A stretch of 56,092 nucleotides of DNA from a virus (taxonomy: Duplodnaviria; Caudoviricetes): the IMG/VR virus record IMGVR_UViG_3300036851_000592, positions 1 through 56,092 of that record; one strand, written 5' to 3'. Both the position numbers and the translations under genes were made by a program. A model generated the notes under the pieces. It had not been told where the DNA came from. It ran no database searches and worked only from the letters and a program-made list of their open reading frames with translations. Shown piece after piece: positions 1 through 56,092 of this stretch (its first letter is position 1; each line of letters starts with the position of its first letter).

Positions 1-105
1 GTTTTGGAGCAAACACCAGTACCGCGTGGTTGATAGCCCTTGGGGAACAAGTCCCAACGGAGACCTTCGCTTAGCCGCCTCCGAACTCACCCGCCTGCGC
101 CAGCG
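1..105 (+). repeat. Terminal overlap identical to 55988-56092 (circular assembly); also present internally at 53856-53960
   Basis: Direct comparison of GTTTTGGAGC...CTGCGCCAGCG at all three places. Confidence 0.95.
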
Positions 106-298
106 CGTCGAGGAGCTGGAGGGGGCGTTGAAGCCGATGGCTGACAGCGCAGAACGATATGATGAAGTCCCCGGCGTAATCGCTTATGCCGACAATGTTG
201 AGTTGTGGCAGATCGGCAATTACAGGGTAGATTTAATCACAGTTGGCGACCTTCGCCGCGCCCGCGCCGCTCTCGCCAAAGCGCCCGGAGGGGAGTGA
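1..298 (+). CDS. 3' part of a hypothetical protein starting at ATG 55953 and wrapping the junction (MTDTDKLIERLEFW...KAPGGE)
   Basis: Frame is continuous across the 105-bp overlap; paralog at 53821-54024. Confidence 0.75.
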   Translation, partial: FWSKHQYRVVDSPWGTSPNGDLRLAASELTRLRQRVEELEGALKPMADSAERYDEVPGVIAYADNVELWQIGNYRVDLITVGDLRRARAALAKAPGGE

Positions 299-306
299 GA
301 TGAAGA
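263..306 (+). repeat. 44-bp direct repeat, left copy (gene end, RBS and ATG)
   Basis: CGCGCCGCTCTCGCCAAAGCGCCCGGAGGGGAGTGAGATGAAGA identical to 1214-1257. Confidence 0.95.
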
Positions 307-313
307 CCCAATA

Positions 314-1186
314 TTGTCTTTCCCGTACCCATGGTGCTCCGTGACTAGCGCCGTGGGCCGTGCATTGGGCGCGCTGCCTTATGGGCTGATGAGCCTGTCG
401 GAAATGATTAATTGTCACGTATCTTCGCTCTGCGCCCTTTGTGCGCAGCTTATGCTTGAGGAAGTAGCCCGATCGGATGACGTAACAGCCTCCAATGGAA
501 TAGACGATGCTATAGCCGATTCCTGCAAAGAGAGGATAAGAGGGTGGCTCAAGATAGCCACGCTCGCAGCCAATGATTTTGAATGGCAGGCGGTCCATGA
601 CCGCGTAGCCAGGATTAAGCGCAAGTTGGAAAAACCGATGTCTCATCGCGACCTCGGCACCGAAATGCGCATCTTGAGAGAAACAATCGACAGTGGTTTC
701 AAATGGCAGCTAATTTATCGCTATCCACAGGAGAAAAACGCTTTACTCTCTAACTGGATGAAGGATTGGGCAGAGGTCTTGGATAAATTCCCTTCCTCCA
801 AGAGCGATGTTTTCGCCGGTGTCGATCTATGGGCGCTTGGACATTCAACTGCGAGTGTATTTCACTTCATGCGCGTTCTTGAACACGGGCTGCGGGCCTT
901 AGCGAAGGATGTTGGTAAGAGCTTCGAGATCCAGAACTGGCAAAATATTATAGATCAAATCGAATCCGAGATACGCACTCTTGGAAAAGCATTGCCGGCC
1001 GGAACGGCAAAGAGTGATCGGTTGAAGTTCCTATCGGAGGCCGCGAAGGAGTTCGTCTATTTCAAGGATGGATGGCGCAACTACGTATCTCACAATCGCG
1101 CGACGTATGATGAACATTTGGCGCGAAGTGCCATGGAGCACGTTCGATCATTTATGACCGGCCTTTCGTCGCGACTGAACGAGTAG
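314..1186 (+). CDS. HEPN-like (RxxxxH) domain protein, possible RNase toxin/abortive-infection factor; start may be ATG ~389
   Basis: C-terminal WRNYVSH motif, upstream ASVFHFMRVLE helix; visibly more AT-rich than flanks. Confidence 0.6.
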   Translation: MSFPYPWCSVTSAVGRALGALPYGLMSLSEMINCHVSSLCALCAQLMLEEVARSDDVTASNGIDDAIADSCKERIRGWLKIATLAANDFEWQAVHDRVARIKRKLEKPMSHRDLGTEMRILRETIDSGFKWQLIYRYPQEKNALLSNWMKDWAEVLDKFPSSKSDVFAGVDLWALGHSTASVFHFMRVLEHGLRALAKDVGKSFEIQNWQNIIDQIESEIRTLGKALPAGTAKSDRLKFLSEAAKEFVYFKDGWRNYVSHNRATYDEHLARSAMEHVRSFMTGLSSRLNE

Positions 1187-1213
1187 TCACAACCTTTCCA
1201 AATAATTGCTCCT

Positions 1214-1257
1214 CGCGCCGCTCTCGCCAAAGCGCCCGGAGGGGAGTGAGATGAAGA
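1214..1257 (+). repeat. 44-bp direct repeat, right copy
   Basis: Identical to 263-306. Confidence 0.95.
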
Positions 1258-1493
1258 TGGAGCGCCCGTTTGTTGACGATGACTACGATTCCCCGAGCGG
1301 CAAGCTCCATACCTGTTCTTGCTGCGGGAAACAGGGCATCTGGGAACCGCCGTGGCAATGGTATGGCTCTTATCGTGATCTAGATGAGCATGACAGTAGG
1401 GAAGCGCCAATCTACAAGGCCTGTTCACAATCCTGCATGGACCGGCGCGAAGAGGTAGAAGCTAAGAAACGAACGAATCGCTGCCGATATTGA
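1251..1493 (+). CDS. Small Cys-rich hypothetical protein
   Basis: GGAG RBS, ATG 1251; CSCC...CSQSC motifs. Confidence 0.6.
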   Translation: MKMERPFVDDDYDSPSGKLHTCSCCGKQGIWEPPWQWYGSYRDLDEHDSREAPIYKACSQSCMDRREEVEAKKRTNRCRY

Positions 1494-1582
1494 AGCTGCT
1501 ATGTCGGAAGAAGGGCGCCTTGAGCGGCAACTTATGCAGAAACGGGCTTGGCGGGAGCAATTGGAACAACAACTTAAAACAC

Positions 1583-1614
1583 AAAACCCCGCCCCGGCCG
1601 AAGCCGAGACGGGG
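1583..1614 (-). terminator. Intrinsic terminator ending the late (minus-strand) operon
   Basis: Minus strand CCCCGTCTCGGC-TTCG-GCCGGGGCGGGG followed by TTTTG. Confidence 0.75.
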
Positions 1615-1630
1615 ATCAACCAAAAAATGG

Positions 1631-1942
1631 CTATTCACCAGGCCCGCAAAGTGTAGGCACGATCGTCGTGTCGATCGCGTTCACCAGCGCCTTGGCATAG
1701 CCGGCTTCAGTCGGCCGCAGGAGCCCGAGGAATCGGACGGCTAGGAGAATGAAACCACGCGCCTTCGGCCATGCCGCGCAGAATTTGTCATCAAGCGTCC
1801 CGAGATCGAGCCCGCCTGCGAGACTGGCGATCCCGAATTTTACTTCTGCATCAGCCGCCTTTGTCGCCATGCTCTCGACCTGAGCAGGCACGGCCTTCTG
1901 GAACGCCTCGGCGAATTTGACTGCGTCGATCGTCTTAGCCAT
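1631..1942 (-). CDS. Hypothetical protein
   Basis: 103-aa ORF with AGGAG RBS, last gene before the terminator. Confidence 0.7.
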   Translation of the reverse strand: MAKTIDAVKFAEAFQKAVPAQVESMATKAADAEVKFGIASLAGGLDLGTLDDKFCAAWPKARGFILLAVRFLGLLRPTEAGYAKALVNAIDTTIVPTLCGPGE

Positions 1943-2307
1943 TTGGAAAAACTCCTTTGATGATCAGCCGCACAGGCGGCTCATGCATCACGGGTCTTAC
2001 CACGTTCGATGTAGACGTGCCATCCGCAGTCGAGCTTTACTGGGCAAGATGGATCGAATGCACGCCAACCACGTTCCGGCCAACCATCAGCGAGCGCAGG
2101 CTTGATGAACTGATCGAGTTGCCCGTTGAGAACCGCAGCCGCATCAGCACATTCGATGCCGGTTCGAAGGTCGTGGACCCGCTCGAATGGATGGAGCGTA
2201 TATGATCGAATCTGATCCATCGGAACTATCCTGAAGAAAAGAGGAGCGCCTTTCGACGCTCCCAAGGAGTATGGCTACTAGACCCGATCGGTCATAGCGG
2301 ATCGCGA

Positions 2308-2526
2308 TCACTTACTCAACTTGCCCATGCCGTAAGCGACTACGATCAGCATCGTGTCGCTTAAGATTTTGTCGAGGCCCAGATTCTGGCATTCGCCGAG
2401 AGGAATGCCGAGCCAAACTATCCGATAGATGCAAACGTTGACGATCTCGACGACAATGAGCACTTCCACGATTACGATGAACGCCAGCAGAAAGAAGCAG
2501 AGTTCGACGATGTCGAACTTAGGCAC
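2308..2526 (-). CDS. Small membrane protein, possible holin
   Basis: Long hydrophobic N-terminal helix; overlaps the endolysin stop. Confidence 0.5.
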   Translation of the reverse strand: MPKFDIVELCFFLLAFIVIVEVLIVVEIVNVCIYRIVWLGIPLGECQNLGLDKILSDTMLIVVAYGMGKLSK

Positions 2527-3058
2527 CGGTCGGAAACGCCTTGCGATCCGAGATAACGGTCAGCTTGAGGCCCGGCTCGCCAGGCGCCGCCGGCAAACCG
2601 GTCTCGCGCGCCCACGCCCTCGCCGAGAAGCACGGGCAAGCCTTGATCCACTCGTGCGGCTCGACGACGCCGTCGTGATCAAGATCAGGCGACAGATCCC
2701 TGTGACCGAGCACGAGCGCCTTGGGATATTTCGTCACCATCCTCCGGACGATCTTCGCGAGCGCCGCCCGCTGCTCGGGCGTTCGCGTGTCTTTGGGCGT
2801 CTTGCCGTCCCGTTCGACACCGCCGACATAGGCGATCCCGAGTGTTGAATTGTTATAGCCGACAACGTGAGCGCCGATCGTATTGTCGGGTCCGCGGCCG
2901 GTCCAGATTTCGCCCTTGAGCCCGATCAGATAGTGGTAGCCGATGGTGCGGAATCCGCCTGCGAGGTGCATGGCGGTGATCGAGGCAACATCATGGTATC
3001 GACCCTCGGGCGTCGCCGTGCAGTGGACTACAATGAATTCCGTCTTGAGCCGCGCCAT
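2519..3058 (-). CDS. Endolysin, N-acetylmuramoyl-L-alanine amidase (T7 lysozyme-like)
   Basis: IVVHCTAT, IGYHYLI, GAHVVGYN, GHRD...KACPCF zinc-amidase motifs. Confidence 0.92.
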   Translation of the reverse strand: MARLKTEFIVVHCTATPEGRYHDVASITAMHLAGGFRTIGYHYLIGLKGEIWTGRGPDNTIGAHVVGYNNSTLGIAYVGGVERDGKTPKDTRTPEQRAALAKIVRRMVTKYPKALVLGHRDLSPDLDHDGVVEPHEWIKACPCFSARAWARETGLPAAPGEPGLKLTVISDRKAFPTGA

Positions 3059-3318
3059 CAGACGTCTTTCGTCATGGGCACGAGCGCGTCAATGATGTCG
3101 TCCCTGTTCGCCTCGAAGTCAGCGAGAAATGCCGCGAGCTTGGCTGGGTCCGAGACCATTGCGCGATTCTTCGAGACGAGCGCGTCTATTACCAGCGATA
3201 TTCGCGAGCGCGATGAACTCGCGCGCTTTACGTTGGTAAGAAGCTCCTTGAAAAACTTGTCCATCGATTCCTCCATGGTTGATCCGCGCACGCTACGACG
3301 GCGCGGCCGCCGGGACAA
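3058..3318 (-). CDS. Hypothetical protein (start uncertain)
   Basis: Translationally coupled to the amidase. Confidence 0.5.
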   Translation of the reverse strand: MSRRPRRRSVRGSTMEESMDKFFKELLTNVKRASSSRSRISLVIDALVSKNRAMVSDPAKLAAFLADFEANRDDIIDALVPMTKDV

Positions 3319-3829
3319 GCCAATACCCGATCACGGGATTGAGTCTGGCGGCCGTCAGATAGATGGCGACGAAAACACCGAGCACGATGGCGAGGGCTCC
3401 CACATTGTGGTAGACGGCGCCGGGCTCGGTCGGCTTCTGGCCAGTCATCCGCATGATCAGTGCGCGAACTTGACGAAAGACGCGGTGATAGAGCGGCCAG
3501 AATATGATCACGAAACCTGTGCACGTCACGAACGCGCGGCCGAAGTCGACCCAGGACGCGAAGACGTTATAGGCTTTCGCCTCCTCGAAGGCCTCGACCG
3601 ACAATAGCGGCCAGATCGGAAGGAACACGCCGATATTGATCGTCTGCGCGAACACCTCGATAAAACCGCCGGTAAGGAGTCTGAGATCGCGCTCCCATGG
3701 AACGCGCGCCCAGCCGATATCGCGGCTGCGCTTTTCTCTGAGGATGAGAATGGCCATGGCAACCACGCCGGCGGCCGTAGTCAGAAACGCCAGCAACTGA
3801 GCGCCAGCGTTGTGATCATGAACATTCAT
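3293..3829 (-). CDS. Multi-pass membrane protein in the lysis region
   Basis: About 4 hydrophobic segments; ATG 3829 overlaps the upstream stop. Confidence 0.6.
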   Translation of the reverse strand: MNVHDHNAGAQLLAFLTTAAGVVAMAILILREKRSRDIGWARVPWERDLRLLTGGFIEVFAQTINIGVFLPIWPLLSVEAFEEAKAYNVFASWVDFGRAFVTCTGFVIIFWPLYHRVFRQVRALIMRMTGQKPTEPGAVYHNVGALAIVLGVFVAIYLTAARLNPVIGYWLVPAAAPS

Positions 3830-4029
3830 TCGCCGTCCCGCATCATTCCGTTGATTTCGTAGAGCGCTCGTTGAAGGCTCGACCTGGTCCGGATGGTCGC
3901 ATCGGTCTTTGCCTTGCGCTGGCTTTCGATCGCTTGGTCCAGAGCCGACAGCGCCTCGTTCGCGGCCGCGTCTCCCGCCGGCGGCCGCTCTGGATGCGAT
4001 ATCGCTCGAAACCGGTGGAGGAGCTTCAT
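3826..4029 (-). CDS. Hypothetical protein
   Basis: Coupled ORF in the operon. Confidence 0.55.
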   Translation of the reverse strand: MKLLHRFRAISHPERPPAGDAAANEALSALDQAIESQRKAKTDATIRTRSSLQRALYEINGMMRDGE

Positions 4030-4412
4030 CAGCCCTCACGCTTTTTCAGATGCTTCTCTACTCGATGGCCTTGGCTCAACAAGGCACGGAGCGCATCATA
4101 CTCGCGCCGCGCCTCGCGGTTGCCGGTATTTACAGCAGTCGACATCGCCATGCCAGCCTTGTTCGACTCGTGCGCGAGGATGAACACCTTCTCGGTTTGA
4201 GCATCGAGCTTGTCTCTCAGGCGCAATATGTCAGCCCTCAGATACTCGATCTCGGCGGCCGCCTTCGCATCTTGCACAACGCCCTTGCGCCAGAGCGCGA
4301 AGCTCGTGACCGCAAGGAGTGACGCGAGCACGATTGCGAGCGCGCTCGCGCCTTCGGCGAATTTGAGGAGAAGAGGCTCGAGAAATTTGAGGAGCGCGTC
4401 AAGGTCAGGCAT
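4029..4412 (-). CDS. Membrane-anchored coiled-coil protein (holin/lysis accessory-like)
   Basis: N-terminal TM helix then heptad-rich segment. Confidence 0.55.
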   Translation of the reverse strand: MPDLDALLKFLEPLLLKFAEGASALAIVLASLLAVTSFALWRKGVVQDAKAAAEIEYLRADILRLRDKLDAQTEKVFILAHESNKAGMAMSTAVNTGNREARREYDALRALLSQGHRVEKHLKKREG

Positions 4413-5065
4413 TACCGGAACGCGATCGCTACCAATCTGAGCTGCGTGCCGGCCGAGAAATTCGCATCTATCGGATGATCAACAATGCCGAGACCACTAT
4501 GGATGTAATGAGCGCCGCTGGCGCGCGACGTCTGGACGATTGTATTGTGATCCTGCATCGCGCCGGTCCAATTCGGCTCTCCCGCGCTTGAGCTATCAAA
4601 AGCCTGTGCGACGGCAATCCCCGCCGGGAAAAGATCAATCAATCCGGAATCGGTCAGGACAGCGATAGTATCGCCGCCAACGCCGGGAGTGATCAAATTA
4701 TAGAGTGACCAGCTCGTGACGGTGCACCGTGTGACGACTCCTCCACCAATCGTCACGACAATATCGGCTGTTTCTCCAGCGGCCACGGCGCGGCCAAAAA
4801 TAGCCGAAGGCGTAGTCGTTGAGCCATTGCTGACTAGCAATGTAGCTGCGACTCCGCCAATCGATACGCCGCTGATAGACCTTGAAGCGGCGCTGTTCGT
4901 CGACACGCCGATCACGACATAGCGCGTCGCATCGGCCGGGCCGATCGGCATGGCGGGAAACGTATAAGACGCGAGATCGCTGATATCCACCGCGACGCCG
5001 TTATAATTCAGCGTCGGAACGTCGGTGCGACGCGAACCATCGGCGCCGCTGAGGGCGAGTGACAT
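4412..5065 (-). CDS. Putative tail-associated beta-rich protein
   Basis: G/S/T/V-rich composition; end of tail module. Confidence 0.55.
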   Translation of the reverse strand: MSLALSGADGSRRTDVPTLNYNGVAVDISDLASYTFPAMPIGPADATRYVVIGVSTNSAASRSISGVSIGGVAATLLVSNGSTTTPSAIFGRAVAAGETADIVVTIGGGVVTRCTVTSWSLYNLITPGVGGDTIAVLTDSGLIDLFPAGIAVAQAFDSSSAGEPNWTGAMQDHNTIVQTSRASGAHYIHSGLGIVDHPIDANFSAGTQLRLVAIAFR

Positions 5066-5069
5066 TGGC

Positions 5070-5417
5070 CTAATCGATCAATTGATAGGTGATCTCGCCT
5101 CCGATCGGAACCGCGCCCGATAGATTGAGGTCGAGCTTCTCGCCCGCGACCGTCTCGCACCATCCGGCTGGATTGTGCGGCGCGACGATGCCGCCGCCGG
5201 CCGCGACGAAATATTTCAGGCCGGTAATGTCCGTGGCATTTGATTGCCACTTGGCGTTGACGGCGGCTGACGCCATCAAAACATATGAGAGCAAGCGGAT
5301 TTTCTTACCCGCGACAGCGGCGACAATCTCATTGTCTCCGGAACCTGTCACTTGGACTGAGGCATGAAGCGCGCCAGCGCCCAGGAACTGCTCCATCGAG
5401 TCGACTAGAATGCTCAT
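5070..5417 (-). CDS. Hypothetical, probably structural protein
   Basis: 115-aa coupled ORF. Confidence 0.6.
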   Translation of the reverse strand: MSILVDSMEQFLGAGALHASVQVTGSGDNEIVAAVAGKKIRLLSYVLMASAAVNAKWQSNATDITGLKYFVAAGGGIVAPHNPAGWCETVAGEKLDLNLSGAVPIGGEITYQLID

Positions 5418-5692
5418 TTTGGATCGCTCTCCCTCTTGAGGCCATATTTGGCCGTGCGGCGGTCGTTTTCGTATTGGTCGATAGTCTCGTCGGTCAGTGC
5501 CGGTGGCTCGAACGCCGAGCCGTCAGCGGTGATTGTGACGGCGGGATTGCCGGCATGCTTGCGAAGCTCGTGGATGGAAAACTCCGAGAGGGGCGCTTCG
5601 AACGGCAGCGTCCTGCCGGCCGATTTCTTGACGGTCCCGGCCACACGGATGCGCCAGGAGAAGAATTTCGGGTCTTTCCAGGCTTCAGTCAT
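5414..5692 (-). CDS. Hypothetical protein
   Basis: ATG 5692 coupled to the upstream stop. Confidence 0.5.
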   Translation of the reverse strand: MTEAWKDPKFFSWRIRVAGTVKKSAGRTLPFEAPLSEFSIHELRKHAGNPAVTITADGSAFEPPALTDETIDQYENDRRTAKYGLKRESDPK

Positions 5693-6480
5693 CAGGTGAT
5701 CCCCAACGTCGGATATTTGGTTTCGACCATGTCGAGCAGCTTGTTCTGATAGCTCGTATCGCTCGGCACATGCGCTTTCGAAACGATGAACTCGCCACAT
5801 CGGCCGCTTCGCATGCCTGCCGATGTAACATTGAGACCGGTTACGAGATCAAATATCGTGAATAGACAAATTCGCCTCGAATCCAGAACCAGATCGGGAA
5901 TCGTGCTCGAAACGACTTGAACGCCATTTTTCAGCAATGAGACGGACCCGTCAGAACGCCGATAAGACCATTGCGCGAGATACCAAGCGCCGGTGTTGAA
6001 CGTCGAGTTGGAGAGGATTTCGGCCGTGCTATAATTCAGCGCGGCGATATTCGAATTACGCCAAAGCCCGCGCAACTGATGGACATTGCTTGTGCCTGGA
6101 ACGCACCAGGCGGTTCCCCCGGAATTTGACCCGCCCGAGCCGACCATGCTGATCGTCCAATCGGTTTCGTCAGGCATTACATCTTCGATTGTCACTTCGC
6201 TGATCAGCGATTGGACCGGATCAGAGAGATCGAGACCGAGATATGCGTTGTCATCTTGGCCGCCCGATGAAAAATAGAACGGCACCTCGACCTGCGTCGG
6301 ATCAAAGTGAACATCCATCGTCCGGTCAAGCCAGCGCTGCGGCGTCTCGATCAGCATTTGACCGTGCTTGGCGCTGAGCCACATCACGGTCTTGGCGTCT
6401 TGATGAAGCGCGATCTCGGTCTCATGAACCGCGGGCGTTCCGCCGAGCGGGACTTCGGTAACGATTGCTGCGCTGGGCAT
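5692..6480 (-). CDS. Tail fibre accessory protein with LamG/concanavalin-like domain
   Basis: GAWYLAQWSY...VSLLKNGVQV pattern typical of LamG folds. Confidence 0.55.
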   Translation of the reverse strand: MPSAAIVTEVPLGGTPAVHETEIALHQDAKTVMWLSAKHGQMLIETPQRWLDRTMDVHFDPTQVEVPFYFSSGGQDDNAYLGLDLSDPVQSLISEVTIEDVMPDETDWTISMVGSGGSNSGGTAWCVPGTSNVHQLRGLWRNSNIAALNYSTAEILSNSTFNTGAWYLAQWSYRRSDGSVSLLKNGVQVVSSTIPDLVLDSRRICLFTIFDLVTGLNVTSAGMRSGRCGEFIVSKAHVPSDTSYQNKLLDMVETKYPTLGIT

Positions 6481-6494
6481 TCAGTATCTCCTCG

Positions 6495-8789
6495 TCAGGT
6501 TTGGACTTCGAATTCGAACGGCTCCATCCATCTATACTTGATTTCCTCGGCATCCGGCATCGGATCATCGGCCGCGTCCATTCGAACGAGACCGCGCGCG
6601 CTGTTCGAGCGATCACCGCCGTTGTTTGATCCGGTCGGCTGAGATGCATAGGAAATGACGGAACCGGCGCCAGCCGCGCGAGAAAGGTCGACGTCGATGA
6701 TCTTCATGCCTTCATCGGTAGTCGATCCGATCGAGGCGGCCACGCATCCAAATGTTCCGGCGACGTCGCGAACGCGGAAGCCCGCATATTTGCCGGCGGC
6801 TTCGCTGCCAGTGGCCGGTGTCAGGAGCCAATCAGGATCGGCATTGTTCGCGCCGACTCCGATGAAAGTCCCGCTCGTATCGATCACCAGCGATGCCGCC
6901 AGCGGAACTCTTATCTCGCAGCGGATCGTATTGGCGTCGAGCATGAAAGCCCGCACGCACCTGAACGGTTGTGGGCCCGTGCCAAATCCGGCATCCCAGC
7001 CGGTGAAGCCGAAATTGTCGCCGAGCTGACGATAGCCATTAACGTTGGGATGCGAGTCCGTCCCGTGCTTGACCGGGAATACCGGATGCGACATGACGAA
7101 ACGCGTCGGGTCTCTCTCGCAAAGCTCGATCATCGCACGCGTCGAGCCGGCGAGCCGCGGCGATCCCGTATCCTGCCCGCGCATGGGGGCCTGAAACATG
7201 AAAATCACGCGGTCGGACTGTCCTGTCGCCTTCGCGATCTCGTCCTCGAAATTATCGCAAAGCTGCTGGTAGCCGATTTTCATCTGGAACCACGAGCTTG
7301 AATAATCGGATTCGCCATGGGCGATGAGCATGAATTTGTGACTGTATTGGCCGCCGGCCAATCGCGCGGCCGCGTTGGCCGCGGCGACTTTTTTGACAAT
7401 CGAATCGTAAGGGCCCTGGCCGCGTTTGAGCAAGAAGAGATTGCGGCCGCCGAGCGCATTGCCGAAACAGACGAGCTTGCGCTTCTCGCCGAACTGGTCC
7501 TGCATGCGCTCAAGCAGGCGCCGCGCGAACTCATAAATCGGCGATTCGCCCTGCGCGCGGGTATCGGTGGTAATAAGATCGTCGATCGCATGCAGATCGG
7601 TGAAGGTATTGAAGACCGCGCTGGCGTTAATACATCCGGTTGAAGGCATGAGAGCCCAGCCCGGATCGACCGCGGCGAGATTATATGGAGGCCTCAAACC
7701 GCCCGTGATGACGTCACCCTCGGCCGCGCCGAGTCCCAGAGATTGTCCCCAAATCGAAGCGCCAAGGTAGACATTCGTTGGCGGCAGCGAGCGCGATTGA
7801 TCGGTATTGTAATTCGAGCCTTCGTAAGTCGTAATGGTCCAATCAAGCACCGCCTGGCCGCTGTTGGCCTGCGTGAGATCGACGCGGCCTTGGACCAAGT
7901 CAAACCCCGAGAGCGTGCATAGATCGCTCGAAAGCTCGATCTCCTTGTAGAGTTCTATCAGAGGAAAATTGTCGCGCGACAGCGCTTCAAGCGCCGTGAT
8001 CCTAGGCCCCAGATCTTCCTGTATCGCGGTATCGGATGGACCATTAATAGCATCCACGCCCTGGATGATGTTGTAATCCGACGAGAGAACGATTTCCTTG
8101 TAGAGCAGGATCAGCGGGAAATTCTGCCGCGTAATCTTCTCGACATCCTCGATGCGTGCGTCGAACGCGGCCACGGTATCGGACACCGCGGTCAGTTGCG
8201 CGTTGATCGTGAGCCCGTCCGGCAATGTCGACTCAATGAAGCCAGACGTGGCGAGGCCTTCGCCGAGCCACGAGCCCGAGACGTTCGTCATGTAGTCGGC
8301 GAGGATGTTGCCAAGCTGATTAAGCTGGACGAGGCCCGTGCCGTCTTCGGCCGCGTTGAAATTAGTCGTCGTGATATTCTGGCCGTCCCAATGCCCGGAA
8401 ATCTTGAACAGCGCGTTGGAGAGCGCCGTCTGGATTTCGGCGATGTCGGCATCGAGGACTTGCGTATTGATCGGGACGGCTTCCCAACTGCCGCCGCCAG
8501 TCGCCGCGATCCACACGAATGTCCCGTTGAAGGCGTCGATCGGATCGCCCCAGACGATGGCAACCTGGCCATGCTCGGACGTCGTGTTCGCCTGCATCGT
8601 CGCGTTGAGTTCGTAGGGAATGGCGCCGGCGAAGACCGGCGAGTTGGCAATCGCCGAGACGAAGTAATCGATCAGCCGGAATAGCGCCTTGATCTCGTCT
8701 TTGACCGGCTCGTGCGGTCCAGTGCTCGGGACATTGACCGTTCGAAAGTTCCGAAACGTGTCTTGAGCAAGTTCTATGATTTGGCTCAT
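6495..8789 (-). CDS. Tail spike/receptor-binding protein with SGNH (sialate O-acetylesterase-like) domain
   Basis: GQS, HGESD and DSHP catalytic blocks; follows the tail tip gene. Confidence 0.75.
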   Translation of the reverse strand: MSQIIELAQDTFRNFRTVNVPSTGPHEPVKDEIKALFRLIDYFVSAIANSPVFAGAIPYELNATMQANTTSEHGQVAIVWGDPIDAFNGTFVWIAATGGGSWEAVPINTQVLDADIAEIQTALSNALFKISGHWDGQNITTTNFNAAEDGTGLVQLNQLGNILADYMTNVSGSWLGEGLATSGFIESTLPDGLTINAQLTAVSDTVAAFDARIEDVEKITRQNFPLILLYKEIVLSSDYNIIQGVDAINGPSDTAIQEDLGPRITALEALSRDNFPLIELYKEIELSSDLCTLSGFDLVQGRVDLTQANSGQAVLDWTITTYEGSNYNTDQSRSLPPTNVYLGASIWGQSLGLGAAEGDVITGGLRPPYNLAAVDPGWALMPSTGCINASAVFNTFTDLHAIDDLITTDTRAQGESPIYEFARRLLERMQDQFGEKRKLVCFGNALGGRNLFLLKRGQGPYDSIVKKVAAANAAARLAGGQYSHKFMLIAHGESDYSSSWFQMKIGYQQLCDNFEDEIAKATGQSDRVIFMFQAPMRGQDTGSPRLAGSTRAMIELCERDPTRFVMSHPVFPVKHGTDSHPNVNGYRQLGDNFGFTGWDAGFGTGPQPFRCVRAFMLDANTIRCEIRVPLAASLVIDTSGTFIGVGANNADPDWLLTPATGSEAAGKYAGFRVRDVAGTFGCVAASIGSTTDEGMKIIDVDLSRAAGAGSVISYASQPTGSNNGGDRSNSARGLVRMDAADDPMPDAEEIKYRWMEPFEFEVQT

Positions 8790-10909
8790 GTCACCACCAT
8801 TGCACCCGTCGCCTGCTCAACCGATTCAACTGCGGAACCATTAGCAGCGGTCACCCAATAATAATAGGTGCCGGCTGAGAGTGGCTCGTCGATATGGCCT
8901 TGCGGGTCGTTGGGCGCTCCAAAGACAATCTCGATCAGCGACGAAGTCGGGAAGTCGTTGACCGTGTTGCGATACACATAACCGGCATCGAAGTTCGCTG
9001 AGTTGGGCGCGGTCCAGGTGATCGAGACGCCGCTCGTGATTGGTACGCCGGCCAGCGATTCGACTGGCGCCGGCGGAACCGGATCGACCGTGGTGTCGAC
9101 TTCCTCGGTCGGGCTGAACGGCGAGAGGCCATTGGCCTTCGCGGCGAGTTCCACTTCAAGAATGGTGTCACCGGTCACGATATCGCTGAAAAACCTGAGC
9201 CGGTCAGACTGTTCGATAAGGTCTTCCGAATGATTCTCGGACTTCCAGTCACTCGGCTGATCGCCTGGCGTCCCGGTATCGGCATCCTTCACGCGCCAGC
9301 GCAATACATAGGTGAGGTCTGTCCGCGTCGGAACGTCGAACGAGACGAGCAATCGAACACCCAGCGCGCCACCACCGAGCGCTACGGCTTGCGCATCATA
9401 ATTGACATTGGCTGGAGCCGAGGGCCCGAGGGACTCTGGCCGCTCCGGAACTATCGGCGCCTCGCCCTCGTCGGTCGCCGGATACCAGTCCTCGATCGCT
9501 GGATCGGCGCCGAGGAACTCGATGTAGACGCCGCCCTCGACCGCCCTGATGCGGCCGCCGCGGTTTTCAATCCAGCGCCCGTTCAGTCTCTTCGAGTAGG
9601 CCGATTCCACATAAATCCAGCGCTCATAGAGCGCGTTAAGCGCCGACATGCGCAGATCGAGCGTGCCGCGCAACTTCTCGCTTTGGCGGAACTGCTCGCG
9701 CTTCCCCAGCCGGCGCGCATGCGTGAACGAATGAGCCCATGTGGCTTCAAGTGTCCCATCCCGCTTTTTCCCGCGCTGCAGTTGATCAGCCTCGTCCGAC
9801 CAGGGATCTGCTTCGACTTCCGTCCATTGGTGATCGGGCGAGGTGTATTTTACCTGCAGGAAATTCACCGCGTCGCGATCGGGATTGCCGGTGTCGATGT
9901 GAAAACCCTCGATGTCGGCATCGGTGATCACCACGCCCTTGTCGCGGAATTTGCCGACTCGCAGGATATATGCGCCATCGCCGCGCTTGAAGAGAATGCC
10001 GTCGCAGGCGGTCAGCATTTCCCTCAAGCCCACCTTCGGGTCTCGGCCGGTGACGTCCCAGCCGCCGCCATGATAGCGCGGCTCGGTTCCGCCGGCGTCG
10101 AGGCTGAATGGCTCGTCGCAGATGTCCGCCTCCTCGATCCACTCCTCGAGCACCGGCGCGATAGCGACCGCGTAGTCTTCCTGAAAGCCGAATTCATTAT
10201 GGCAAAGGTGCCAGAGGATCGCGAGCGCGAGATTCTTCGTCGTTTCCCAGGTCGACGGGTCGTCAGGGTCATGACCCGTCATGCGCGGGTCGAACATATA
10301 GGCTCCCTCGATCACGACGGACGGCGACGGCTTCTGATAGGGATAGCGCTTCGAGAAGTTCTCAAGCTTCGTACCCTGGCAGATCATGGCGAGCGACGCC
10401 GTTCCATCGCCCCGATGATCATTGGTCCAGGTTCCCGGCAACGCCGAGACGATCTGGGAATAGGCGGTCTCGAGCGAGAGCCCGAGGCGAGTGAGGAGGC
10501 GAACGCTCTGTGCTTCGTAGCGGCCGTCCGCGCCTTCGGGCACGAAGCCCGAGCCATCGGGCGTCACTTCGTCGTCGTTCAGGAAAAACCGATTGATACC
10601 TCCTACCAGGTGAGAGGCAAGCGCCTGAACGACATAGAGGTTGCCATCCTTCTCCTCGAGCAACATCGTGGAGCCGGCTATGCGCGCCTCGCCGGCGACC
10701 CATATGCGATCGGGAACGGTCTGTAGAAACGCGAACTTGCCGTCATCGGGCTTGGGCGGCTTGGGCGTAAGCAGGGTTACCGCCACGGCGGTGCCGCCGG
10801 TCACGACGATGGCGGTCAGGATGGGCCCGGCGATCGCGGCCACTTCGGCGGTGACGCCGGCGGCGGTCAAACCAGAGATGAAGATCGGCGTCAGGATAGG
10901 GTCTTGCAT
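8786..10909 (-). CDS. Tail tip / host specificity protein (gpJ-like) with C-terminal FN3
   Basis: 707 aa; GEARIAG, NLALAILWHL, ADICDE motifs; YYYWVTAAN FN3-like end. Confidence 0.8.
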   Translation of the reverse strand: MQDPILTPIFISGLTAAGVTAEVAAIAGPILTAIVVTGGTAVAVTLLTPKPPKPDDGKFAFLQTVPDRIWVAGEARIAGSTMLLEEKDGNLYVVQALASHLVGGINRFFLNDDEVTPDGSGFVPEGADGRYEAQSVRLLTRLGLSLETAYSQIVSALPGTWTNDHRGDGTASLAMICQGTKLENFSKRYPYQKPSPSVVIEGAYMFDPRMTGHDPDDPSTWETTKNLALAILWHLCHNEFGFQEDYAVAIAPVLEEWIEEADICDEPFSLDAGGTEPRYHGGGWDVTGRDPKVGLREMLTACDGILFKRGDGAYILRVGKFRDKGVVITDADIEGFHIDTGNPDRDAVNFLQVKYTSPDHQWTEVEADPWSDEADQLQRGKKRDGTLEATWAHSFTHARRLGKREQFRQSEKLRGTLDLRMSALNALYERWIYVESAYSKRLNGRWIENRGGRIRAVEGGVYIEFLGADPAIEDWYPATDEGEAPIVPERPESLGPSAPANVNYDAQAVALGGGALGVRLLVSFDVPTRTDLTYVLRWRVKDADTGTPGDQPSDWKSENHSEDLIEQSDRLRFFSDIVTGDTILEVELAAKANGLSPFSPTEEVDTTVDPVPPAPVESLAGVPITSGVSITWTAPNSANFDAGYVYRNTVNDFPTSSLIEIVFGAPNDPQGHIDEPLSAGTYYYWVTAANGSAVESVEQATGAMVVT

Positions 10910-10910
10910 T

Positions 10911-11330
10911 TCAGACCCTCCACGCCTGGGCGAACGGGAACGCCCGGTAGCGCAATCCGTGGAGCGCGCGGGTGACCCATAGGTCGCCTATCCGGATACC
11001 CATGACGCCGCCCACAACCGGCATTGATTGACGTTCGCCCAAGTCCACGTCAATTACGCCAATATCGCCCGAAATCGGGGCGCCAGTGCGTTCTAGGCCC
11101 GCCTCGTCCAGGATATGCCCAATGAGGGGAACAAAGCCGCCTTGCTCGATTACCAGGGCACGCGCGGCCTCCGGCGAGCTATACCGGGCCCGGTAGGGCG
11201 CGGCCGGGTCGATTCCGCGCCTGAGCCTGATCCAGTCGGAAACCAGACCCACGGTGCAGTCGCACTCGCCCCAGGCCCAAGCGCGCGCGGCCTGAACGTC
11301 AAGATAGTCCAGAAGCTCCTGAGGGATCAT
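10911..11330 (-). CDS. NlpC/P60-like (DUF6950-type) tail assembly protein
   Basis: WAWGECDC, DPAAPYRARY, GDIG motifs; gpK position. Confidence 0.7.
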   Translation of the reverse strand: MIPQELLDYLDVQAARAWAWGECDCTVGLVSDWIRLRRGIDPAAPYRARYSSPEAARALVIEQGGFVPLIGHILDEAGLERTGAPISGDIGVIDVDLGERQSMPVVGGVMGIRIGDLWVTRALHGLRYRAFPFAQAWRV

Positions 11331-11944
11331 GAGCGCGGCCATGATACCTGGTGTCCTCTCTGGTAGCGAAACACCTGATCGCAAAACCGGTCGGGCGCTA
11401 CGCCCGAAGGAACGGGGAACGCCTGTTGCTGGGCTGGCGTCCACGAAGCCCGCCGCGGCCGCGAGCGGCCCGAGGCCCCGAAGGTCACCACCAGCGACAA
11501 AGTTCGCGTGGCATTCCGATCGCCCTTGACGGGGCGCTGATCCATCGACCAGTAATCGGCAATGCCTCGCGTCAACCAGATGATCGGCGTCACCGGTTGC
11601 CAGCGCTCGTCGAGCGCCGCGATTCCGATCCGCAGGACCGAGCCCAGCACATCGGGCGCCTCCTCGTCGACCCGCTCGGCATATTCCGGCAGGACTCCGT
11701 CAATCGTAAATTCGAGCGATGTCGCCGTGCCGTTGATAACCGCTTCGAGTTCCGGCAGCGCCTTGAACACGCCGGCGCCGATATAGCGGTCGCCGGAGGG
11801 AAGATCGGTCGAGGGGATGCCGGCATCGACGTCGCTGAATCCCGACCACAGATGGAGCGCCGGATCGGATTCCAGCTTGAAAAACAGGCCGCGGTTGCCT
11901 GAAGTTCGAAAAAGCGCGGAGGTGGCTTCGTCGATATAAACCAT
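11327..11944 (-). CDS. Minor tail protein (gpL-like)
   Basis: LHLWSGFSD, YIGAG motifs; position. Confidence 0.65.
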   Translation of the reverse strand: MVYIDEATSALFRTSGNRGLFFKLESDPALHLWSGFSDVDAGIPSTDLPSGDRYIGAGVFKALPELEAVINGTATSLEFTIDGVLPEYAERVDEEAPDVLGSVLRIGIAALDERWQPVTPIIWLTRGIADYWSMDQRPVKGDRNATRTLSLVVTFGASGRSRPRRASWTPAQQQAFPVPSGVAPDRFCDQVFRYQRGHQVSWPRS

Positions 11945-12675
11945 CAGCCTGCCTCCACGAATGAAATGCTGGGAGCGCCCTGATACCAGCCGAACGGCTC
12001 CCATGGGAGCGACGTGCCGGCCTCAAGCCGCATGAGGCAGCGCGGCCGGTAGAAATCGAGCGGCGTGCCATCCGCCACGGCCTCGCGCAATGTCGGCCGG
12101 ATTGCCACGACATAGGTAACGTTCTGGCCATCGGTCGTGTCCTCAGGCGTGATCGAGTCAATGTCGGCGATTCCGTAGGCGCGGAAGTTTTTCGTCTCGT
12201 GTAGGAAGCTGAATGTCTCGCCGCCCTCAAGCCGGGAGCCATTGATCACCTGGAACGTGAGCGTGCCGGCGTTGAGCGCATGGGCGCCGACGAGTACCGC
12301 GTCGATGTTGCCCTGGCTGAAGCCGACGAGATCGGAAAAGAGCGCGCCATCCGAATAGGTAATACCGCCTATAGGCAGCATTGGCTCACCATCCGTCCCG
12401 AGTGGATAGGGCGCGACATAATCGGTCAGCATCGGAACAATCATCGTGCGGACGGAGCCATTCAGGATATTGCGCAACCGCTGCCAATAGCGATGCTGGG
12501 CCGGCACGAACACGGGGATGCGCTGATACTTGACCGACCAGCGGCCGCCGCCGGTAAAGTCGATCGCATTTGTGTCGCCATTGAGCGAGCGGCCGCCCTC
12601 GATCGCGGAGCCCAGGATATCAATCGACATTTCGGCCGGCGGAAGCATGGAGATGCTATAAGTCTCGATCGCCAT
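11944..12675 (-). CDS. Distal tail protein (putative)
   Basis: Directly after tape measure; IRPTLREAV..GTPLDFYRPRCLMRL. Confidence 0.65.
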   Translation of the reverse strand: MAIETYSISMLPPAEMSIDILGSAIEGGRSLNGDTNAIDFTGGGRWSVKYQRIPVFVPAQHRYWQRLRNILNGSVRTMIVPMLTDYVAPYPLGTDGEPMLPIGGITYSDGALFSDLVGFSQGNIDAVLVGAHALNAGTLTFQVINGSRLEGGETFSFLHETKNFRAYGIADIDSITPEDTTDGQNVTYVVAIRPTLREAVADGTPLDFYRPRCLMRLEAGTSLPWEPFGWYQGAPSISFVEAG

Positions 12676-15137
12676 CAGCCGGTGTCCTTCTGATAGCGGC
12701 TGCTTACCGCGCCCAAGGTGCGCTGCAGCTCCTTGCGCTGCTCGGCCGCCGCGATCATCGATTGCCGCGCGATAAGCTCGAGCGTGCGCTCGGTCGCGTC
12801 GCCCTGCACATTGATCTGAGGCCCGCCGATCGTAATGGGCGGGAGCCCGCCGGCACCGAACCGGACGGCGCGAGCGAGCGCGACGCCCGCGCGGCTCACG
12901 ACTCGCTCGCCGTCTTCCAGCACCGCCACGCGCTCATTCGGCCGGAGATTACCTCCATGCAGCCGCGGCGCTCCCGCAACCTGAGCCGCGCTGACGAGGC
13001 GCAGCGGCGTCCTCGTCGAGCCGACGATTCCGCCCTCGTGAAAGATGTTCGCAAGAAACGAGCCCGCCAGGGCGCCGACACCGCCAGTGTCCGTCCCTCC
13101 GAGCTTGAGAAATTCGGTGACAAGGTTGATTACATCGGGAATGGCGCCTCTGATGAGGTCACGCCATGTACCAGTCTTGGTCACGAGATCGGCAAGGCCC
13201 TGCCCGAGCGATTGCCCGAGCGCCTCCGATTCCTGCTGGAGGTCGGCCTGACCCTCTTTGACTTCGGCCGACTTGGCAGCCAGTTCGCCATAAATCTCCG
13301 ATTTGCGCTTGAGCGCGGCAAGTTCCTCGTCGGTCAGGGTGATGCCGGCGCGCTGCGCTTCGAGGAGCTTTTCCTGTTCGAAGCGATACGCCTCGGCCGC
13401 TGCGATCGCGTCGTGGGTCTCGCCTCCGAGCCGGCGCATGGCATCAGCGGTCGCATTGATTTGCGCGCGCGCGAGTTCCTGGTCAGCGCCCTCCATGAAG
13501 GCGAAGCCCTTGCCGGGAAGTTGCGGCCCGAAGGCTTGGCCTCGGGGCATTCCCGGCGTGCCGGCCGCACCCATGACGCGATCGATGTAGGCCCAAACGT
13601 CGCCGATCGAACGGCCGCCGCCGATGACGGTCGGATTGGCGGTCGCGGCCCGGCCGCCCAGGACCGATTCGGCGAGCGCGTTCGGGTCGGCCCTGAGCGC
13701 CGAGAGCGCGCCGCCGGCGCCGAGAAAATGTGCTGCGTAAAGATTCCGCTCGCTCGCGGCGAAGCCCGCGGACCTGAGCGCGGCCGCATTCTCCTTGGCG
13801 AGGAGTTCGATCATCTGGCGCGAGATCGCCGGATCTGTTCTGAGATCGAGCGCGCGCCTGCCCATCGCCGCCGCGACTTCCTCGCCGATTACCTTCGGGA
13901 TCAATCGCATCCAGGTCGACTCGATGAACTGCCCGTGCCCGGTCGCCGATGAAAGCGGATTGCGGATATCAGCAACACCGCGGCTCTCGACCTGGATCAG
14001 GCGATCGATGAAACCGGGCGGGAGGCCAGGTGCTGTGAACGGATCGGATGTAACCGGCACGCGCGTCCCGCGCGCGGTCTCGAACGGGTTGCGCGCGACG
14101 CCTGGCAGCGTGCGCGCTAGGACACCGCCGCGCCCGGTGCGCTCCCAGGCCGGTCCCATCTTGGAAAGTTCCGCATTGATGTCGATCAGATTCTGTTTCC
14201 ACTCCTCGAGGAGCGGAAGCCCGACGCCGGTCGCCATCGCATTGTCGATTGCGCGGATGAGCCGGAGCCGCTCTTCGTCGAGCTTGATTATTTCCCGATG
14301 GGGCCCTGCGCGGCGCTTCTGGTCTTCCTCGACCTGGCGCTGCACGGCGTCGATATGAGCGCCGATCTTTTCGGCCTCGACGATCGCGGTCAGGAGTCCG
14401 GCGCCAATATTGGTCTTGAGGCGATCAAAGCCCGCGGTCAGGCGGTCGTCGAGTTCGTCGGCCTTTTTGACGAGTTCCGTATCCATGACGACGCCGAGCC
14501 GGATGGCCGCCGCCTCCTGGTCGCGCAATGCCTGCGCGCCGTCCTGGAGGTAAGGCAGTGCCTCGGCGGCGCTGCGGCCAAAGGCGGACATGGCTATTAC
14601 GGATTTGTCGCCTTCGGTGCGAGCATTGTGGATCAGGTCCACGACATCGAAAAATAGCGCCTTGTTCGAGCGCATCTGGCCATTCATATCGCGGAGCGGC
14701 ACGCCGTTGGCGTCGAGGATTTCCTTGAGCTTGTTGCCCTCGGTCGCGGCGATGCCAAGCTCCTTGTTGAACTTGGTCATGATGCCGACGAGATCGTCCT
14801 GCGTTCCGCCGCCCTGGCGCGCGGCGAAAGTCAATGTCTGGAGATCCCGGATTGACAATTGCGCGCGCTCGGCCTGGTCTTTGACTTGAGCAATGTCGGA
14901 AATCACGCTCTTGATGAACACGCCTGCGCCAACACCGAGCAAGGCCGGTCCGGCCGCGCCGCGGAAGGAATCGAGCACCGAGACCGATCCGGCAAGTGCG
15001 CCGCGCTGAGCCCGGGCGATATCGTCGGCCACATCCTTGGCGAATACCGACGTCATCGCGCGGGTGCGCGCGAAGCCGGCGCGGAGCCCGGCGTCGTCGA
15101 GCGTGACAGGAATGCGGAGCGGGGCGACAGGCAGCAT
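12675..15137 (-). CDS. Tape measure protein with internal lytic transglycosylase domain
   Basis: 820 aa Ala-rich helical; ESRG...SSATGHGQFIESTW, LYAAHFLG; FHEGGIVG end motif. Confidence 0.88.
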   Translation of the reverse strand: MLPVAPLRIPVTLDDAGLRAGFARTRAMTSVFAKDVADDIARAQRGALAGSVSVLDSFRGAAGPALLGVGAGVFIKSVISDIAQVKDQAERAQLSIRDLQTLTFAARQGGGTQDDLVGIMTKFNKELGIAATEGNKLKEILDANGVPLRDMNGQMRSNKALFFDVVDLIHNARTEGDKSVIAMSAFGRSAAEALPYLQDGAQALRDQEAAAIRLGVVMDTELVKKADELDDRLTAGFDRLKTNIGAGLLTAIVEAEKIGAHIDAVQRQVEEDQKRRAGPHREIIKLDEERLRLIRAIDNAMATGVGLPLLEEWKQNLIDINAELSKMGPAWERTGRGGVLARTLPGVARNPFETARGTRVPVTSDPFTAPGLPPGFIDRLIQVESRGVADIRNPLSSATGHGQFIESTWMRLIPKVIGEEVAAAMGRRALDLRTDPAISRQMIELLAKENAAALRSAGFAASERNLYAAHFLGAGGALSALRADPNALAESVLGGRAATANPTVIGGGRSIGDVWAYIDRVMGAAGTPGMPRGQAFGPQLPGKGFAFMEGADQELARAQINATADAMRRLGGETHDAIAAAEAYRFEQEKLLEAQRAGITLTDEELAALKRKSEIYGELAAKSAEVKEGQADLQQESEALGQSLGQGLADLVTKTGTWRDLIRGAIPDVINLVTEFLKLGGTDTGGVGALAGSFLANIFHEGGIVGSTRTPLRLVSAAQVAGAPRLHGGNLRPNERVAVLEDGERVVSRAGVALARAVRFGAGGLPPITIGGPQINVQGDATERTLELIARQSMIAAAEQRKELQRTLGAVSSRYQKDTG
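13414..13442 (+). other. Protospacer for spacer 6, in the tape measure gene
   Basis: 29 contiguous nt identical to 55723-55751; only spacer position 1 differs. Confidence 0.95.
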
Positions 15138-15388
15138 TATTTCTTGCGTCCTCCTCGCATCAGTGAGCGCATGGCCTTCTTGATATTCTGAGGAGTGGCC
15201 GGCACCAGCGATTTCTTATCGCTCTTTCCGGTGCCGAAGATGGAATCGAGCATGTCGAGCCGCCCTTCATATGCGAGGAGAATGCCGCTCAGGCTGGTGT
15301 TCAGCGTCTCCTCCTCTGTCCAGCCTAGCCATCCGGTTCCCACTTGGAACAACCACCTGAAGTGTTCCTCGTGGGTGATCAGTTTCCC
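15137..15388 (-). CDS. Tail assembly chaperone extension (gpGT-like), reached by -1 frameshift
   Basis: Open -1 frame KLITHEEHFRWLFQVGTGW... starts at the GGGAAAC slippery site. Confidence 0.7.
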   Translation of the reverse strand, partial: GKLITHEEHFRWLFQVGTGWLGWTEEETLNTSLSGILLAYEGRLDMLDSIFGTGKSDKKSLVPATPQNIKKAMRSLMRGGRKK

Positions 15389-15741
15389 GGGTCGGTCCCT
15401 CCGCCTTCAGCGCCCGGTGGTTTGGGCTGTTCAGAGCGGCCGCCAGTCTGGAGGCCCTGAATATATCGCGTCAGCGGCCGCACCAGATTATCGAGCCCCG
15501 TCCTGAAAACCTGTTCCTCGGCTTGCTCGAATTTGATGCCAGAGCCGGCCGAGACAATCTTGGCATAGGCGCTCAAATCGAACGCGGCGAGGCGATCATA
15601 TGCGAGCGCATACCCATTGAAATATTCGTTGATCGCCTTTGCCGCGGCGAGAGTTGGCCGCAACTTGACGGTCCCGCCGGCGAGATCGAGATCAATCTCG
15701 CCATAGCCGAGGACGGTCTCGGACTTCTTGTCCTCAGCCAT
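15379..15741 (-). CDS. Tail assembly chaperone (gpG-like)
   Basis: VKLRPTLAAAKAI motif; lies between tail tube and tape measure. Confidence 0.8.
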   Translation of the reverse strand: MAEDKKSETVLGYGEIDLDLAGGTVKLRPTLAAAKAINEYFNGYALAYDRLAAFDLSAYAKIVSAGSGIKFEQAEEQVFRTGLDNLVRPLTRYIQGLQTGGRSEQPKPPGAEGGGTDPGN

Positions 15742-16202
15742 CAGTCAGATGCCTCCGTCTCCGTGATCGTCCCCGAGTCGATCTCGATATTGCAGTTGGA
15801 CGCGACGATCTGATTCGGGCCGCCGACATTCACGGTCTTGGAAAAGACCTTGCCCTTGAAAGTGAATGTCGTCGGCGTGGCGCCAGTCTGGTCGAGCGCG
15901 TCGTTCAGTTCGATCTTGAAGTTGTAGGCATAGTCCGAATCGCGCGCTTCGAGGAGGCGGATCTGGCCGACATCATCGGAGTCCTGACCGAGCTGCATGG
16001 CGAGCGCGCCGTCATCGAACGTGCCCTTGAATTTGCGCGTGCCACGCTGATCGAGACTGTTGTGGCGGATGACTTCGTATACCCGACCGAACTCGCCGAG
16101 GTTTACGATTTCGCCGACCAGCAGATAGTCTTCATCGGTTGCGGGAACCAAGGCGCGGGTGCCGATGTAAAGTTTCGACCCGGCCGAAGTGTGAACTGTC
16201 AT
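15741..16202 (-). CDS. Major tail tube protein
   Basis: AGSKLYIG, GEIVNLGEFG, KFKGTFDDG, YNFKIELND motifs. Confidence 0.85.
   Translation of the reverse strand: MTVHTSAGSKLYIGTRALVPATDEDYLLVGEIVNLGEFGRVYEVIRHNSLDQRGTRKFKGTFDDGALAMQLGQDSDDVGQIRLLEARDSDYAYNFKIELNDALDQTGATPTTFTFKGKVFSKTVNVGGPNQIVASNCNIEIDSGTITETEASD
15797..15826 (-). other. Protospacer for spacer 5, in the major tail gene
   Basis: 29/30 identity to 55656-55685; mismatch at spacer position 6. Confidence 0.95.
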
Positions 16203-16253
16203 AACCTTCGCTCCTTCCAGTTTCGCGCGGGCGCCATGGGCGCGCGGCGATGT

Positions 16254-16664
16254 TTAGGTTCGGTACATCACTTCGAACGTCAAGATGGCAACACCGTGCT
16301 TCTCGTCGCCCTCGCCATCGTAACCCATGCGCGTGCGGGCGAGAACGGTATTGAGCGCGAGCCCGCCCAGCCGTGGATTCGCAGCGATCACAGCCTCGAC
16401 CGGTTCGCATAGTCCGTCGAGCGTTTCGTCGATTCCCTCGACCTTCGCGATGTGCAGTTCCAGGAACACTGAGAGATCCCGCAATAGCCGCGGGTCATTG
16501 ACGTCCTGCTGGGAGTTTTCCTCATTCGTATAGATGAGCGCGACCGGCATTTCGGATTGCGCGGTGCGCCTTGTGCGCGTCATGAAAACGCGACCGGTCA
16601 GCGAAAGGACCGTGTCGACTTCGGCCGCGATCGCCTCGCGGATCAACTGGCGCTTGTGCGTCAT
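16254..16664 (-). CDS. Tail terminator protein
   Basis: MTHKRQLIREAI, PVALIYT, LDGLCEPVEAVI; position. Confidence 0.75.
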   Translation of the reverse strand: MTHKRQLIREAIAAEVDTVLSLTGRVFMTRTRRTAQSEMPVALIYTNEENSQQDVNDPRLLRDLSVFLELHIAKVEGIDETLDGLCEPVEAVIAANPRLGGLALNTVLARTRMGYDGEGDEKHGVAILTFEVMYRT

Positions 16665-16972
16665 GGCGCAAGCTCCAGGTCGATGACCATCATGCCTTCC
16701 GAGTCCTCACGGAAATCCTTCACGGAATAGTCGATCCCTTTGGCGGTGATCAGCGTCACACCGCGAACGAGTTCGTCTTCAAGATCGGCGATCCTGACCG
16801 CGAGCGTCGTCACCTTGGTCGACGTACCCTCCTCGCCCTGGAGCGTCGCGTAGTAATTCGAATCGTAGATGCCGGTCACGGTCTGGGGCAGGCCCGAGAC
16901 GCCGTAAGTGATCACCGCCTCGGTCGGGAAGGTGTTGCGGACGACCTGGTTGAGGTGATCGAAATCGACCAT
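16661..16972 (-). CDS. Head closure / head-tail joining protein
   Basis: TVTGIYD, YSVKDFREDSEGM; position. Confidence 0.7.
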   Translation of the reverse strand: MVDFDHLNQVVRNTFPTEAVITYGVSGLPQTVTGIYDSNYYATLQGEEGTSTKVTTLAVRIADLEDELVRGVTLITAKGIDYSVKDFREDSEGMMVIDLELAP

Positions 16973-16974
16973 GG

Positions 16975-17619
16975 CTATTCGCGCTCCATGATCATGTTCC
17001 GGGTATCGAGCAGCGCGCCGTCGCCGGCACCGGCGTAGCCGAGTCCGCGCAGAAACGCCGTGATGTCTTGCCGGGCACGTTCGTTCAGCACTTCAATGAT
17101 GAGACGCGGGTGCCAGCGCTTGAGCGTTTCGGCCGCGCCTTCCAATACGCGAAGCTCGAAGGTTTCAACATCAATCTTGATTGCCGAGACCCGACCGATA
17201 TCGAGCGAGTCGACGCGAACGGTCCTGACCCTGATGCGAGGCTCGCTCTTGCGGAGCAAGCTCGCCCCGCTGGTCAGGTGAACCTTGTCATTGAAACCGA
17301 TAGACGCGTTGCCATCCTGATTCGAAGCGGCCGCCTCGATGATCTCGACGTCTACGTGGTTCAGATGAGCGTTGTTTCGGATGCGCTCGCACATGACAGG
17401 CAATGGCTCGATCGCGATCGCGGTCGCGCCCATCTTCGCAGCGACGATCGAGAACACTCCGCTATAGGCGCCGATGTCGAGGACCGTTCCGCCCGAATGA
17501 CACATGGCCTGCCAAGCCTTCAGCGTGTCAGGCTCGAATGCGCCTTTGGCGCGCACATGGCCGCAGATGCGATCGTCATCGAGCATCGCCACGCACAGGC
17601 TTCCGGCTGGAACCGTCAT
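16975..17619 (-). CDS. FkbM family SAM-dependent methyltransferase
   Basis: VLDIGAYSG, AIEP, IKIDVETFELRVLEGA motifs. Confidence 0.85.
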   Translation of the reverse strand: MTVPAGSLCVAMLDDDRICGHVRAKGAFEPDTLKAWQAMCHSGGTVLDIGAYSGVFSIVAAKMGATAIAIEPLPVMCERIRNNAHLNHVDVEIIEAAASNQDGNASIGFNDKVHLTSGASLLRKSEPRIRVRTVRVDSLDIGRVSAIKIDVETFELRVLEGAAETLKRWHPRLIIEVLNERARQDITAFLRGLGYAGAGDGALLDTRNMIMERE

Positions 17620-17624
17620 GGCTT

Positions 17625-17652
17625 GCGGCGAAGCCGCTAGCGGCTTCGCCGC
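17625..17652. repeat. Perfect 28-bp palindrome filling an intergenic gap
   Basis: GCGGCGAAGCCGCT-AGCGGCTTCGCCGC. Confidence 0.9.
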
Positions 17653-18332
17653 TACGCCGCCCATGCCTGCTTCACCCAGCTTACGTCGCAGTTGTCGGGT
17701 TTGCGCATTCCCCCGAACGCAATGACCGAGCACCCACGCGGGGCGCGATCGGGATGAAGATCGAGATCCCGATAGGACATGAAGAAACCCGGAGGCGTCA
17801 CGTCTTGCAGAAGCGTCGCGCGCGGATGCAGAAGCTCGATGACGCGCTGATCTCCATACTGCGCGCAACGGCGCATCCATTCTTGAGCGTCGGGCTCGAA
17901 GCCGCGCCAGACATCGTCGCCGAAATTCCGGCCCATCGTCATGACGCAAGACCCGTAGCGGCATGGGTAGCTCGCGTGTCCGGCCGCGCGGGTGAAGTTT
18001 CCGCAGATGGCGAAGCCATCCTTATCCGCCGTCCGCTCGAGCGGAGTTATGTCGCCGATGACCACGGTGTCGAGGTCGAAATAAATGACGCGAGCGCCCG
18101 CGCGCCAGCTGGTATCGAAGAGCTTCATCTTGCCCCACCAGCCGATCAGCCGGTGATCGCCGATCGCGACCGTTTCGTAGCCGGCAAGCTCGTTCGGCTT
18201 GTCGGTCAAAACGACGAAGCGATGCGCGTGGACGAAATACCGCCTCACCATCGCGCGCAATCGATGCACATAGGCGACCGGGTATTTCGAACCGGTGCGA
18301 ACGCACGCGATTATGGTCTTAGGGTTTTCCAA
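17652..18332 (-). CDS. GT-A fold glycosyltransferase
   Basis: CVRTGSKY..YV, FVVLTD, GWWGKMKLF, YFDLD (DxD), GDQ; TTG start inferred. Confidence 0.8.
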   Translation of the reverse strand: MENPKTIIACVRTGSKYPVAYVHRLRAMVRRYFVHAHRFVVLTDKPNELAGYETVAIGDHRLIGWWGKMKLFDTSWRAGARVIYFDLDTVVIGDITPLERTADKDGFAICGNFTRAAGHASYPCRYGSCVMTMGRNFGDDVWRGFEPDAQEWMRRCAQYGDQRVIELLHPRATLLQDVTPPGFFMSYRDLDLHPDRAPRGCSVIAFGGMRKPDNCDVSWVKQAWAA

Positions 18333-18960
18333 GGAGCGCCAGGCCCTCCTCGATCGTAACCCGCGGGAACACCTTGATGCCGGAATAGGGACAGGCATTG
18401 AACACTTCGATCTTCGCTTCGGCCAGAGCCTTCGCCGGATGCGCGTAACATTCAGCCCAGGCCTTCCACGCCTTTTCGCTTTGCGTGCGTTTCTTGCCGT
18501 AGTGCTGCTCGTTGTGATGCCATTTGCCATCGGCGCTCTTGCCATAGTCATAGCCGAACAGCACGATCCGGCGCGGCCGCTTGAGGTAAGCAAGATTGAG
18601 CGCGCCATAGCCTGAGGTTCCGCCGGCCGCGATCGCTGTCGGAACTTTCGAAATCATCTGATGGTTGATGCGCAAAACGAAATTCACGTTCGGCAGGACG
18701 GGAAGCGTGTTCCGCTCGGCGACCGCCCACACGATCGGCATAGTCACCTGAGCCAGGCGCGGCGCCCATTCGATGTAGCGCGGCCCGTCGAGCCCGAATC
18801 CAAGGTCCGCCCATGGCATGTCGAAAATCGAGCCTTTGACCGCTAATACCCGCCAACGCGGGTCGCGGAACCGGTTAAGATCGAAACCAGCGAGCGACGT
18901 TCCGCCGGCGACGACGGCTAATGGCTTATCGCCCCAATCGGCCGGACCTACGTCGCCCAT
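18319..18960 (-). CDS. MptE/Maf-like (GT29-related) putative glycosyltransferase
   Basis: AVVAGGTSL, GGTSGYGALNLA, IVLFGYD, VFNAC motifs. Confidence 0.65.
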   Translation of the reverse strand: MGDVGPADWGDKPLAVVAGGTSLAGFDLNRFRDPRWRVLAVKGSIFDMPWADLGFGLDGPRYIEWAPRLAQVTMPIVWAVAERNTLPVLPNVNFVLRINHQMISKVPTAIAAGGTSGYGALNLAYLKRPRRIVLFGYDYGKSADGKWHHNEQHYGKKRTQSEKAWKAWAECYAHPAKALAEAKIEVFNACPYSGIKVFPRVTIEEGLALLGKP

Positions 18961-19688
18961 TGGTTTAGCTCCTTCATGAACTCTTGAGCGAACGGCACTT
19001 TTGAGAAACCCGGGACGCATGGCGATCCATCCGTGTGATGTACGATCTTCGGCTCTATAGCAGAGTCGGAGTAACCTGCGAGCCAATTCCAGGCAACCGG
19101 CAGATCGCCGATAAGGCGGTCCTCAAGCCAGCAGAAGCGATGAAGATCGCGGCCGGGCACCGCGTTCACGAGTTCTTTCGTGAGCGCGGCATTGGCCGCG
19201 TGAGCGCAGTTGAACAGCATCAGGCTCGACCAATTCTTACGCGGATATGCCGCCTGCGGCTGACCCGCCATCTTGACCGATGACGACGGAACGTGATCGT
19301 GCTTCACGCACATCACCGCGAAGCTCGAGTCGGCCGAGGCAAAAAGTTCCTCGAGATTCGCGCGCACGAGCATGTCGCAATCCATAAACAGCGCCCAGCC
19401 CTTGCGACCGGCCGCCTCGCGCACGGCGAGATGAGGGACAAGGAACCGCGAGATTGCGAATTCAGTTGCCATTCCGGCATCGCTGATCTCGTCCCACATC
19501 TGCCGGCGGCCGCGCTCGTCGACCGAATATCGCGTCGGCCGCCAGTACAAACCCTGCGCCCGAAGATCATCGAGCACGAGGCCATGAACCGGGATCGGCT
19601 CGACGAGATGCCGCTCGCAAGAGCGCCTCGCGACTGCGAACGCCGCGGCGTCGCGAGGGTCAAAGCCGATCCAGATACTGCGGTCCAC
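18948..19688 (-). CDS. GT8-like glycosyltransferase
   Basis: WIGFDPR, TEFAISRFLVP, FMDCDML (DxD), YPRKNWSS, HHTDGSP. Confidence 0.82.
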   Translation of the reverse strand: MDRSIWIGFDPRDAAAFAVARRSCERHLVEPIPVHGLVLDDLRAQGLYWRPTRYSVDERGRRQMWDEISDAGMATEFAISRFLVPHLAVREAAGRKGWALFMDCDMLVRANLEELFASADSSFAVMCVKHDHVPSSSVKMAGQPQAAYPRKNWSSLMLFNCAHAANAALTKELVNAVPGRDLHRFCWLEDRLIGDLPVAWNWLAGYSDSAIEPKIVHHTDGSPCVPGFSKVPFAQEFMKELNQWAT

Positions 19689-19719
19689 GCGCGCGGGGCC
19701 TCCCTCTTCAAAAAAGAGG

Positions 19720-20778
19720 CTATGCGCGCCGGGCGCGCTGCAGCATTGCCGGGCGCGTGCAGAGGAAGAGCGGATAGCTGTAAACCTCGACCTTCACCCA
19801 TGCGCCGCGGTCGCGGTCAGGGATCTGCATGCCATAGACGGGCTGGCCCAGCGTGTTGATCCACGGCATGAACTCGGCCGGGCCCATGACGTGCTGAAAG
19901 ACGCCAGGCGCGTTGACCGGAAAGAACTTCGCCTTGTCAGTCGGAATGCCGACCGTCGAGGCATCCGCTGTCCCATCGGTCGCACCCTCGTCGTAATTGT
20001 CGGTGCCGCGATAGTTGTGCCAGTAGATCTTGCCGAAATAGAACGTGTCGAACTCGTTGGCCTCGCGAAGCTCGGCCGCCGCCGACCAGCTCAGATAGGT
20101 ATCGCGCACCTTGGGATGATCGACGAAGGCGTCCCAGAACGCATCGCCGACAAGCGCATGCACCTGCGTCGTAGGCATCCATGAGCCGGCCGCCGCGCGC
20201 TGCATCTGCCGGCGCACTTGGTTGCAAAGCCCGCGGATGTTCGTCGTCGCCGTGGTCAGCGCGAAGTTGATTTCAGTCGCCTGCGTCGCGCTCCACTCGG
20301 TAAACCAGTTTTCGAGTGTCGAGCCATCGGCGTCGAGCACGATGCCCTGGACGGCGCCGAGACGCATGTGCTCGAACGTGAGGCTGATGTCCGCCTGAAT
20401 GCCGTTCGCGCCCGTGTAGCGGCGCTGCACTTCCGCCATGACTTGCGACAGCTCGGTTTCTGACCCGAATTCGCGGATGCCGGTCAATTCGTCGGCCATA
20501 ATCGTGTCGCCCTTGGCGAGACGATGGATGCCGAAATTTCGGATATCGCGTTTCTCGGTCGTGCGCTGATCGATCGGGGCACCACGCTCGGTCGCCAAAA
20601 TAAGCTTGAGCACGCCGTTGCGCTGCTCGATCGCGACGTATTTGTTGCGGATGGGAACCGGATCGAACAGGCCGGGCATCGAACCCAGCATGGTCGGCCG
20701 GAACGGCTGACGGTTAAACGCGCCGGTCAGGGAGACCGTGTCAAACGCGTCCTGGTTGAAGATGTCCAACATGACCAT
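19720..20778 (-). CDS. Major capsid protein (lambda gpE-like)
   Basis: MLDIFNQDAF, EHMRLGAVQGIVLDADG, SYPLFLCTRP. Confidence 0.92.
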   Translation of the reverse strand: MVMLDIFNQDAFDTVSLTGAFNRQPFRPTMLGSMPGLFDPVPIRNKYVAIEQRNGVLKLILATERGAPIDQRTTEKRDIRNFGIHRLAKGDTIMADELTGIREFGSETELSQVMAEVQRRYTGANGIQADISLTFEHMRLGAVQGIVLDADGSTLENWFTEWSATQATEINFALTTATTNIRGLCNQVRRQMQRAAAGSWMPTTQVHALVGDAFWDAFVDHPKVRDTYLSWSAAAELREANEFDTFYFGKIYWHNYRGTDNYDEGATDGTADASTVGIPTDKAKFFPVNAPGVFQHVMGPAEFMPWINTLGQPVYGMQIPDRDRGAWVKVEVYSYPLFLCTRPAMLQRARRA

Positions 20779-20808
20779 GATCGGAGTTCCTTTTCTCGAT
20801 GCTGGGCG

Positions 20809-21186
20809 TTAACGAGCGACGATGTCGATCGCCTTGAGCGCGGTCACGTAGGCCGCCTCTCGCGGGTTGTCGGTATCATCGGCAGGGATGGTGAGTTCGG
20901 AGAGATTGACGACGCTGTCGCGTGCCGTATAGACGGCGCCAGTGACGTCGCCATCGGTCGCGTCGACATTGTCGTACATCACTCCAACGGGCGCCGTGAT
21001 CACAGCGTCAGCGGAATTCAAGAGGCCATCCGCGGCGATGATCTTTCCGGCGCCATCAAGCTGCACGACCTGACCGGCGACGAGAACCTGACCGCTAAGC
21101 ACGGTCGCGGTTTCGCGCGAGAACTGAGGATCAGCCTCCCACACGATGTACTCGCCGGTGTGTTTGCCTTCAGTGAGGACAGACAT
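20809..21186 (-). CDS. Head decoration protein (gpD-like)
   Basis: LTEGKHTGEYIVWEA...SRE, DNVDATDGD...ARD. Confidence 0.85.
   Translation of the reverse strand: MSVLTEGKHTGEYIVWEADPQFSRETATVLSGQVLVAGQVVQLDGAGKIIAADGLLNSADAVITAPVGVMYDNVDATDGDVTGAVYTARDSVVNLSELTIPADDTDNPREAAYVTALKAIDIVAR
20937..20967 (-). other. Protospacer for spacer 1, in the head decoration gene
   Basis: 29/31 identity to 55390-55420; mismatches at positions 1 and 26. Confidence 0.93.
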
Positions 21187-21242
21187 ATGTTGATCTCCTC
21201 GGTTTCAGAATTTCGATCTACCGCGCCGACCGGCGCTACGCG

Positions 21243-22403
21243 CTACTTACCGGCGAAGATGTTGGCCGTGGCGTTCACCTTCTTCGCGGCTTCGTCCCAC
21301 ATCGAATTGATAGATGCGCGATCGCTGCCGCCGCTTGCCTGATGCTGGCCTCTGATCGGCGTCGTCTCGCCGACCGCGGTCATCTTCGTGAAAAGCTGAG
21401 CGCGGACGTGCTCCATGCTGGCGCCCGAGGCGATGAATTGATCGGCAAGCTTCGCGTCGATCGCCGGGCACTGCTTGTGCGCGAGCGCCACCGCCGCGCG
21501 GATTTCCTTGCCGCTCTCGATGCGGGCTTTCGCCTGCTCGATGGTCACGCCTTCCTTGATCAGCGTCGCGGCCATCGCCGGAACGCCGGCGGTGGCGCAT
21601 AGCGTCGCGATTTCAGCGGCCGCGTTGGCGATCGCCTGAGCATCGACGGGTGCCGGCGGCGCGGCCGGCGCAGGAGTCGGAGTCGTCGTCATTTTGGATT
21701 TCTCCTTCGGTTGACCGGCGGCGCGGGCGTCCGCCAGTTGAGCAATCATCAAGGCCGGATCGAAGTGCCCGGCTTTGGCCCAGACTTCGGCCTTCGCCTT
21801 GAGCGGCTCGGGCGCGCGCAGATAGGCGCGGAAATCGAACGCCGTTACATCCTCGGCCGGGTCTTCGATCTTGCCCGTGGCAAAGCCCGCCTCGATCGCC
21901 TCGTCGTCATCGAGCCAGGTTTCCTCACCCATGAGCTTCTTGCATTCAGCCTCGGTCTTGCCTGAGCGGCGCGCGTAGATTTTCGCCATCTGCAGATCCA
22001 TCTTGTCGAGCACCTTGGCGGTCATCCGGTGATCGTCGGCCGTGCCCCAGGTCATGCCCGAGCCGTTGTGGATCATGATCAGCGAACCGGCAGCCATGAT
22101 GATCTGGTCGCCGGCCATCCCGATCACCGAAGCGGCGCTCGCCATCAGCGAATCGTTGACGATCGTCACCTTCACGGCGCCGTCAGCCTTGTGCGCGACG
22201 AGCAGATTGTGAATAGCAACGCCCTCGGTTGCAAAGCCGCCGCCCGAATTGATGTGGACCTCGATATCGCCCGTGGTCTCGGCGAGCGCGTTCAACACAT
22301 CGGCGACAGTGAAGCCATTTTGGTCCCAATAATCGAAATATCCGACCGGGCCATAGAGATAGATCTTGCCATTTCTAATCAGACGGCTTGTCATCGACGA
22401 CAT
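21243..22403 (-). CDS. ClpP-like head maturation protease with C-terminal scaffold
   Basis: INSGGG, ASAASVI, MIHN, EETWL..EAIEAGFA. Confidence 0.9.
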   Translation of the reverse strand: MSSMTSRLIRNGKIYLYGPVGYFDYWDQNGFTVADVLNALAETTGDIEVHINSGGGFATEGVAIHNLLVAHKADGAVKVTIVNDSLMASAASVIGMAGDQIIMAAGSLIMIHNGSGMTWGTADDHRMTAKVLDKMDLQMAKIYARRSGKTEAECKKLMGEETWLDDDEAIEAGFATGKIEDPAEDVTAFDFRAYLRAPEPLKAKAEVWAKAGHFDPALMIAQLADARAAGQPKEKSKMTTTPTPAPAAPPAPVDAQAIANAAAEIATLCATAGVPAMAATLIKEGVTIEQAKARIESGKEIRAAVALAHKQCPAIDAKLADQFIASGASMEHVRAQLFTKMTAVGETTPIRGQHQASGGSDRASINSMWDEAAKKVNATANIFAGK

Positions 22404-23922
22404 CCTTCTTTGGCTGTTGCGCGACGCCGGCGACCGTCACCTTGCGCGGATCGCTATCGAGCACGAGGCCAAGTTCATCGGCGCGGCGATTGTCCTCGGC
22501 TATCTCTTCGTCGACGGTCTGAACCGCGTAGCCGCGCTCGGACACATGCGTCGCGCGCGACAGGAAGCCTGCGCGAACTTCGTCCCGGCGCGCGGCAACG
22601 TCCTGCGTCGGATTGATGTAAGGCCAAGCCTGAGGCGCCCATTTCACCCGCACGACGTCGCGAAGCGTTACGCCATTGCGCAACCTGATTTTGCCAGCGA
22701 GCCAGGCTGTCTCGGCCCAGCGCCTGAGGACAGGCGCGGCCCACTGAAAGACGACGAGGCCATGCTGATACATTTCGACGGCGCGGCGGAATTCGTTGAC
22801 GGCAGCGCGCCATGTCCGGTCGTTGACGTGCTTGTAGTTGCCGGAAAGCTGTTCAAACAGAATGCCGGCCGCGACCGCGACGCGGCGTTCCTGACCTTCC
22901 ATGAAAGATTCGTAAGAATCTTCAAGTTTCGGCGGGTCGGAGAAGGTGATCTCCTGATCAGCGCGCAATAAATTCATGAGGCCAGGCTCGAGGCTCGCGA
23001 TTGCGACGCCGTCCTCATTGGCGTCGCCTTGACCTGAGAGAATCTCGTTCTCGTTGCCAGTCTGCGGGCCGCCTCTGACGAAACCGGTGAACAGCGCTCC
23101 GATCTGCTGTTTGACAAGTTGCGCGTCGTCATACTTGTCGAGATCGTGGAGCTTCATGAGCGCGCGTGTTAGCCACGGCTCGCCGCGGATTTCGCCCGGC
23201 CGCCGCACCTGGGACAATTGCAACACCTCGCTCGCAGGCACCCTCACGGTATCGGCCGAGAAGGCGAAGCCAAGCATCCCGAAATCGAACGGATGCTGGC
23301 GATACATGTGGTAAGCCACGCGCCGGTCGAGCCGATCGAATTCTATTCCCTGGCGGATGATGCTGTTGGGTCCGACCCACTCGTTCTTTTCGTTCGGGAC
23401 GAATTCCGACTCGACCACCTGAAGCTGAAGCGGAACGACGAAGCCATCATCGAGCGCGCGCACGCGGAATCGGGTGAAACAATCGCCGCCCTCAAACATC
23501 GAGCCGACCGCCGTCGCCTGCAGACCATAGAAATCCTGCCGGCCGTATGAGTCGCATTCCGCGCTCCAGTCCTCGAACAGATCGACCAGTTCCCGGTTCA
23601 GGTCTTTGTCCTTCGTGCGGAATTGCGGCGTGATGCCGGTGCCGACGAAATTGACGACTGTCGTGCGCTTGGCATTATCGGCCAGGCCGTCTCGCCTGAT
23701 CTTGTCGCGCGAGCGCGCGCGCAAGGTGGGAAGCGCCGCGCCGAGCAGGCTATTGGGCCCGCTCGATGGCGCGACCCAATTGGAGGTGCGAGGACTCACG
23801 TAGCCGCCGGCGTCATAGCCGGTGTTGAGCCCGGCCGATCGGACGATTTCCGAGCGAATCGCCGGAACATAGACTTTCGAGCCTTTGATTCGGTAGCGCA
23901 TCGCTGCCACCTGATCGGGCAT
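22375..23922 (-). CDS. Portal protein, lambda family
   Basis: LRARSRD, VGTGITP, QGIEFD, RPGEIRGEPW. Confidence 0.92.
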   Translation of the reverse strand: MPDQVAAMRYRIKGSKVYVPAIRSEIVRSAGLNTGYDAGGYVSPRTSNWVAPSSGPNSLLGAALPTLRARSRDKIRRDGLADNAKRTTVVNFVGTGITPQFRTKDKDLNRELVDLFEDWSAECDSYGRQDFYGLQATAVGSMFEGGDCFTRFRVRALDDGFVVPLQLQVVESEFVPNEKNEWVGPNSIIRQGIEFDRLDRRVAYHMYRQHPFDFGMLGFAFSADTVRVPASEVLQLSQVRRPGEIRGEPWLTRALMKLHDLDKYDDAQLVKQQIGALFTGFVRGGPQTGNENEILSGQGDANEDGVAIASLEPGLMNLLRADQEITFSDPPKLEDSYESFMEGQERRVAVAAGILFEQLSGNYKHVNDRTWRAAVNEFRRAVEMYQHGLVVFQWAAPVLRRWAETAWLAGKIRLRNGVTLRDVVRVKWAPQAWPYINPTQDVAARRDEVRAGFLSRATHVSERGYAVQTVDEEIAEDNRRADELGLVLDSDPRKVTVAGVAQQPKKDVVDDKPSD

Positions 23923-24134
23923 CAGCTCAGCCCCTTCGAAGTGGCGAAGCGCACGGCCTTCGTTCGCCGTATGCCCGCGGCACCGGCGATGTCCGCCTGC
24001 ATGATTGCTTGGAGTTCGAGCATATCCTCGAGGTCCGGGTAATCGACTTCGCGGTCGGTGTATTTGACGCGCTTAACGCCCTGGGCGATAGCCTGGGTAA
24101 GGGCATCGAGCTGGGCCTGGGTATAAATCGCCAT
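23922..24134 (-). CDS. Head completion protein (gpW-like)
   Basis: YTQAQLDALTQAIAQGVKRVKYTDREVDY. Confidence 0.85.
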   Translation of the reverse strand: MAIYTQAQLDALTQAIAQGVKRVKYTDREVDYPDLEDMLELQAIMQADIAGAAGIRRTKAVRFATSKGLS

Positions 24135-24274
24135 CGTTGCGTAATATCGCGAAGATGGTCCTAGCACAAGGGGTGGGGCCTCCACCGGCTGGCCTGCCAA
24201 GACTTAGTGGGTGCTATCACGGGAAGCGCCCTGAGCCGATGGAGGTAGCGGGCATCCTGACCAATCATGATGCG

Positions 24275-24332
24275 AAAAGCAATGGCATTGCTCGGATGTG
24301 GACTTGCGCCGGTGCGGCATCAGAGCGAAGGT
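24275..24332 (+). promoter_or_regulatory. Diverged copy of the operator/promoter block
   Basis: AGCAATG-G-CATTGCT palindrome then GACTTGCGC...AGAGCGA, same layout as 25045 and 50087. Confidence 0.6.
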
Positions 24333-24443
24333 CCACCTTGCGTCCAACTAGTGGGCGTGAACCTGGCGAACACAAAATCGCTTCCCGCGCTTTTCGCCAA
24401 AGCGATCCTTAATGGACGGGAGTGGTTTGAAAGGAAACTAGCC

Positions 24444-24791
24444 ATGAAATGGACTCTGTTCAAAGACGCGATGCCGGCCATCGGTCAGCCGCTCGTCATT
24501 TTGTATTTGGACTTCGCCGAGGTCGGATTGACATTTTGTCATACCCGCACCGGATGGCTCGAAGAGCGTGGATTCGGCAACGTCATCATGGATGCCGGCA
24601 ATCAATTGAGCGATTACGAACATGCCACACTCGAGAAGTGGGGGGCTTGGGCGTATCTTCATGAGGCCACGTCCGAAGCAATCGCTGGATGTGCGTTCGC
24701 CAAGGGGCACACCGAAGTGATCACCTTCGAAGGCACCGGGATGACGGTCTCGGTCGAGACTAACGAGATGCTCGAATACGCTACGGTGTAG
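24444..24791 (+). CDS. Hypothetical protein
   Basis: AAGGA RBS and ATG 24444. Confidence 0.6.
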   Translation: MKWTLFKDAMPAIGQPLVILYLDFAEVGLTFCHTRTGWLEERGFGNVIMDAGNQLSDYEHATLEKWGAWAYLHEATSEAIAGCAFAKGHTEVITFEGTGMTVSVETNEMLEYATV

Positions 24792-24793
24792 TC

Positions 24794-25012
24794 GTGATCA
24801 GGATCGACAGGAATATTCCGCTTCCGCCATACAAAGCCAAGGGAAGGAGACCGGGCAACATTTACCCGTTTCGCATGATGGCGATCGGAGATAGCTTTTT
24901 TACCGAGAACGTCCGGGCCTTCAATTCTGTGCCGAATGGATTCGGCCGATGGGAGTCTCGAACGATCGAAGAGAAGGGCAAGCGAGGCATCAGGATTTGG
25001 CGGATCGGCTGA
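24794..25012 (+). CDS. Small basic putative DNA-binding protein
   Basis: IDRNIPLP...YPF..M.IGDSFF...GIRIWRI, a recurrent phage small-protein pattern. Confidence 0.65.
   Translation: MIRIDRNIPLPPYKAKGRRPGNIYPFRMMAIGDSFFTENVRAFNSVPNGFGRWESRTIEEKGKRGIRIWRIG
24841..24870 (-). other. Protospacer for spacer 4 (perfect match)
   Basis: 30/30 reverse complement of 55590-55619. Confidence 0.97.
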
Positions 25013-25015
25013 GAA

Positions 25016-25039
25016 AAAGGGGCGCTTTGGCGCCCCTTT
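25016..25039. terminator. Intrinsic terminator, possibly bidirectional
   Basis: AAAGGGGCGC-TTTG-GCGCCCCTTT. Confidence 0.7.
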
Positions 25040-25044
25040 CCATC

Positions 25045-25153
25045 AAAAAAGCAATGCCATTGCTCCGAATCGACTTGCGCAAAACGGCGATTAGAGCGAT
25101 GTTGTTTTCATTGAACGGGGCAGCGCCCCACCTGAGGAGGACCAGCCGATGAC
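25045..25153 (+). promoter_or_regulatory. 109-bp block (palindrome, putative promoter, RBS, ATG), copy A
   Basis: Identical to 50087-50195. Confidence 0.85.
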
Positions 25154-25462
25154 AATTTCCCTGATTACCGAGCACCGCGATTGCGCGATGATAGCGGGTG
25201 ACGAAGAAAAGACCGTTGTCGGTCATATCAAGCGGCATGGACGGTCGAGGCCTTCGGCATGAGTTCCGAACATTCCTTTGTGAGCCTCGCCGCCGCCGAG
25301 TATTGGCTTCTCGCGATGGTCATCGAGTTCGCGGAACTGAACAAGGAGGCATGAAAGGAGGTTCACCTTCGAAGGCGCCCAGCCCGGCATTTCCCCTCGC
25401 CGGGCTCAGGGCAGTGCAAGGCCTTCGATGTGAGGGCCGGAACCGAAGAGGGACTAACGACG

Positions 25463-26065
25463 ATGAAACTCTCCGACACTCAACTGGTGATCCTCACCAA
25501 GGCGGCTGGCCGCGATGACGGCTCAGTCTACCCGCTTCCGCGCGGGCTCAAGGATGGCGCGGCGACCCGGGTGCTTAACACCCTGATCAAGACGAAACTC
25601 ATTGAAGAGGTAGAGGCCAAGCGCGGCGAGACCATGTTCCGCGAGACCGGTGATGGTCACGGAGTAACGCTGGTGATCACCAAGCGCGGTCTCGAAGCGA
25701 TCGACGGCGACGGAGGCGACGCGAAGGTGACCGAGCCGAAGACGAAGGCCAAGCCCGCGCCCACGCCAAAGAAGCAGAAGGACGCCGCGAAGACCAAGGC
25801 TGCGGCCCGCGCCGAACGCAAGGCGACGGCCAAGCCGAAGGCGGCCGCCGCCGCCGAGCGCGCCCCGCGCGACTCGAAGCAGGCCAAGATGATCGAAATG
25901 CTAAAACGCCCGAATGGCGCCTCGGTTGACGAGATCGCGGCTGAGTTCGGCTGGCTCAAGCACACGACTCGCGCGGCGGTTTCAGTCGCGGTTCGCAAGC
26001 TCGGGCTCACGTCGACGGCGACGAAGGAAGAGAACCGCGGAACGGTCTACCGGATCGCGGCCTAA
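25463..26065 (+). CDS. DUF3489-like protein (C-terminal winged helix)
   Basis: MKLSDTQLVIL..AA.R.DG and KQAKMIEMLKRPNGASVDEIAAEFGWLKHTTRAAVS. Confidence 0.85.
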   Translation: MKLSDTQLVILTKAAGRDDGSVYPLPRGLKDGAATRVLNTLIKTKLIEEVEAKRGETMFRETGDGHGVTLVITKRGLEAIDGDGGDAKVTEPKTKAKPAPTPKKQKDAAKTKAAARAERKATAKPKAAAAAERAPRDSKQAKMIEMLKRPNGASVDEIAAEFGWLKHTTRAAVSVAVRKLGLTSTATKEENRGTVYRIAA

Positions 26066-26071
26066 TCAATC

Positions 26072-26097
26072 GGGGCGGCCAAGCGCCGCCCCATTTT
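26072..26097 (+). terminator. Intrinsic terminator
   Basis: GGGGCGG...CCGCCCC followed by ATTTT. Confidence 0.65.
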
Positions 26098-26122
26098 CTC
26101 TCTCACACACAGGAGTTTCCAA

Positions 26123-26335
26123 ATGAACGATGTTAAGATCCGCTGGGATCAGACTTCATATGACACGAGCGGTCGCTTGGCTGATGTGATCGGCGGTCGA
26201 CTGCTCGTCAAGCGCTCGCGCCCGCGCGCCCGCACATTCGATGGGAAGTTCAACGGTCGATTCCTTGGCTGCTGGCCTTCACGCGATGAAGCCATGGCGG
26301 CCGTTGAACGCATATATCGGGAGGGTTTGCTATGA
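26123..26335 (+). CDS. Hypothetical protein
   Basis: AGGAG RBS. Confidence 0.6.
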   Translation: MNDVKIRWDQTSYDTSGRLADVIGGRLLVKRSRPRARTFDGKFNGRFLGCWPSRDEAMAAVERIYREGLL

Positions 26336-26529
26336 CTTCCTACCGCCGCGTGATCAATCTTCACCTGATGACCTCGCCTTCGCCTGACGGCTTGCCGCGC
26401 TACAAGTGCGTCGCCACCACGAACACTCACGAGCCCGCCGTTGGCGCGATCCTGACCGAGGACGAAGTCAAGGAATGGCTCGAGAAGGTCGCGCGACCAA
26501 GCGAAAATCTCACCATCAATTTCAGGTGA
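26332..26529 (+). CDS. Hypothetical protein
   Basis: ATGA coupling to the previous ORF. Confidence 0.55.
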   Translation: MTSYRRVINLHLMTSPSPDGLPRYKCVATTNTHEPAVGAILTEDEVKEWLEKVARPSENLTINFR

Positions 26530-26532
26530 CGA

Positions 26533-28467
26533 TCAGCGCATCATGAATCTTGAGCGGCTCTGCACGGGCCGCTTTTTCTGTTGCGAAGGCCTGAGCGGCG
26601 CCGCCGCGTTGGCAACGACGAACATGCCTTCGTCATCGGACGGCCGCTCAGCCTCCTCGGAATGGCGCTTGGCGTCCTCTTTCATCGCAGCCTCTTGCAT
26701 GAGGCGCTGAACCTTGCCCCAATGAATGACCATCGATCTGAGCGCGGCGAAGGCGTAGACGCGGCAATCGAGCGCTTCGTTCCGCTGACCGGGTTTCGGT
26801 TCCCAAGATCGCACCTTGATGCCGCGAACCAAAGTCCACACGGCTTGCTCAGCGGTCATCTGCTCATACCATGCCGGGTCACGGCCCATCGGGAAATGGC
26901 AATAGCCGGGCCCGGGATTTTTAATGCGCAAGCGCCCGAAGATAATGTCCTTCGCCCCGTCGACGCCAATGCCGAAAAGGTTGTCGATCTTGCCTTTGTT
27001 ATTCTTGATGTTGAATTTCGGCCAGATCGGCCGGCCGGGCCCGGGCATGCCCTTGATCGCGTTGATGCGGCGGCCTTCCTTGTAGCGCACGAAGTTATAG
27101 ACGGCGTCGGTGAAGTGACCGGAGTCTATGCACGTTGCCTGAACCGGAAGCATGCGGCCGCCGGCGACGCGGGTCGGCCGCCTCAGATATTCGTCAAGAT
27201 CATCCCAGGGCGCTGGCGTCGAGAGATCGCCATAGATCACCTCGTGATCGAGCGACCAGGATTCCTCCTCAAGGCCCCAGCCAACGCGCTCGATCTCAAG
27301 GCGATCGCCCTGAACGTCGACTCCGCATGTGACCACCAGCACCGAGCCCGGCACGCCCTTCTCCCATTTCTCAGCCTGGGCGCGCTTGTGGAGCGCGTGA
27401 TGGTCAACTGTCTCGCCGCGGTCCTCCCACGTTTCGGCCATGACGGTATTCACGAACACCTGCATGAGGTAGGGATCGCCCTGAGCCGCGTGCCATTGCT
27501 TGACGACATCGGCCAGCTTGATCCACGGTGAGTACCATTGCGGGATATCGAAGCCCGCGATGCCTTCGCGCGGGCGCTGGCTTCGCCATTCGCCTTTCTG
27601 ATCGGCGTCCCAGCGCTGCTGATCGGTCCATGACGCCTTGCATTCCTCTTCGCAGCATTGATACCGCGCCGAGGCGTAGACCGGCTTGCCGTTCGCGTCC
27701 TTATCGTATTTCACCTGAGCCCAATTGAGCACCTGGAAAGAGCCGCACTTCCAACAGGGCACCCAGCGCTGAGCCTTGTCGCTCGCTTCATATTCTCGTT
27801 CCACAACACTCGCTCCTTTGATACCGGGTGACGAGCCGATGAACGTCTTGGCGTTCCAGAAATTGGTTTGCCGTTGGCGCGCGAGCGTGAGCGGGTCGCC
27901 CTCGGCCATCTTGCCGGCGCCGGCGGAACGCTGCCAGCGGTCCACTTCGTCCGCGAGCAGGATGCGAATCGGCCGGCTGGCGAGGCCCGAGGGAACGTTG
28001 GCCCCGACGAGCGCCATGTAGCCGCCGGGGAATGACTTCGAACGAATCGTGCCCTTGCTCGAGCGCGACTTCGTCTCGCCGACGCGATCGAGCACTTCCG
28101 GGTTGTCGCGAATCATCGGCTCGAGGCGCTGCTTTGACCATTCGCGCGCCGCCTCAAGCTCAGGCATGACGAGCAGGATCGGACCCGGGTCTTGATGCAC
28201 ATGGTAGCCGAAGGCGTTCAGCAATAGCTGCGTGAAGCCGACTTGCGTGCCCTTCTTGACCACGACGGTGTGCACCGAGGGATCGGTCCACGCATCCATG
28301 ATGTCTTGAAGGTAGGGCGCGCGGGACGTTTCCCACTGGCCAGGCTCGGCCGAGTCCTCAGGCGAAAGCTGCCGATACTGATCGGACCATTCGGAGAGCG
28401 TCAGTCTTGACGAAGGCTTGAAGCCAGCGAAAAAGAACTGCTCAAGCTGCCTTGTTGATTCTTGCAC
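26533..28467 (-). CDS. terL: Terminase large subunit (GpA family)
   Basis: KGTQVGFT, LLADEVDRW, EGDP, GVDVQ, IDSG, RNEALDC. Confidence 0.95.
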   Translation of the reverse strand: MQESTRQLEQFFFAGFKPSSRLTLSEWSDQYRQLSPEDSAEPGQWETSRAPYLQDIMDAWTDPSVHTVVVKKGTQVGFTQLLLNAFGYHVHQDPGPILLVMPELEAAREWSKQRLEPMIRDNPEVLDRVGETKSRSSKGTIRSKSFPGGYMALVGANVPSGLASRPIRILLADEVDRWQRSAGAGKMAEGDPLTLARQRQTNFWNAKTFIGSSPGIKGASVVEREYEASDKAQRWVPCWKCGSFQVLNWAQVKYDKDANGKPVYASARYQCCEEECKASWTDQQRWDADQKGEWRSQRPREGIAGFDIPQWYSPWIKLADVVKQWHAAQGDPYLMQVFVNTVMAETWEDRGETVDHHALHKRAQAEKWEKGVPGSVLVVTCGVDVQGDRLEIERVGWGLEEESWSLDHEVIYGDLSTPAPWDDLDEYLRRPTRVAGGRMLPVQATCIDSGHFTDAVYNFVRYKEGRRINAIKGMPGPGRPIWPKFNIKNNKGKIDNLFGIGVDGAKDIIFGRLRIKNPGPGYCHFPMGRDPAWYEQMTAEQAVWTLVRGIKVRSWEPKPGQRNEALDCRVYAFAALRSMVIHWGKVQRLMQEAAMKEDAKRHSEEAERPSDDEGMFVVANAAAPLRPSQQKKRPVQSRSRFMMR

Positions 28468-28936
28468 GATCCGCCTTTGCCAATGCTGAGAGGCTTTCCA
28501 TCGCCTTGTCGATCTCGGCGCGGATCATAGCTTCTTTTTGCGCGATGGTAAGTCCGTCATGCAATCGGGGCGCGAGTTTCGTCGGGATCGCATAGAGCTT
28601 CGAGCGAGCGATGCTCGTTGCCAGCGCGATCATTTCCTTGAGTTCCCCAAGCGGCGCATATTCGCCCTTAAGAATGGCGAGTTCCATTTCCGCCGTCTCG
28701 GTAGCCGCGCGCCGCTTGCGGTCACTCCAGGAATCCTGACTGGCATCGGCCTTCAGCGCGCGCTGGCGCAGGAACTTGATATAGCCTTGAACTGATCGAA
28801 CGAGATCAAAGCGGCCGCGTTCGGTCTTCACCAGCACGCCTTCGGCAACAAGCTGGTGGACGCGCTGCACGGACAAGTCAAGCAATTGGACGATGACCGC
28901 GATCGGATACGATGCGGATGGTGCTTTGTCAGCCAT
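28442..28936 (-). CDS. terS: Terminase small subunit (Nu1-like)
   Basis: N-terminal HTH LLDLSVQRVHQL..EG, RFDLVRSVQGYI; adjacent to terL. Confidence 0.85.
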   Translation of the reverse strand: MADKAPSASYPIAVIVQLLDLSVQRVHQLVAEGVLVKTERGRFDLVRSVQGYIKFLRQRALKADASQDSWSDRKRRAATETAEMELAILKGEYAPLGELKEMIALATSIARSKLYAIPTKLAPRLHDGLTIAQKEAMIRAEIDKAMESLSALAKADRARINKAA

Positions 28937-28945
28937 GACGCGATC

Positions 28946-29164
28946 CTAGAAGCACGCATCGCATGAGCAATGAGGCTGCTTGCCGCTATTGCAATACTCC
29001 GAGGCGTCATGCGGCGGATGGAAGCTCACCCCGGCGGCGCGCTCGCGATCACAATAGGCGCATTCGCCGGGCGGTGCCTTGTCACGGCGGCCGCCGATTG
29101 GTGTCTGGATCGTCAGTCGTCGTTTTTGAGAACGAGACATCTTCTCCATGCGTTCACTCCTCAT
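28946..29164 (-). CDS. Small Cys/His-rich hypothetical protein
   Basis: CAYC...HCSCDACF. Confidence 0.55.
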   Translation of the reverse strand: MRSERMEKMSRSQKRRLTIQTPIGGRRDKAPPGECAYCDRERAAGVSFHPPHDASEYCNSGKQPHCSCDACF

Positions 29165-29703
29165 GAAGCGGCAAGCCGTGCCGCGCGGTTTTCGAATTGC
29201 GCAGCCTCGAGCACGACGCGCGCGCGAGGCCATGCGATTTTCAGTTGCCCGACGACTGTACGCCCTTGAAGCTTGACGTTGAACTGGTCTTTGGGATCAT
29301 CGAAGTCGCCGATAATCGCTGACAGCACCGAGTGCTCGTTCGGAAATCTCCACGGACCATCAGCATGAAGAGAGCGCAATCGCGGGCAAAGCACCTTGGC
29401 ATGATCAGCGCACGCCCGGTGAAGCGGCGCCTCCGTCGTCATAAACCATCCCTCGTGGAACTGTCCGAGCTTGAACCACCAGCGATTCGAAGGCGGTGTC
29501 GGCTGACCGCAGACCGTGCAGATGAGCGCGGCGACTGAACGGCGCTGCCTGACCGGGTGAGGCTTCGCGAAGATGGGCTTGCCCTGGCCGGGCTTGTGAG
29601 GACACCAGACCGCCAAGCGCCCGTCTACCCAGCGGCACGGCCGGATTTCGTAGTCCAGCTCGCCGGTCCACATCGCATTCCAAGGGACGAGCGGGAGCGC
29701 CAT
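29161..29703 (-). CDS. Hypothetical protein with Cys motifs
   Basis: HPVRQRR...CTVCG, EAPLHRACA...CP. Confidence 0.65.
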   Translation of the reverse strand: MALPLVPWNAMWTGELDYEIRPCRWVDGRLAVWCPHKPGQGKPIFAKPHPVRQRRSVAALICTVCGQPTPPSNRWWFKLGQFHEGWFMTTEAPLHRACADHAKVLCPRLRSLHADGPWRFPNEHSVLSAIIGDFDDPKDQFNVKLQGRTVVGQLKIAWPRARVVLEAAQFENRAARLAAS

Positions 29704-30644
29704 TACATCTCGTCCACGATAATGGCCTTGACCGGGAACGTGCTGCCAGTGCGCGTTTTCTTTCGTAAGTTGTGGTGGCCGGCTTCCTTCCAGTCCGTGT
29801 ACGTCATGCGCTTGCGCCTCACGAGGCCCTCGACGGTGGTGGTTCCGAAATACGGGCGCGGGATTCCATCGCTGCCAAGATCAGCGTTGCTCGGCGACCA
29901 GAAGCCGCCGGGGTGACGGATGAGTGTGCCATCGCCGCCGGCGATCGCCGCATCAAGCGCGCGCTGCATTTCCCTGCTGATCTCTTTCGGCCAGGGTGCC
30001 ATTATATTTCGTCCTTCGGGATCAGGCGATACTCACACAGGCCATATCCATCAAATACCCGTTCGATCCATTCGAGCCAGACTCCATCATTCGTGCCCGT
30101 GATTCTGACCGGATGCCACGCGAACCATGGATGCCACTCCAGCCTTGCCAGACAGCGCTCCCTTTCATCCAAGCCAAGCTTCAGTCTCACTTTTCGTTCT
30201 CCACCTTTTTGAGGGCTGCATACATCAGCCCGACAAGATTGAAGTTACCGTAGAGCAATGTTTGGGGAATGAATGCTCCATCAAGGTGATGCATCGTGCC
30301 ATCGGCATTGTCGGGAATGGCTACCGGGAGCGAACGCTGGAAATCTCCCTTGTGAGAAGGAAGCGCCTCTTGCCATTCGTCGATGCTGTCATAGAAGGCC
30401 TTCGCTAGAGCCTCAGCGCGCTTTTGCCGTTCGGTGGTCATCGCTCTTCTCGCAGGATCGCGCGGCCGTGGTCTGTTATGCGCACAAATTGCACCGGGCG
30501 GCTGCTCGGGCTCGGGATATAACAGAAGTCGGCAAGCCCGTCGTCTCGCAGCCGCTGAACGACGCCCGGGTTTAGCTCCTGAGCGGGCACGGTAGCCTCG
30601 GCAAGTTCCCTCAAGGCGTCACGCGATGCCGGTTTCAGTTTCAT
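29703..30644 (-). CDS. Four coupled small hypothetical ORFs (29703-30002, 30002-30190, 30187-30441, 30438-30644)
   Basis: Chain of overlapping start/stop codons. Confidence 0.55.
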
Positions 30645-31924
30645 CGTTTTACTCCTTTACGCTTGAGCCTCTGTGTTCGAGCATCGAGGCCTTGGCCCGA
30701 GTCCTCGTGCTTAGCCTTGCGGCCGGTAAAAACTTCCCACCTTCTGACCGCCATGTCGACATAGACGGGATCAAGCTCGATCGCGTGGACGATGCGCCCG
30801 GTCATTTCGCCGGCGATGATCGTCGTGCCGCTTCCGCAAAACGGATCATAGATGTGGTCGCCGCCCTTCGAGTTGTTCTCGATCGGACGGCGCATGCACT
30901 CGACCGGCTTTTGCGTCGAGTGATTGGTGCGGCCATCATCGGTCTCGCCCTGCGTCGCATGCATCATCGGTATTTCCCAAACCGTCGCCTGCTTGCGATC
31001 GCCTGACCAGTGACCGGTCCGGCCTTCGCGGACCGCATACCAGCATGGCTCGTGTTGCCAATGATAATCGCCGCGGCCGATGGCAAAGTTATTCTTCGTC
31101 CAGATGATTTGAGAACGGATGATGAAGCCCGATGCCAACAGCCCGTTGGCGACGTCAGGCGCGTACACGCCGGCGTGCCAGACATAGGCGACATCGCCCG
31201 GGAACAGGGCCCACGCCTCGCGCCAGTCTTTGCGATCATCGTTCTCGACTTTGCCCAGCGCGTGGTTGCCGGTGCTGAATCGCTTTCCACTCTTTTTGTG
31301 AAACCGCTCAGCCTTCGGCCGCCAGCTTGCGTCATAGGCTACGCCGTAAGGCGGGTCGGTCACCATCAAGTGCGGCCGCGCCTTGCCCATCGCGAGTTCG
31401 ACGACGGCCGCCTTGGTCGCATCGCCGCAGACGAGCCGATGCGAGCCGAGCAGCCAAACATCGCCGGGCTCGACACCGATCGCCGCGCGCGGCTCAGGAA
31501 CCTCGTCCGCTTCACTTTCAGAGCCGATTGATCTCGCCAGCGAGGCCGCGAGTTCGCCCGGATCAAACCCGGTCAGATCGAGATTGAAGCCATCGACCTG
31601 GAGCCCCGCAAGCTCAGCCGCGAGCTTGTCCAAATCCCACTCCGCTTCCTCGCCGGTGCGGTTATCGGCGATGCGATAGGCGCGTGCCTGAGCGGGTGTC
31701 AGGTCTTTTGCGACGTGAACGGGAATCTCTTTCATTCCCAGGCTTTTCGCCGCTTCCCATCGCGTATGCCCGACGATGATCACGCGCTTGCGATCGACAA
31801 CGATCGGCTGACGCCATCCGAATTCCTTGAGCGCGCCGGCGACCTTGGCCACAGCGCTCTCGTTTCGGCGTGGATTGTTCGGGTACGGAGCGATGGAACC
31901 GATGGGAACTAAGGCGACATCCAT
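30641..31924 (-). CDS. ParB-N-domain-fused N6-A/N4-C DNA methyltransferase
   Basis: PYPNNPRRN...IIVGHTR (ParB-N); TDPPY, HSTQKP, DPFCGSGTT. Confidence 0.92.
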   Translation of the reverse strand: MDVALVPIGSIAPYPNNPRRNESAVAKVAGALKEFGWRQPIVVDRKRVIIVGHTRWEAAKSLGMKEIPVHVAKDLTPAQARAYRIADNRTGEEAEWDLDKLAAELAGLQVDGFNLDLTGFDPGELAASLARSIGSESEADEVPEPRAAIGVEPGDVWLLGSHRLVCGDATKAAVVELAMGKARPHLMVTDPPYGVAYDASWRPKAERFHKKSGKRFSTGNHALGKVENDDRKDWREAWALFPGDVAYVWHAGVYAPDVANGLLASGFIIRSQIIWTKNNFAIGRGDYHWQHEPCWYAVREGRTGHWSGDRKQATVWEIPMMHATQGETDDGRTNHSTQKPVECMRRPIENNSKGGDHIYDPFCGSGTTIIAGEMTGRIVHAIELDPVYVDMAVRRWEVFTGRKAKHEDSGQGLDARTQRLKRKGVKR

Positions 31925-31949
31925 GTACAGTAAAATCCAAAATTCAAAA

Positions 31950-32030
31950 TTCGAAATCTAGCGGCGAATCGAGCTGGCGAATTACCCTCGATGGTGCGGT
32001 GCGGGGGGCCCCACCTCGTTTGTTTTGCAG
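31950..32030. other. Candidate cos/packaging initiation region
   Basis: Non-coding gap upstream of the methylase-terminase block; minus strand GGGGCCCCCC...CGAGGGTAATTCG; position-based inference. Confidence 0.35.
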
Positions 32031-32101
32031 CGCGACATCCTTCGTTCGCAAGAGCGAAATGGGTAGGGCCATATGCGCAACGGCACTGCGACATGGCGAC
32101 G

Positions 32102-32803
32102 TCAAGGTCTCGCCGTTGCGATAGCGTCACGCACTGAGGCGCGCAAGGTCGGGCCTATAACCGCGCGCACGGTCTTCGTCACGTTCGCCCTGAACCCTAG
32201 CTGCGGCCTGTAGCTCGCCGTGCGCTCGAGCGCCACGAGGAAGCTCAACGTCGTTGCGCCGCGCGCCGCTGAGCCGCCTAGCTTCTTGCCGGCGCCCTTG
32301 AGCTTGAGCGCACCCTTCGTGCCGCTAGAACCGTCACGGCGCTTGCCGCGCTTGGGCCTCGCGTAGATGCCAGGCGGAAGATGAGCGGTGCGCCCCTTGC
32401 CCGTTGAGACGAACACGTCGCTTCGCTGTACGAGCGATTTGATTTTGCCTTTCGGGATGTTGCCGAATGCATTGACGGGCTGATCGACGGGCACGGTGAT
32501 CGGCCGCCCGGGCTTGGGCGCGCGCTGGCCACCGGTCTCGGCGATCTCCAAGTAGCGCGACTGGATGTCCTTCACGATCACCCAAGCCGTGAGGTTCTCG
32601 CGAGTCGCAGGAATGATCGCGATGCCGCTTTGCGTGAACGGTGTTGGACGATCGAGCGTGAAGCGCATCTGCGGCTCGAACTCCTTGGCCGCGATTCTCG
32701 CCGTTTGCGTGAGACCTCGGGCGAGGCCAAACCGGATATTGCGCTCGACTCGATGGAGATCCCGATTCGTTGGGCCAGCGTCGACTCGGCCGGGAATCAG
32801 CAT
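32102..32803 (-). CDS. Basic hypothetical protein (gpZ-like)
   Basis: LTQTA...LDRPTPFT, RYL...GGQR..K, GNIPKG. Confidence 0.6.
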   Translation of the reverse strand: MLIPGRVDAGPTNRDLHRVERNIRFGLARGLTQTARIAAKEFEPQMRFTLDRPTPFTQSGIAIIPATRENLTAWVIVKDIQSRYLEIAETGGQRAPKPGRPITVPVDQPVNAFGNIPKGKIKSLVQRSDVFVSTGKGRTAHLPPGIYARPKRGKRRDGSSGTKGALKLKGAGKKLGGSAARGATTLSFLVALERTASYRPQLGFRANVTKTVRAVIGPTLRASVRDAIATARP

Positions 32804-33705
32804 AAGAACTCAGCGGACATGCCAAAACTGCATGCAACTCTGCGTGCGAATTCTTCCATGAAATCGACGGACAATTCACAGTCACTCGGGAATGTGTTCG
32901 TCGAGACCAATAGGCCCGGCTCGATCTCGACCCACGTGGTTGCACCCGCAATGGCTGGGCAAGCCGCCGCAGCGAGCGCTGCCAGCGAATCGCTGATGAA
33001 CGCGCGCCGGTTCATGCCGCCGCTCCATCGCGAATCATGAAAGCGATGTACAGATGTTCCTTGAGCGGATGACCGGGCCTGACCGTCGCGTGAAAATCCA
33101 TCTCCAAAATATCGATGCAACCACCGTCGATCTCGTCGGCCATCTTCCGCAGGGCAGTTGCGATGCGCGTCGAACTCGTCTCCGAGCCATTGAGGACTAT
33201 CACATCGCCCGGCTCGAACGCATCCTGGGCGGCCATCCCGGGTGAGCCAACGGCTGCGAGGCCGAGGAGGGCGAGCGCTGAGCGTCGAGTACTCGGCATC
33301 AGGGCTGATCCATCGTGAAAATCGCAACAAGCGCGGCGTTCAGCCAAAAGTCGAGCGTCATGCGTGAAAATCCTCGAACGTTGCGCGCCACGGAACACCG
33401 ACGTTCGGCCAGCAGGGATCGGATCCGAAATCTGGGCATGGCTCGATTTGCCCAGGCCAATACGCCAAATCCGCATCACATCCCGCAGGATCAGGGCCGA
33501 AAAATCCGACCGATTCGCCCGGCGAAGCCTTCGCAACGGCGCGGCAAACCTGATCGAGCACAAGCCCGCCGGCTGCTGTTGCCGCGGCGCCTGTGAGAAA
33601 TTTTCTGCGATCCATCTGAACACCCAAGGGCTTGACCGCCAGGTCGGCCTTGGGCGGAACAACCTGGCGGTCGGGGCGAACGATTCCAGCGGAGGGGAAC
33701 TCCAA
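32797..33705 (-). CDS. Cluster of small hypothetical ORFs, several starting with RR-FL/RR-FI-type peptides; boundaries uncertain
   Basis: MNRRAFISD, MPSTRRSALALL, MDRRKFLTG starts. Confidence 0.35.
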
Positions 33706-33750
33706 TGGCGTCGAACGAGTCGGGAAGCTACGCCTATTTTTGCGAATCGG

Positions 33751-34362
33751 TCAAGTCCCCATCGATTTGAGGCTGTTCGCGAGGCCCTTCAAGCGCTCGG
33801 CCATCGCGGCGCGCTCCTCAGGCGTCCGCGGATATTTTTTCGCCTCTTCCGCTTCGCGTTGTCGGCGATTGTACTCGGCGATGTGCTGCTGAGCGCGCAG
33901 CCTCACGACGTCGAATCGCGCCTTGATCGTCTCGCAAGCTTCGCGAACATCCGAGGCCTTCGGGTTGTGACCGAGTCGACCAGGCAAGCCGGTGTACACG
34001 TCGACGACTTCGATGCAAACGCGCTCGCTGTAGTTCGAGAGAACTTCGATCAACGCGATGAAGTAGCCTTTGGGATCATGCGGAGCGAGTTCGGGAAATC
34101 CGCGCATGAGCAATTCGGCGAAACGCTGTGCACGGAGGATATTGGGATCGTCCCTGAGCGGCCGCGCGCTGTAATCGAACTCGGCGATGAACCGCTGACA
34201 GACTTCGGGCGGAAGGAGTTTCGAGTTCGACGCCGGCGGCGCGCTAGTGTTCAGAACGGCCAGTGCGTTCGCGAATCCTTTCGCCGACATCGCGGACTGC
34301 CTCTGCAAGTCCCTGCCGCGTGCCAGGTCGAGCGACGGTTGTCTTGCGATGGTTGTCGTCAT
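33751..34362 (-). CDS. Hypothetical replication-associated protein
   Basis: Overlaps the end of the initiator gene (lambda P position). Confidence 0.55.
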   Translation of the reverse strand: MTTTIARQPSLDLARGRDLQRQSAMSAKGFANALAVLNTSAPPASNSKLLPPEVCQRFIAEFDYSARPLRDDPNILRAQRFAELLMRGFPELAPHDPKGYFIALIEVLSNYSERVCIEVVDVYTGLPGRLGHNPKASDVREACETIKARFDVVRLRAQQHIAEYNRRQREAEEAKKYPRTPEERAAMAERLKGLANSLKSMGT

Positions 34363-35533
34363 AGGCGCCCTCCATCAGGCTGGTGAACGATTCGGCTTGA
34401 AGCAGGAATTTGAACGAGCAGCGAAAGTCGGTCCTCTCACCACGGAGGAATTTGCTTGCGCGAACTTTTGCCATTGCGATTTTCCATCCGTCAAGTCCGC
34501 CGCAATCGGCGAGTCTCGCCCTGAGCTTGCCCTTTCGTGTGTCGGAAAGGTTCTGGCACTGAGCGAGGCTGAGGTCTCGGGCAACATCATTCCACAGCGC
34601 GACCGCCTGCTTGAGTTCGGAAGCAGAGACCAAAGGCGGCTTTGTCGCGCTCGCCGAGGACGAGAGAGATACAGGGGATTCTGTTTCAATGGGATCTCCG
34701 AAGGAAAAGTCAGTCTCCGAACTATCCAGAATCTCCTCCCTCTTATCTCCTCCTATTATCTCCTCCCTCTGAAACATCTTTTCCACTTTCGCAGGTTGCG
34801 ACAAGGCTGTCGCATTTCCAATTTCCCCATTCGCATTTGCGACAGATTTTGTCGCAAGTGCGACTGAGCCAGTCGCAAGTTGTTTTTTGCCGTATACTTT
34901 CCTCATGCAAAGCTCAGCAAGCTTTTCCCTAGAATAGATCGACAGAAATTCCTCTACCGACATGTCCTTTTTGAGTATATTGCAGGATTTGCAAGCGGCA
35001 ACGAGGTTGTTGAGATCGTTAGTTCCATTCTTTTTACGTGAGACTTTATGGTCTATCTCCAGCGTGTTCGCGCGCTTGCGGTAGTAAGTGATTTCCGAAT
35101 GGCAGTAATAGCACTGGCCTTTCTGACGCTCGCATAGGAGTTTGGGAATTGTACTGAATAGATCGGCCGGTTTCTTTGGCTCCTGGCTTTCCCAACTGAC
35201 GAACTTAGCAACGTCGTCGTCGATCGGGAATAGATATGACGGCGATTTCGGGCGTTGCCATTGGCAGAAGTTCCGAATTGCCCCTAAATGTTGCCCATCA
35301 CTATGAAAGTCACGAATCATGTTCTCGGCCGCAAGTATATGTAGGGTCTTGATGATATCGACCGGGTCGACCGGAAAGAGGCGAACTTTCAGGGTTGTCG
35401 CACGCCATTTGAAGATGCCGCGGTCATCGGATTCGGTCAATAATCCTATGAAAAGGAGCCGGGCTTCATAGGGAACATTTAGGAATGCATCGTCGGTAAA
35501 AAGACCCGGATGAACACTTCTGATTCTGGCCAT
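34244..35533 (-). CDS. Replication initiator with in-frame HNH domain
   Basis: MARIRSVHPGLFTD...DDRG N-terminus; CYYC..IDH..NLVAACKSCN..K; SKFLRG..F.FLL....LMEGAYD C-terminus. Confidence 0.8.
   Translation of the reverse strand: MARIRSVHPGLFTDDAFLNVPYEARLLFIGLLTESDDRGIFKWRATTLKVRLFPVDPVDIIKTLHILAAENMIRDFHSDGQHLGAIRNFCQWQRPKSPSYLFPIDDDVAKFVSWESQEPKKPADLFSTIPKLLCERQKGQCYYCHSEITYYRKRANTLEIDHKVSRKKNGTNDLNNLVAACKSCNILKKDMSVEEFLSIYSREKLAELCMRKVYGKKQLATGSVALATKSVANANGEIGNATALSQPAKVEKMFQREEIIGGDKREEILDSSETDFSFGDPIETESPVSLSSSASATKPPLVSASELKQAVALWNDVARDLSLAQCQNLSDTRKGKLRARLADCGGLDGWKIAMAKVRASKFLRGERTDFRCSFKFLLQAESFTSLMEGAYDDNHRKTTVARPGTRQGLAEAVRDVGERIRERTGRSEH
34797..34877. repeat. Three palindromic TGCGAC-N6/7-GTCGCA repeats, candidate origin iterons
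   Basis: 34797-34814, 34837-34857 and 34859-34877, inside the initiator gene. Confidence 0.65.
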
Positions 35534-35575
35534 CTAGAGACTCCTTCACCGCTCGGCGGACGCCGGCAAAACGGT

Positions 35576-36154
35576 TCATGATGATACTCCCGCGAACTTG
35601 GCAGTCTCGTCGCCCCAGACCGAATTCCCGGGCCACGACTCGCGTGCGAATAGTTCGGCGCGATAACCCGATGGTGTCAATTGCTCGCAAAGTGAGCGCA
35701 TTTTATCGGGCTTTCTTGAGTGCTCACGCGCGAGGCCATCTATGAAATTCCGACACGATCGCGAGTCGCGCGGCGGATTGCCGAGCGTGCCAACGAGGAA
35801 CGGCTCACAGCACGAGCGGAACCGATAGCCGGGCCCGAGCCTGATTTTTCCGGTCTTGGTTCGCTTCGCCCAAGCACCGCCGGTGCAATATTTGAAGCCC
35901 CATGCATCGATGACTTCGAGCGCGAACGGAAGCCTCGGCCAGACCGCCCACAGGATCAAGAAGCAATGATCGCGCGCGAGGCGGTGAACCGGCAACGCTT
36001 TCAAGTCATCATCATTCATTGTGCGGTACTGATGCTCGGGCGCCTTGCGGTAGCCGCGCGGACTTCGCATCTCATAGCGCCAGGGCGGGTCCGCGAGGAT
36101 CAGATTGTAGCTGAGCGGCCGAAGGTCACCGAATGGCCACGCGTCGGTTTTCAT
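35576..36154 (-). CDS. MT-A70 family adenine methyltransferase
   Basis: ILADPPW, WGFKY, EHSRKP, ELFAR. Confidence 0.92.
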   Translation of the reverse strand: MKTDAWPFGDLRPLSYNLILADPPWRYEMRSPRGYRKAPEHQYRTMNDDDLKALPVHRLARDHCFLILWAVWPRLPFALEVIDAWGFKYCTGGAWAKRTKTGKIRLGPGYRFRSCCEPFLVGTLGNPPRDSRSCRNFIDGLAREHSRKPDKMRSLCEQLTPSGYRAELFARESWPGNSVWGDETAKFAGVSS

Positions 36155-36471
36155 GGATCAAGCTTGCGGACTTCGATCAGCTTGCAGGAGTCGATCGCGC
36201 GCTGACGCGCCACGCGCATTCCGCCTGACCAGCCGAGGTCGACATAGAACACGCATGCGTCGGCAACGTCGATCCACGCCCAGCCGGCCCGCATGCCGAG
36301 ATAGCGCTCCTTGGGATCAAGGTCATTGAGAATGCCGGGCTGAGTGAAGAGCAGATGACTGGCGATCGGCGCCTCGCCGCGATGCACGCTGTCGGCGACC
36401 GCCCTGCGGGCGTAATCGGTATTGAGCGCGACATCACCCGAGTAGGGACTTTCGATGATGACCCGTCTCAT
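36151..36471 (-). CDS. DUF4406/nucleoside deoxyribosyltransferase-like protein
   Basis: VIIESPYSGD, GEAPIASHLL, DLGWSGGM. Confidence 0.65.
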   Translation of the reverse strand: MRRVIIESPYSGDVALNTDYARRAVADSVHRGEAPIASHLLFTQPGILNDLDPKERYLGMRAGWAWIDVADACVFYVDLGWSGGMRVARQRAIDSCKLIEVRKLDP

Positions 36472-36931
36472 GCTTTGAGCCTCCCGCGCGCGGCGACTGT
36501 TAGAAATCCCCTCGTGCGTCTTATCCAGCCGCCGCCAAACGGGCTTGAATATTTGTCGCGGACGCGCCTGATTTCGATAAGCCCCTCCTCAACCAAGCGC
36601 TCCAGATCGGCATCGTCATGCTTGATGCCGCCTTCACAATTGATACGAATGCCGCCCGGTTCCATTGCTTTGGCGAGCAATTTGATTTGGCGCTCTCGCG
36701 ATCTATGCTTGTCCGCACTCATGGATCGACCGAAGTTCGGCCGCTGGCACCGATCGCGCCTGGGAAGCGCGGCTCGGCATTCAGATCGTCCAGCAAACGG
36801 TTTGCTTGGTCGACAGAGAATGAGCCAGCGACGAAGGCATCATAGATAACCGCGAACTCGCGCTCGTAGGACGACAGTTTGCACCACCGAAGGCTGCTGA
36901 AGAGATTCGCGGCCGCCCGAAAGATGTTCAT
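36468..36931 (-). CDS. Two hypothetical ORFs (36468-36722, 36719-36931)
   Basis: ATGA-coupled. Confidence 0.5.
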
Positions 36932-37530
36932 GCTGCCCTCCGCTCTTCATCGCGCCGCGATTTCGCGCGCCTGATCACCGGTCCCATCCGATGCTCGAAC
37001 ACCGGGTCGAGTTGCGCCATGCCATATTCCCAGATTCCCATCGCCTCGGCCGCGTGATGCTGCTTGGGCTCGATCAGCACGCCACGCTCGAGCGCCGCCG
37101 CGCACGCCTCGGTCTTGAACCAATCGGCGCGCTCGCGAATATTCTTCGGCGCTTGGTGCGTTCCGAGAAACGCGTCGCGCCATTCCGTTATGTTGACGCA
37201 GAATGCCGGGAGGCTGAGGTCGCCGGCGACGCATAGGATCGAGCAGGTGACCGCGCACTGCTTGAGCAGGACCGGCACGTTGACGGTTGCGCCCTGGCGG
37301 TGCGATCCCTTGGGCGTGCGGTTCACCACGAGGATCTGCTCATAGAAGATGTACTCGACGCCGCGCGACTTCACGAGATTCGTCAGCCATTCGCGATAGT
37401 GAGCGATCAGCGGAATCTCATTGTCCGCATAATCGGGATGTTCCTTGACGCCCCACGCCGGCGGCTCTTTGCCGTCGCCGGCAAAGAAACCAGTCAGCGT
37501 GGGACTTTGGTCGAGGCCGAGAACGAACAT
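36928..37530 (-). CDS. RuvC-like Holliday junction resolvase
   Basis: VLGLDQS..TG, IFYE, WR..F.G, HHAAEAMGIW. Confidence 0.7.
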   Translation of the reverse strand: MFVLGLDQSPTLTGFFAGDGKEPPAWGVKEHPDYADNEIPLIAHYREWLTNLVKSRGVEYIFYEQILVVNRTPKGSHRQGATVNVPVLLKQCAVTCSILCVAGDLSLPAFCVNITEWRDAFLGTHQAPKNIRERADWFKTEACAAALERGVLIEPKQHHAAEAMGIWEYGMAQLDPVFEHRMGPVIRRAKSRRDEERRAA

Positions 37531-37532
37531 CG

Positions 37533-37985
37533 CTAGTTCAGCGCGGCGCCTTCGCCTTCGTCATCACCGTCGTCGGCGCCAGCGCGACGCGACGCAGCGC
37601 GACCGAGCGGCGTATCGGCGAGCACGCCGAGCGCGGCCTGGATGTTGTCGAAGACGTCTTTCTGATCGTCGTCGAGCTTGGTCCGGATGCGCTGCTTGCG
37701 CTGCTCAAGCCGGTCATACGAGATCGCCGCCGAAAATTCCTTCTTCGGGATGCCGGCATTGGCGGCCGCCTTCTTGAACTCGGCGATCTCCTCGCGATGC
37801 GGGGCGCACGCCTCTTTGGCCGCCTCCATGATCTCGTCGATTTGCTCATATTTCTTGAGGATCGCCTTGTGATATTTCTTGACCTTCGAAGCCTCGAAGG
37901 TGCTGCTCAGGCTCTCCTCGCCGGACGTTTCATCCTTGTGGACGCGGCCGCGACCGCGCCTGCTTCTCTTGGCATCCATTACCAT
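37533..37985 (-). CDS. GapR/DUF2312-like DNA-binding protein (tentative)
   Basis: REEIAEFKKAAANAGIPKK...AALGVLADTPLG; GAGGAG RBS. Confidence 0.45.
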   Translation of the reverse strand: MVMDAKRSRRGRGRVHKDETSGEESLSSTFEASKVKKYHKAILKKYEQIDEIMEAAKEACAPHREEIAEFKKAAANAGIPKKEFSAAISYDRLEQRKQRIRTKLDDDQKDVFDNIQAALGVLADTPLGRAASRRAGADDGDDEGEGAALN

Positions 37986-38026
37986 GGTCAGATACTCCTC
38001 TGGGTTGTGCGGCACTGCGGCCGCGG

Positions 38027-38419
38027 CTACGCACGTGACGATTCGGGTCCGATGCGATCAAATGAATAGCGGCATCCTGGGAGAGTGTCGCCGAGCGTGC
38101 GGATTTCGCGGCGCGTCAGGCCTTGGCACTTGCGAACGAATTCAGCCTGCTCGGACGGCTTCATGCCGCTGAGTTTCGTATTGGCGTGATTACTCAGAGC
38201 ATCGATAGGATTCGCCGGCGCAAGATTATCCCACTTGCGCGCTTCGCCGGCCATCGCCTTGAGCGCGCGGCGCTGCGAAATCGTCTGGCCATGTGCGGTG
38301 CGGGTCTTGCGGGCTGGCGCGCGCCTCGGCTCGGGCGCCGGCGCCAGGGTCTGCCTGAACGCCGTCGAAAACGCATAAGCGATCTGGCCGACCGATCCGA
38401 AATGCATCGGCTTAAACAT
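38027..38419 (-). CDS. Hypothetical protein
   Basis: Coupled to the Cro-like gene. Confidence 0.55.
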   Translation of the reverse strand: MFKPMHFGSVGQIAYAFSTAFRQTLAPAPEPRRAPARKTRTAHGQTISQRRALKAMAGEARKWDNLAPANPIDALSNHANTKLSGMKPSEQAEFVRKCQGLTRREIRTLGDTLPGCRYSFDRIGPESSRA

Positions 38420-38637
38420 CAGGCCCTCCTCTTCCGGTTGACGGGCTGAGCGAAATCATTGGCTGTCACGAGGCCGCCGGTCTGTTCGGCGATTCGCTGT
38501 GCGAGATCGCGACTAGGCCACTGCTCACCCTTGCATAGCGACGTGATCGTCGAGGCAGAAACGTTCACGAGCAGCGCGAAGTGCGATCGTCTAATGCGCC
38601 GCTCGGCGAGGTATTTTGCGAGGATCATAGAGTCCAT
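38419..38637 (-). CDS. Cro/YdaS-like HTH regulator
   Basis: LAKYL...FALLVNVSASTITSL..G...PS...A.RI...TGG.VTANDF. Confidence 0.85.
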   Translation of the reverse strand: MDSMILAKYLAERRIRRSHFALLVNVSASTITSLCKGEQWPSRDLAQRIAEQTGGLVTANDFAQPVNRKRRA

Positions 38638-38750
38638 CGGTACAGCGCGTCGCATATCGCCGTCAACCGAAATTTCGGCCAAACCGCAAAAATAGCTTGC
38701 GCGGCTCGGCGACGCGGCTTAGCTTCTGCGTCGCATATGGAGCCAAGCCG
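38638..38750. promoter_or_regulatory. Divergent control region
   Basis: Strand switch; CCGAAATTTCGG palindrome 38667-38678; GCGTCGCATAT at 38647 and 38728. Confidence 0.55.
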
Positions 38751-40483
38751 ATGCAAACCAGCGACGACGCGATTGCCGAACTCGACCGGATTTGGAACGA
38801 GCGGCCAAGCACCGCCCATCATACCGCCTTGATGAAATGGCTGCGAGAGATAGCGCTGGTCGCCGGTAGATTGGCGGCCGACGACGAGCCGTTCAGCGCA
38901 GAGCAAGTTCGAGCGGGAAATTATGAATTGACTTGCGCCTTCGCCTATTTGACGGATGCCGATAAAAGAGATCGGCGTGGCCGCGAAGCGCGCGCGCTGC
39001 TTTTGGAGCATCTTGAGAAATTCTGCGACGGCATCGGATACGATCTCGTCAAGCGCGCGCCGCCCAAATGAGCCTCCGGTGTTTTTTCGGCTGGCATGAC
39101 TGGCGGCAATCCTCGCCGTGGGAACATAACGTTACGGGGCTTGCGCCGCTCGACTCATTGTTGCCTATTGCATTGCATTCGAGCGCGGTGCGCGAAGGCG
39201 TGAGACACATCCGTGAAACCGGCGAGCTGGGCAGCGTCTGCGCCGTCAAGTGCGCGCGCTGCCAGATCGAAGCCGACTGGTTTCAGGCTTACGGCACCGG
39301 CATAGGACCGCTTGATCCCGATTGGCATTTCCGCGATCGGCTCGGCGAGCCGCCGCCTATTTTCGATTGCGGCGGCTCGCGCTCATTCTCGGTTGTCCCG
39401 AGGCCGCGGCTCAAATGCTAGGCGGCCCGATTCCTCCGCCCGAGGGCTCACGTCTGGTGCGCTTGGCCGATCTGGAAGCGATCTTAAAGCTGCTTCCTCC
39501 GCCACCGTTCATAAAAGATGGCTTCCCTTACCGTTACGAAGTGCCAAACGCGCACGAGAATATCTATGCAATTCGTGCGGCTTTCATGGAAATGCTTAAC
39601 GCCGCGCCAGCGACTGAGCTTGAGCGTTATGTGCCTGACATCGTGAAAAATGCGATGCTAGTCGCGTGGCGAGAGATTTGCGAAGACACTGGCTGCCATC
39701 CGCTCGATATTGAGCATGGCAAAAACAAGCATCTGACCTTCCAACCACGCCATTGGGCTCAGTTGGCTGGGGAAATCGTCAGGACGCAAATCGGGCGATT
39801 TTGGATTGACCTTAAATGATCCGCCGCCCCATCCCTCAAGCGGAACTCTACGCTTGGCACACGCAGGCCCTGATCGATGTCGGATTCGGCCTGCTGTCGA
39901 TTCCAAACGTTCCCGAGGCCGGCTGGTATAAGCGGCGCCTCGTGCGCGGCGGGATGTTCGTACCGGCGAAGATTTGGCTTGAGCAGCACATTGATCCCGA
40001 GACCGGCGAGCTAATCGCCGATAGCCGATGGCTGTGTGAGGTTGCCAACATCCGAAAAGACCCTGACGAACAATGGGAATGGTTGTCAGGGCATCCGATT
40101 AGCGAAGCCGATTTCAGATTCATGATGGCCGAGCGCTGTTGGGCGGCCGAGCACGCGCCCTATGATCCCGTGGCAAACCCACGCAAGCCCGTCGACTGGC
40201 GCACCGCGCCCCTTCCGGAGTTTTGACGATGGCGCTCGAATTCACAAAAGATGTCGACGGCGACTATGTTGCCCTCAGCGGAAAAATTGAAGTCGGCAGC
40301 ATAATAGACGCCGTTTATCTGACGAGTTCAAATCCATGGCTATGGTATTTTGCTCTGGGTTATCCAGATAGTGGATTTTCACCATCGCTCGACGAGGCAA
40401 AAGCCATAATCCAAGCCGCATGGGATAAATGGCTTGCCGAGGCGGGCTTGATAGAGAACACGGAGACAACATGGAATCGCTGA
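38751..40483 (+). CDS. Five coupled hypothetical ORFs (38751-39071, 39068-39421, 39415-39819, 39816-40226, 40223-40483)
   Basis: Overlapping start/stop chain; none resembles a CI repressor. Confidence 0.6.
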
Positions 40484-41655
40484 CTGTGACTGAGCACGAC
40501 GAAGCCGCCAGGCACGGGATAGGCGGCAACCTTCCGCCCGCTTCGAAGCCGCCATCGGTCGAGGAGTTCACGAAGGAACTCGAACTCCGCTATGCGGAAT
40601 TCATGGAGCAATACCAGGCTTACCGCGAAGTTTGTGACACGGTGCCCTCGGATATCCCGGATGACGAGGTTCAGGGCAAGGTCGGTGACTTGCTGCGCAA
40701 GTGCTCGGTCTGGATCGCCGACGCGAAGACGCGGCGCAAGATGGAAAAAACGCCATGGGCTGATGTCGGCGACGCGGCCTATGCGTTTTTCACGACGAAG
40801 ATCGAGACACTCGACAAGGTCGCCAAGGGCATAAAGGCGCGCGCCGAGCAATACGCCCAAAAAAAACGCGATGAAGAAAAGGCCCGGCGCGAGGCCGAGG
40901 CCGAGCGCTTGCGCCTGAAGCGCGAGGCGGAACTGAGGGCGGCCCAAGAGGCGGAAGCGCGCCGGGTCGCTGCCGAGGAGGCAAAACGCAAGGCCCTCGA
41001 AGAGGAACGGCTGGCTCTTGAAGCTCGAGACCGCGCCGAGCAGGAAGAGCGTGACGCCATCGAGCGCGCCCGCAAGGCCAAGATCGAGGCGGCGCGGATA
41101 CAAGAAGATAGCATCCGCCGCCAAGCCGACGAAGCGCGACGGCGCAAGGAACAGGAGGAGGCGGACGAGGCGGCCGCGGCTGAACGTCAGCGCCAGTCTG
41201 ACCGTCAGTTGGCGGCCGCGCGTTCCGAGAAGGAGAAGGCCGACCGCGAAGCGGAAGATTCCCGCAGAGCGCGCGATAAGGCCGACCAGGAACGCCGGGA
41301 AGCCGAAGAGCGCAGTGCGGCCGCGCAACGCGATATCGGCGCCGCCAAGAAGGATGAGCGCGCCGGGCTCGATTCCGCGCTCAGGTCCGAACGCCGAGCT
41401 GACCGCATGGACGTGGCTGCGGCCGCGCCTGACCGGGATTTGTCGCGGGTGCGCGGCGATCTCGGCTCGGTCTCGAGCCTCGGCAAGAAATGGACGGCGC
41501 GCATCGTTGACACGACGAAGCTTGACATGCGCAAGCTCTGGCCATTCCTGACCGATGATGAACGGCTTGAAGCGCTCATTCGGTTCATGCGCTCTGGCGG
41601 CCGGATTTGTGAAGGCGCCATCATCGAACAAGTGCCGGATTTGAGAGTCTCATGA
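40471..41655 (+). CDS. Long coiled-coil protein
   Basis: IGGNLPP start; E/R/A/K-rich centre; upstream of RecT. Confidence 0.75.
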   Translation: MESLTVTEHDEAARHGIGGNLPPASKPPSVEEFTKELELRYAEFMEQYQAYREVCDTVPSDIPDDEVQGKVGDLLRKCSVWIADAKTRRKMEKTPWADVGDAAYAFFTTKIETLDKVAKGIKARAEQYAQKKRDEEKARREAEAERLRLKREAELRAAQEAEARRVAAEEAKRKALEEERLALEARDRAEQEERDAIERARKAKIEAARIQEDSIRRQADEARRRKEQEEADEAAAAERQRQSDRQLAAARSEKEKADREAEDSRRARDKADQERREAEERSAAAQRDIGAAKKDERAGLDSALRSERRADRMDVAAAAPDRDLSRVRGDLGSVSSLGKKWTARIVDTTKLDMRKLWPFLTDDERLEALIRFMRSGGRICEGAIIEQVPDLRVS

Positions 41656-41677
41656 ATCGAAAAGGAGCCTGAAAGCA

Positions 41678-42769
41678 ATGAACACATCTGTAGTACCATC
41701 ATCGCCGGTTCAGGGCGAAACCTACAACCTGCCGACCCGAGGCATGGCGCCAGGCCTTGCCATCATGCTCGATGACAAGCTCTACAAGCGATTCCGCGAG
41801 CTAGCCTATGACATGAGCGAGGCCGCGGGCTTCACGCCCGAGCATCTGCTTGGCAAGCCTTATGCGTGCTTCGCCGTGGTCACGCGAGCGATCACCTGGA
41901 AGCTCGATCCGATGGCGGTCGCCGGCTCGACCTACATGACGCCGGGCGGAAAAATCGGCTACGAGGGCAAGCTGATCCACGCCATCATCGAGAATTCCGG
42001 CCGGATCGAGGGCACGATCACATACGAATATTTTGGCGATTGGGATAAGGTCCGCGGCAAGCACGTCATGGGCAAGAGCGCCAAGGGTCACCCGATCCCG
42101 GTGCAGGGATGGAAACCCGAGGACGAAGAGGGTCTCGGCATTTTCATCCGCGCCCAGGTCAAGAAGGAAGCCGAGCCGCGCGAACTCCGGTTTCTGCTCA
42201 AGTCATGCTATCCGCGGAACTCGACGCTCTGGGCAACCAGGCCTGATCAGCAGATCTGCTATACGGGCGCCCGGGCCTTCGGCAATCTTTGTGTCCCGAC
42301 GCTGATCATGGGCGTGCCGTTCGACACCGATGAAGGCGCGGTCGGCACCATGATTGACGTGAGCCCGCGGCCTAAGCGAGGCGATTTCGTCTCGAAAGGC
42401 TCCCAAAGCGATTTCGCCGGCGGGGCCAAGAAGGAACCAGCACCGAGCCGAGCAGAAGATGTCGAGGACATCGATGGCGAGACCGGCGAGATAACGCCGG
42501 CGCCGGCGGCAAAGGACGAAGACGCCATCACCGAACCGCCCGCTGCGGCCATGGCGTCGGCTGAAGCTGAGATCCAGCAGCCGATCGAGGAGGAATTCAG
42601 CCCGGCTGCCGCGTACACGCAAGGCGGTGAAGCGCGCTTCGCCAACCAGGCAAAATCGGTGCCGAAGATATATCGCAACGCCGCCGCTCAGTCTTGCTAC
42701 TACGCTTGGCTTGAAGGCTACAAGGCGGCCGACGAGGAAATCAGGAACGAGGCGACCCGCGCAAAATAA
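41678..42769 (+). CDS. recT: RecT-family ssDNA annealing protein
   Basis: P.HL.GKP..CFAV...W.LDP.AVA, GYEGKL, RNS.LW...P.QQ..Y. Confidence 0.8.
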   Translation: MNTSVVPSSPVQGETYNLPTRGMAPGLAIMLDDKLYKRFRELAYDMSEAAGFTPEHLLGKPYACFAVVTRAITWKLDPMAVAGSTYMTPGGKIGYEGKLIHAIIENSGRIEGTITYEYFGDWDKVRGKHVMGKSAKGHPIPVQGWKPEDEEGLGIFIRAQVKKEAEPRELRFLLKSCYPRNSTLWATRPDQQICYTGARAFGNLCVPTLIMGVPFDTDEGAVGTMIDVSPRPKRGDFVSKGSQSDFAGGAKKEPAPSRAEDVEDIDGETGEITPAPAAKDEDAITEPPAAAMASAEAEIQQPIEEEFSPAAAYTQGGEARFANQAKSVPKIYRNAAAQSCYYAWLEGYKAADEEIRNEATRAK

Positions 42770-42789
42770 TCAGCAGAAGGAGAAAGTGC

Positions 42790-43540
42790 ATGCTATTTGA
42801 TCTCAACAAAACCAATCTCGCGATCGCAGAAGCGGTCGAGGAGCTTTGCGAAGCGATGCAGTCTGAGCGCAGCGCCGCTCGTGAAGCGCTCGAGGCGCTC
42901 AAGGCCCACTATGAGGAGAGCCTGAGGACTAGCCCGCAAACCGAGGAAGCGATCGTAACGGTTCTTGCGAACTTCGCCGATTCCCAGGAGAAGACCATCC
43001 GCTCGTTTTTCAACAATCAACGCGCGACCGAGACCAAGCTGTTGCGCCAGATCAAGCAACGGCTTGCCGACACCGAGCCGGTTGACACGGACGAAGCCGA
43101 GCGGAAACCGCACCTGCAGATCGCGTCAGGAGCGGGCGGGTGAAACTCGCCGACATCAAGGCCGGCGATCTTCTGATCGCCGGCGATGGTTTCGATTGCC
43201 TCGACAAGGGTGCGGTGCGTGAAGTGAAGGTAGGCACCGACCGAGGCCTGTTTATCGATTGCCGACGCGGCCGCCATTACCTCGACGGCGAGCTTGTCGG
43301 GTTTCTTAAAGCGGAGCCCGATGATCCTTGCCATGGGCCAGATGACCGCTGGTGCCCGTCATGCGGTTTGGGAGGTTCCAAGCTATGAGAGACAAGATGG
43401 GCAATTGCCCTCATTGCAAACATGAGGGAACCTTGGTGACCGGCAGCGTTGCAATTTGCATTGGAGGCGGCGCCGCCTGTCGAAATTGCAACGAGAACGG
43501 CATCGCTCGATCAGATGACGTTCATTCGCAACGCGCTTGA
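42790..43540 (+). CDS. Small hypothetical ORFs (42790-43143, 43140-43388, ~43385-43540)
   Basis: RBS and coupling. Confidence 0.5.
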
Positions 43541-43561
43541 ACCTTTCAGGAGACTGGACGC

Positions 43562-44500
43562 ATGACTTGGAAACCGAAGATCTGCATCTATCACGGCGGA
43601 TGCCCTGACGGGTTTACCGCGGCCTGGGCGATCTGGCGGCGCTGGGGCCGCGAGGTGCGGTTCATCCCGGCAACTTACGGCAAGCCGATCGCGATTGACG
43701 AGGGCGAGCTTAAGAACGCCGATGTGCTCTTCGTCGATTTCTCGTTGCCCTTCGAGGCGATCGAGGAGTGGCAAACGCATGCGCGTTCGATCGTGATCCT
43801 AGACCACCATAAGACCGCGCAAGAGGCGCTGGAGACTTATGCCACGTTCGATCTGACTGTGGCGGACCTTGAGCGCGTGCTCCAGGATGATGGGTCGGCT
43901 CCTGAACTTCCCCGCAACGTGGCCGTCCATTTCGACTCGGTCCGGTCGGGTGCGATGCTCGCATGGATATTCGCTTTCCCGAGACTGCCTCCACCTCTCT
44001 TCGTCAAATATATCCAGGACCGGGATCTGTGGCTGTTCAATTTGGGAGACGACTCGCGGGCTCACGCCGCCTCAGTCGCGAGCTACGTCATGAACTTCGA
44101 GACTTGGGAAATCATCGTTCATGAGTCCGCGCAATCGACGTTAATCCGTGAGGGCCGTCCCATTCTGCGCGCGCGAGAGGCGATGATGCGCAAGTTCCTC
44201 GACGAGGTCTTCTATGAAGAGCTTGGCGGCCATCGAGTGCCTTGTGTCAACGTGCCCTATGAGTTCGCGAGCGATACCGCGAATGCGCTTCTTTGGAAGT
44301 TCCCTGACGCGGCCTTTGCCGCGGCTTGGTTCATCCGCGGTGACGGACTCAAGCAATATTCATTGCGCTCGGAAGCCTCGCGCACCGATGTCGCGGCCGT
44401 TGCTGAGAAATATGGCGGTGGCGGTCACCGCAACGCAGCCGGGTTTCAGGTGCCGTTTCTTTCGGGACGCGATTCGATCAACTTGGCAAGCTTCGCGTAG
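43562..44500 (+). CDS. DHH/DHHA1 phosphoesterase
   Basis: YH..C.DG, LDHH, DRDLW, SLRS, GGGGH..AAG. Confidence 0.9.
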   Translation: MTWKPKICIYHGGCPDGFTAAWAIWRRWGREVRFIPATYGKPIAIDEGELKNADVLFVDFSLPFEAIEEWQTHARSIVILDHHKTAQEALETYATFDLTVADLERVLQDDGSAPELPRNVAVHFDSVRSGAMLAWIFAFPRLPPPLFVKYIQDRDLWLFNLGDDSRAHAASVASYVMNFETWEIIVHESAQSTLIREGRPILRAREAMMRKFLDEVFYEELGGHRVPCVNVPYEFASDTANALLWKFPDAAFAAAWFIRGDGLKQYSLRSEASRTDVAAVAEKYGGGGHRNAAGFQVPFLSGRDSINLASFA

Positions 44501-44613
44501 ATCGTTGAAGCGGAGCGAGCTAGCGCACTCGACATCGAAATCGAAGTGCTTTCAGAATTGAACAAGTAGGAATGGGGACTTTCCCACTCCTTTTTCCATA
44601 AAGGGGATTTCCG

Positions 44614-45648
44614 ATGGCTGAGCAGACCGCGATCGAATGGACCGACGCGACGTGGACTCCGATCCGCGCGCGCCATCTCAAGACCGGCAAGATCGGCTGG
44701 CATTGCGTCCACAAGAGTGATGGCTGCAAATTCTGCTACGCCGATGGCATCAATCGCCGTCTCGGCACCGGCCTGCCGTTCAAGCCCGGCCACGAGAAGG
44801 ATATCGAGATTTTTCTGGACGAGAAGATGCTGCTCGCGCCGCTGCGCTGGAAGCGGCCGCGCATGGTGTTCGTGTGCTCGATGACCGACCTGTTCGCCGA
44901 TTTCGTGCGCGAGGAATGGATCGACCGCATGTTAGCCGTGATGGCGTTGTGCCCGCAGCACACGTATCAGCTCTTGAGCAAAAGACCAGAACGCATGAGG
45001 GATTATCTCAAGCGTCTCGAAGAGGAGTCCATTCGCGATACGGTCAAGCGCTTCGCCAAAGCCATGCCGCCGCATCCATGGCCGAAGTTCAATGATATGA
45101 CATTCCCGCTAGCGAACGCTTGGCTCGGCACGTCCTGCGAGGATCAATCGACTGCCGACGAGCGCATCCCCGATCTCCTCGACACCCCCGCAGCCATCCA
45201 CTTCGTGAGCTACGAGCCCGCACTGGGGCCGGTGGATTTCCGCAATCTCCGCGACGGCACTTATGACGCGCTCACCGGTTGCGGCGATCGCGAGCGCCTC
45301 CACGACTGGGAAGACACGCCGGCACTCGACTGGGTAATCGCCGGCGGTGAAAGCGGCCCGAATGCGCGGCCGGCGCATCCCGACTGGTTCCGCTCGGTGC
45401 GCGATCAGTGCAAGGCGGCGGGAGTCCCATTCTTCTTCAAGCAATGGGGCGAGTGGGCTCCCAGTTACGGCGATCAATCGCGCGAGCGATTGGCAGTCTG
45501 CCGGTATGGTTCGGCACCTTTTCCAATCAAGGCTGGCGAAAACGCACGGCAGATGGATTTGCTTGACCGATGCCAAATGGTTCGCGTCGGCAAGAAGGCC
45601 GCCGGCCGCCTGCTCGACGGCGTCGAGCACAATGAGTTCCCGCGATGA
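44614..45648 (+). CDS. Phage Gp37/Gp68 (DUF5131) family protein
   Basis: TAIEWTDATW, C......C..CYA, FV.SM.DLF, GGESG..ARP.HPDW, FFFKQWG. Confidence 0.9.
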   Translation: MAEQTAIEWTDATWTPIRARHLKTGKIGWHCVHKSDGCKFCYADGINRRLGTGLPFKPGHEKDIEIFLDEKMLLAPLRWKRPRMVFVCSMTDLFADFVREEWIDRMLAVMALCPQHTYQLLSKRPERMRDYLKRLEEESIRDTVKRFAKAMPPHPWPKFNDMTFPLANAWLGTSCEDQSTADERIPDLLDTPAAIHFVSYEPALGPVDFRNLRDGTYDALTGCGDRERLHDWEDTPALDWVIAGGESGPNARPAHPDWFRSVRDQCKAAGVPFFFKQWGEWAPSYGDQSRERLAVCRYGSAPFPIKAGENARQMDLLDRCQMVRVGKKAAGRLLDGVEHNEFPR

Positions 45649-47300
45649 CTCATCCTATTCCCGACGAGGCGCTGCTTCAGCATATCGCGATCCTCGCCAA
45701 AACCGGTGCCGGGAAGACCTATCTCGCCAAGACGATCGCCGAGCGCCTGCTCAAGGCTGGCCGCCGGCTTTGCGTCATCGATCCTACCGGCGGCTGGTGG
45801 GGCCTGAGGTCGAACGCAAGCGGTCGCGGACCCGGGTTTCCGATTGTCGTGTTCGGCGGCCAGCACGCTGACATCGAATTGCATGAGAGTCATGGCGCGG
45901 CGCTGGCCGAAATCATCGGCGGCTCGTCGACTCCGGCGATCATCGACACTTCGCAACTACTCGTCGGTCAGCGCGTCCGCTTCTTTACCGCCTTCGCCGA
46001 AAACCTTCTGAGAACAAATCGCGGGCCTCTGCATCTGATCATCGACGAGGCCCACATTTTCGCGCCGCAAGGCAAGACCGATATCCAGGGCGGCCAGATG
46101 CTCCATGCCGCGAATAACCTGGTGAGCCTCGGCCGCTCGCGCGGGCTCAGGATCATCCTCGTGACCCAGCGTGGCGCCAAGCTTCACAAGGATTCGCTGA
46201 CCCAGATCGAGACGCTGGTGGCGATGCGCGTTCTCTCGCCGCAAGACCGGGCCGCGATACAAGCCTGGATCAAAGACAATGCCAGCGTCGACCAGGGCAA
46301 GGAAGTGATCGAGTCGCTTGCCAAGCTCAAGGTGGGTGAAGGCTGGATCTGGGCGCCCGAACTCGATGTGCTCAAGCGGGTGAAGTTCCCGAGCATCGAG
46401 ACTTTCGACTCGAGCAGCGCGCCGGCGGACGGGATTGACTACGCGAAGGTTCAGCTTGCGCCGATCGACCGGGATGCAATCGCGGCGCGCCTGACGGCGG
46501 TCAAGGCCGACGCCTTTGAAAACGACCCTAAGCGGCTCAAGGAGGAGATCTCGAGGCTGAAACGCGAAGCGGCGAAGGCCGGGGCGATTGATCCCGAGGC
46601 ACTCTCTTCGGCTGATCGCCGTGGCTACGAGCGCGGCTTCGCCGCCGGCATCGCGCAGGAACAGGAGCGGGCCGCCTTAGCATTCGCAGCAATCAAGACC
46701 GCAGTGCAAGATCGGATTGATGCGTTCAGGTCTATTAAATTTCTGCCTGCTAGGCCGCCTGTGGCGCTTTCCGCGCCGAAGGCACCAATATACCGGGGAA
46801 ACGGCGAAAGCCCTCAGGCCGCCCCGATTCCGGCCGGGACAGACAAATTAACGGGACAACAGGCACGAGTAGCCGACGCCCTCCGGTTTTGGCTGTCAGT
46901 TGACCAGCCGACACCCTCTCGCGAGCAAGTCGCGGCCGTCGCCGGCTACTCAGCCCGGTCAGGAAACTTCCGCAATGTGCTCAGCAATATGAAGACCAGC
47001 GGCCTGATCGATTATCCGGCCGACAACCTTGTGAGGCTGGTGGCTGACGCCGGCGCGGATCTGACCACGGCCGAGGCCCGAGACCGCGTCATGGGTGTCT
47101 TGAGCGGGCCCGAGGCGAAAGTTGCAAAGGCGCTCTCAGGATGCATGAGCCGAGAGGATGTCGCCGAGGCCGCCGAGTACTCGGCGGCCTCGGGCAACTT
47201 CCGAAATATCCTGAGCCGCCTTCATACGATGACCATCATCGAATATCCGGCGACCGGCCAGGTGCAACTGAGCGAATGGGCGAAGGAACTGATCCAATGA
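45645..47300 (+). CDS. HerA/DUF87-like P-loop ATPase with two C-terminal winged-helix-like repeats
   Basis: AKTGAGKT, IIDEAH, GRSRG, TQR; repeated YSA.SGNFRN.LS. Confidence 0.82.
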   Translation: MTHPIPDEALLQHIAILAKTGAGKTYLAKTIAERLLKAGRRLCVIDPTGGWWGLRSNASGRGPGFPIVVFGGQHADIELHESHGAALAEIIGGSSTPAIIDTSQLLVGQRVRFFTAFAENLLRTNRGPLHLIIDEAHIFAPQGKTDIQGGQMLHAANNLVSLGRSRGLRIILVTQRGAKLHKDSLTQIETLVAMRVLSPQDRAAIQAWIKDNASVDQGKEVIESLAKLKVGEGWIWAPELDVLKRVKFPSIETFDSSSAPADGIDYAKVQLAPIDRDAIAARLTAVKADAFENDPKRLKEEISRLKREAAKAGAIDPEALSSADRRGYERGFAAGIAQEQERAALAFAAIKTAVQDRIDAFRSIKFLPARPPVALSAPKAPIYRGNGESPQAAPIPAGTDKLTGQQARVADALRFWLSVDQPTPSREQVAAVAGYSARSGNFRNVLSNMKTSGLIDYPADNLVRLVADAGADLTTAEARDRVMGVLSGPEAKVAKALSGCMSREDVAEAAEYSAASGNFRNILSRLHTMTIIEYPATGQVQLSEWAKELIQ

Positions 47301-47837
47301 TCCTCGCGTCCCGCGAAACAAAAATCGTCGGCAATTATGTCGTCGCCGATGTGTCGTACAAAATGTGTAGCGCGACCAATTTCAAAGGTAGCACAGACAC
47401 GTGGTGCGAAATATCTGTCTACTTAAAACCGATTGAGGCTGCCGACGCGCCGCGGGAGGGCTGAGATGACAGAAGGCACGGAACTTCTGAACGAAGTCTT
47501 CGGAGAAATCGTCACCGCTCAGCGCGACGCTGCCGGAGTGATGAAATATTACTATTACGGCCTCGAACACTCGACTGACGAGGCGCTCGAGCTTGTCAGG
47601 TTTATGGGCGCCAAGCTCGAAGTCGAGCCGCCCACGGAGATCACCGAACAACCATCATCCAAGTACGAGGTTCCAATGCCACTCGAATTCTCGGCCGCAC
47701 TCGAAGCCCTGATCAAGGAGCACAAGAACGCGGGCGTCAGCGATCCGGCGATCGTCGAGGCGCTCTGCTTCGAGGCCTTGCAAGCCGCCACGCGGGCAAA
47801 GGATGGGCAGCCCTGGCACGGATTGAAAGCAGAATAG
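47297..47837 (+). CDS. Two hypothetical ORFs (47297-47464, 47466-47837)
   Basis: Coupled ORFs. Confidence 0.5.
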
Positions 47838-48194
47838 ATGGTCGCCTATTCCTTCAAGGCTAGATTCGCTCAGCCCATTCTCGACGGTGTCAAAAAACAG
47901 ACCATCCGCGCTGACCGCAGGCGCCACGCGCACCCAGGCGAAGAGCTACAGCTATATACCGGGCGCAAGCTGATCGCCTGCGCGATCTGCAAAGAAGTGG
48001 TTCGCGTCGAAATAGACTTTCGTTGCCCTCAGGTGCTTATCTGTCGAGAAGGAGGTTGGTCTATCCTGAAGGTTGAAGATTTCGCGCGCGCGGATGGATT
48101 CTCGTCATTCCATGCGATGGCGGAATTTTGGCTCTCCGTTCATGGGGCAACTTCGTTTCATGGCTTCATGATCAGATGGGACCGGCTGCTATGA
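47838..48194 (+). CDS. ASCH domain protein
   Basis: F...F...IL.G.K.QTIR, LQLYTG, FARADGF. Confidence 0.75.
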   Translation: MVAYSFKARFAQPILDGVKKQTIRADRRRHAHPGEELQLYTGRKLIACAICKEVVRVEIDFRCPQVLICREGGWSILKVEDFARADGFSSFHAMAEFWLSVHGATSFHGFMIRWDRLL

Positions 48195-48784
48195 CGCCGC
48201 TCGAGTTCGTCAGAGCCGCGCGCGTCCCGCATTCGCTCGAGCCTCAGACGTTCGGGCTATGGACGATCGAGCGGCATATCACTCAGCCTTGCGAGGCGGT
48301 GACAGCCTGCTTCGATGACTATACGATCCTGAGGCGCTGGAGCACGCGCTCGCTTCATCTTCCAGCCGGCGAAGTGGTCATGCTCGATACGATGCAGGAA
48401 CTCGTCTCGCATATGCCGATCTGGCTTGCCGCGCGCGGCCGCGTCCTGATCACCGGGCTCGGCCTCGGCTGCGTTGTCCGCGGGCTCCTTGCGAATCCCG
48501 AGATCGAGCACGTCGACGTTGTCGAGATCGACGAAGCAATCATCCGCGTTATCGGACCCGAGTTCGCCGGCAACGAACGGCTGACGCTCCATCACGGTGA
48601 TGCGACAACGATCGAACTGCCGGGCCGCCATTGGGACTTCGCCTGGCATGATCTCTGGGTCGACGACGGTTGCCTGCAGCTTGTTCACGCGCATCTTTTG
48701 AAGCGGTTTCACGGCCGGACAGGAAGGCAAGGCGCTTGGAAAATGCCGCGTTGGTTCAGGCGCCGTCTGCCTGAATTGCTTTGA
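48191..48784 (+). CDS. Class I SAM-dependent methyltransferase (spermidine synthase-like)
   Basis: VLITGLGLG, VVEID, GDA, WHDLW. Confidence 0.75.
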   Translation: MTPLEFVRAARVPHSLEPQTFGLWTIERHITQPCEAVTACFDDYTILRRWSTRSLHLPAGEVVMLDTMQELVSHMPIWLAARGRVLITGLGLGCVVRGLLANPEIEHVDVVEIDEAIIRVIGPEFAGNERLTLHHGDATTIELPGRHWDFAWHDLWVDDGCLQLVHAHLLKRFHGRTGRQGAWKMPRWFRRRLPELL

Positions 48785-50136
48785 TGATTTATGGCTCGGT
48801 CTGTTCCGGCATCGAGGCTGCGACGGTTGCGTGGCGGCCGCTCGGATGGCGCGCGGCGTTCTATTCGCAGTTCGATCCCGAGCATAAGGGGAAGGGCCCT
48901 GACTTTGCCTCGGCGGTGCTTGCCCATCATTATCCGGACACGCCGAATCGCGGCGACATGACCCGTTTCAAGGAGTGGCCAGGTGCAACTATCGATCTTC
49001 TCGTCGGCGGAACGCCCTGCCAAAGCTTCTCCATCGCCGGTCTCCGAAAAGGATTGGATGACCCGCGTGGCAACCTCATGCTTACCTATCTTGCAATTGC
49101 TCAACGCTATCGGCCCTCGTGGCTGGTTTGGGAAAACGTGCCCGGTGTCTTGTCGGTTGATGAAGGACGGGCTTTTGGCACCCTCCTCGGAGGGATGGCA
49201 GAACTCGGGTATCATGCGGCCTGGCGAGTGCTTGACGCTGAGTACGTGCGAGTGGACGGCTTTGCCCGAGCAGTTCCCCAGCGACGACGGCGTGTGTTCG
49301 TTGTCGGATATCTTGGAGACTGGCGACGTGCCGCGGCGGTTCTATTTGAGCGCGAAAGCCTGTCGGGGAATTCTCCGCCGCGCCGAGAAACGTGGAAGGG
49401 TCTTGCCTCGAGTCTTGCGGCGCGCACTAGAGGTGGTGGCGGGCTCGGGACAGACTTCGATCTCGATGGAGGATTGATCGCCGCGAGGACGATTCAGGCA
49501 GGCGGACATTCGAACAATCCGATTGACGAAAATCTTGTCGCTCAGATCGCGTTTGGCGGAGGTAATACTGTCGGCTCCATCGACGTGGCAACGGCCAGGA
49601 ACGGCCATGCGGTCCCGCATGGCCGTCTGGATTTCGAGAGCGAGACGTTTGTCGCTCACCCGATCTTGGGAAAAGAGAACTCCAGTCACGATCACACGAT
49701 GGACACCTACGTCTCCCACGCCTTGCGCGCCGATGGCTTCGACGCGAGCGAGGACGGCACAGGGCGCGGGACGCCGCTTGTGCCCACCGCCTTCGATTGC
49801 AAGGCCGGCGGGAAGACTGGATTTGCAATTGGCGACGTGCCCGGTTCAATTCGCGGTGATGGCCATGGTGGAGGTCACGCAGCCGTCGCTCTCTCCATGC
49901 GGGAAGAACCGCACAAATGGGCCGTCAGAAGATTGACCCCCGAAGAGTGTGAGGCACTCCAGGCAATCCCTCGCGGCTACACGCTGATTCCGTGGCGCGG
50001 GAAGCTCGCGCCTGACGGGCCGCGCTACAAGGCGCTTGGGAATAGCTTCGCGGTCAACGTCATTCGCTGGATCGGGCATCGGATCGAAAAAAGCAATGCC
50101 ATTGCTCCGAATCGACTTGCGCAAAACGGCGATTAG
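48781..50136 (+). CDS. DNA (cytosine-5) methyltransferase
   Basis: SVCSGIE, GGTPCQ, WENVPG, PQRRRRVF, RRLTP.ECE.LQ, YKALGNS. Confidence 0.95.
   Translation: MMIYGSVCSGIEAATVAWRPLGWRAAFYSQFDPEHKGKGPDFASAVLAHHYPDTPNRGDMTRFKEWPGATIDLLVGGTPCQSFSIAGLRKGLDDPRGNLMLTYLAIAQRYRPSWLVWENVPGVLSVDEGRAFGTLLGGMAELGYHAAWRVLDAEYVRVDGFARAVPQRRRRVFVVGYLGDWRRAAAVLFERESLSGNSPPRRETWKGLASSLAARTRGGGGLGTDFDLDGGLIAARTIQAGGHSNNPIDENLVAQIAFGGGNTVGSIDVATARNGHAVPHGRLDFESETFVAHPILGKENSSHDHTMDTYVSHALRADGFDASEDGTGRGTPLVPTAFDCKAGGKTGFAIGDVPGSIRGDGHGGGHAAVALSMREEPHKWAVRRLTPEECEALQAIPRGYTLIPWRGKLAPDGPRYKALGNSFAVNVIRWIGHRIEKSNAIAPNRLAQNGD
48983..49477 (+). CDS. Nested alternative-frame ORF resembling the M.EcoHK31I beta polypeptide
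   Basis: W.NSG....GE....T.E.......CSLS.ILET......F.LS....GI.RRA.KRG..LP (comparison from memory). Confidence 0.55.
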   Translation: MQLSIFSSAERPAKASPSPVSEKDWMTRVATSCLPILQLLNAIGPRGWFGKTCPVSCRLMKDGLLAPSSEGWQNSGIMRPGECLTLSTCEWTALPEQFPSDDGVCSLSDILETGDVPRRFYLSAKACRGILRRAEKRGRVLPRVLRRALEVVAGSGQTSISMED

Positions 50137-50195
50137 AGCGATGTTGTTTTCATTGAACGGGGCAGCGCCCCACCTGAGGAGGACCAGCCGATGAC
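50087..50195 (+). promoter_or_regulatory. 109-bp block, copy B
   Basis: Identical to 25045-25153; overlaps the end of the C5 methylase. Confidence 0.85.
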
Positions 50196-50514
50196 CATCA
50201 CCCTACTGAAGATAGAAGAATTCAAGATCGGCCTCGCGCTGCTCAATCTCGTGAGCGCGGTCGCGCATAGCATGGACCGCGCCGCGTTGATCGACAGCGG
50301 CGACGACATTTGCGGATCGCTGGTCGAGACGCATGAGACTTTTGCCGATTTCTGCAAGAGCCTTGGCCAGCCAGCCCATAGCCGCACGACGCCAGCAGGC
50401 TATGAAATCCATGAATGGACCGACGTGCAATTCCGTCGCGGTCAGACGCGCGGATCGCTGTATCTCATGGAATTCGCGGTCGGCAACGTCTCCATGTACA
50501 ACGGAGGCCGCTAA
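50191..50514 (+). CDS. Hypothetical protein
   Basis: GAGGAGG RBS. Confidence 0.65.
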   Translation: MTITLLKIEEFKIGLALLNLVSAVAHSMDRAALIDSGDDICGSLVETHETFADFCKSLGQPAHSRTTPAGYEIHEWTDVQFRRGQTRGSLYLMEFAVGNVSMYNGGR

Positions 50515-50515
50515 G

Positions 50516-50836
50516 ATGACCACGGTTTACACAATCCACGCGCCGGAAGCCTCGAAGCTCGAGGTCATCAAAACCGAGATGCGGCAGCTCGGCGCTCCCA
50601 CGATCCGAGTGGTGAACTGCGATGATTATTTGATGGCGCTTGAGGGCAGCCACCGTATCGCGGCCGCCTGCGCTCTTGGGATTAAGCCTGAGTTTGTGAT
50701 TTTTGAGCAGGACGACATCATTGATTTGACCGGCTTCGATTGGTTCGACAGTGCGAATTGGGACAAAACAAGGTATCCGGCTGGCGAGGTGGCGGGCGAG
50801 CTTTTCTCGACGCAAGCCTGCGCATATCGGTTCTGA
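50516..50836 (+). CDS. ParB/Srx-like small protein
   Basis: PTIRV...ALEGSHRIAAA..LG. Confidence 0.5.
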   Translation: MTTVYTIHAPEASKLEVIKTEMRQLGAPTIRVVNCDDYLMALEGSHRIAAACALGIKPEFVIFEQDDIIDLTGFDWFDSANWDKTRYPAGEVAGELFSTQACAYRF

Positions 50837-50840
50837 GCAA

Positions 50841-52218
50841 ATGCCTACTTATCCAACGACCTTGATTGCCCCTGGGCGCCTGATCGCTCAGTGCGGACGG
50901 CTGCGCAAACCGATTGATGATTTGCGGGAACTCTCACGCGCCTATCGCGCCACGATCGACGAGCTTGGGCTCGGAGGATCGGAAACGCCCAATTGCTACA
51001 TCCTCAATGAGGTCGGCAAGCGAGTGGGGCGGGTTTCCTACAACGGCCGCGTCTGGAAAGGCGAGGATTGGTCCCAAGGCGATGTGCCTGTTTATTGTCC
51101 GCGCATGGAGGGCTGAACCAAATGATGACCCGCTATGCCAAAGACCCGCGCTGGCTGACCGCGCGCTGGGATGGAACTGACGCCAACGGCCGCGCCTTCA
51201 AGAAAGGCGAGAGGATTTTCTATTACCCGAACGGCCGCAGCACCCTGAGCGGCGAGGCGGCCGAACAAGCCGCCCGGGACTTCGAGGCTGAGGCTCAGGA
51301 CGAGGAGCAACTGCGGTGACGGAGTATCTCGAAGTGGCGGGCAAATTGCGCAACATCGTTTCTGAGCGCGGCGGTCTCGATCTTGACAGCATGGCGATCC
51401 TCCATGGCGCCGAATCAATCGAGATCCTAGTCAAGGCGCTCGCGCTCGCCGAGGAATGGCTACCGGTCAGCACAATTGGCGACGTTCGCGACGGTCGCAA
51501 GATCATGGTCTGTCTCGCGAAAGTGAATCGCAACAATCGACTCGGCCCGATCCGGCTTGTTCATTGGAACCTTAACCCGCGCTGGAGCCCGCATTGGCTG
51601 GGCGATGTTGCAGGTCATTACTTTCACGACCACGACTTCGCCGCTTGGCGCCATCTTCCCAAACCACCAAAACAAGGAGCCTAATCACTATGGGACTCAC
51701 GAACGTCGAACCGACGATGCAGGATCACGCCTTCATCGCCGACATCGCCAGCGGGCTTCACTTAGTGACGAAAGCCGGGCATACGTTGTATAACCGGCGG
51801 AAAATCTCAAATCACATCGACTTGGACTATTCAAGTCTCTTCTGCGGCGCGGTCGCGACGTGGCTTCTTGAGATTGACCGCAATGTGCCAGGTACGATCG
51901 CAGGCGTCATGAAGACGATCGAGGAACATCTGAAGCGCACGGGAGGCGACGCCGTTGGCTGATCATCGCGAAGTAGATAATCAATTCTGTCAAATGCTCT
52001 GCGACCGTCTCGTGGATTTGATTGCCGAAACGCTGCCTGAATTTCAGAGACTGGTGAATGCTGGTCTCGTTTCAGTTTGTTATTCTGACTTGCTTGCATC
52101 GGCCATTGCCTCAGTTGCGAAGGCATCGGAAGAAAAGGTGCCGCTTTTTCGCCCTGCGCTTCTCAAGGCTATGAGAGAGATTTCGCCGGGCGGCGCGCGC
52201 GGGCCTGGAGTCCAATGA
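50841..52218 (+). CDS. Small hypothetical ORFs (50841-51116, 51122-51319, 51316-51684, 51690-51962, 51955-52218)
   Basis: Tightly packed with RBSs. Confidence 0.55.
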
Positions 52219-52457
52219 ACATCATCCGCTACGCGCGCGGCCGCTTAGGGACGATCTGGGGCCTCGATCGACCACTCCATTATTCCGAGCTTGCCGAGGT
52301 ACTCAGGCTCGCCGGCCGGAATCCAGGCGATACCGTGCGGAGCTATGAGCGCGGGCACCGTCAGGCCTCAGGCCCGGTGCTGCTGGCGATCGATATGATG
52401 ATTGCCGGCGCGCGGCCGCCGGGGCTCGAACTGCTTTTGAGGGAGTGGAATCCATGA
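52215..52457 (+). CDS. XRE-like HTH protein
   Basis: ELAEVL.L.....TVRSYERG....SGPV. Confidence 0.6.
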   Translation: MNIIRYARGRLGTIWGLDRPLHYSELAEVLRLAGRNPGDTVRSYERGHRQASGPVLLAIDMMIAGARPPGLELLLREWNP

Positions 52458-52684
52458 CGACGACGGCCTATGAAGACGAAGTGCTGGGCGATGCGGCGAA
52501 CGAAGTGCGGGAGATCATAGTCAGCGCTCTCGCGGAATTTTCACGGCGCCACGGGACCGACGATCCTGATCTCTATCCGGTGATCGCAACTGGTTTCGTC
52601 ATCGCGATCCTCGAGGACATGCAACCCGCCTGTCCTCACTTCGCAACCGGCATCCGCAGCGCGCTCGAACGGAGAGGATTTTGA
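52454..52684 (+). CDS. Hypothetical protein
   Basis: Coupled ORF. Confidence 0.5.
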   Translation: MTTTAYEDEVLGDAANEVREIIVSALAEFSRRHGTDDPDLYPVIATGFVIAILEDMQPACPHFATGIRSALERRGF

Positions 52685-52819
52685 CGGATGGGGAGCTATC
52701 TCGAAATCACCACGGAAAACCAATCCGATGGAATTGCTGGCCGACATTGTCGAAACAGTTCTCAAAGACAATCTGATTGATGTTCCCATCACCGCAACAG
52801 GCAATAGGAGGGCGGGATA

Positions 52820-53149
52820 ATGGGTGAAGCGAAGCACACACCGGGTCCATGGAAAGTAACAAAATCATCAGAGCGCAAAACACTTTGCGTAGTGAACGAT
52901 GATACGTGGATTTGCGGGGAACTCCAAGCGCTGAACGGGACGGCCATTGATGAACGCGAATGCCTCGCCAACGCCCGCTTGATCGCCGCCGCTCCTGAAA
53001 TGTACGAGGCGCTTGAACAAGCCGAAGCTTGCATGAGCATCGTGGAACCGCGAAGCGACAAGGCGGAATATCTGCGGATTCTTGGCGTGATCCGCGCCGT
53101 AATCGGCAAGGCAGAAGGCCGTCAGCCCTCCGCCCAGAGAGAGGAGTAG
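52820..53149 (+). CDS. Hypothetical phage protein (HTPGPW...ANARLIAAAPE family)
   Basis: Recurrent phage motif. Confidence 0.75.
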   Translation: MGEAKHTPGPWKVTKSSERKTLCVVNDDTWICGELQALNGTAIDERECLANARLIAAAPEMYEALEQAEACMSIVEPRSDKAEYLRILGVIRAVIGKAEGRQPSAQREE

Positions 53150-53404
53150 CTTGGATGGGAGAGGGCTGGCAACCGATTGAGACGGCTCCGAAGGATGGGA
53201 CCAACCTTCTGATGTGCAGCGGCGATCACTGGATGACGACCGGCAGTTGGAATAAGTGGCGCGGCGAGTGGTGCATCAATGCGCCGGGTTATCCTCGCTA
53301 TGGGTACGACGAACAGCCAACACATTGGCAATCGCTGCCCGCCTCGCCCTCCGCCCAAGGAGAGGAGTAGCTCGGATGGGAGAGGGCTGGCAACCGATTG
53401 AGAC
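53125..53404 (+). repeat. 59-bp direct repeat pair (53125-53183, 53346-53404; 3 mismatches)
   Basis: Spans stop, RBS and first codons of two DUF551-like genes. Confidence 0.9.
53155..53370 (+). CDS. DUF551-like protein
   Basis: WQPIETAPKDG...PTHW..LP. Confidence 0.75.
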   Translation: MGEGWQPIETAPKDGTNLLMCSGDHWMTTGSWNKWRGEWCINAPGYPRYGYDEQPTHWQSLPASPSAQGEE

Positions 53405-53573
53405 AGCGCCAGAGGGCGAAGTGGTCGAAACCAAGATTGATGATGCGCTAGGAGTCAGGAATCAGACCAGGCTACGGCGCAAGGGCCGTCTTTGGTTTTC
53501 TCCGGACATGTCGATGTATGTCTACTACGAGCCGACGCATTGGCGCGCCCCGCCCACAACAGGAGAGAGATAG
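53376..53573 (+). CDS. DUF551-like protein, second copy
   Basis: WQPIETAP...YYEPTHWR. Confidence 0.7.
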   Translation: MGEGWQPIETAPEGEVVETKIDDALGVRNQTRLRRKGRLWFSPDMSMYVYYEPTHWRAPPTTGER

Positions 53574-53798
53574 ATGCGAAACGCGGCCATGGTTGCCGAG
53601 GAAGCGCTCAAGGATGCGATCAACCTTATAAATTCACAGTCTGGTCGCATCGATCGATTGCGCTGCGCCCTTGAGGAAATTTCCACACTCGATGCTGATG
53701 AGGACGAAGCGCTTGCTCGTCAGTGCAAAGAAGGCGGCGCGGCAAGATGGGCGAAAGATATCGCGGTCGCCGCGCTGCTCAAAGACAAACCCACATGA
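53574..53798 (+). CDS. Hypothetical protein
   Basis: AGGAG RBS. Confidence 0.55.
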   Translation: MRNAAMVAEEALKDAINLINSQSGRIDRLRCALEEISTLDADEDEALARQCKEGGAARWAKDIAVAALLKDKPT

Positions 53799-53816
53799 CA
53801 GCGCGCGGGAGCACCA

Positions 53817-53982
53817 AGCCATGACCGACACCGAGAAGCTGGTAGAGCGGCTGGAGTTTTGGAGCAAACACCAGTACCGCGTGGTTGATAGCCCTTGGGG
53901 AACAAGTCCCAACGGAGACCTTCGCTTAGCCGCCTCCGAACTCACCCGCCTGCGCCAGCGCGTCGAGGAGCTGGAGGGGGCG
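53817..53982 (+). repeat. Left ~166-bp direct repeat flanking the CRISPR module
   Basis: Matches 55949-56092 plus 106-127 with 2 SNPs. Confidence 0.9.
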
Positions 53983-54024
53983 CTGGGAAACGGCGGATTT
54001 TCCAAAGCGCCCGGAGAGGAGTGA
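53821..54024 (+). CDS. Shortened paralog of the 55953-298 gene
   Basis: Same first ~55 aa and same KAPG.E end; middle missing. Confidence 0.65.
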   Translation: MTDTEKLVERLEFWSKHQYRVVDSPWGTSPNGDLRLAASELTRLRQRVEELEGALGNGGFSKAPGEE

Positions 54025-54025
54025 G

Positions 54026-55348
54026 ATGGGAAACTGGCAGGACAATAAACCGGAGGAAGTGAGGCGCGTCTATCTCTATGGCGCGTTCCCGCCCAAGGAT
54101 GGCCTCGCCGATTTCGACAAGGCTCAGGAGTTGAAGCGAGAGATGTGGGCCGAGCTGTGCGCTATCTATCGCCAGTATGTCGCCGATCTAGCGCTCGTGC
54201 CCGCCGCCGCCGCGCAAGCTGTCGCATCTGGCGATAAGGCTATAATTCGCGAAGCGGAAAAGGAGATGAAGTCCGATCTGTCGGCACGCCTATACGCGCG
54301 GATGGCGGATGCGCGCCGCAGCGTCGCCGCGAAGGGGCTGCACAGCGGCGACTACAACGCTGTGACATTCCAATTCATGGGAGCGGCGCGCGCCTCGAGG
54401 AAACGCGGAGCCCTTCCGGGCGACGGTGACAAGCCGATGGAATCATACTGCGGCGCGGCCGTCGTCAATCAGGTCAAACGGTTTTCGCCCGCGCGGCTTT
54501 TGCACCACACCGAAACTCGGATTGAATTCATCGCGCGACCGCGAAGCAAGTCCCGCCGCGGCCGGCGCCTATTGGCGAGGCTGCACATCACCGTGCGGGG
54601 GCCTAAAAATCCTCTCGGTCACAAGGTACTATCGGTCGATTTCATCATGCACCGGCCGCTGCCTCCCGACGCTGAAATCGTCGAGGTACGGTTGATGCGC
54701 AAGACAATCCCCGCCACCACTCGCGACCGCAAGTCCGCGCTGTGGACGAAATGGCAAGTCGCGATCGCCGTGGCCACTCCCCGGCGTGTTCACGACCGCG
54801 CGGATAGGATCGCAGGCCTTGCTCTCACTTGGGCCGACGACGGATCTGGCGAGCAGGAATTTTGCGTCGTGGCGGAGAATTCCGGCCGCACCGTAACGCA
54901 TGTGATGGAGGCTGGCCATGCCGAGACATGGAAGAGGCTGACAACGCAAAAAGAAACCGCAAGCACGCTCGATGGCGAAGCGCAGGCCAGCGCGCTCCAT
55001 GCCTGTGCGGTTCATGAACGACGTCTCGCGCTGAGGCGCCGTGAGTTTTTGCGCGTCACCGCCGCGCGGCTGACAACTGTCTACAGCGTGATCGCCATCG
55101 AGGACATGTGGCTAGCCGGTATGGGCGTGAAAAAGCATCTCGCGCCGGCCCTGTTTCGGCAGAATCTCAAAAACGCGGCGAAGGTGCGCGGAACGGAAAT
55201 CCTGGAAGTCAAATTGCCCAAGCGAGAAGGAAGAAGCGCGCGGGATTGCGCCAGAATGCTGCTGGAGGAGGCGGAAAAATTCGACGGCGACGACGGAATG
55301 TTGTCCGGCGACGAAGAGAAAAGTCAAGTACATGAGGCGGTTGCATGA
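54026..55348 (+). CDS. Miniature Cas12m-like (type V-M/V-U1, TnpB-derived) effector, predicted nuclease-dead
   Basis: VYLYG..PP start; MHRPLPPDAEI; RuvC-I AGLALTW (Asp absent); bridge helix RRREFLRVTAARL; RuvC-II IAIED; LAPALFRQ.L; no CxxC zinc finger; abuts the array. Confidence 0.8.
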   Translation: MGNWQDNKPEEVRRVYLYGAFPPKDGLADFDKAQELKREMWAELCAIYRQYVADLALVPAAAAQAVASGDKAIIREAEKEMKSDLSARLYARMADARRSVAAKGLHSGDYNAVTFQFMGAARASRKRGALPGDGDKPMESYCGAAVVNQVKRFSPARLLHHTETRIEFIARPRSKSRRGRRLLARLHITVRGPKNPLGHKVLSVDFIMHRPLPPDAEIVEVRLMRKTIPATTRDRKSALWTKWQVAIAVATPRRVHDRADRIAGLALTWADDGSGEQEFCVVAENSGRTVTHVMEAGHAETWKRLTTQKETASTLDGEAQASALHACAVHERRLALRRREFLRVTAARLTTVYSVIAIEDMWLAGMGVKKHLAPALFRQNLKNAAKVRGTEILEVKLPKREGRSARDCARMLLEEAEKFDGDDGMLSGDEEKSQVHEAVA

Positions 55349-55353
55349 AAGCC

Positions 55354-55908
55354 ACCCCTCACACCCTGCATCGGGGGGATGCCGATGACTTCGACGCGAC
55401 CGATGGCGACGTCATTGGCGACCCCTCACACCCTGCATCGGGGGGATGCCGATGACCGCATCATCCGCTCAGCCGAAAGCTTCGGCACCCCTCACACCCT
55501 GCATCGGGGGGATGCCGATGACTGAGTTTCTTGCTTTGGAGGCTGAGATACCGGCCCCTCACACCCTGCATCGGGGGGATGCCGATGACAACGGGTAAAT
55601 GTTGCCCGGTCTCCTTCCCGGCCCTCACACCCTGCATCGGGGGGATGCCGATGACTCGGCAGCCCGAATCAGATCGTCGCGTCCAGGCCCTCACACCCTG
55701 CATCGGGGGGATGCCGATGACATGGGTCTCGCCTCCGAGCCGGCGCATGGCGGCCCTCACACCCTGCATCGGGGGGATGCCGATGACCGCATCTGGCGAA
55801 GCGCCCGGCCCATGCGGGGCCCTCACACCCTGCATCGGGGGGATGCCGATGACCTTGACGCTGACCTTCTCGCCAGCGGCCGCGGTCCCTCACACCCTGC
55901 ATCGGGGG
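55354..55908 (+). CRISPR. CRISPR array: 8 full repeats, 1 truncated trailer repeat, 8 spacers of 30-31 nt
   Basis: Invariant 34-nt core CCCTCACACCCTGCATCGGGGGGATGCCGATGAC at 55356, 55423, 55489, 55556, 55622, 55688, 55754, 55820, partial at 55887; period 66-67. Confidence 0.97.
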
Positions 55909-55948
55909 CGCATCAAGCCGATACAAGTTGAAGTTCTGGAGGAATACG

Positions 55949-56092
55949 AGCCATGACCGACACCGACAAGCTGATAGAGCGGCTGGAGTTTTGGAGCAAA
56001 CACCAGTACCGCGTGGTTGATAGCCCTTGGGGAACAAGTCCCAACGGAGACCTTCGCTTAGCCGCCTCCGAACTCACCCGCCTGCGCCAGCG
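55949..56092 (+). repeat. Right direct repeat and start of the wrap-around gene (ATG 55953)
   Basis: Matches 53817 onward; last 105 nt equal bases 1-105. Confidence 0.9.

Follow-up and report, generated by a model that had tools for sequence, protein, structure and literature searches.

The window, the whole 56,092-base stretch of DNA analysed here, is a virus genome that is circular and complete; its ends overlap by 105 bases. It carries a gene for a 440-aa protein and, 5 nt beyond the TGA stop codon of that gene (55346-55348), the first repeat of a nine-repeat CRISPR array, as a preliminary description of this DNA had stated. A 166-bp direct repeat flanks the cassette on both sides. The features are as follows.

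54026..55348, plus strand: effector gene (ATG start) for a 440-aa protein, called as an ORF and assigned to the Cas12m lineage from homology, predicted fold and alignment
55354..55920, plus strand: CRISPR array of nine 36-nt repeats and eight spacers of 30-31 nt, from a repeat search
55885..55920, plus strand: degenerate ninth repeat, which keeps the first 24 nt with a 22-nt exact match, from repeat comparison
53817..53982, plus strand: upstream copy of the 166-bp direct repeat, in which a small phage gene starts and runs through its first 54 codons, and identical to the downstream copy at 164/166 positions
55949..56092, plus strand: downstream copy of the 166-bp direct repeat, which begins the intact small gene

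In the upstream copy the small gene is cut down to a 67-aa ORF (53821-54024) that stops 1 nt ahead of the effector ATG; the intact gene (110 aa) starts at 55953 and passes over the circular junction, ending near window position 298. The carrier has a lambda-like siphophage gene set, comprising terminase, portal, protease, decoration, major head, major tail and tape-measure genes, which supports the earlier view of an ordinary siphophage. Searches for tyrosine and serine integrases returned no match for either, and a lysogeny switch as the role of the cassette was ruled out on that ground. The nearest homologues of the decoration and major tail proteins are 53% and 57% identical, respectively. 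The major head protein has one relative in IMG/VR (34%) and the portal protein two in genomes (37-40%; a Myxococcota MAG and a Micavibrio MAG), and the latter two are too distant to supply protospacers or to name a host. Among sequencing runs, one DNA run, a soil metagenome available as contigs, contains the locus and no RNA run does. One of its contigs, 23.8 kb long, is identical to the window over 13000-25200, with no variant letters, and therefore displays no strain variants at the protospacers.

The nine repeat copies stand 66-67 nt apart and share an identical 34-nt core in eight of the nine. The degenerate terminal repeat marks the distal end, so that the array is read in the direction of the gene. 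Repeat bases 1-2 change in blocks along it (AC, AC, AC, GC, GG, GG, GG, GG, GT). The repeat can form a 5-bp hairpin, GCAUC/GAUGC, with a G5 loop and a C-rich tract upstream. The folding energies on the coding strand are no better than those of shuffles (z -1.07 to +0.58), so the argument from repeat structure rests on co-variation among only three repeat types, described below. Neither strand of the whole genome contains an anti-repeat or tracrRNA candidate, the best off-array match being 10 nt exact or 13 nt with one mismatch. Rfam gave no match over 53500-56092, and promoter and terminator scans found no promoter-like site in 53300-56092 and nothing between gene and array. Profiles for Cas1 (PF01867) and Cas2 (PF09827) had no match in the complete genome at E<=1, whereas the same searches were positive in 9/14 and 10/14 control genomes, respectively. 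The absence of cas1, cas2 and a tracrRNA, noted in the preliminary description, thus holds across the genome.

As a single sequence, the effector reaches Cas12m at E 0.18 at best. Curated TnpB models score the protein below their cut-offs (Pfam OrfB_IS605, E 0.23 and 12.1 bits against 30.5; NCBIfam IS200_TnpB, E 0.081 and 12 bits against 425), and PHROGs gives a weak ‘transposase’ match (E 0.0041). A profile of 15 family members, however, matches PDB 23vw_A, a ‘CRISPR-associated DNA-binding protein Cas12m’, at E 2.6e-19 and UnCas12m4a (23vu_A) at E 4.2e-07, with TnpB at just E 0.28. The AlphaFold2 model (pLDDT 85.5, pTM 0.79) shows a bilobed WED/REC/RuvC fold, and the first four Foldseek matches are Cas12m2 or Cas12m (8hhl, 8hhm, 8hio, 8pm4; E 5e-14 to 3e-12, TMq 0.59-0.64). 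VIA-align places the model against Cas12m2/Cas12m at Z 19.7-21.3 over 375-390 residues and against TnpB at Z 21.9 over 315 residues, a tie with Cas12m2 (Z 21.3). A control-free prediction of a two-copy complex scored 0.00, which speaks neither for nor against a homodimer. Judged by profile and predicted fold, the effector is a member of the Cas12m lineage, in agreement with the kinship first proposed. All six sequence blocks quoted in the preliminary description occur in the protein in the order given.

The predicted architecture is a TnpB-sized WED-REC-RuvC core that has neither a zinc finger nor a RuvC helical insertion. We read the RuvC sites off an alignment with ten Cas12m-like proteins of 519-630 aa. 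The RuvC-I position, D, N or H in those ten, is Ala265. RuvC-II keeps its glutamate (E355, in IAIED), the ‘DQDxNA’ motif of RuvC-III is missing from the effector row, and no CxxC...CxC zinc finger appears in it. The triad is therefore A265 / E355 / none, and the alignment bears out the earlier claims of a RuvC-I Asp to Ala change, a degenerate RuvC-III, a missing CxxC zinc finger and a broken catalytic triad. RuvC-I and RuvC-II are separated by 90 residues, as against 143-177 in 8/10 long relatives, and in the model this stretch consists of helices 298-313 and 317-352 only. Long helices at residues 27-56 and 71-102 of the model are a candidate counterpart of the Arg-rich helical ‘roof’ that Cas12m has in REC, in a segment 40-60 residues shorter than that of the long relatives. 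The family motifs HRPLP and GLHxGxYN are retained and by position would match the crRNA- and PAM-side contacts of Cas12m.

The effector falls in a rare, unnamed clade of 410-466-aa proteins derived from metagenomes. Published Cas12m surveys list 134 and 30 variants in their supplements, where short forms may already figure. Support for the clade is strong (SH-aLRT 99, stem length 0.92), and a long branch divides it from the long Cas12m forms in an unrooted tree. At RuvC-I, 12 of its 17 aligned rows have A, two have S, and M, V and D occur once apiece; at RuvC-II, ten rows have Q, two each have D and P, and T, I and E occur once apiece. The single E is that of the effector described here, the other 16 rows having lost it. 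Most triads read A/Q/none or A/Q/(E, H, G), and a complete D-E-D triad occurs in 0/17 rows. RuvC-I to RuvC-II spacing is 70-96 residues. The zinc finger is missing from 12/17 rows and kept in P0011, P0012, P0013, P0015 and P0020, which places its loss on at least three branches with the remainder of the protein retained. Identities fall to 24-38%, yet length, fold motifs and 16 invariant positions persist. Loss of the triad throughout a well-supported clade implies long-standing selection for a function other than cutting. The family is thinly populated, with 1-6 members in each of the ten 90% clusters examined; profile searches of genome and metagenome contigs gave 34 and 42 pattern matches, respectively, with no relative among them.

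The layout of the locus recurs. In all four viral loci examined (the window, L002, L003 and L004) the array begins 2-15 nt past the effector stop codon, and the four loci represent three distinct repeat types whose hairpin arms co-vary: GCAUC/GAUGC, GCGUC/GAUGC and GUUUCGC/GCGAAAC. These comparisons bear on the idea of a counter-defence decoy, in which the dead effector or the repeat RNAs, instead of guiding DNA binding, would disturb a CRISPR system of the host, of type V-M or another type, perhaps by titrating out its crRNAs or Cas protein. Inactivated phage Cas proteins have been proposed as anti-CRISPRs, as in the accessible text on the phage Cas9 variant II-C2 (PMC12669027). Repeat and effector change together over the three locus types, however, which fits a cognate pair rather than mimicry of one host, and diverse unique spacers of uniform length would be superfluous for a decoy. 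We consider this explanation very improbable.

Half of the spacers point back to the carrier. Four of the eight match its own genome with 0-2 differences, in the tape-measure, major tail, decoration and DUF7303 genes.

13413..13442, plus strand: self-protospacer of spacer 6, in the tape-measure gene (12678-15137, minus strand); 29/30 identical, with a synonymous difference at guide position 1
15797..15826, minus strand: self-protospacer of spacer 5, in the major tail protein gene; 29/30 identical, with a difference at guide position 6, where the genome codes for G128 and the spacer version for S
20937..20967, minus strand: self-protospacer of spacer 1, in the head decoration gene; 29/31 identical, with differences at guide positions 1 and 26
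24841..24870, minus strand: self-protospacer of spacer 4, in a 72-aa plus-strand DUF7303 ORF (24794-25012) between the terminase and portal genes; perfect, 30/30

Three of the four differences between spacers and carrier fall at guide positions 1-6 (p about 0.03 if differences are spread evenly over 30 positions). Three of the four are also compatible with natural variation, one being synonymous, one lying at a variable site and one, S128, occurring in 5/46 homologues. V74F, at guide position 1, was seen in 0/8 homologues. In L002 (record G001, 39.6 kb, about 90% complete) the first spacer matches the phage's own genome at 30/30 (L002:6567-6596), inside its effector gene, on the same strand and over the codons of the conserved RPLPANARLV motif. 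Neither L003 (55% complete) nor L004 (78% complete) contains a self-match. The five self-protospacers, four here and one in L002, have no common PAM on either flank. Two guides pair with the template strand of the targeted gene and two with the coding strand, and RNA targeting was ruled out by this inconsistent sense.

Targets elsewhere were sought in several collections. The array had no match among GenBank phages, a set that may not cover records very near this phage, and three weak matches to plasmids, at chance level. Spacers 3, 5 and 8 found nothing in IMG/VR, where near-identical records possibly lie outside its scope, and part of spacer 5 found nothing among metagenome contigs. Two spacers of L004 matched only their own arrays, which shows that the search method works. 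The self-matching spacers, the bracketing 166-bp repeat and the clade of short proteins all go beyond the preliminary description.

Taken together, we propose with moderate confidence that the cassette is a self-contained type V-M-like module, devoid of adaptation genes, whose product is a crRNA-guided DNA binder rather than a cutter, directed against near-identical rival phages. The effector would be a Cas12m-lineage protein that either shrank to a TnpB-sized WED-REC-RuvC core or never outgrew one. Gene and array would be transcribed together, and each crRNA would consist of a repeat-derived 5' handle (a hairpin, possibly a pseudoknot) followed by the guide. The crRNA-protein complex would bind complementary dsDNA without cutting it and block transcription or replication, as full-size Cas12m has been found to do in experiments; the texts on the latter describe silencing by binding (PMC10442227, PMC11013384). 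Half of the spacers would derive from the structural-gene module of the carrier's own lineage. Since the carrier's copies mostly differ in the PAM-proximal seed, near-identical rivals are the most likely targets, and the module would serve interviral competition or superinfection exclusion with the carrier largely spared.

Several observations stand against this reading. No target outside the carriers was found in the databases searched, and the proposed rival is hypothetical, since databases list nothing closely related to the phage. The perfect match of spacer 4 means that self is only partly spared, and V74F is a variant not seen in homologues. The missing common PAM also counts against it. 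In addition, the accessible text on PmCas12m reports that deleting its RuvC insertion (residues 382-450) or its TNB (551-578) caused marked loss or abolition of activity (bioRxiv 10.64898/2026.03.26.714355). By analogy, a protein that has neither may bind poorly unless otherwise compensated.

The main rival to defence against other phages is self-regulation, in which the complex would bind the carrier's own late structural and DUF7303 sites and tune or time their expression, with feedback on the effector gene in some phages. Spacer 4 and the first spacer of L002 are perfect matches of the kind that such a role would use, and a dead nuclease would make self-targeting survivable. The four self-sites cluster within 11.5 kb of the late-gene region (13.4-24.9 kb; chance about 0.035 on a circular genome), and the first 12 nt of spacer 7 equal 54223-54234 inside the effector gene, although the chance of the latter, roughly 0.01, was estimated post hoc. 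Most of the self-sites, however, look avoided rather than used: at 3/4 a mismatch falls within the six PAM-proximal positions, where type V guides tolerate it least. The sites also have no PAM in common, lie within coding regions rather than promoters and are approached from inconsistent strands. The want of an integrase leaves no evident lysogenic state to maintain, and L003 and L004 offer no counterpart. We therefore regard self-regulation as possible but rather unlikely.

The same mismatches can also be read as wear. In a neutral or decaying module, host Cas1-Cas2 would have filled the array in trans from the DNA most plentiful in the cell, that of the phage, and the self-spacers would be harmless, either because the short effector binds poorly or because the sites have no PAM. 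Four differences per 121 bases (about 3%) fit drift, under which about a third of 30-mers would remain identical, and the block changes in repeat bases 1-2 fit stepwise growth from the gene-proximal end. The crippling of PmCas12m by engineered loss of the TNB or the RuvC insertion, the lack of a shared PAM and the rarity of the family point the same way. Set against this, the effector ORF is intact, the repeat core has stayed identical in eight copies, the gene-array layout recurs with three distinct repeat types, and the clade has preserved its length, motifs and invariant positions through deep divergence. The repeated loss of the zinc finger, with the rest kept, looks like tolerated streamlining. 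In our judgement decay is unlikely to account for the locus.

Returning to the guided binder, a bolder and more tentative version, which we hold to be less likely than not, would join several of these threads. TnpB-size effectors (410-466 aa) with no zinc finger and a dead RuvC would bind dsDNA by means of a crRNA whose 36-nt repeat handle alone suffices, making them the smallest stand-alone CRISPR DNA-targeting proteins. In evolutionary terms they would represent a surviving step between TnpB and Cas12m or else a Cas12m pared down to the extreme. The phages would silence near-identical rivals, their own copies escaping by seed mismatches, and would regulate themselves through the perfect spacers, including the one against the effector gene in the related phage.

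The module matters in three respects. Cas12m is prized for base and epigenome editors as a small programmable DNA binder that by nature does not cut, and the smallest engineered version that we found in print has 581 aa (bioRxiv 10.64898/2026.03.26.714355). Here a natural clade without the TNB and the RuvC insertion has remained array-linked while its sequences diverged deeply, and this suggests that a protein of about 410-440 aa can do the job; the clade also indicates which residues to keep. A CRISPR-linked protein with a TnpB-sized core also bears on how Cas12 grew from TnpB; the small effector may be a further miniaturised Cas12m, as the preliminary description had it, or a primitive TnpB-sized form, given that the tree is unrooted and that in VIA-align the model is as close to TnpB as to Cas12m2. 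Finally, a phage that combines its own dead effector with spacers against its own structural genes offers a tractable case of interviral conflict or of CRISPRi self-regulation. Should the protein turn out to be inactive, what remains is a rare type V-M offshoot in decay.

Among known systems, the virus-borne mini-CRISPR arrays of interviral conflict depend on host Cas proteins, whereas the phage here supplies its own effector. As described in PMC11656645, such arrays are short, have no adaptation genes and carry spacers that match close relatives of the carrier. VIA-align gives the model Z 14-19 against Cas12f, and the locus shows neither a tracrRNA candidate nor a triad. Cas12f acts as a homodimer on one long guide with a tracrRNA and has an active RuvC. 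TnpB (ISDra2) is of the same size class and core fold (VIA-align Z 21.9), and its RuvC-I to RuvC-II spacing, between D191 and E278, is similar to that of the effector. In PMC11013384, TnpB is a transposon-associated protein with a zinc finger, an active D-E-D triad and a guide RNA about 150 nt long; the protein studied here has neither triad nor zinc finger and sits beside an array with a 36-nt repeat. A TnpB-style transposon was ruled out, as there is no triad and no IS context.

The closest relatives in sequence and fold are the Cas12m proteins (type V-M, formerly V-U1: MmCas12m2, GoCas12m, PmCas12m), with which the effector shares profile homology, its best Foldseek matches, the HRPLP and GLxWGxYN motifs, an array without a tracrRNA, a repeat with hairpin or pseudoknot potential, a non-canonical RuvC site and carriage on a mobile element. 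It differs in size (440 aa, clade 410-466, against 577-614 aa in solved Cas12m chains), in its missing helical RuvC/REC2 insertion, the element with which Cas12m reads the PAM-distal heteroduplex, in a REC ‘roof’ segment of 77-120 residues against 142-160, and in the zinc-finger TNB that most of the clade is missing. The clade triads given in the accessible text of PMC10442227 are HEK/HQK, HDD, DED/NED and DED/DND/NED, and A/E/none is none of these four types. MvCas12m, from myxophage MV-1, is called the first phage Cas12m by its authors; the accessible text describes 610 aa, an intact D305/E463/D555 triad and no protospacers found (bioRxiv 10.64898/2026.09.14.751636). As far as that text goes, both effectors are phage-encoded and adjoin an eight-spacer array, with no tracrRNA and no cas1, cas2 or cas4 in the MvCas12m locus (cas1 and cas2 here). 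The present effector is 170 aa shorter and has neither triad nor zinc finger.

In presumed function the closest analogues are the TldRs, described in the literature accessible to us as small, RuvC-dead, TnpB-derived RNA-guided repressors, some of them phage-encoded. TldRs use one fixed omega-RNA-like guide encoded beside the gene and are not known to carry a multi-spacer CRISPR array. By contrast, the effector gene described here is followed by nine repeats with eight different spacers, and its sequence kinship lies with Cas12m rather than with TnpB.

The effector gene lies within a CRISPR cassette (the gene and its array), flanked by a direct repeat.

54026-55348, plus strand: effector ORF, 440 codons
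53817-53982 and from 55949 onward across the circular junction: 166-bp direct repeat around the cassette, 164 of 166 positions identical

Five nucleotides after the effector stop codon begin nine 36-nt direct repeats at 66-67 nt spacing, so the ORF and repeat coordinates bear out the preliminary description of a single 440-aa ORF directly preceding a nine-repeat array. A 34-nt core is identical in eight of the nine repeats, the ninth retaining only the first 24 nt, and no two of the eight spacers (30-31 nt) are alike. Along the array, the first two repeat bases read AC, AC, AC, GC, GG, GG, GG, GG and GT; they are assigned to the repeat because protospacer matches are not extended by them, and the blocks in which they change are consistent with stepwise growth starting at the gene-proximal end. 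Adaptation genes and a tracrRNA had also been reported as absent, which holds: Cas1 and Cas2 profiles found no match anywhere in the window genome, against 9 and 10 of 14 control genomes positive, and the genome contains no anti-repeat. Rfam likewise gave no matches in 53500-56092.

The 166-bp repeat is the beginning of a small gene, intact in the downstream copy (110 aa) and truncated in the upstream copy to a 67-aa ORF whose stop lies 1 nt before the effector ATG. The cassette looks to have been inserted by recombination into a row of phage genes, and recombination between the two copies would permit its loss. The public call of the effector gene (P0002, 401 aa) begins at Met40 (54026-54143 region). 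We consider the 440-aa start at 54026, preceded by GGAGAGGAG, the better call, since the family can be aligned from residues 13-20 (RVYLYGAF) onwards.

The window is an entire virus record of 56092 bases, rated complete, whose final 105 bases repeat the first 105. PHROG matches to seven head, tail and packaging genes identify a lambda-like siphophage, in line with the ordinary siphophage carrier first proposed; neither a tyrosine nor a serine integrase was found in the window genome.

26536-28467, minus strand: large terminase
22378-23922, minus strand: portal
21246-22403, minus strand: head protease
20812-21186, minus strand: head decoration
19723-20778, minus strand: major head
15744-16202, minus strand: major tail
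12678-15137, minus strand: tape measure

Between the terminase and portal genes, a plus-strand block (23922-26533; a 174-aa ORF, a DUF7303 ORF and a DUF3489 protein) breaks up the late operon, and it is in this block that the only perfectly self-matching spacer of the window has its site. A 118-nt direct repeat (25045-25162 and 50087-50204, 97% identical) opens in both copies with the palindrome AGCAATGCCATTGCT, each copy lying just upstream of a plus-strand ORF beginning ‘MTI...’; a third, weaker copy of the palindrome region lies near 24275-24300, and the repeat could be a promoter or operator element. A further 70-nt direct repeat (53125-53194 and 53346-53415, 90% identical) covers the ribosome-binding site and start of each of two neighbouring small paralogous genes, both beginning MGEGWQPIETAP. 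The replication-initiator gene (34247-35533, minus strand) apparently carries an HNH endonuclease domain inserted mid-gene, with PHROG matches to the initiator N-terminus (residues 1-113), HNH (129-216) and an O-like C-terminus (238-395). At 30644-31924 (minus strand), a ParB-like N-terminal domain is fused to a DNA methyltransferase (phrog_498, E 2.8e-133), and at least two more methyltransferase-like genes are present (16978-17964; 48128-50136, with C5-type sequence).

As a single sequence, the effector gave weak matches (Pfam OrfB_IS605, E 0.23; NCBIfam TnpB, 0.081; UnCas12m4a in the PDB, 0.18). A HMMER scan of 1.84 billion representatives returned 34 proteins at E ≤ 0.001, of which 13 reached E ≤ 1e-30, including the window’s own protein called from Met40; proteins of 519-630 aa formed the next tier, at E 1e-5 to 1e-3. 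Searched against the PDB, a family profile (A1) of the window protein and 14 relatives gave an E-value of 2.6e-19 for ‘CRISPR-associated DNA-binding protein Cas12m’, 4.2e-07 for UnCas12m4a and 0.28 for TnpB. An AlphaFold2 model built from A1 (pLDDT 85.5, pTM 0.79) retrieved Cas12m2 and Cas12m at Foldseek ranks 1-4, and VIA-align placed TnpB (Z 21.9, 315 residues), Cas12m2 (21.3, 375) and GoCas12m (20.0, 390) as ties. These profile and structure comparisons, proposed in the preliminary description, support the Cas12m kinship suggested there, Cas12m being the best match by profile and Foldseek. Judged from its sequence profile, the window protein belongs to the Cas12m lineage, and the predicted architecture is that of a minimal TnpB core. 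In the ESM Atlas, its nearest neighbours are TnpB clusters and viral clusters of about 567-569 aa. Metagenome assemblies are the source of the other family members, none of which has a functional name; the ten clusters examined contain 1-6 sequences each.

Linkage of gene and array recurs in three further IMG/VR loci. In L002, four repeats begin 15 nt downstream of the gene; L003 and L004 encode the same protein (identical to the homologue P0006), and in both of them three repeats begin 2 nt downstream. All three repeat types are 36 nt long, and their hairpin arms vary in sequence but can still pair (GCAUC/GAUGC; GCGUC/GAUGC, with one G-U pair; GUUUCGC/GCGAAAC). Each has a G-rich hairpin loop and an upstream C-rich tract able to pair with that loop; because this pairing interleaves with the hairpin stem, the two together would form a pseudoknot, as reported for Cas12m crRNAs (PMC10442227, PMC11013384). 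Across three repeat types this is suggestive only, and the repeat folding energies are no better than those of shuffles.

Outside the array, half of the spacers (four of eight) have a match in the window genome.

13413-13442, tape measure: spacer 6, 29/30; difference at guide position 1 (the PAM-proximal end), synonymous
15826-15797, major tail: spacer 5, 29/30; guide position 6, G128 versus S
20967-20937, head decoration: spacer 1, 29/31; guide positions 1 and 26, V74F and T82I
24870-24841, 72-aa DUF7303 ORF: spacer 4, 30/30

Three of the four differences fall within guide positions 1-6. Among homologues, S128 of the major tail protein occurs in 5 of 46; position 82 of the head decoration protein is variable, with I in one of eight, and F74 occurs in none of the eight. 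No shared flanking motif was found on either side of the self-sites. We lean, with middling confidence, towards a putative crRNA-guided, non-cutting DNA binder directed against near-identical rival phages, its carrier mostly protected by seed mismatches. The main rival reading, that the system regulates the phage’s own genes, appears appreciably less probable; it draws on two perfect self-matches, that of spacer 4 and that of the first L002 spacer, which matches its own effector gene at 30/30 on the same strand, across codons of the conserved RPLP motif. No self-match was found in L003 or L004, whose contigs are incomplete.

Outside targets were found neither for the array among GenBank phages and plasmids (three weak, chance-level plasmid hits), nor for spacers 3, 5 and 8 in IMG/VR, nor for part of spacer 5 in metagenome contigs, nor for the two L004 spacers, which matched only their own arrays. 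That the system is a neutral by-product or in decay seems improbable, and that it serves as a decoy against host defence very unlikely. No close relative of the window phage is on record (nearest structural proteins 53-57% identical), and the one sequencing run in which it was found showed no variants across 13000-25200. The first 12 nt of spacer 7 recur at 54223-54234 inside the effector gene, and the spacer agrees at 16 of 21 positions with 53994-54014, immediately ahead of the effector start codon; neither match rises clearly above chance level in this GC-rich genome.

We aligned 29 proteins, of which 17 are short (410-466 aa, window protein included), ten are long relatives and two are outliers. 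HRPLP and GLxWGxYN motifs are common to the short clade and the Cas12m-like long proteins. The N-terminal helical segment of the short clade spans 77-120 residues (142-160 in nine of the ten long relatives) and its RuvC-I to RuvC-II distance 70-96 (143-177 in eight of ten). The CxxC...CxC zinc finger and following ‘ENxA’ motif occur in five short rows and are absent from twelve, the window protein among them. The RuvC-I residue is A in 12 short rows, S in two, and M, V and D in one each; RuvC-II has Q in ten, D and P in two each, and T, I and E in one each, the E being that of the window protein. None of the 17 has a full RuvC triad. Both the missing finger and the degenerate RuvC site described earlier are confirmed. 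In a quick, unrooted maximum-likelihood tree, the short rows group as a single clade (SH-aLRT 99, stem 0.92) in which finger-bearing and finger-less members are interleaved; the finger was therefore lost at least three times. The short form may be either reduced or primitive, the unrooted tree being compatible with both. Two Cas12m-like proteins of intermediate size, P0023 (540 aa) and P0035 (519 aa), combine a zinc finger and an acidic triad with a short stretch from RuvC-I to RuvC-II (90 and 128 residues, respectively); they may represent intermediate forms linking the short clade to full-size Cas12m.

The ‘roof’ and RuvC insertion of GoCas12m are reported to lengthen the heteroduplex that is read, from 12 to 18 bp (PMC11013384), and in PmCas12m, whose smallest working version has 581 aa, engineered deletion of the RuvC insertion or TNB markedly reduced or abolished activity (bioRxiv 10.64898/2026.03.26.714355). 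These published roles make the absence or shortening of such elements in the short clade notable. In the portions of the Cas12m literature searched, no description of a 410-466-aa finger-less form was found; a 610-aa, triad-intact protein was called the first phage Cas12m in September 2026 (bioRxiv 10.64898/2026.09.14.751636), and V-M in some prophages was already noted in a 2024 review. The window protein shares homology, fold and array with described Cas12m, but it has neither the zinc finger nor the RuvC insertion, and its triad is of none of the listed types. On these grounds we class it as a new type V-M variant rather than a plain member.

Follow-up and report, generated by a model that had tools for sequence, protein, structure and literature searches.

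CRISPR effectors that bind DNA without cutting it (Cas12m, Cas12c and TldR) have been described from plasmids, bacteria and prophages. Cas12m, the effector of type V-M, is described as using a single crRNA and no tracrRNA, with RuvC-independent processing and very stable, PAM-dependent DNA binding that is not followed by cleavage (PMC11013384; PMC10442227). The PAMs described for it are T- or C-rich, and guides directed at essential phage genes, whichever the strand, are reported to let it protect cells from phages (PMC11013384; PMC10442227). It is also reported to silence from within coding regions, again on either strand (PMC11013384). Phage- or prophage-borne V-M loci were reported earlier (PMC11656645), as was a 'gradual inactivation' within type V-M (PMC10691335). 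For TldR, the study describing it relates that changes in the TAM and the seed allow the promoter copy of the phage itself to escape, and it cites a seed of ~6 nt for TldR and Cas12a (10.1101/2023.11.30.569447). In the Sulfolobus viruses SPV1 and SPV2, spacers are reported to target close relatives, and the viruses' own orthologous loci carry point mutations (PMC6858448). In a landfill virome, spacers of viral arrays are described as having been compared only with array-less viruses, so that self-matches were invisible (PMC12607003). Our full-text literature search returned no report of a phage-borne, dead and truncated Cas12m with guides to the virion genes of its carrier; supplements of surveys may list the family.

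The locus described here lies in a phage genome of 56,092 nt, and that whole stretch of DNA is referred to below as the window. An earlier note on this DNA had claimed that half of the spacers in a CRISPR array target the phage's own genome, and had proposed either a roadblock on the phage's own virion genes or the silencing of closely related co-infecting phages. We followed up these claims computationally.

A complete lambda-like phage

The window is the whole of IMG/VR virus record IMGVR_UViG_3300036851_000592, which is classed under direct terminal repeats, rated 100% complete and has a GC content of 60%. Its ends overlap exactly over 105 nt, so the unique circle is 55,987 bp. The phage is lambda-like, 56 kb in size and complete, and comes from a soil metagenome. 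A PHROGs scan of 40 ORFs places a lambda-like virion module on the - strand, with genes for the small and large terminase, portal, protease, decoration, capsid, major tail, tape-measure, distal tail, J-like and fibre proteins, and shows that the phage also encodes replication, recombination and several DNA methyltransferase genes. No integrase, repressor, Cas1, Cas2 or other adaptation gene was found among the 40 window proteins scanned. The nearest terminases in GenBank phages belong to Roseobacter and Paracoccus phages (45% identity), and an alphaproteobacterial host is only a guess.

No close relative of this phage turned up in any of the collections searched. Scanning IMG/VR with capsid peptides gave one match, at 34% identity, and megablast of positions 12000-26000 against GenBank phages gave nothing. 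In a set of 5.8 billion protein clusters, the decoration and major-tail proteins had no other member at 90% identity or above, with the next best at 53% and 57%. Nor did these collections yield a relative that the spacers match better, of the kind the earlier note had supposed as a possible target.

The genome has further features, which we record as side observations. A palindromic 17-mer, AAGCAATGSCATTGCTC, occurs three times (24277-24293, 25049-25065 and 50091-50107). Its second and third copies share ~110 identical nt, running through an RBS and ATG, and look like an operator/promoter unit; the first and second copies flank a + strand cassette that contains the protospacer of the fourth spacer, and a 109-nt Logan contig with about twice the depth falls on the third copy. 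On the - strand, 34244-35533 encodes a replication-initiator-like protein whose middle (residues ~130-215) matches HNH endonucleases, as a fusion or an inserted homing-type nuclease, and 17652-18608 is a glycosyltransferase-like gene (phrog_1962) within the virion module, between the capsid and tail genes. There are at least four DNA methyltransferase genes (30641-31924, 35576-36154, 48128-48784 and 48781-50136), one of them fused to a ParB-like nuclease domain, and heavy self-modification by methyltransferases could affect self/non-self discrimination by DNA binders. Directly upstream of the CRISPR module stand paralogous small genes, as shown by a 70-nt direct repeat (53125-53194 and 53346-53415, 90% identical) that covers the RBS and start of two adjacent small + strand genes.

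The CRISPR array and its repeat

The array occupies 55354-55920 on the + strand and begins 7 nt past the stop codon of the effector gene. It consists of eight identical 34-nt repeat cores (from 55356), eight spacers of 30-31 nt and a ninth repeat (55887-55920), which retains the first 22 nt and is degenerate in its 3' half. Each core is preceded by two variable nucleotides, giving a 36-nt repeat and a period of 66-67 nt. No tracrRNA-like anti-repeat is present in the window, since the repeat core occurs only eight times, always on the + strand. The exact 34-nt core has no match in viral_contigs, and an exact 30-nt core has none in the 185,579 species genomes of genome_contigs.

Three repeat types, from the window and its relatives, allowed us to compare their folds. 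The sequences differ, and a 5-bp stem with a 7-nt G-rich loop right before the guide is kept. All 14 of 14 cells of this hairpin are paired, with two compensatory pairs across the three types; the covariation is weak, as only three sequences contribute and 75 of 500 shuffles score equally. Folds of single repeats were no better than those of shuffles. With the hairpin in this position, the guide lies 3' of the repeat, which is also the arrangement of Cas12m, and any PAM would lie 5' of the protospacer. Rfam returned nothing but a chance lncRNA match (E 0.64). Across 52000-56092, a scan for sigma-70 promoters gave 0 sites, and the frequency of terminator-like sites did not exceed that of shuffled sequence.

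A Cas12m-derived effector with a dead RuvC site

The effector gene (54026-55348, + strand) encodes P0001, a Cas12m-derived protein of 440 aa with a dead RuvC site and no zinc finger. Searches with the single sequence gave marginal TnpB and Cas12m matches only. The family profile (A1, a 17-member alignment of the short family) is far clearer, matching in the PDB the Cas12m structure 23vw_A at E 1.7e-29 over profile positions 10-399, and UnCas12m4a at E 4.9e-16. The AlphaFold (AF2) model of P0001 (pLDDT 87, pTM 0.80) has Cas12m2 (8hhl) as its best Foldseek match (E 4e-14, TMq 0.63), and in VIA-align TnpB (Z 21.4, 315 aligned) ties with Cas12m2 (Z 21.2, 377 aligned).

P0001 has Ala in place of the RuvC-I Asp and retains the RuvC-II Glu, but both RuvC-III and the zinc finger are missing altogether. 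Decay of the catalytic site extends over the short family, where the RuvC-I Asp is retained in one of 17 members and the RuvC-II position is acidic in three of 17. The zinc finger is present in five of these proteins and absent from twelve; where it is present, E or Q then replaces the RuvC-III Asp. The long homologues retain GxDLGW, the acidic RuvC-II residue, CxxCG...CxxCG and DxNAA. Judged from these sequences, P0001 is a Cas12m (type V-M) derivative that almost certainly cannot cut. The earlier note's premise of a non-cutting effector is very probably right, given the RuvC-I D-to-A change and the deletion of RuvC-III and the zinc finger in the alignments, and self-targeting would be survivable because such an effector cannot cut.

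The effector ATG ends a 27-nt ribosome-binding/start junction (54002-54028, + strand) that also occurs at 276-302 and 1227-1253, before two other + strand genes (three matches, none expected). As a side observation, the copies at 276-302 and 1227-1253 are identical over 43 nt, and the 27-nt motif may mark the boundary of a cassette exchange or serve these genes as a common translation signal.

A rare family next to arrays in viral contigs

An exhaustive HMMER search of 1.84 billion representatives returned 34 proteins at E <= 1e-3, P0001 among them, and 20 at E <= 1e-10. The close relatives are mostly 400-465 aa long and ~30-44% identical, with a few shorter fragments, and a weaker tier of homologues measures 520-630 aa. 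The TNB zinc-finger domain (Cas12f1-like) was detected in nine of ten long homologues scanned, in seven of them above the Pfam cut-off. The P0001 family is rare and metagenomic. Ten cluster look-ups led to metagenomic proteins only, and no relatives of P0001 were found by tblastn in GenBank phages, by pattern search in the 185,579 species genomes of genome_contigs, or by two pattern sets in metagenome_contigs.

DNA context could be retrieved for three relatives, and all three lie in IMG/VR viral contigs with a period-66 mini-array directly 3' of the gene. In viral_contigs, a pattern search with P0001 alone found none. Alignment A3 led to the same three loci, and alignment A4 to none. Two of the three relatives (L010 and L011) carry an identical module. 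The three phage types that carry the module have almost no other genes in common, which makes the module a mobile accessory. In one of them, G001 (90% complete), the first spacer matches the phage's own effector gene at 30/30 in the conserved HRPLP region (L009 10558-10587; G001:C1:37965-37994), and the other 2-3 spacers have no match in its own record. In the other, G003 (78% complete), none of 2-3 spacers matches its own record. A self-match is therefore seen in two of three independent modules (window, G001 and G003). Cross-targeting among the three module phages was not found, with best matches of 17-22 of 30.

Four of eight spacers match the phage's own genes

Scanning the window on both strands with mismatches allowed reproduced all four self-matches of the earlier note, with the same coordinates and identities. 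Spacer S1 (55390-55420, + strand) matches 29 of 31 positions at 20937-20967 (- strand), in codons 74-84 of the head-decoration gene (20809-21186), and differs at guide positions 1 and 26. S4 (55590-55619, +) matches 24841-24870 (-) without any difference (30/30), in codons 16-26 of a small + strand DUF7303 gene (24794-25012). S5 (55656-55685, +) matches 29 of 30 positions at 15797-15826 (-), codons 126-136 of the major tail gene (15741-16202), with its difference at guide position 6. S6 (55722-55751, +) likewise matches 29 of 30 at 13413-13442 (+), codons 566-576 of the tape-measure gene (12675-15137), and differs at guide position 1. For S2, S3, S7 and S8, the best matches elsewhere in the window reach 18-22 of 30-31, the level of shuffled sequence. 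Because 200 shuffled spacers reach only 18-22 as their best matches, and never more than 22/30, half of the spacers are true self-matches, far beyond chance.

The strands are also as the earlier note had them, with S1 and S5 in mRNA sense and S4 and S6 antisense. Its naming of the targets held for head decoration (lambda gpD-like, phrog_49, PF02924), major tail (phrog_158) and tape measure. The label 'DNA-binding' for the S4 target is unsupported, because this 72-aa protein matches DUF7303/phrog_7597 only. The targets of S1, S5 and S6 all belong to a single long virion operon, which is read leftward and extends from terminase to tail fibre, and none of the four self sites is at a promoter. DNA rather than RNA as the target, which the earlier note had read from the strands, gains support from the homology of the protein to Cas12m together with the mixed spacer strands; RNA targeting was rejected on the mixed strands and the Cas12m ancestry of the effector.

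Matches to other sequences were also sought. The 26-nt cores of S2 and S3 have no exact match in viral_contigs, and the 25-nt core of S8 has none in genome_contigs. Blastn with the whole array (all eight spacers, S7 included) found no match in GenBank phages and, against PLSDB, three weak partial matches of 33-46 nt that we take as chance.

Differences between guides and self sites

Three of the four differences fall within the first six guide positions, out of 121 aligned positions; a binomial calculated by hand gives ~0.03, for a test picked after the data had been seen. Read from resident to spacer, the head-decoration differences are Val74Phe and Thr82Ile and the major tail difference is Gly128Ser, and the tape-measure difference is synonymous. 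Three are thus non-synonymous and one synonymous, at codon positions 2, 1, 1 and 3. The spacer-encoded Ile82 is found in one of eight decoration homologues and the spacer-encoded Ser128 in two of 22 tail homologues. Since both residues occur among homologues, these two differences resemble genuine alleles carried by a related, functional gene. The spacer-encoded Phe74 is found in none of the eight decoration homologues, seven of which have Val at that position, and the base at position 1 of S1 seems to reflect a junction or a change on the side of the spacer.

The 5' flanks of the four self sites are AAT, CGA, ATG and GTC, none of them T/C-rich like the described Cas12m PAMs. With the self site of G001 added (CCG or TCC), no flank motif is shared among the five, either 5' or 3'.

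Linkage of the module to the phage

The module (53983-55948) stands between two copies of a 166-bp direct repeat that are identical at 164 of 166 positions. The left copy (53817-53982, + strand) starts a 67-aa ORF (53821-54024), and the right copy (55949-56092 and on to 127, + strand) starts a 110-aa ORF (55953 to 298 across the junction). The right copy runs into the 105-nt terminal overlap, and both ends of the contig lie inside that copy. The small gene that the repeat begins is thus duplicated. As a side observation, the repeat is the common N-terminus of the 67-aa and 110-aa ORFs, as if the module had entered by a single crossover there.

One soil-metagenome run (X1) holds the stretch and may be the sample behind the window assembly; no RNA sequencing runs holding it are listed. 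The k=31 Logan contigs of run X1 break off at the repeat, where they overlap by 30 nt (53953-53982). One contig, whose sequence we checked, continues from 53982 into the sequence after the right-hand repeat copy. Depth in this run is 18.2 for the module contig against 18.2-20.9 for neighbouring phage contigs, and the distal junction (55830-56092) is without contig cover. Two further joints were seen in run X1. One contig links 55420 to 55656, that is, S1 to S5 without S2-S4 (side 30); it may stem from a variant array within the population or from an artefact of the contig graph at the repeats, and its side is too short to interpret. The other joins 54028 to 55723 (side 26) and is also too short to interpret.

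One possible explanation for the association of array and phage is an assembly mis-join, in which a 2.1-kb module from another molecule or a minority variant was threaded in via the shared 166-bp repeat. This would agree with a repeat of 164/166 identity that brackets the module and holds both contig ends, and with Logan contigs that stop at the repeat while one bypasses the module from 53982 into the sequence downstream of the right copy. However, the depth of the module equals that of the flanking phage contigs, the effector starts in a 27-nt junction motif common to two other phage genes, and GC content at the three codon positions resembles what other genes of the phage show. The same phage is matched by half of the spacers, relatives of the effector also lie within viral contigs, and a 2.1-kb circle without a replication gene is implausible. 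The equal depth, junction motif, phage-like codon composition, self-matching spacers and viral context of the relatives make a mis-join highly improbable. Separately, a host array beside a prophage was rejected, as phage genes stand on both sides, the record is circular and there are no host genes.

Possible functions of the self-matching guides

Our main reading, which we favour tentatively and would not yet call probable, is binding-only silencing of near-identical co-infecting phages with the resident genome partly spared. The truncated Cas12m-type protein and the array, co-transcribed in a rightward non-structural operon, would make up a minimal binding-only CRISPR module. By analogy with Cas12m, a crRNA made up of the repeat hairpin and, 3' of it, a 30-nt guide would bring the protein to dsDNA of matching sequence, and the bound complex, subject to any PAM requirement, would act as a roadblock to transcription or replication. 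The four guides would have been copied from the virion-gene region of the phage's own lineage, and the DNA silenced would mainly be that of near-identical phages co-infecting or superinfecting the same cell, in interviral competition. The resident genome would be partly spared, as three of the four copies differ PAM-proximally and lack a pyrimidine-rich 5' flank.

There are possible alternatives to this reading, and the evidence divides between them. Because Cas12m protects against phages, a working complex whose guides matched the decoration, tail and tape-measure genes perfectly should harm its carrier, and PAM-proximal differences at the three virion-gene sites with a perfect match only in a small accessory gene are the pattern expected from selection against self-binding. 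This self-avoidance-like pattern, together with the SPV and TldR precedents, is why interviral silencing with partial self-sparing is favoured. The PAM-proximal differences, the lack of a pyrimidine-rich 5' flank and the two natural-allele residues lean towards relatives and partial self-avoidance, whereas the perfect S4 match and the G001 spacer that perfectly matches its own effector gene lean towards self-regulation. Silencing of rivals also has to contend with the failure to find a better-matching relative in IMG/VR, GenBank phages or the protein clusters, with a perfect S4 and a 30/30 match of G001 to its own effector that self-avoidance leaves unexplained, with a share of non-synonymous differences (three of four) unlike the ordinary divergence of close relatives and including Phe74, seen in none of eight homologues, and with five self sites that have no shared flank. 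Self-regulation, which we consider somewhat unlikely, would have the dead Cas12m and its guides occupy the late operon of their own phage and, in relatives, the effector gene itself. Virion production would thereby be postponed or restrained, whether for timing, for a carrier state or as negative feedback. It accounts better than interviral silencing for the 30/30 match of S4 and for the first spacer of G001, which matches its own effector gene at 30/30 in the HRPLP region. It would also suit a module that sits in a rightward non-structural operon with the S1, S5 and S6 sites in the leftward virion operon, an effector that cannot cut and so makes self-targeting survivable, and the reported silencing by Cas12m within coding regions on either strand (PMC11013384). 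On the other hand, three of the four self sites have a difference within guide positions 1-6, the stretch in which Cas12-type binders tolerate mismatches least, no site is at a promoter, and there is no common PAM-like flank. In G003, none of 2-3 spacers is self-matching (in a record that is 78% complete), and neither integrase nor repressor is among the 40 proteins scanned. The more specific proposal that an early-expressed, nuclease-dead Cas12m relic with late-operon guides, and in a relative with a guide to the effector gene, serves as an RNA-programmed timer or brake on virion production is rather unlikely in our estimate; if true, it would add a hitherto undescribed class of viral gene regulation.

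The self-matches could also be a tolerated by-product, if a host adaptation complex acting in trans had loaded the array with pieces of whatever DNA was most abundant in the cell, namely that of the phage; the differences would then be drift, and the spacers would persist since a dead effector does no lethal harm. Several observations are what such an origin would give: no adaptation genes among the 40 window proteins scanned, self sites without a shared flank motif and hence without a PAM consensus, and differences at codon positions 2, 1, 1 and 3 that are mostly non-synonymous, as in an unconstrained spacer. Phe74 is not a natural allele, and no better-matching relative was found. Yet the module looks maintained, with eight identical repeat cores, an intact 440-aa frame and a confident fold, and the differences cluster PAM-proximally rather than being evenly spread. 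Moreover, a Cas12m-type binder on essential virion genes is reported to block phages (PMC11013384), so the self-matches would not be neutral, and we judge a by-product quite unlikely. Of the two functions proposed in the earlier note, self-roadblock and silencing of relatives, the shared premises of a non-cutting effector and a DNA target stand, and the data cannot decide between the functions themselves.

If the guides act on near-identical rivals, as we tentatively favour, the module would exclude superinfecting phages in a non-destructive way, and seed changes would give the carrier an inbuilt means of sparing itself. Were the phage itself the target, this would be a natural CRISPRi employed as a viral regulator. 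On either reading, the 440-aa P0001 is predicted to be a compact, naturally nuclease-free DNA-binding scaffold, and the presence of native targets and near-cognate decoys in one genome makes PAM, seed and mismatch rules directly testable.

Comparison with known systems

The module resembles type V-M (Cas12m, e.g. MmCas12m2 and GoCas12m) in sequence and fold homology over WED, REC and RuvC, and in having a 36-nt repeat with a 3' hairpin by the guide, an adjacent array and no anti-repeat. It further resembles the V-M loci described in PMC10442227, PMC11013384 and PMC11656645 in its lack of adaptation genes and its carriage on a mobile element, and binding without cutting would be expected here by analogy. 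Unlike type V-M, P0001 has 440 aa instead of ~600 aa. The Cas12m proteins described so far have both a DED, HDD or NDD triad and a TNB zinc finger, whereas P0001 is without either, and the carrier is a 56-kb phage whose genome is matched by half of the spacers. The module descends from type V-M and by analogy probably works like it, yet the RuvC triad and TNB zinc finger that help to define this type are absent.

Other viral loci share parts of this arrangement. MvCas12m of a myxophage is described as a Cas12m-type gene beside an eight-spacer array in a complete phage, without adaptation genes or tracrRNA, as here (10.64898/2026.09.14.751636). The same description gives MvCas12m 610 aa, an intact D-E-D triad and no protospacers found, whereas P0001 is truncated, dead and accompanied by self-matching spacers. 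The type V-like proteins of the landfill virome are likewise small and located by viral CRISPR arrays, some of them Cas12m-like and some without a detectable RuvC motif, and their published description assigns them no function or targets (PMC12607003). The SPV1/SPV2 mini-arrays, as described, also lie in a viral genome without adaptation genes and carry spacers from the same virus lineage, and they have no cas gene and borrow a cutting effector of the host via host-identical repeats (PMC6858448). In contrast, this phage brings its own non-cutting effector, one of its self-matches is perfect, and its repeat was not found in 185,579 species genomes (searched with the exact 30-nt core only). With respect to own-locus mutations of the SPV1/SPV2 type, three of the four self sites differ from the guide and one is identical.

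TldR, the name for TnpB-like nuclease-dead repressors of temperate phages, resembles the module in being phage-borne, in its decayed RuvC site and in a C-terminal truncation that removes ZnF and RuvC (10.1101/2023.11.30.569447), and P0001 would, by analogy, likewise be an RNA-guided DNA binder. TldR is described as descending from TnpB, using a single 16-nt omega-RNA-like guide and repressing a host promoter (10.1101/2023.11.30.569447), whereas the module has a Cas12m ancestor, a multi-spacer CRISPR array and matches within phage coding regions. The module converges on TldR in its pattern of decay while keeping a CRISPR array.
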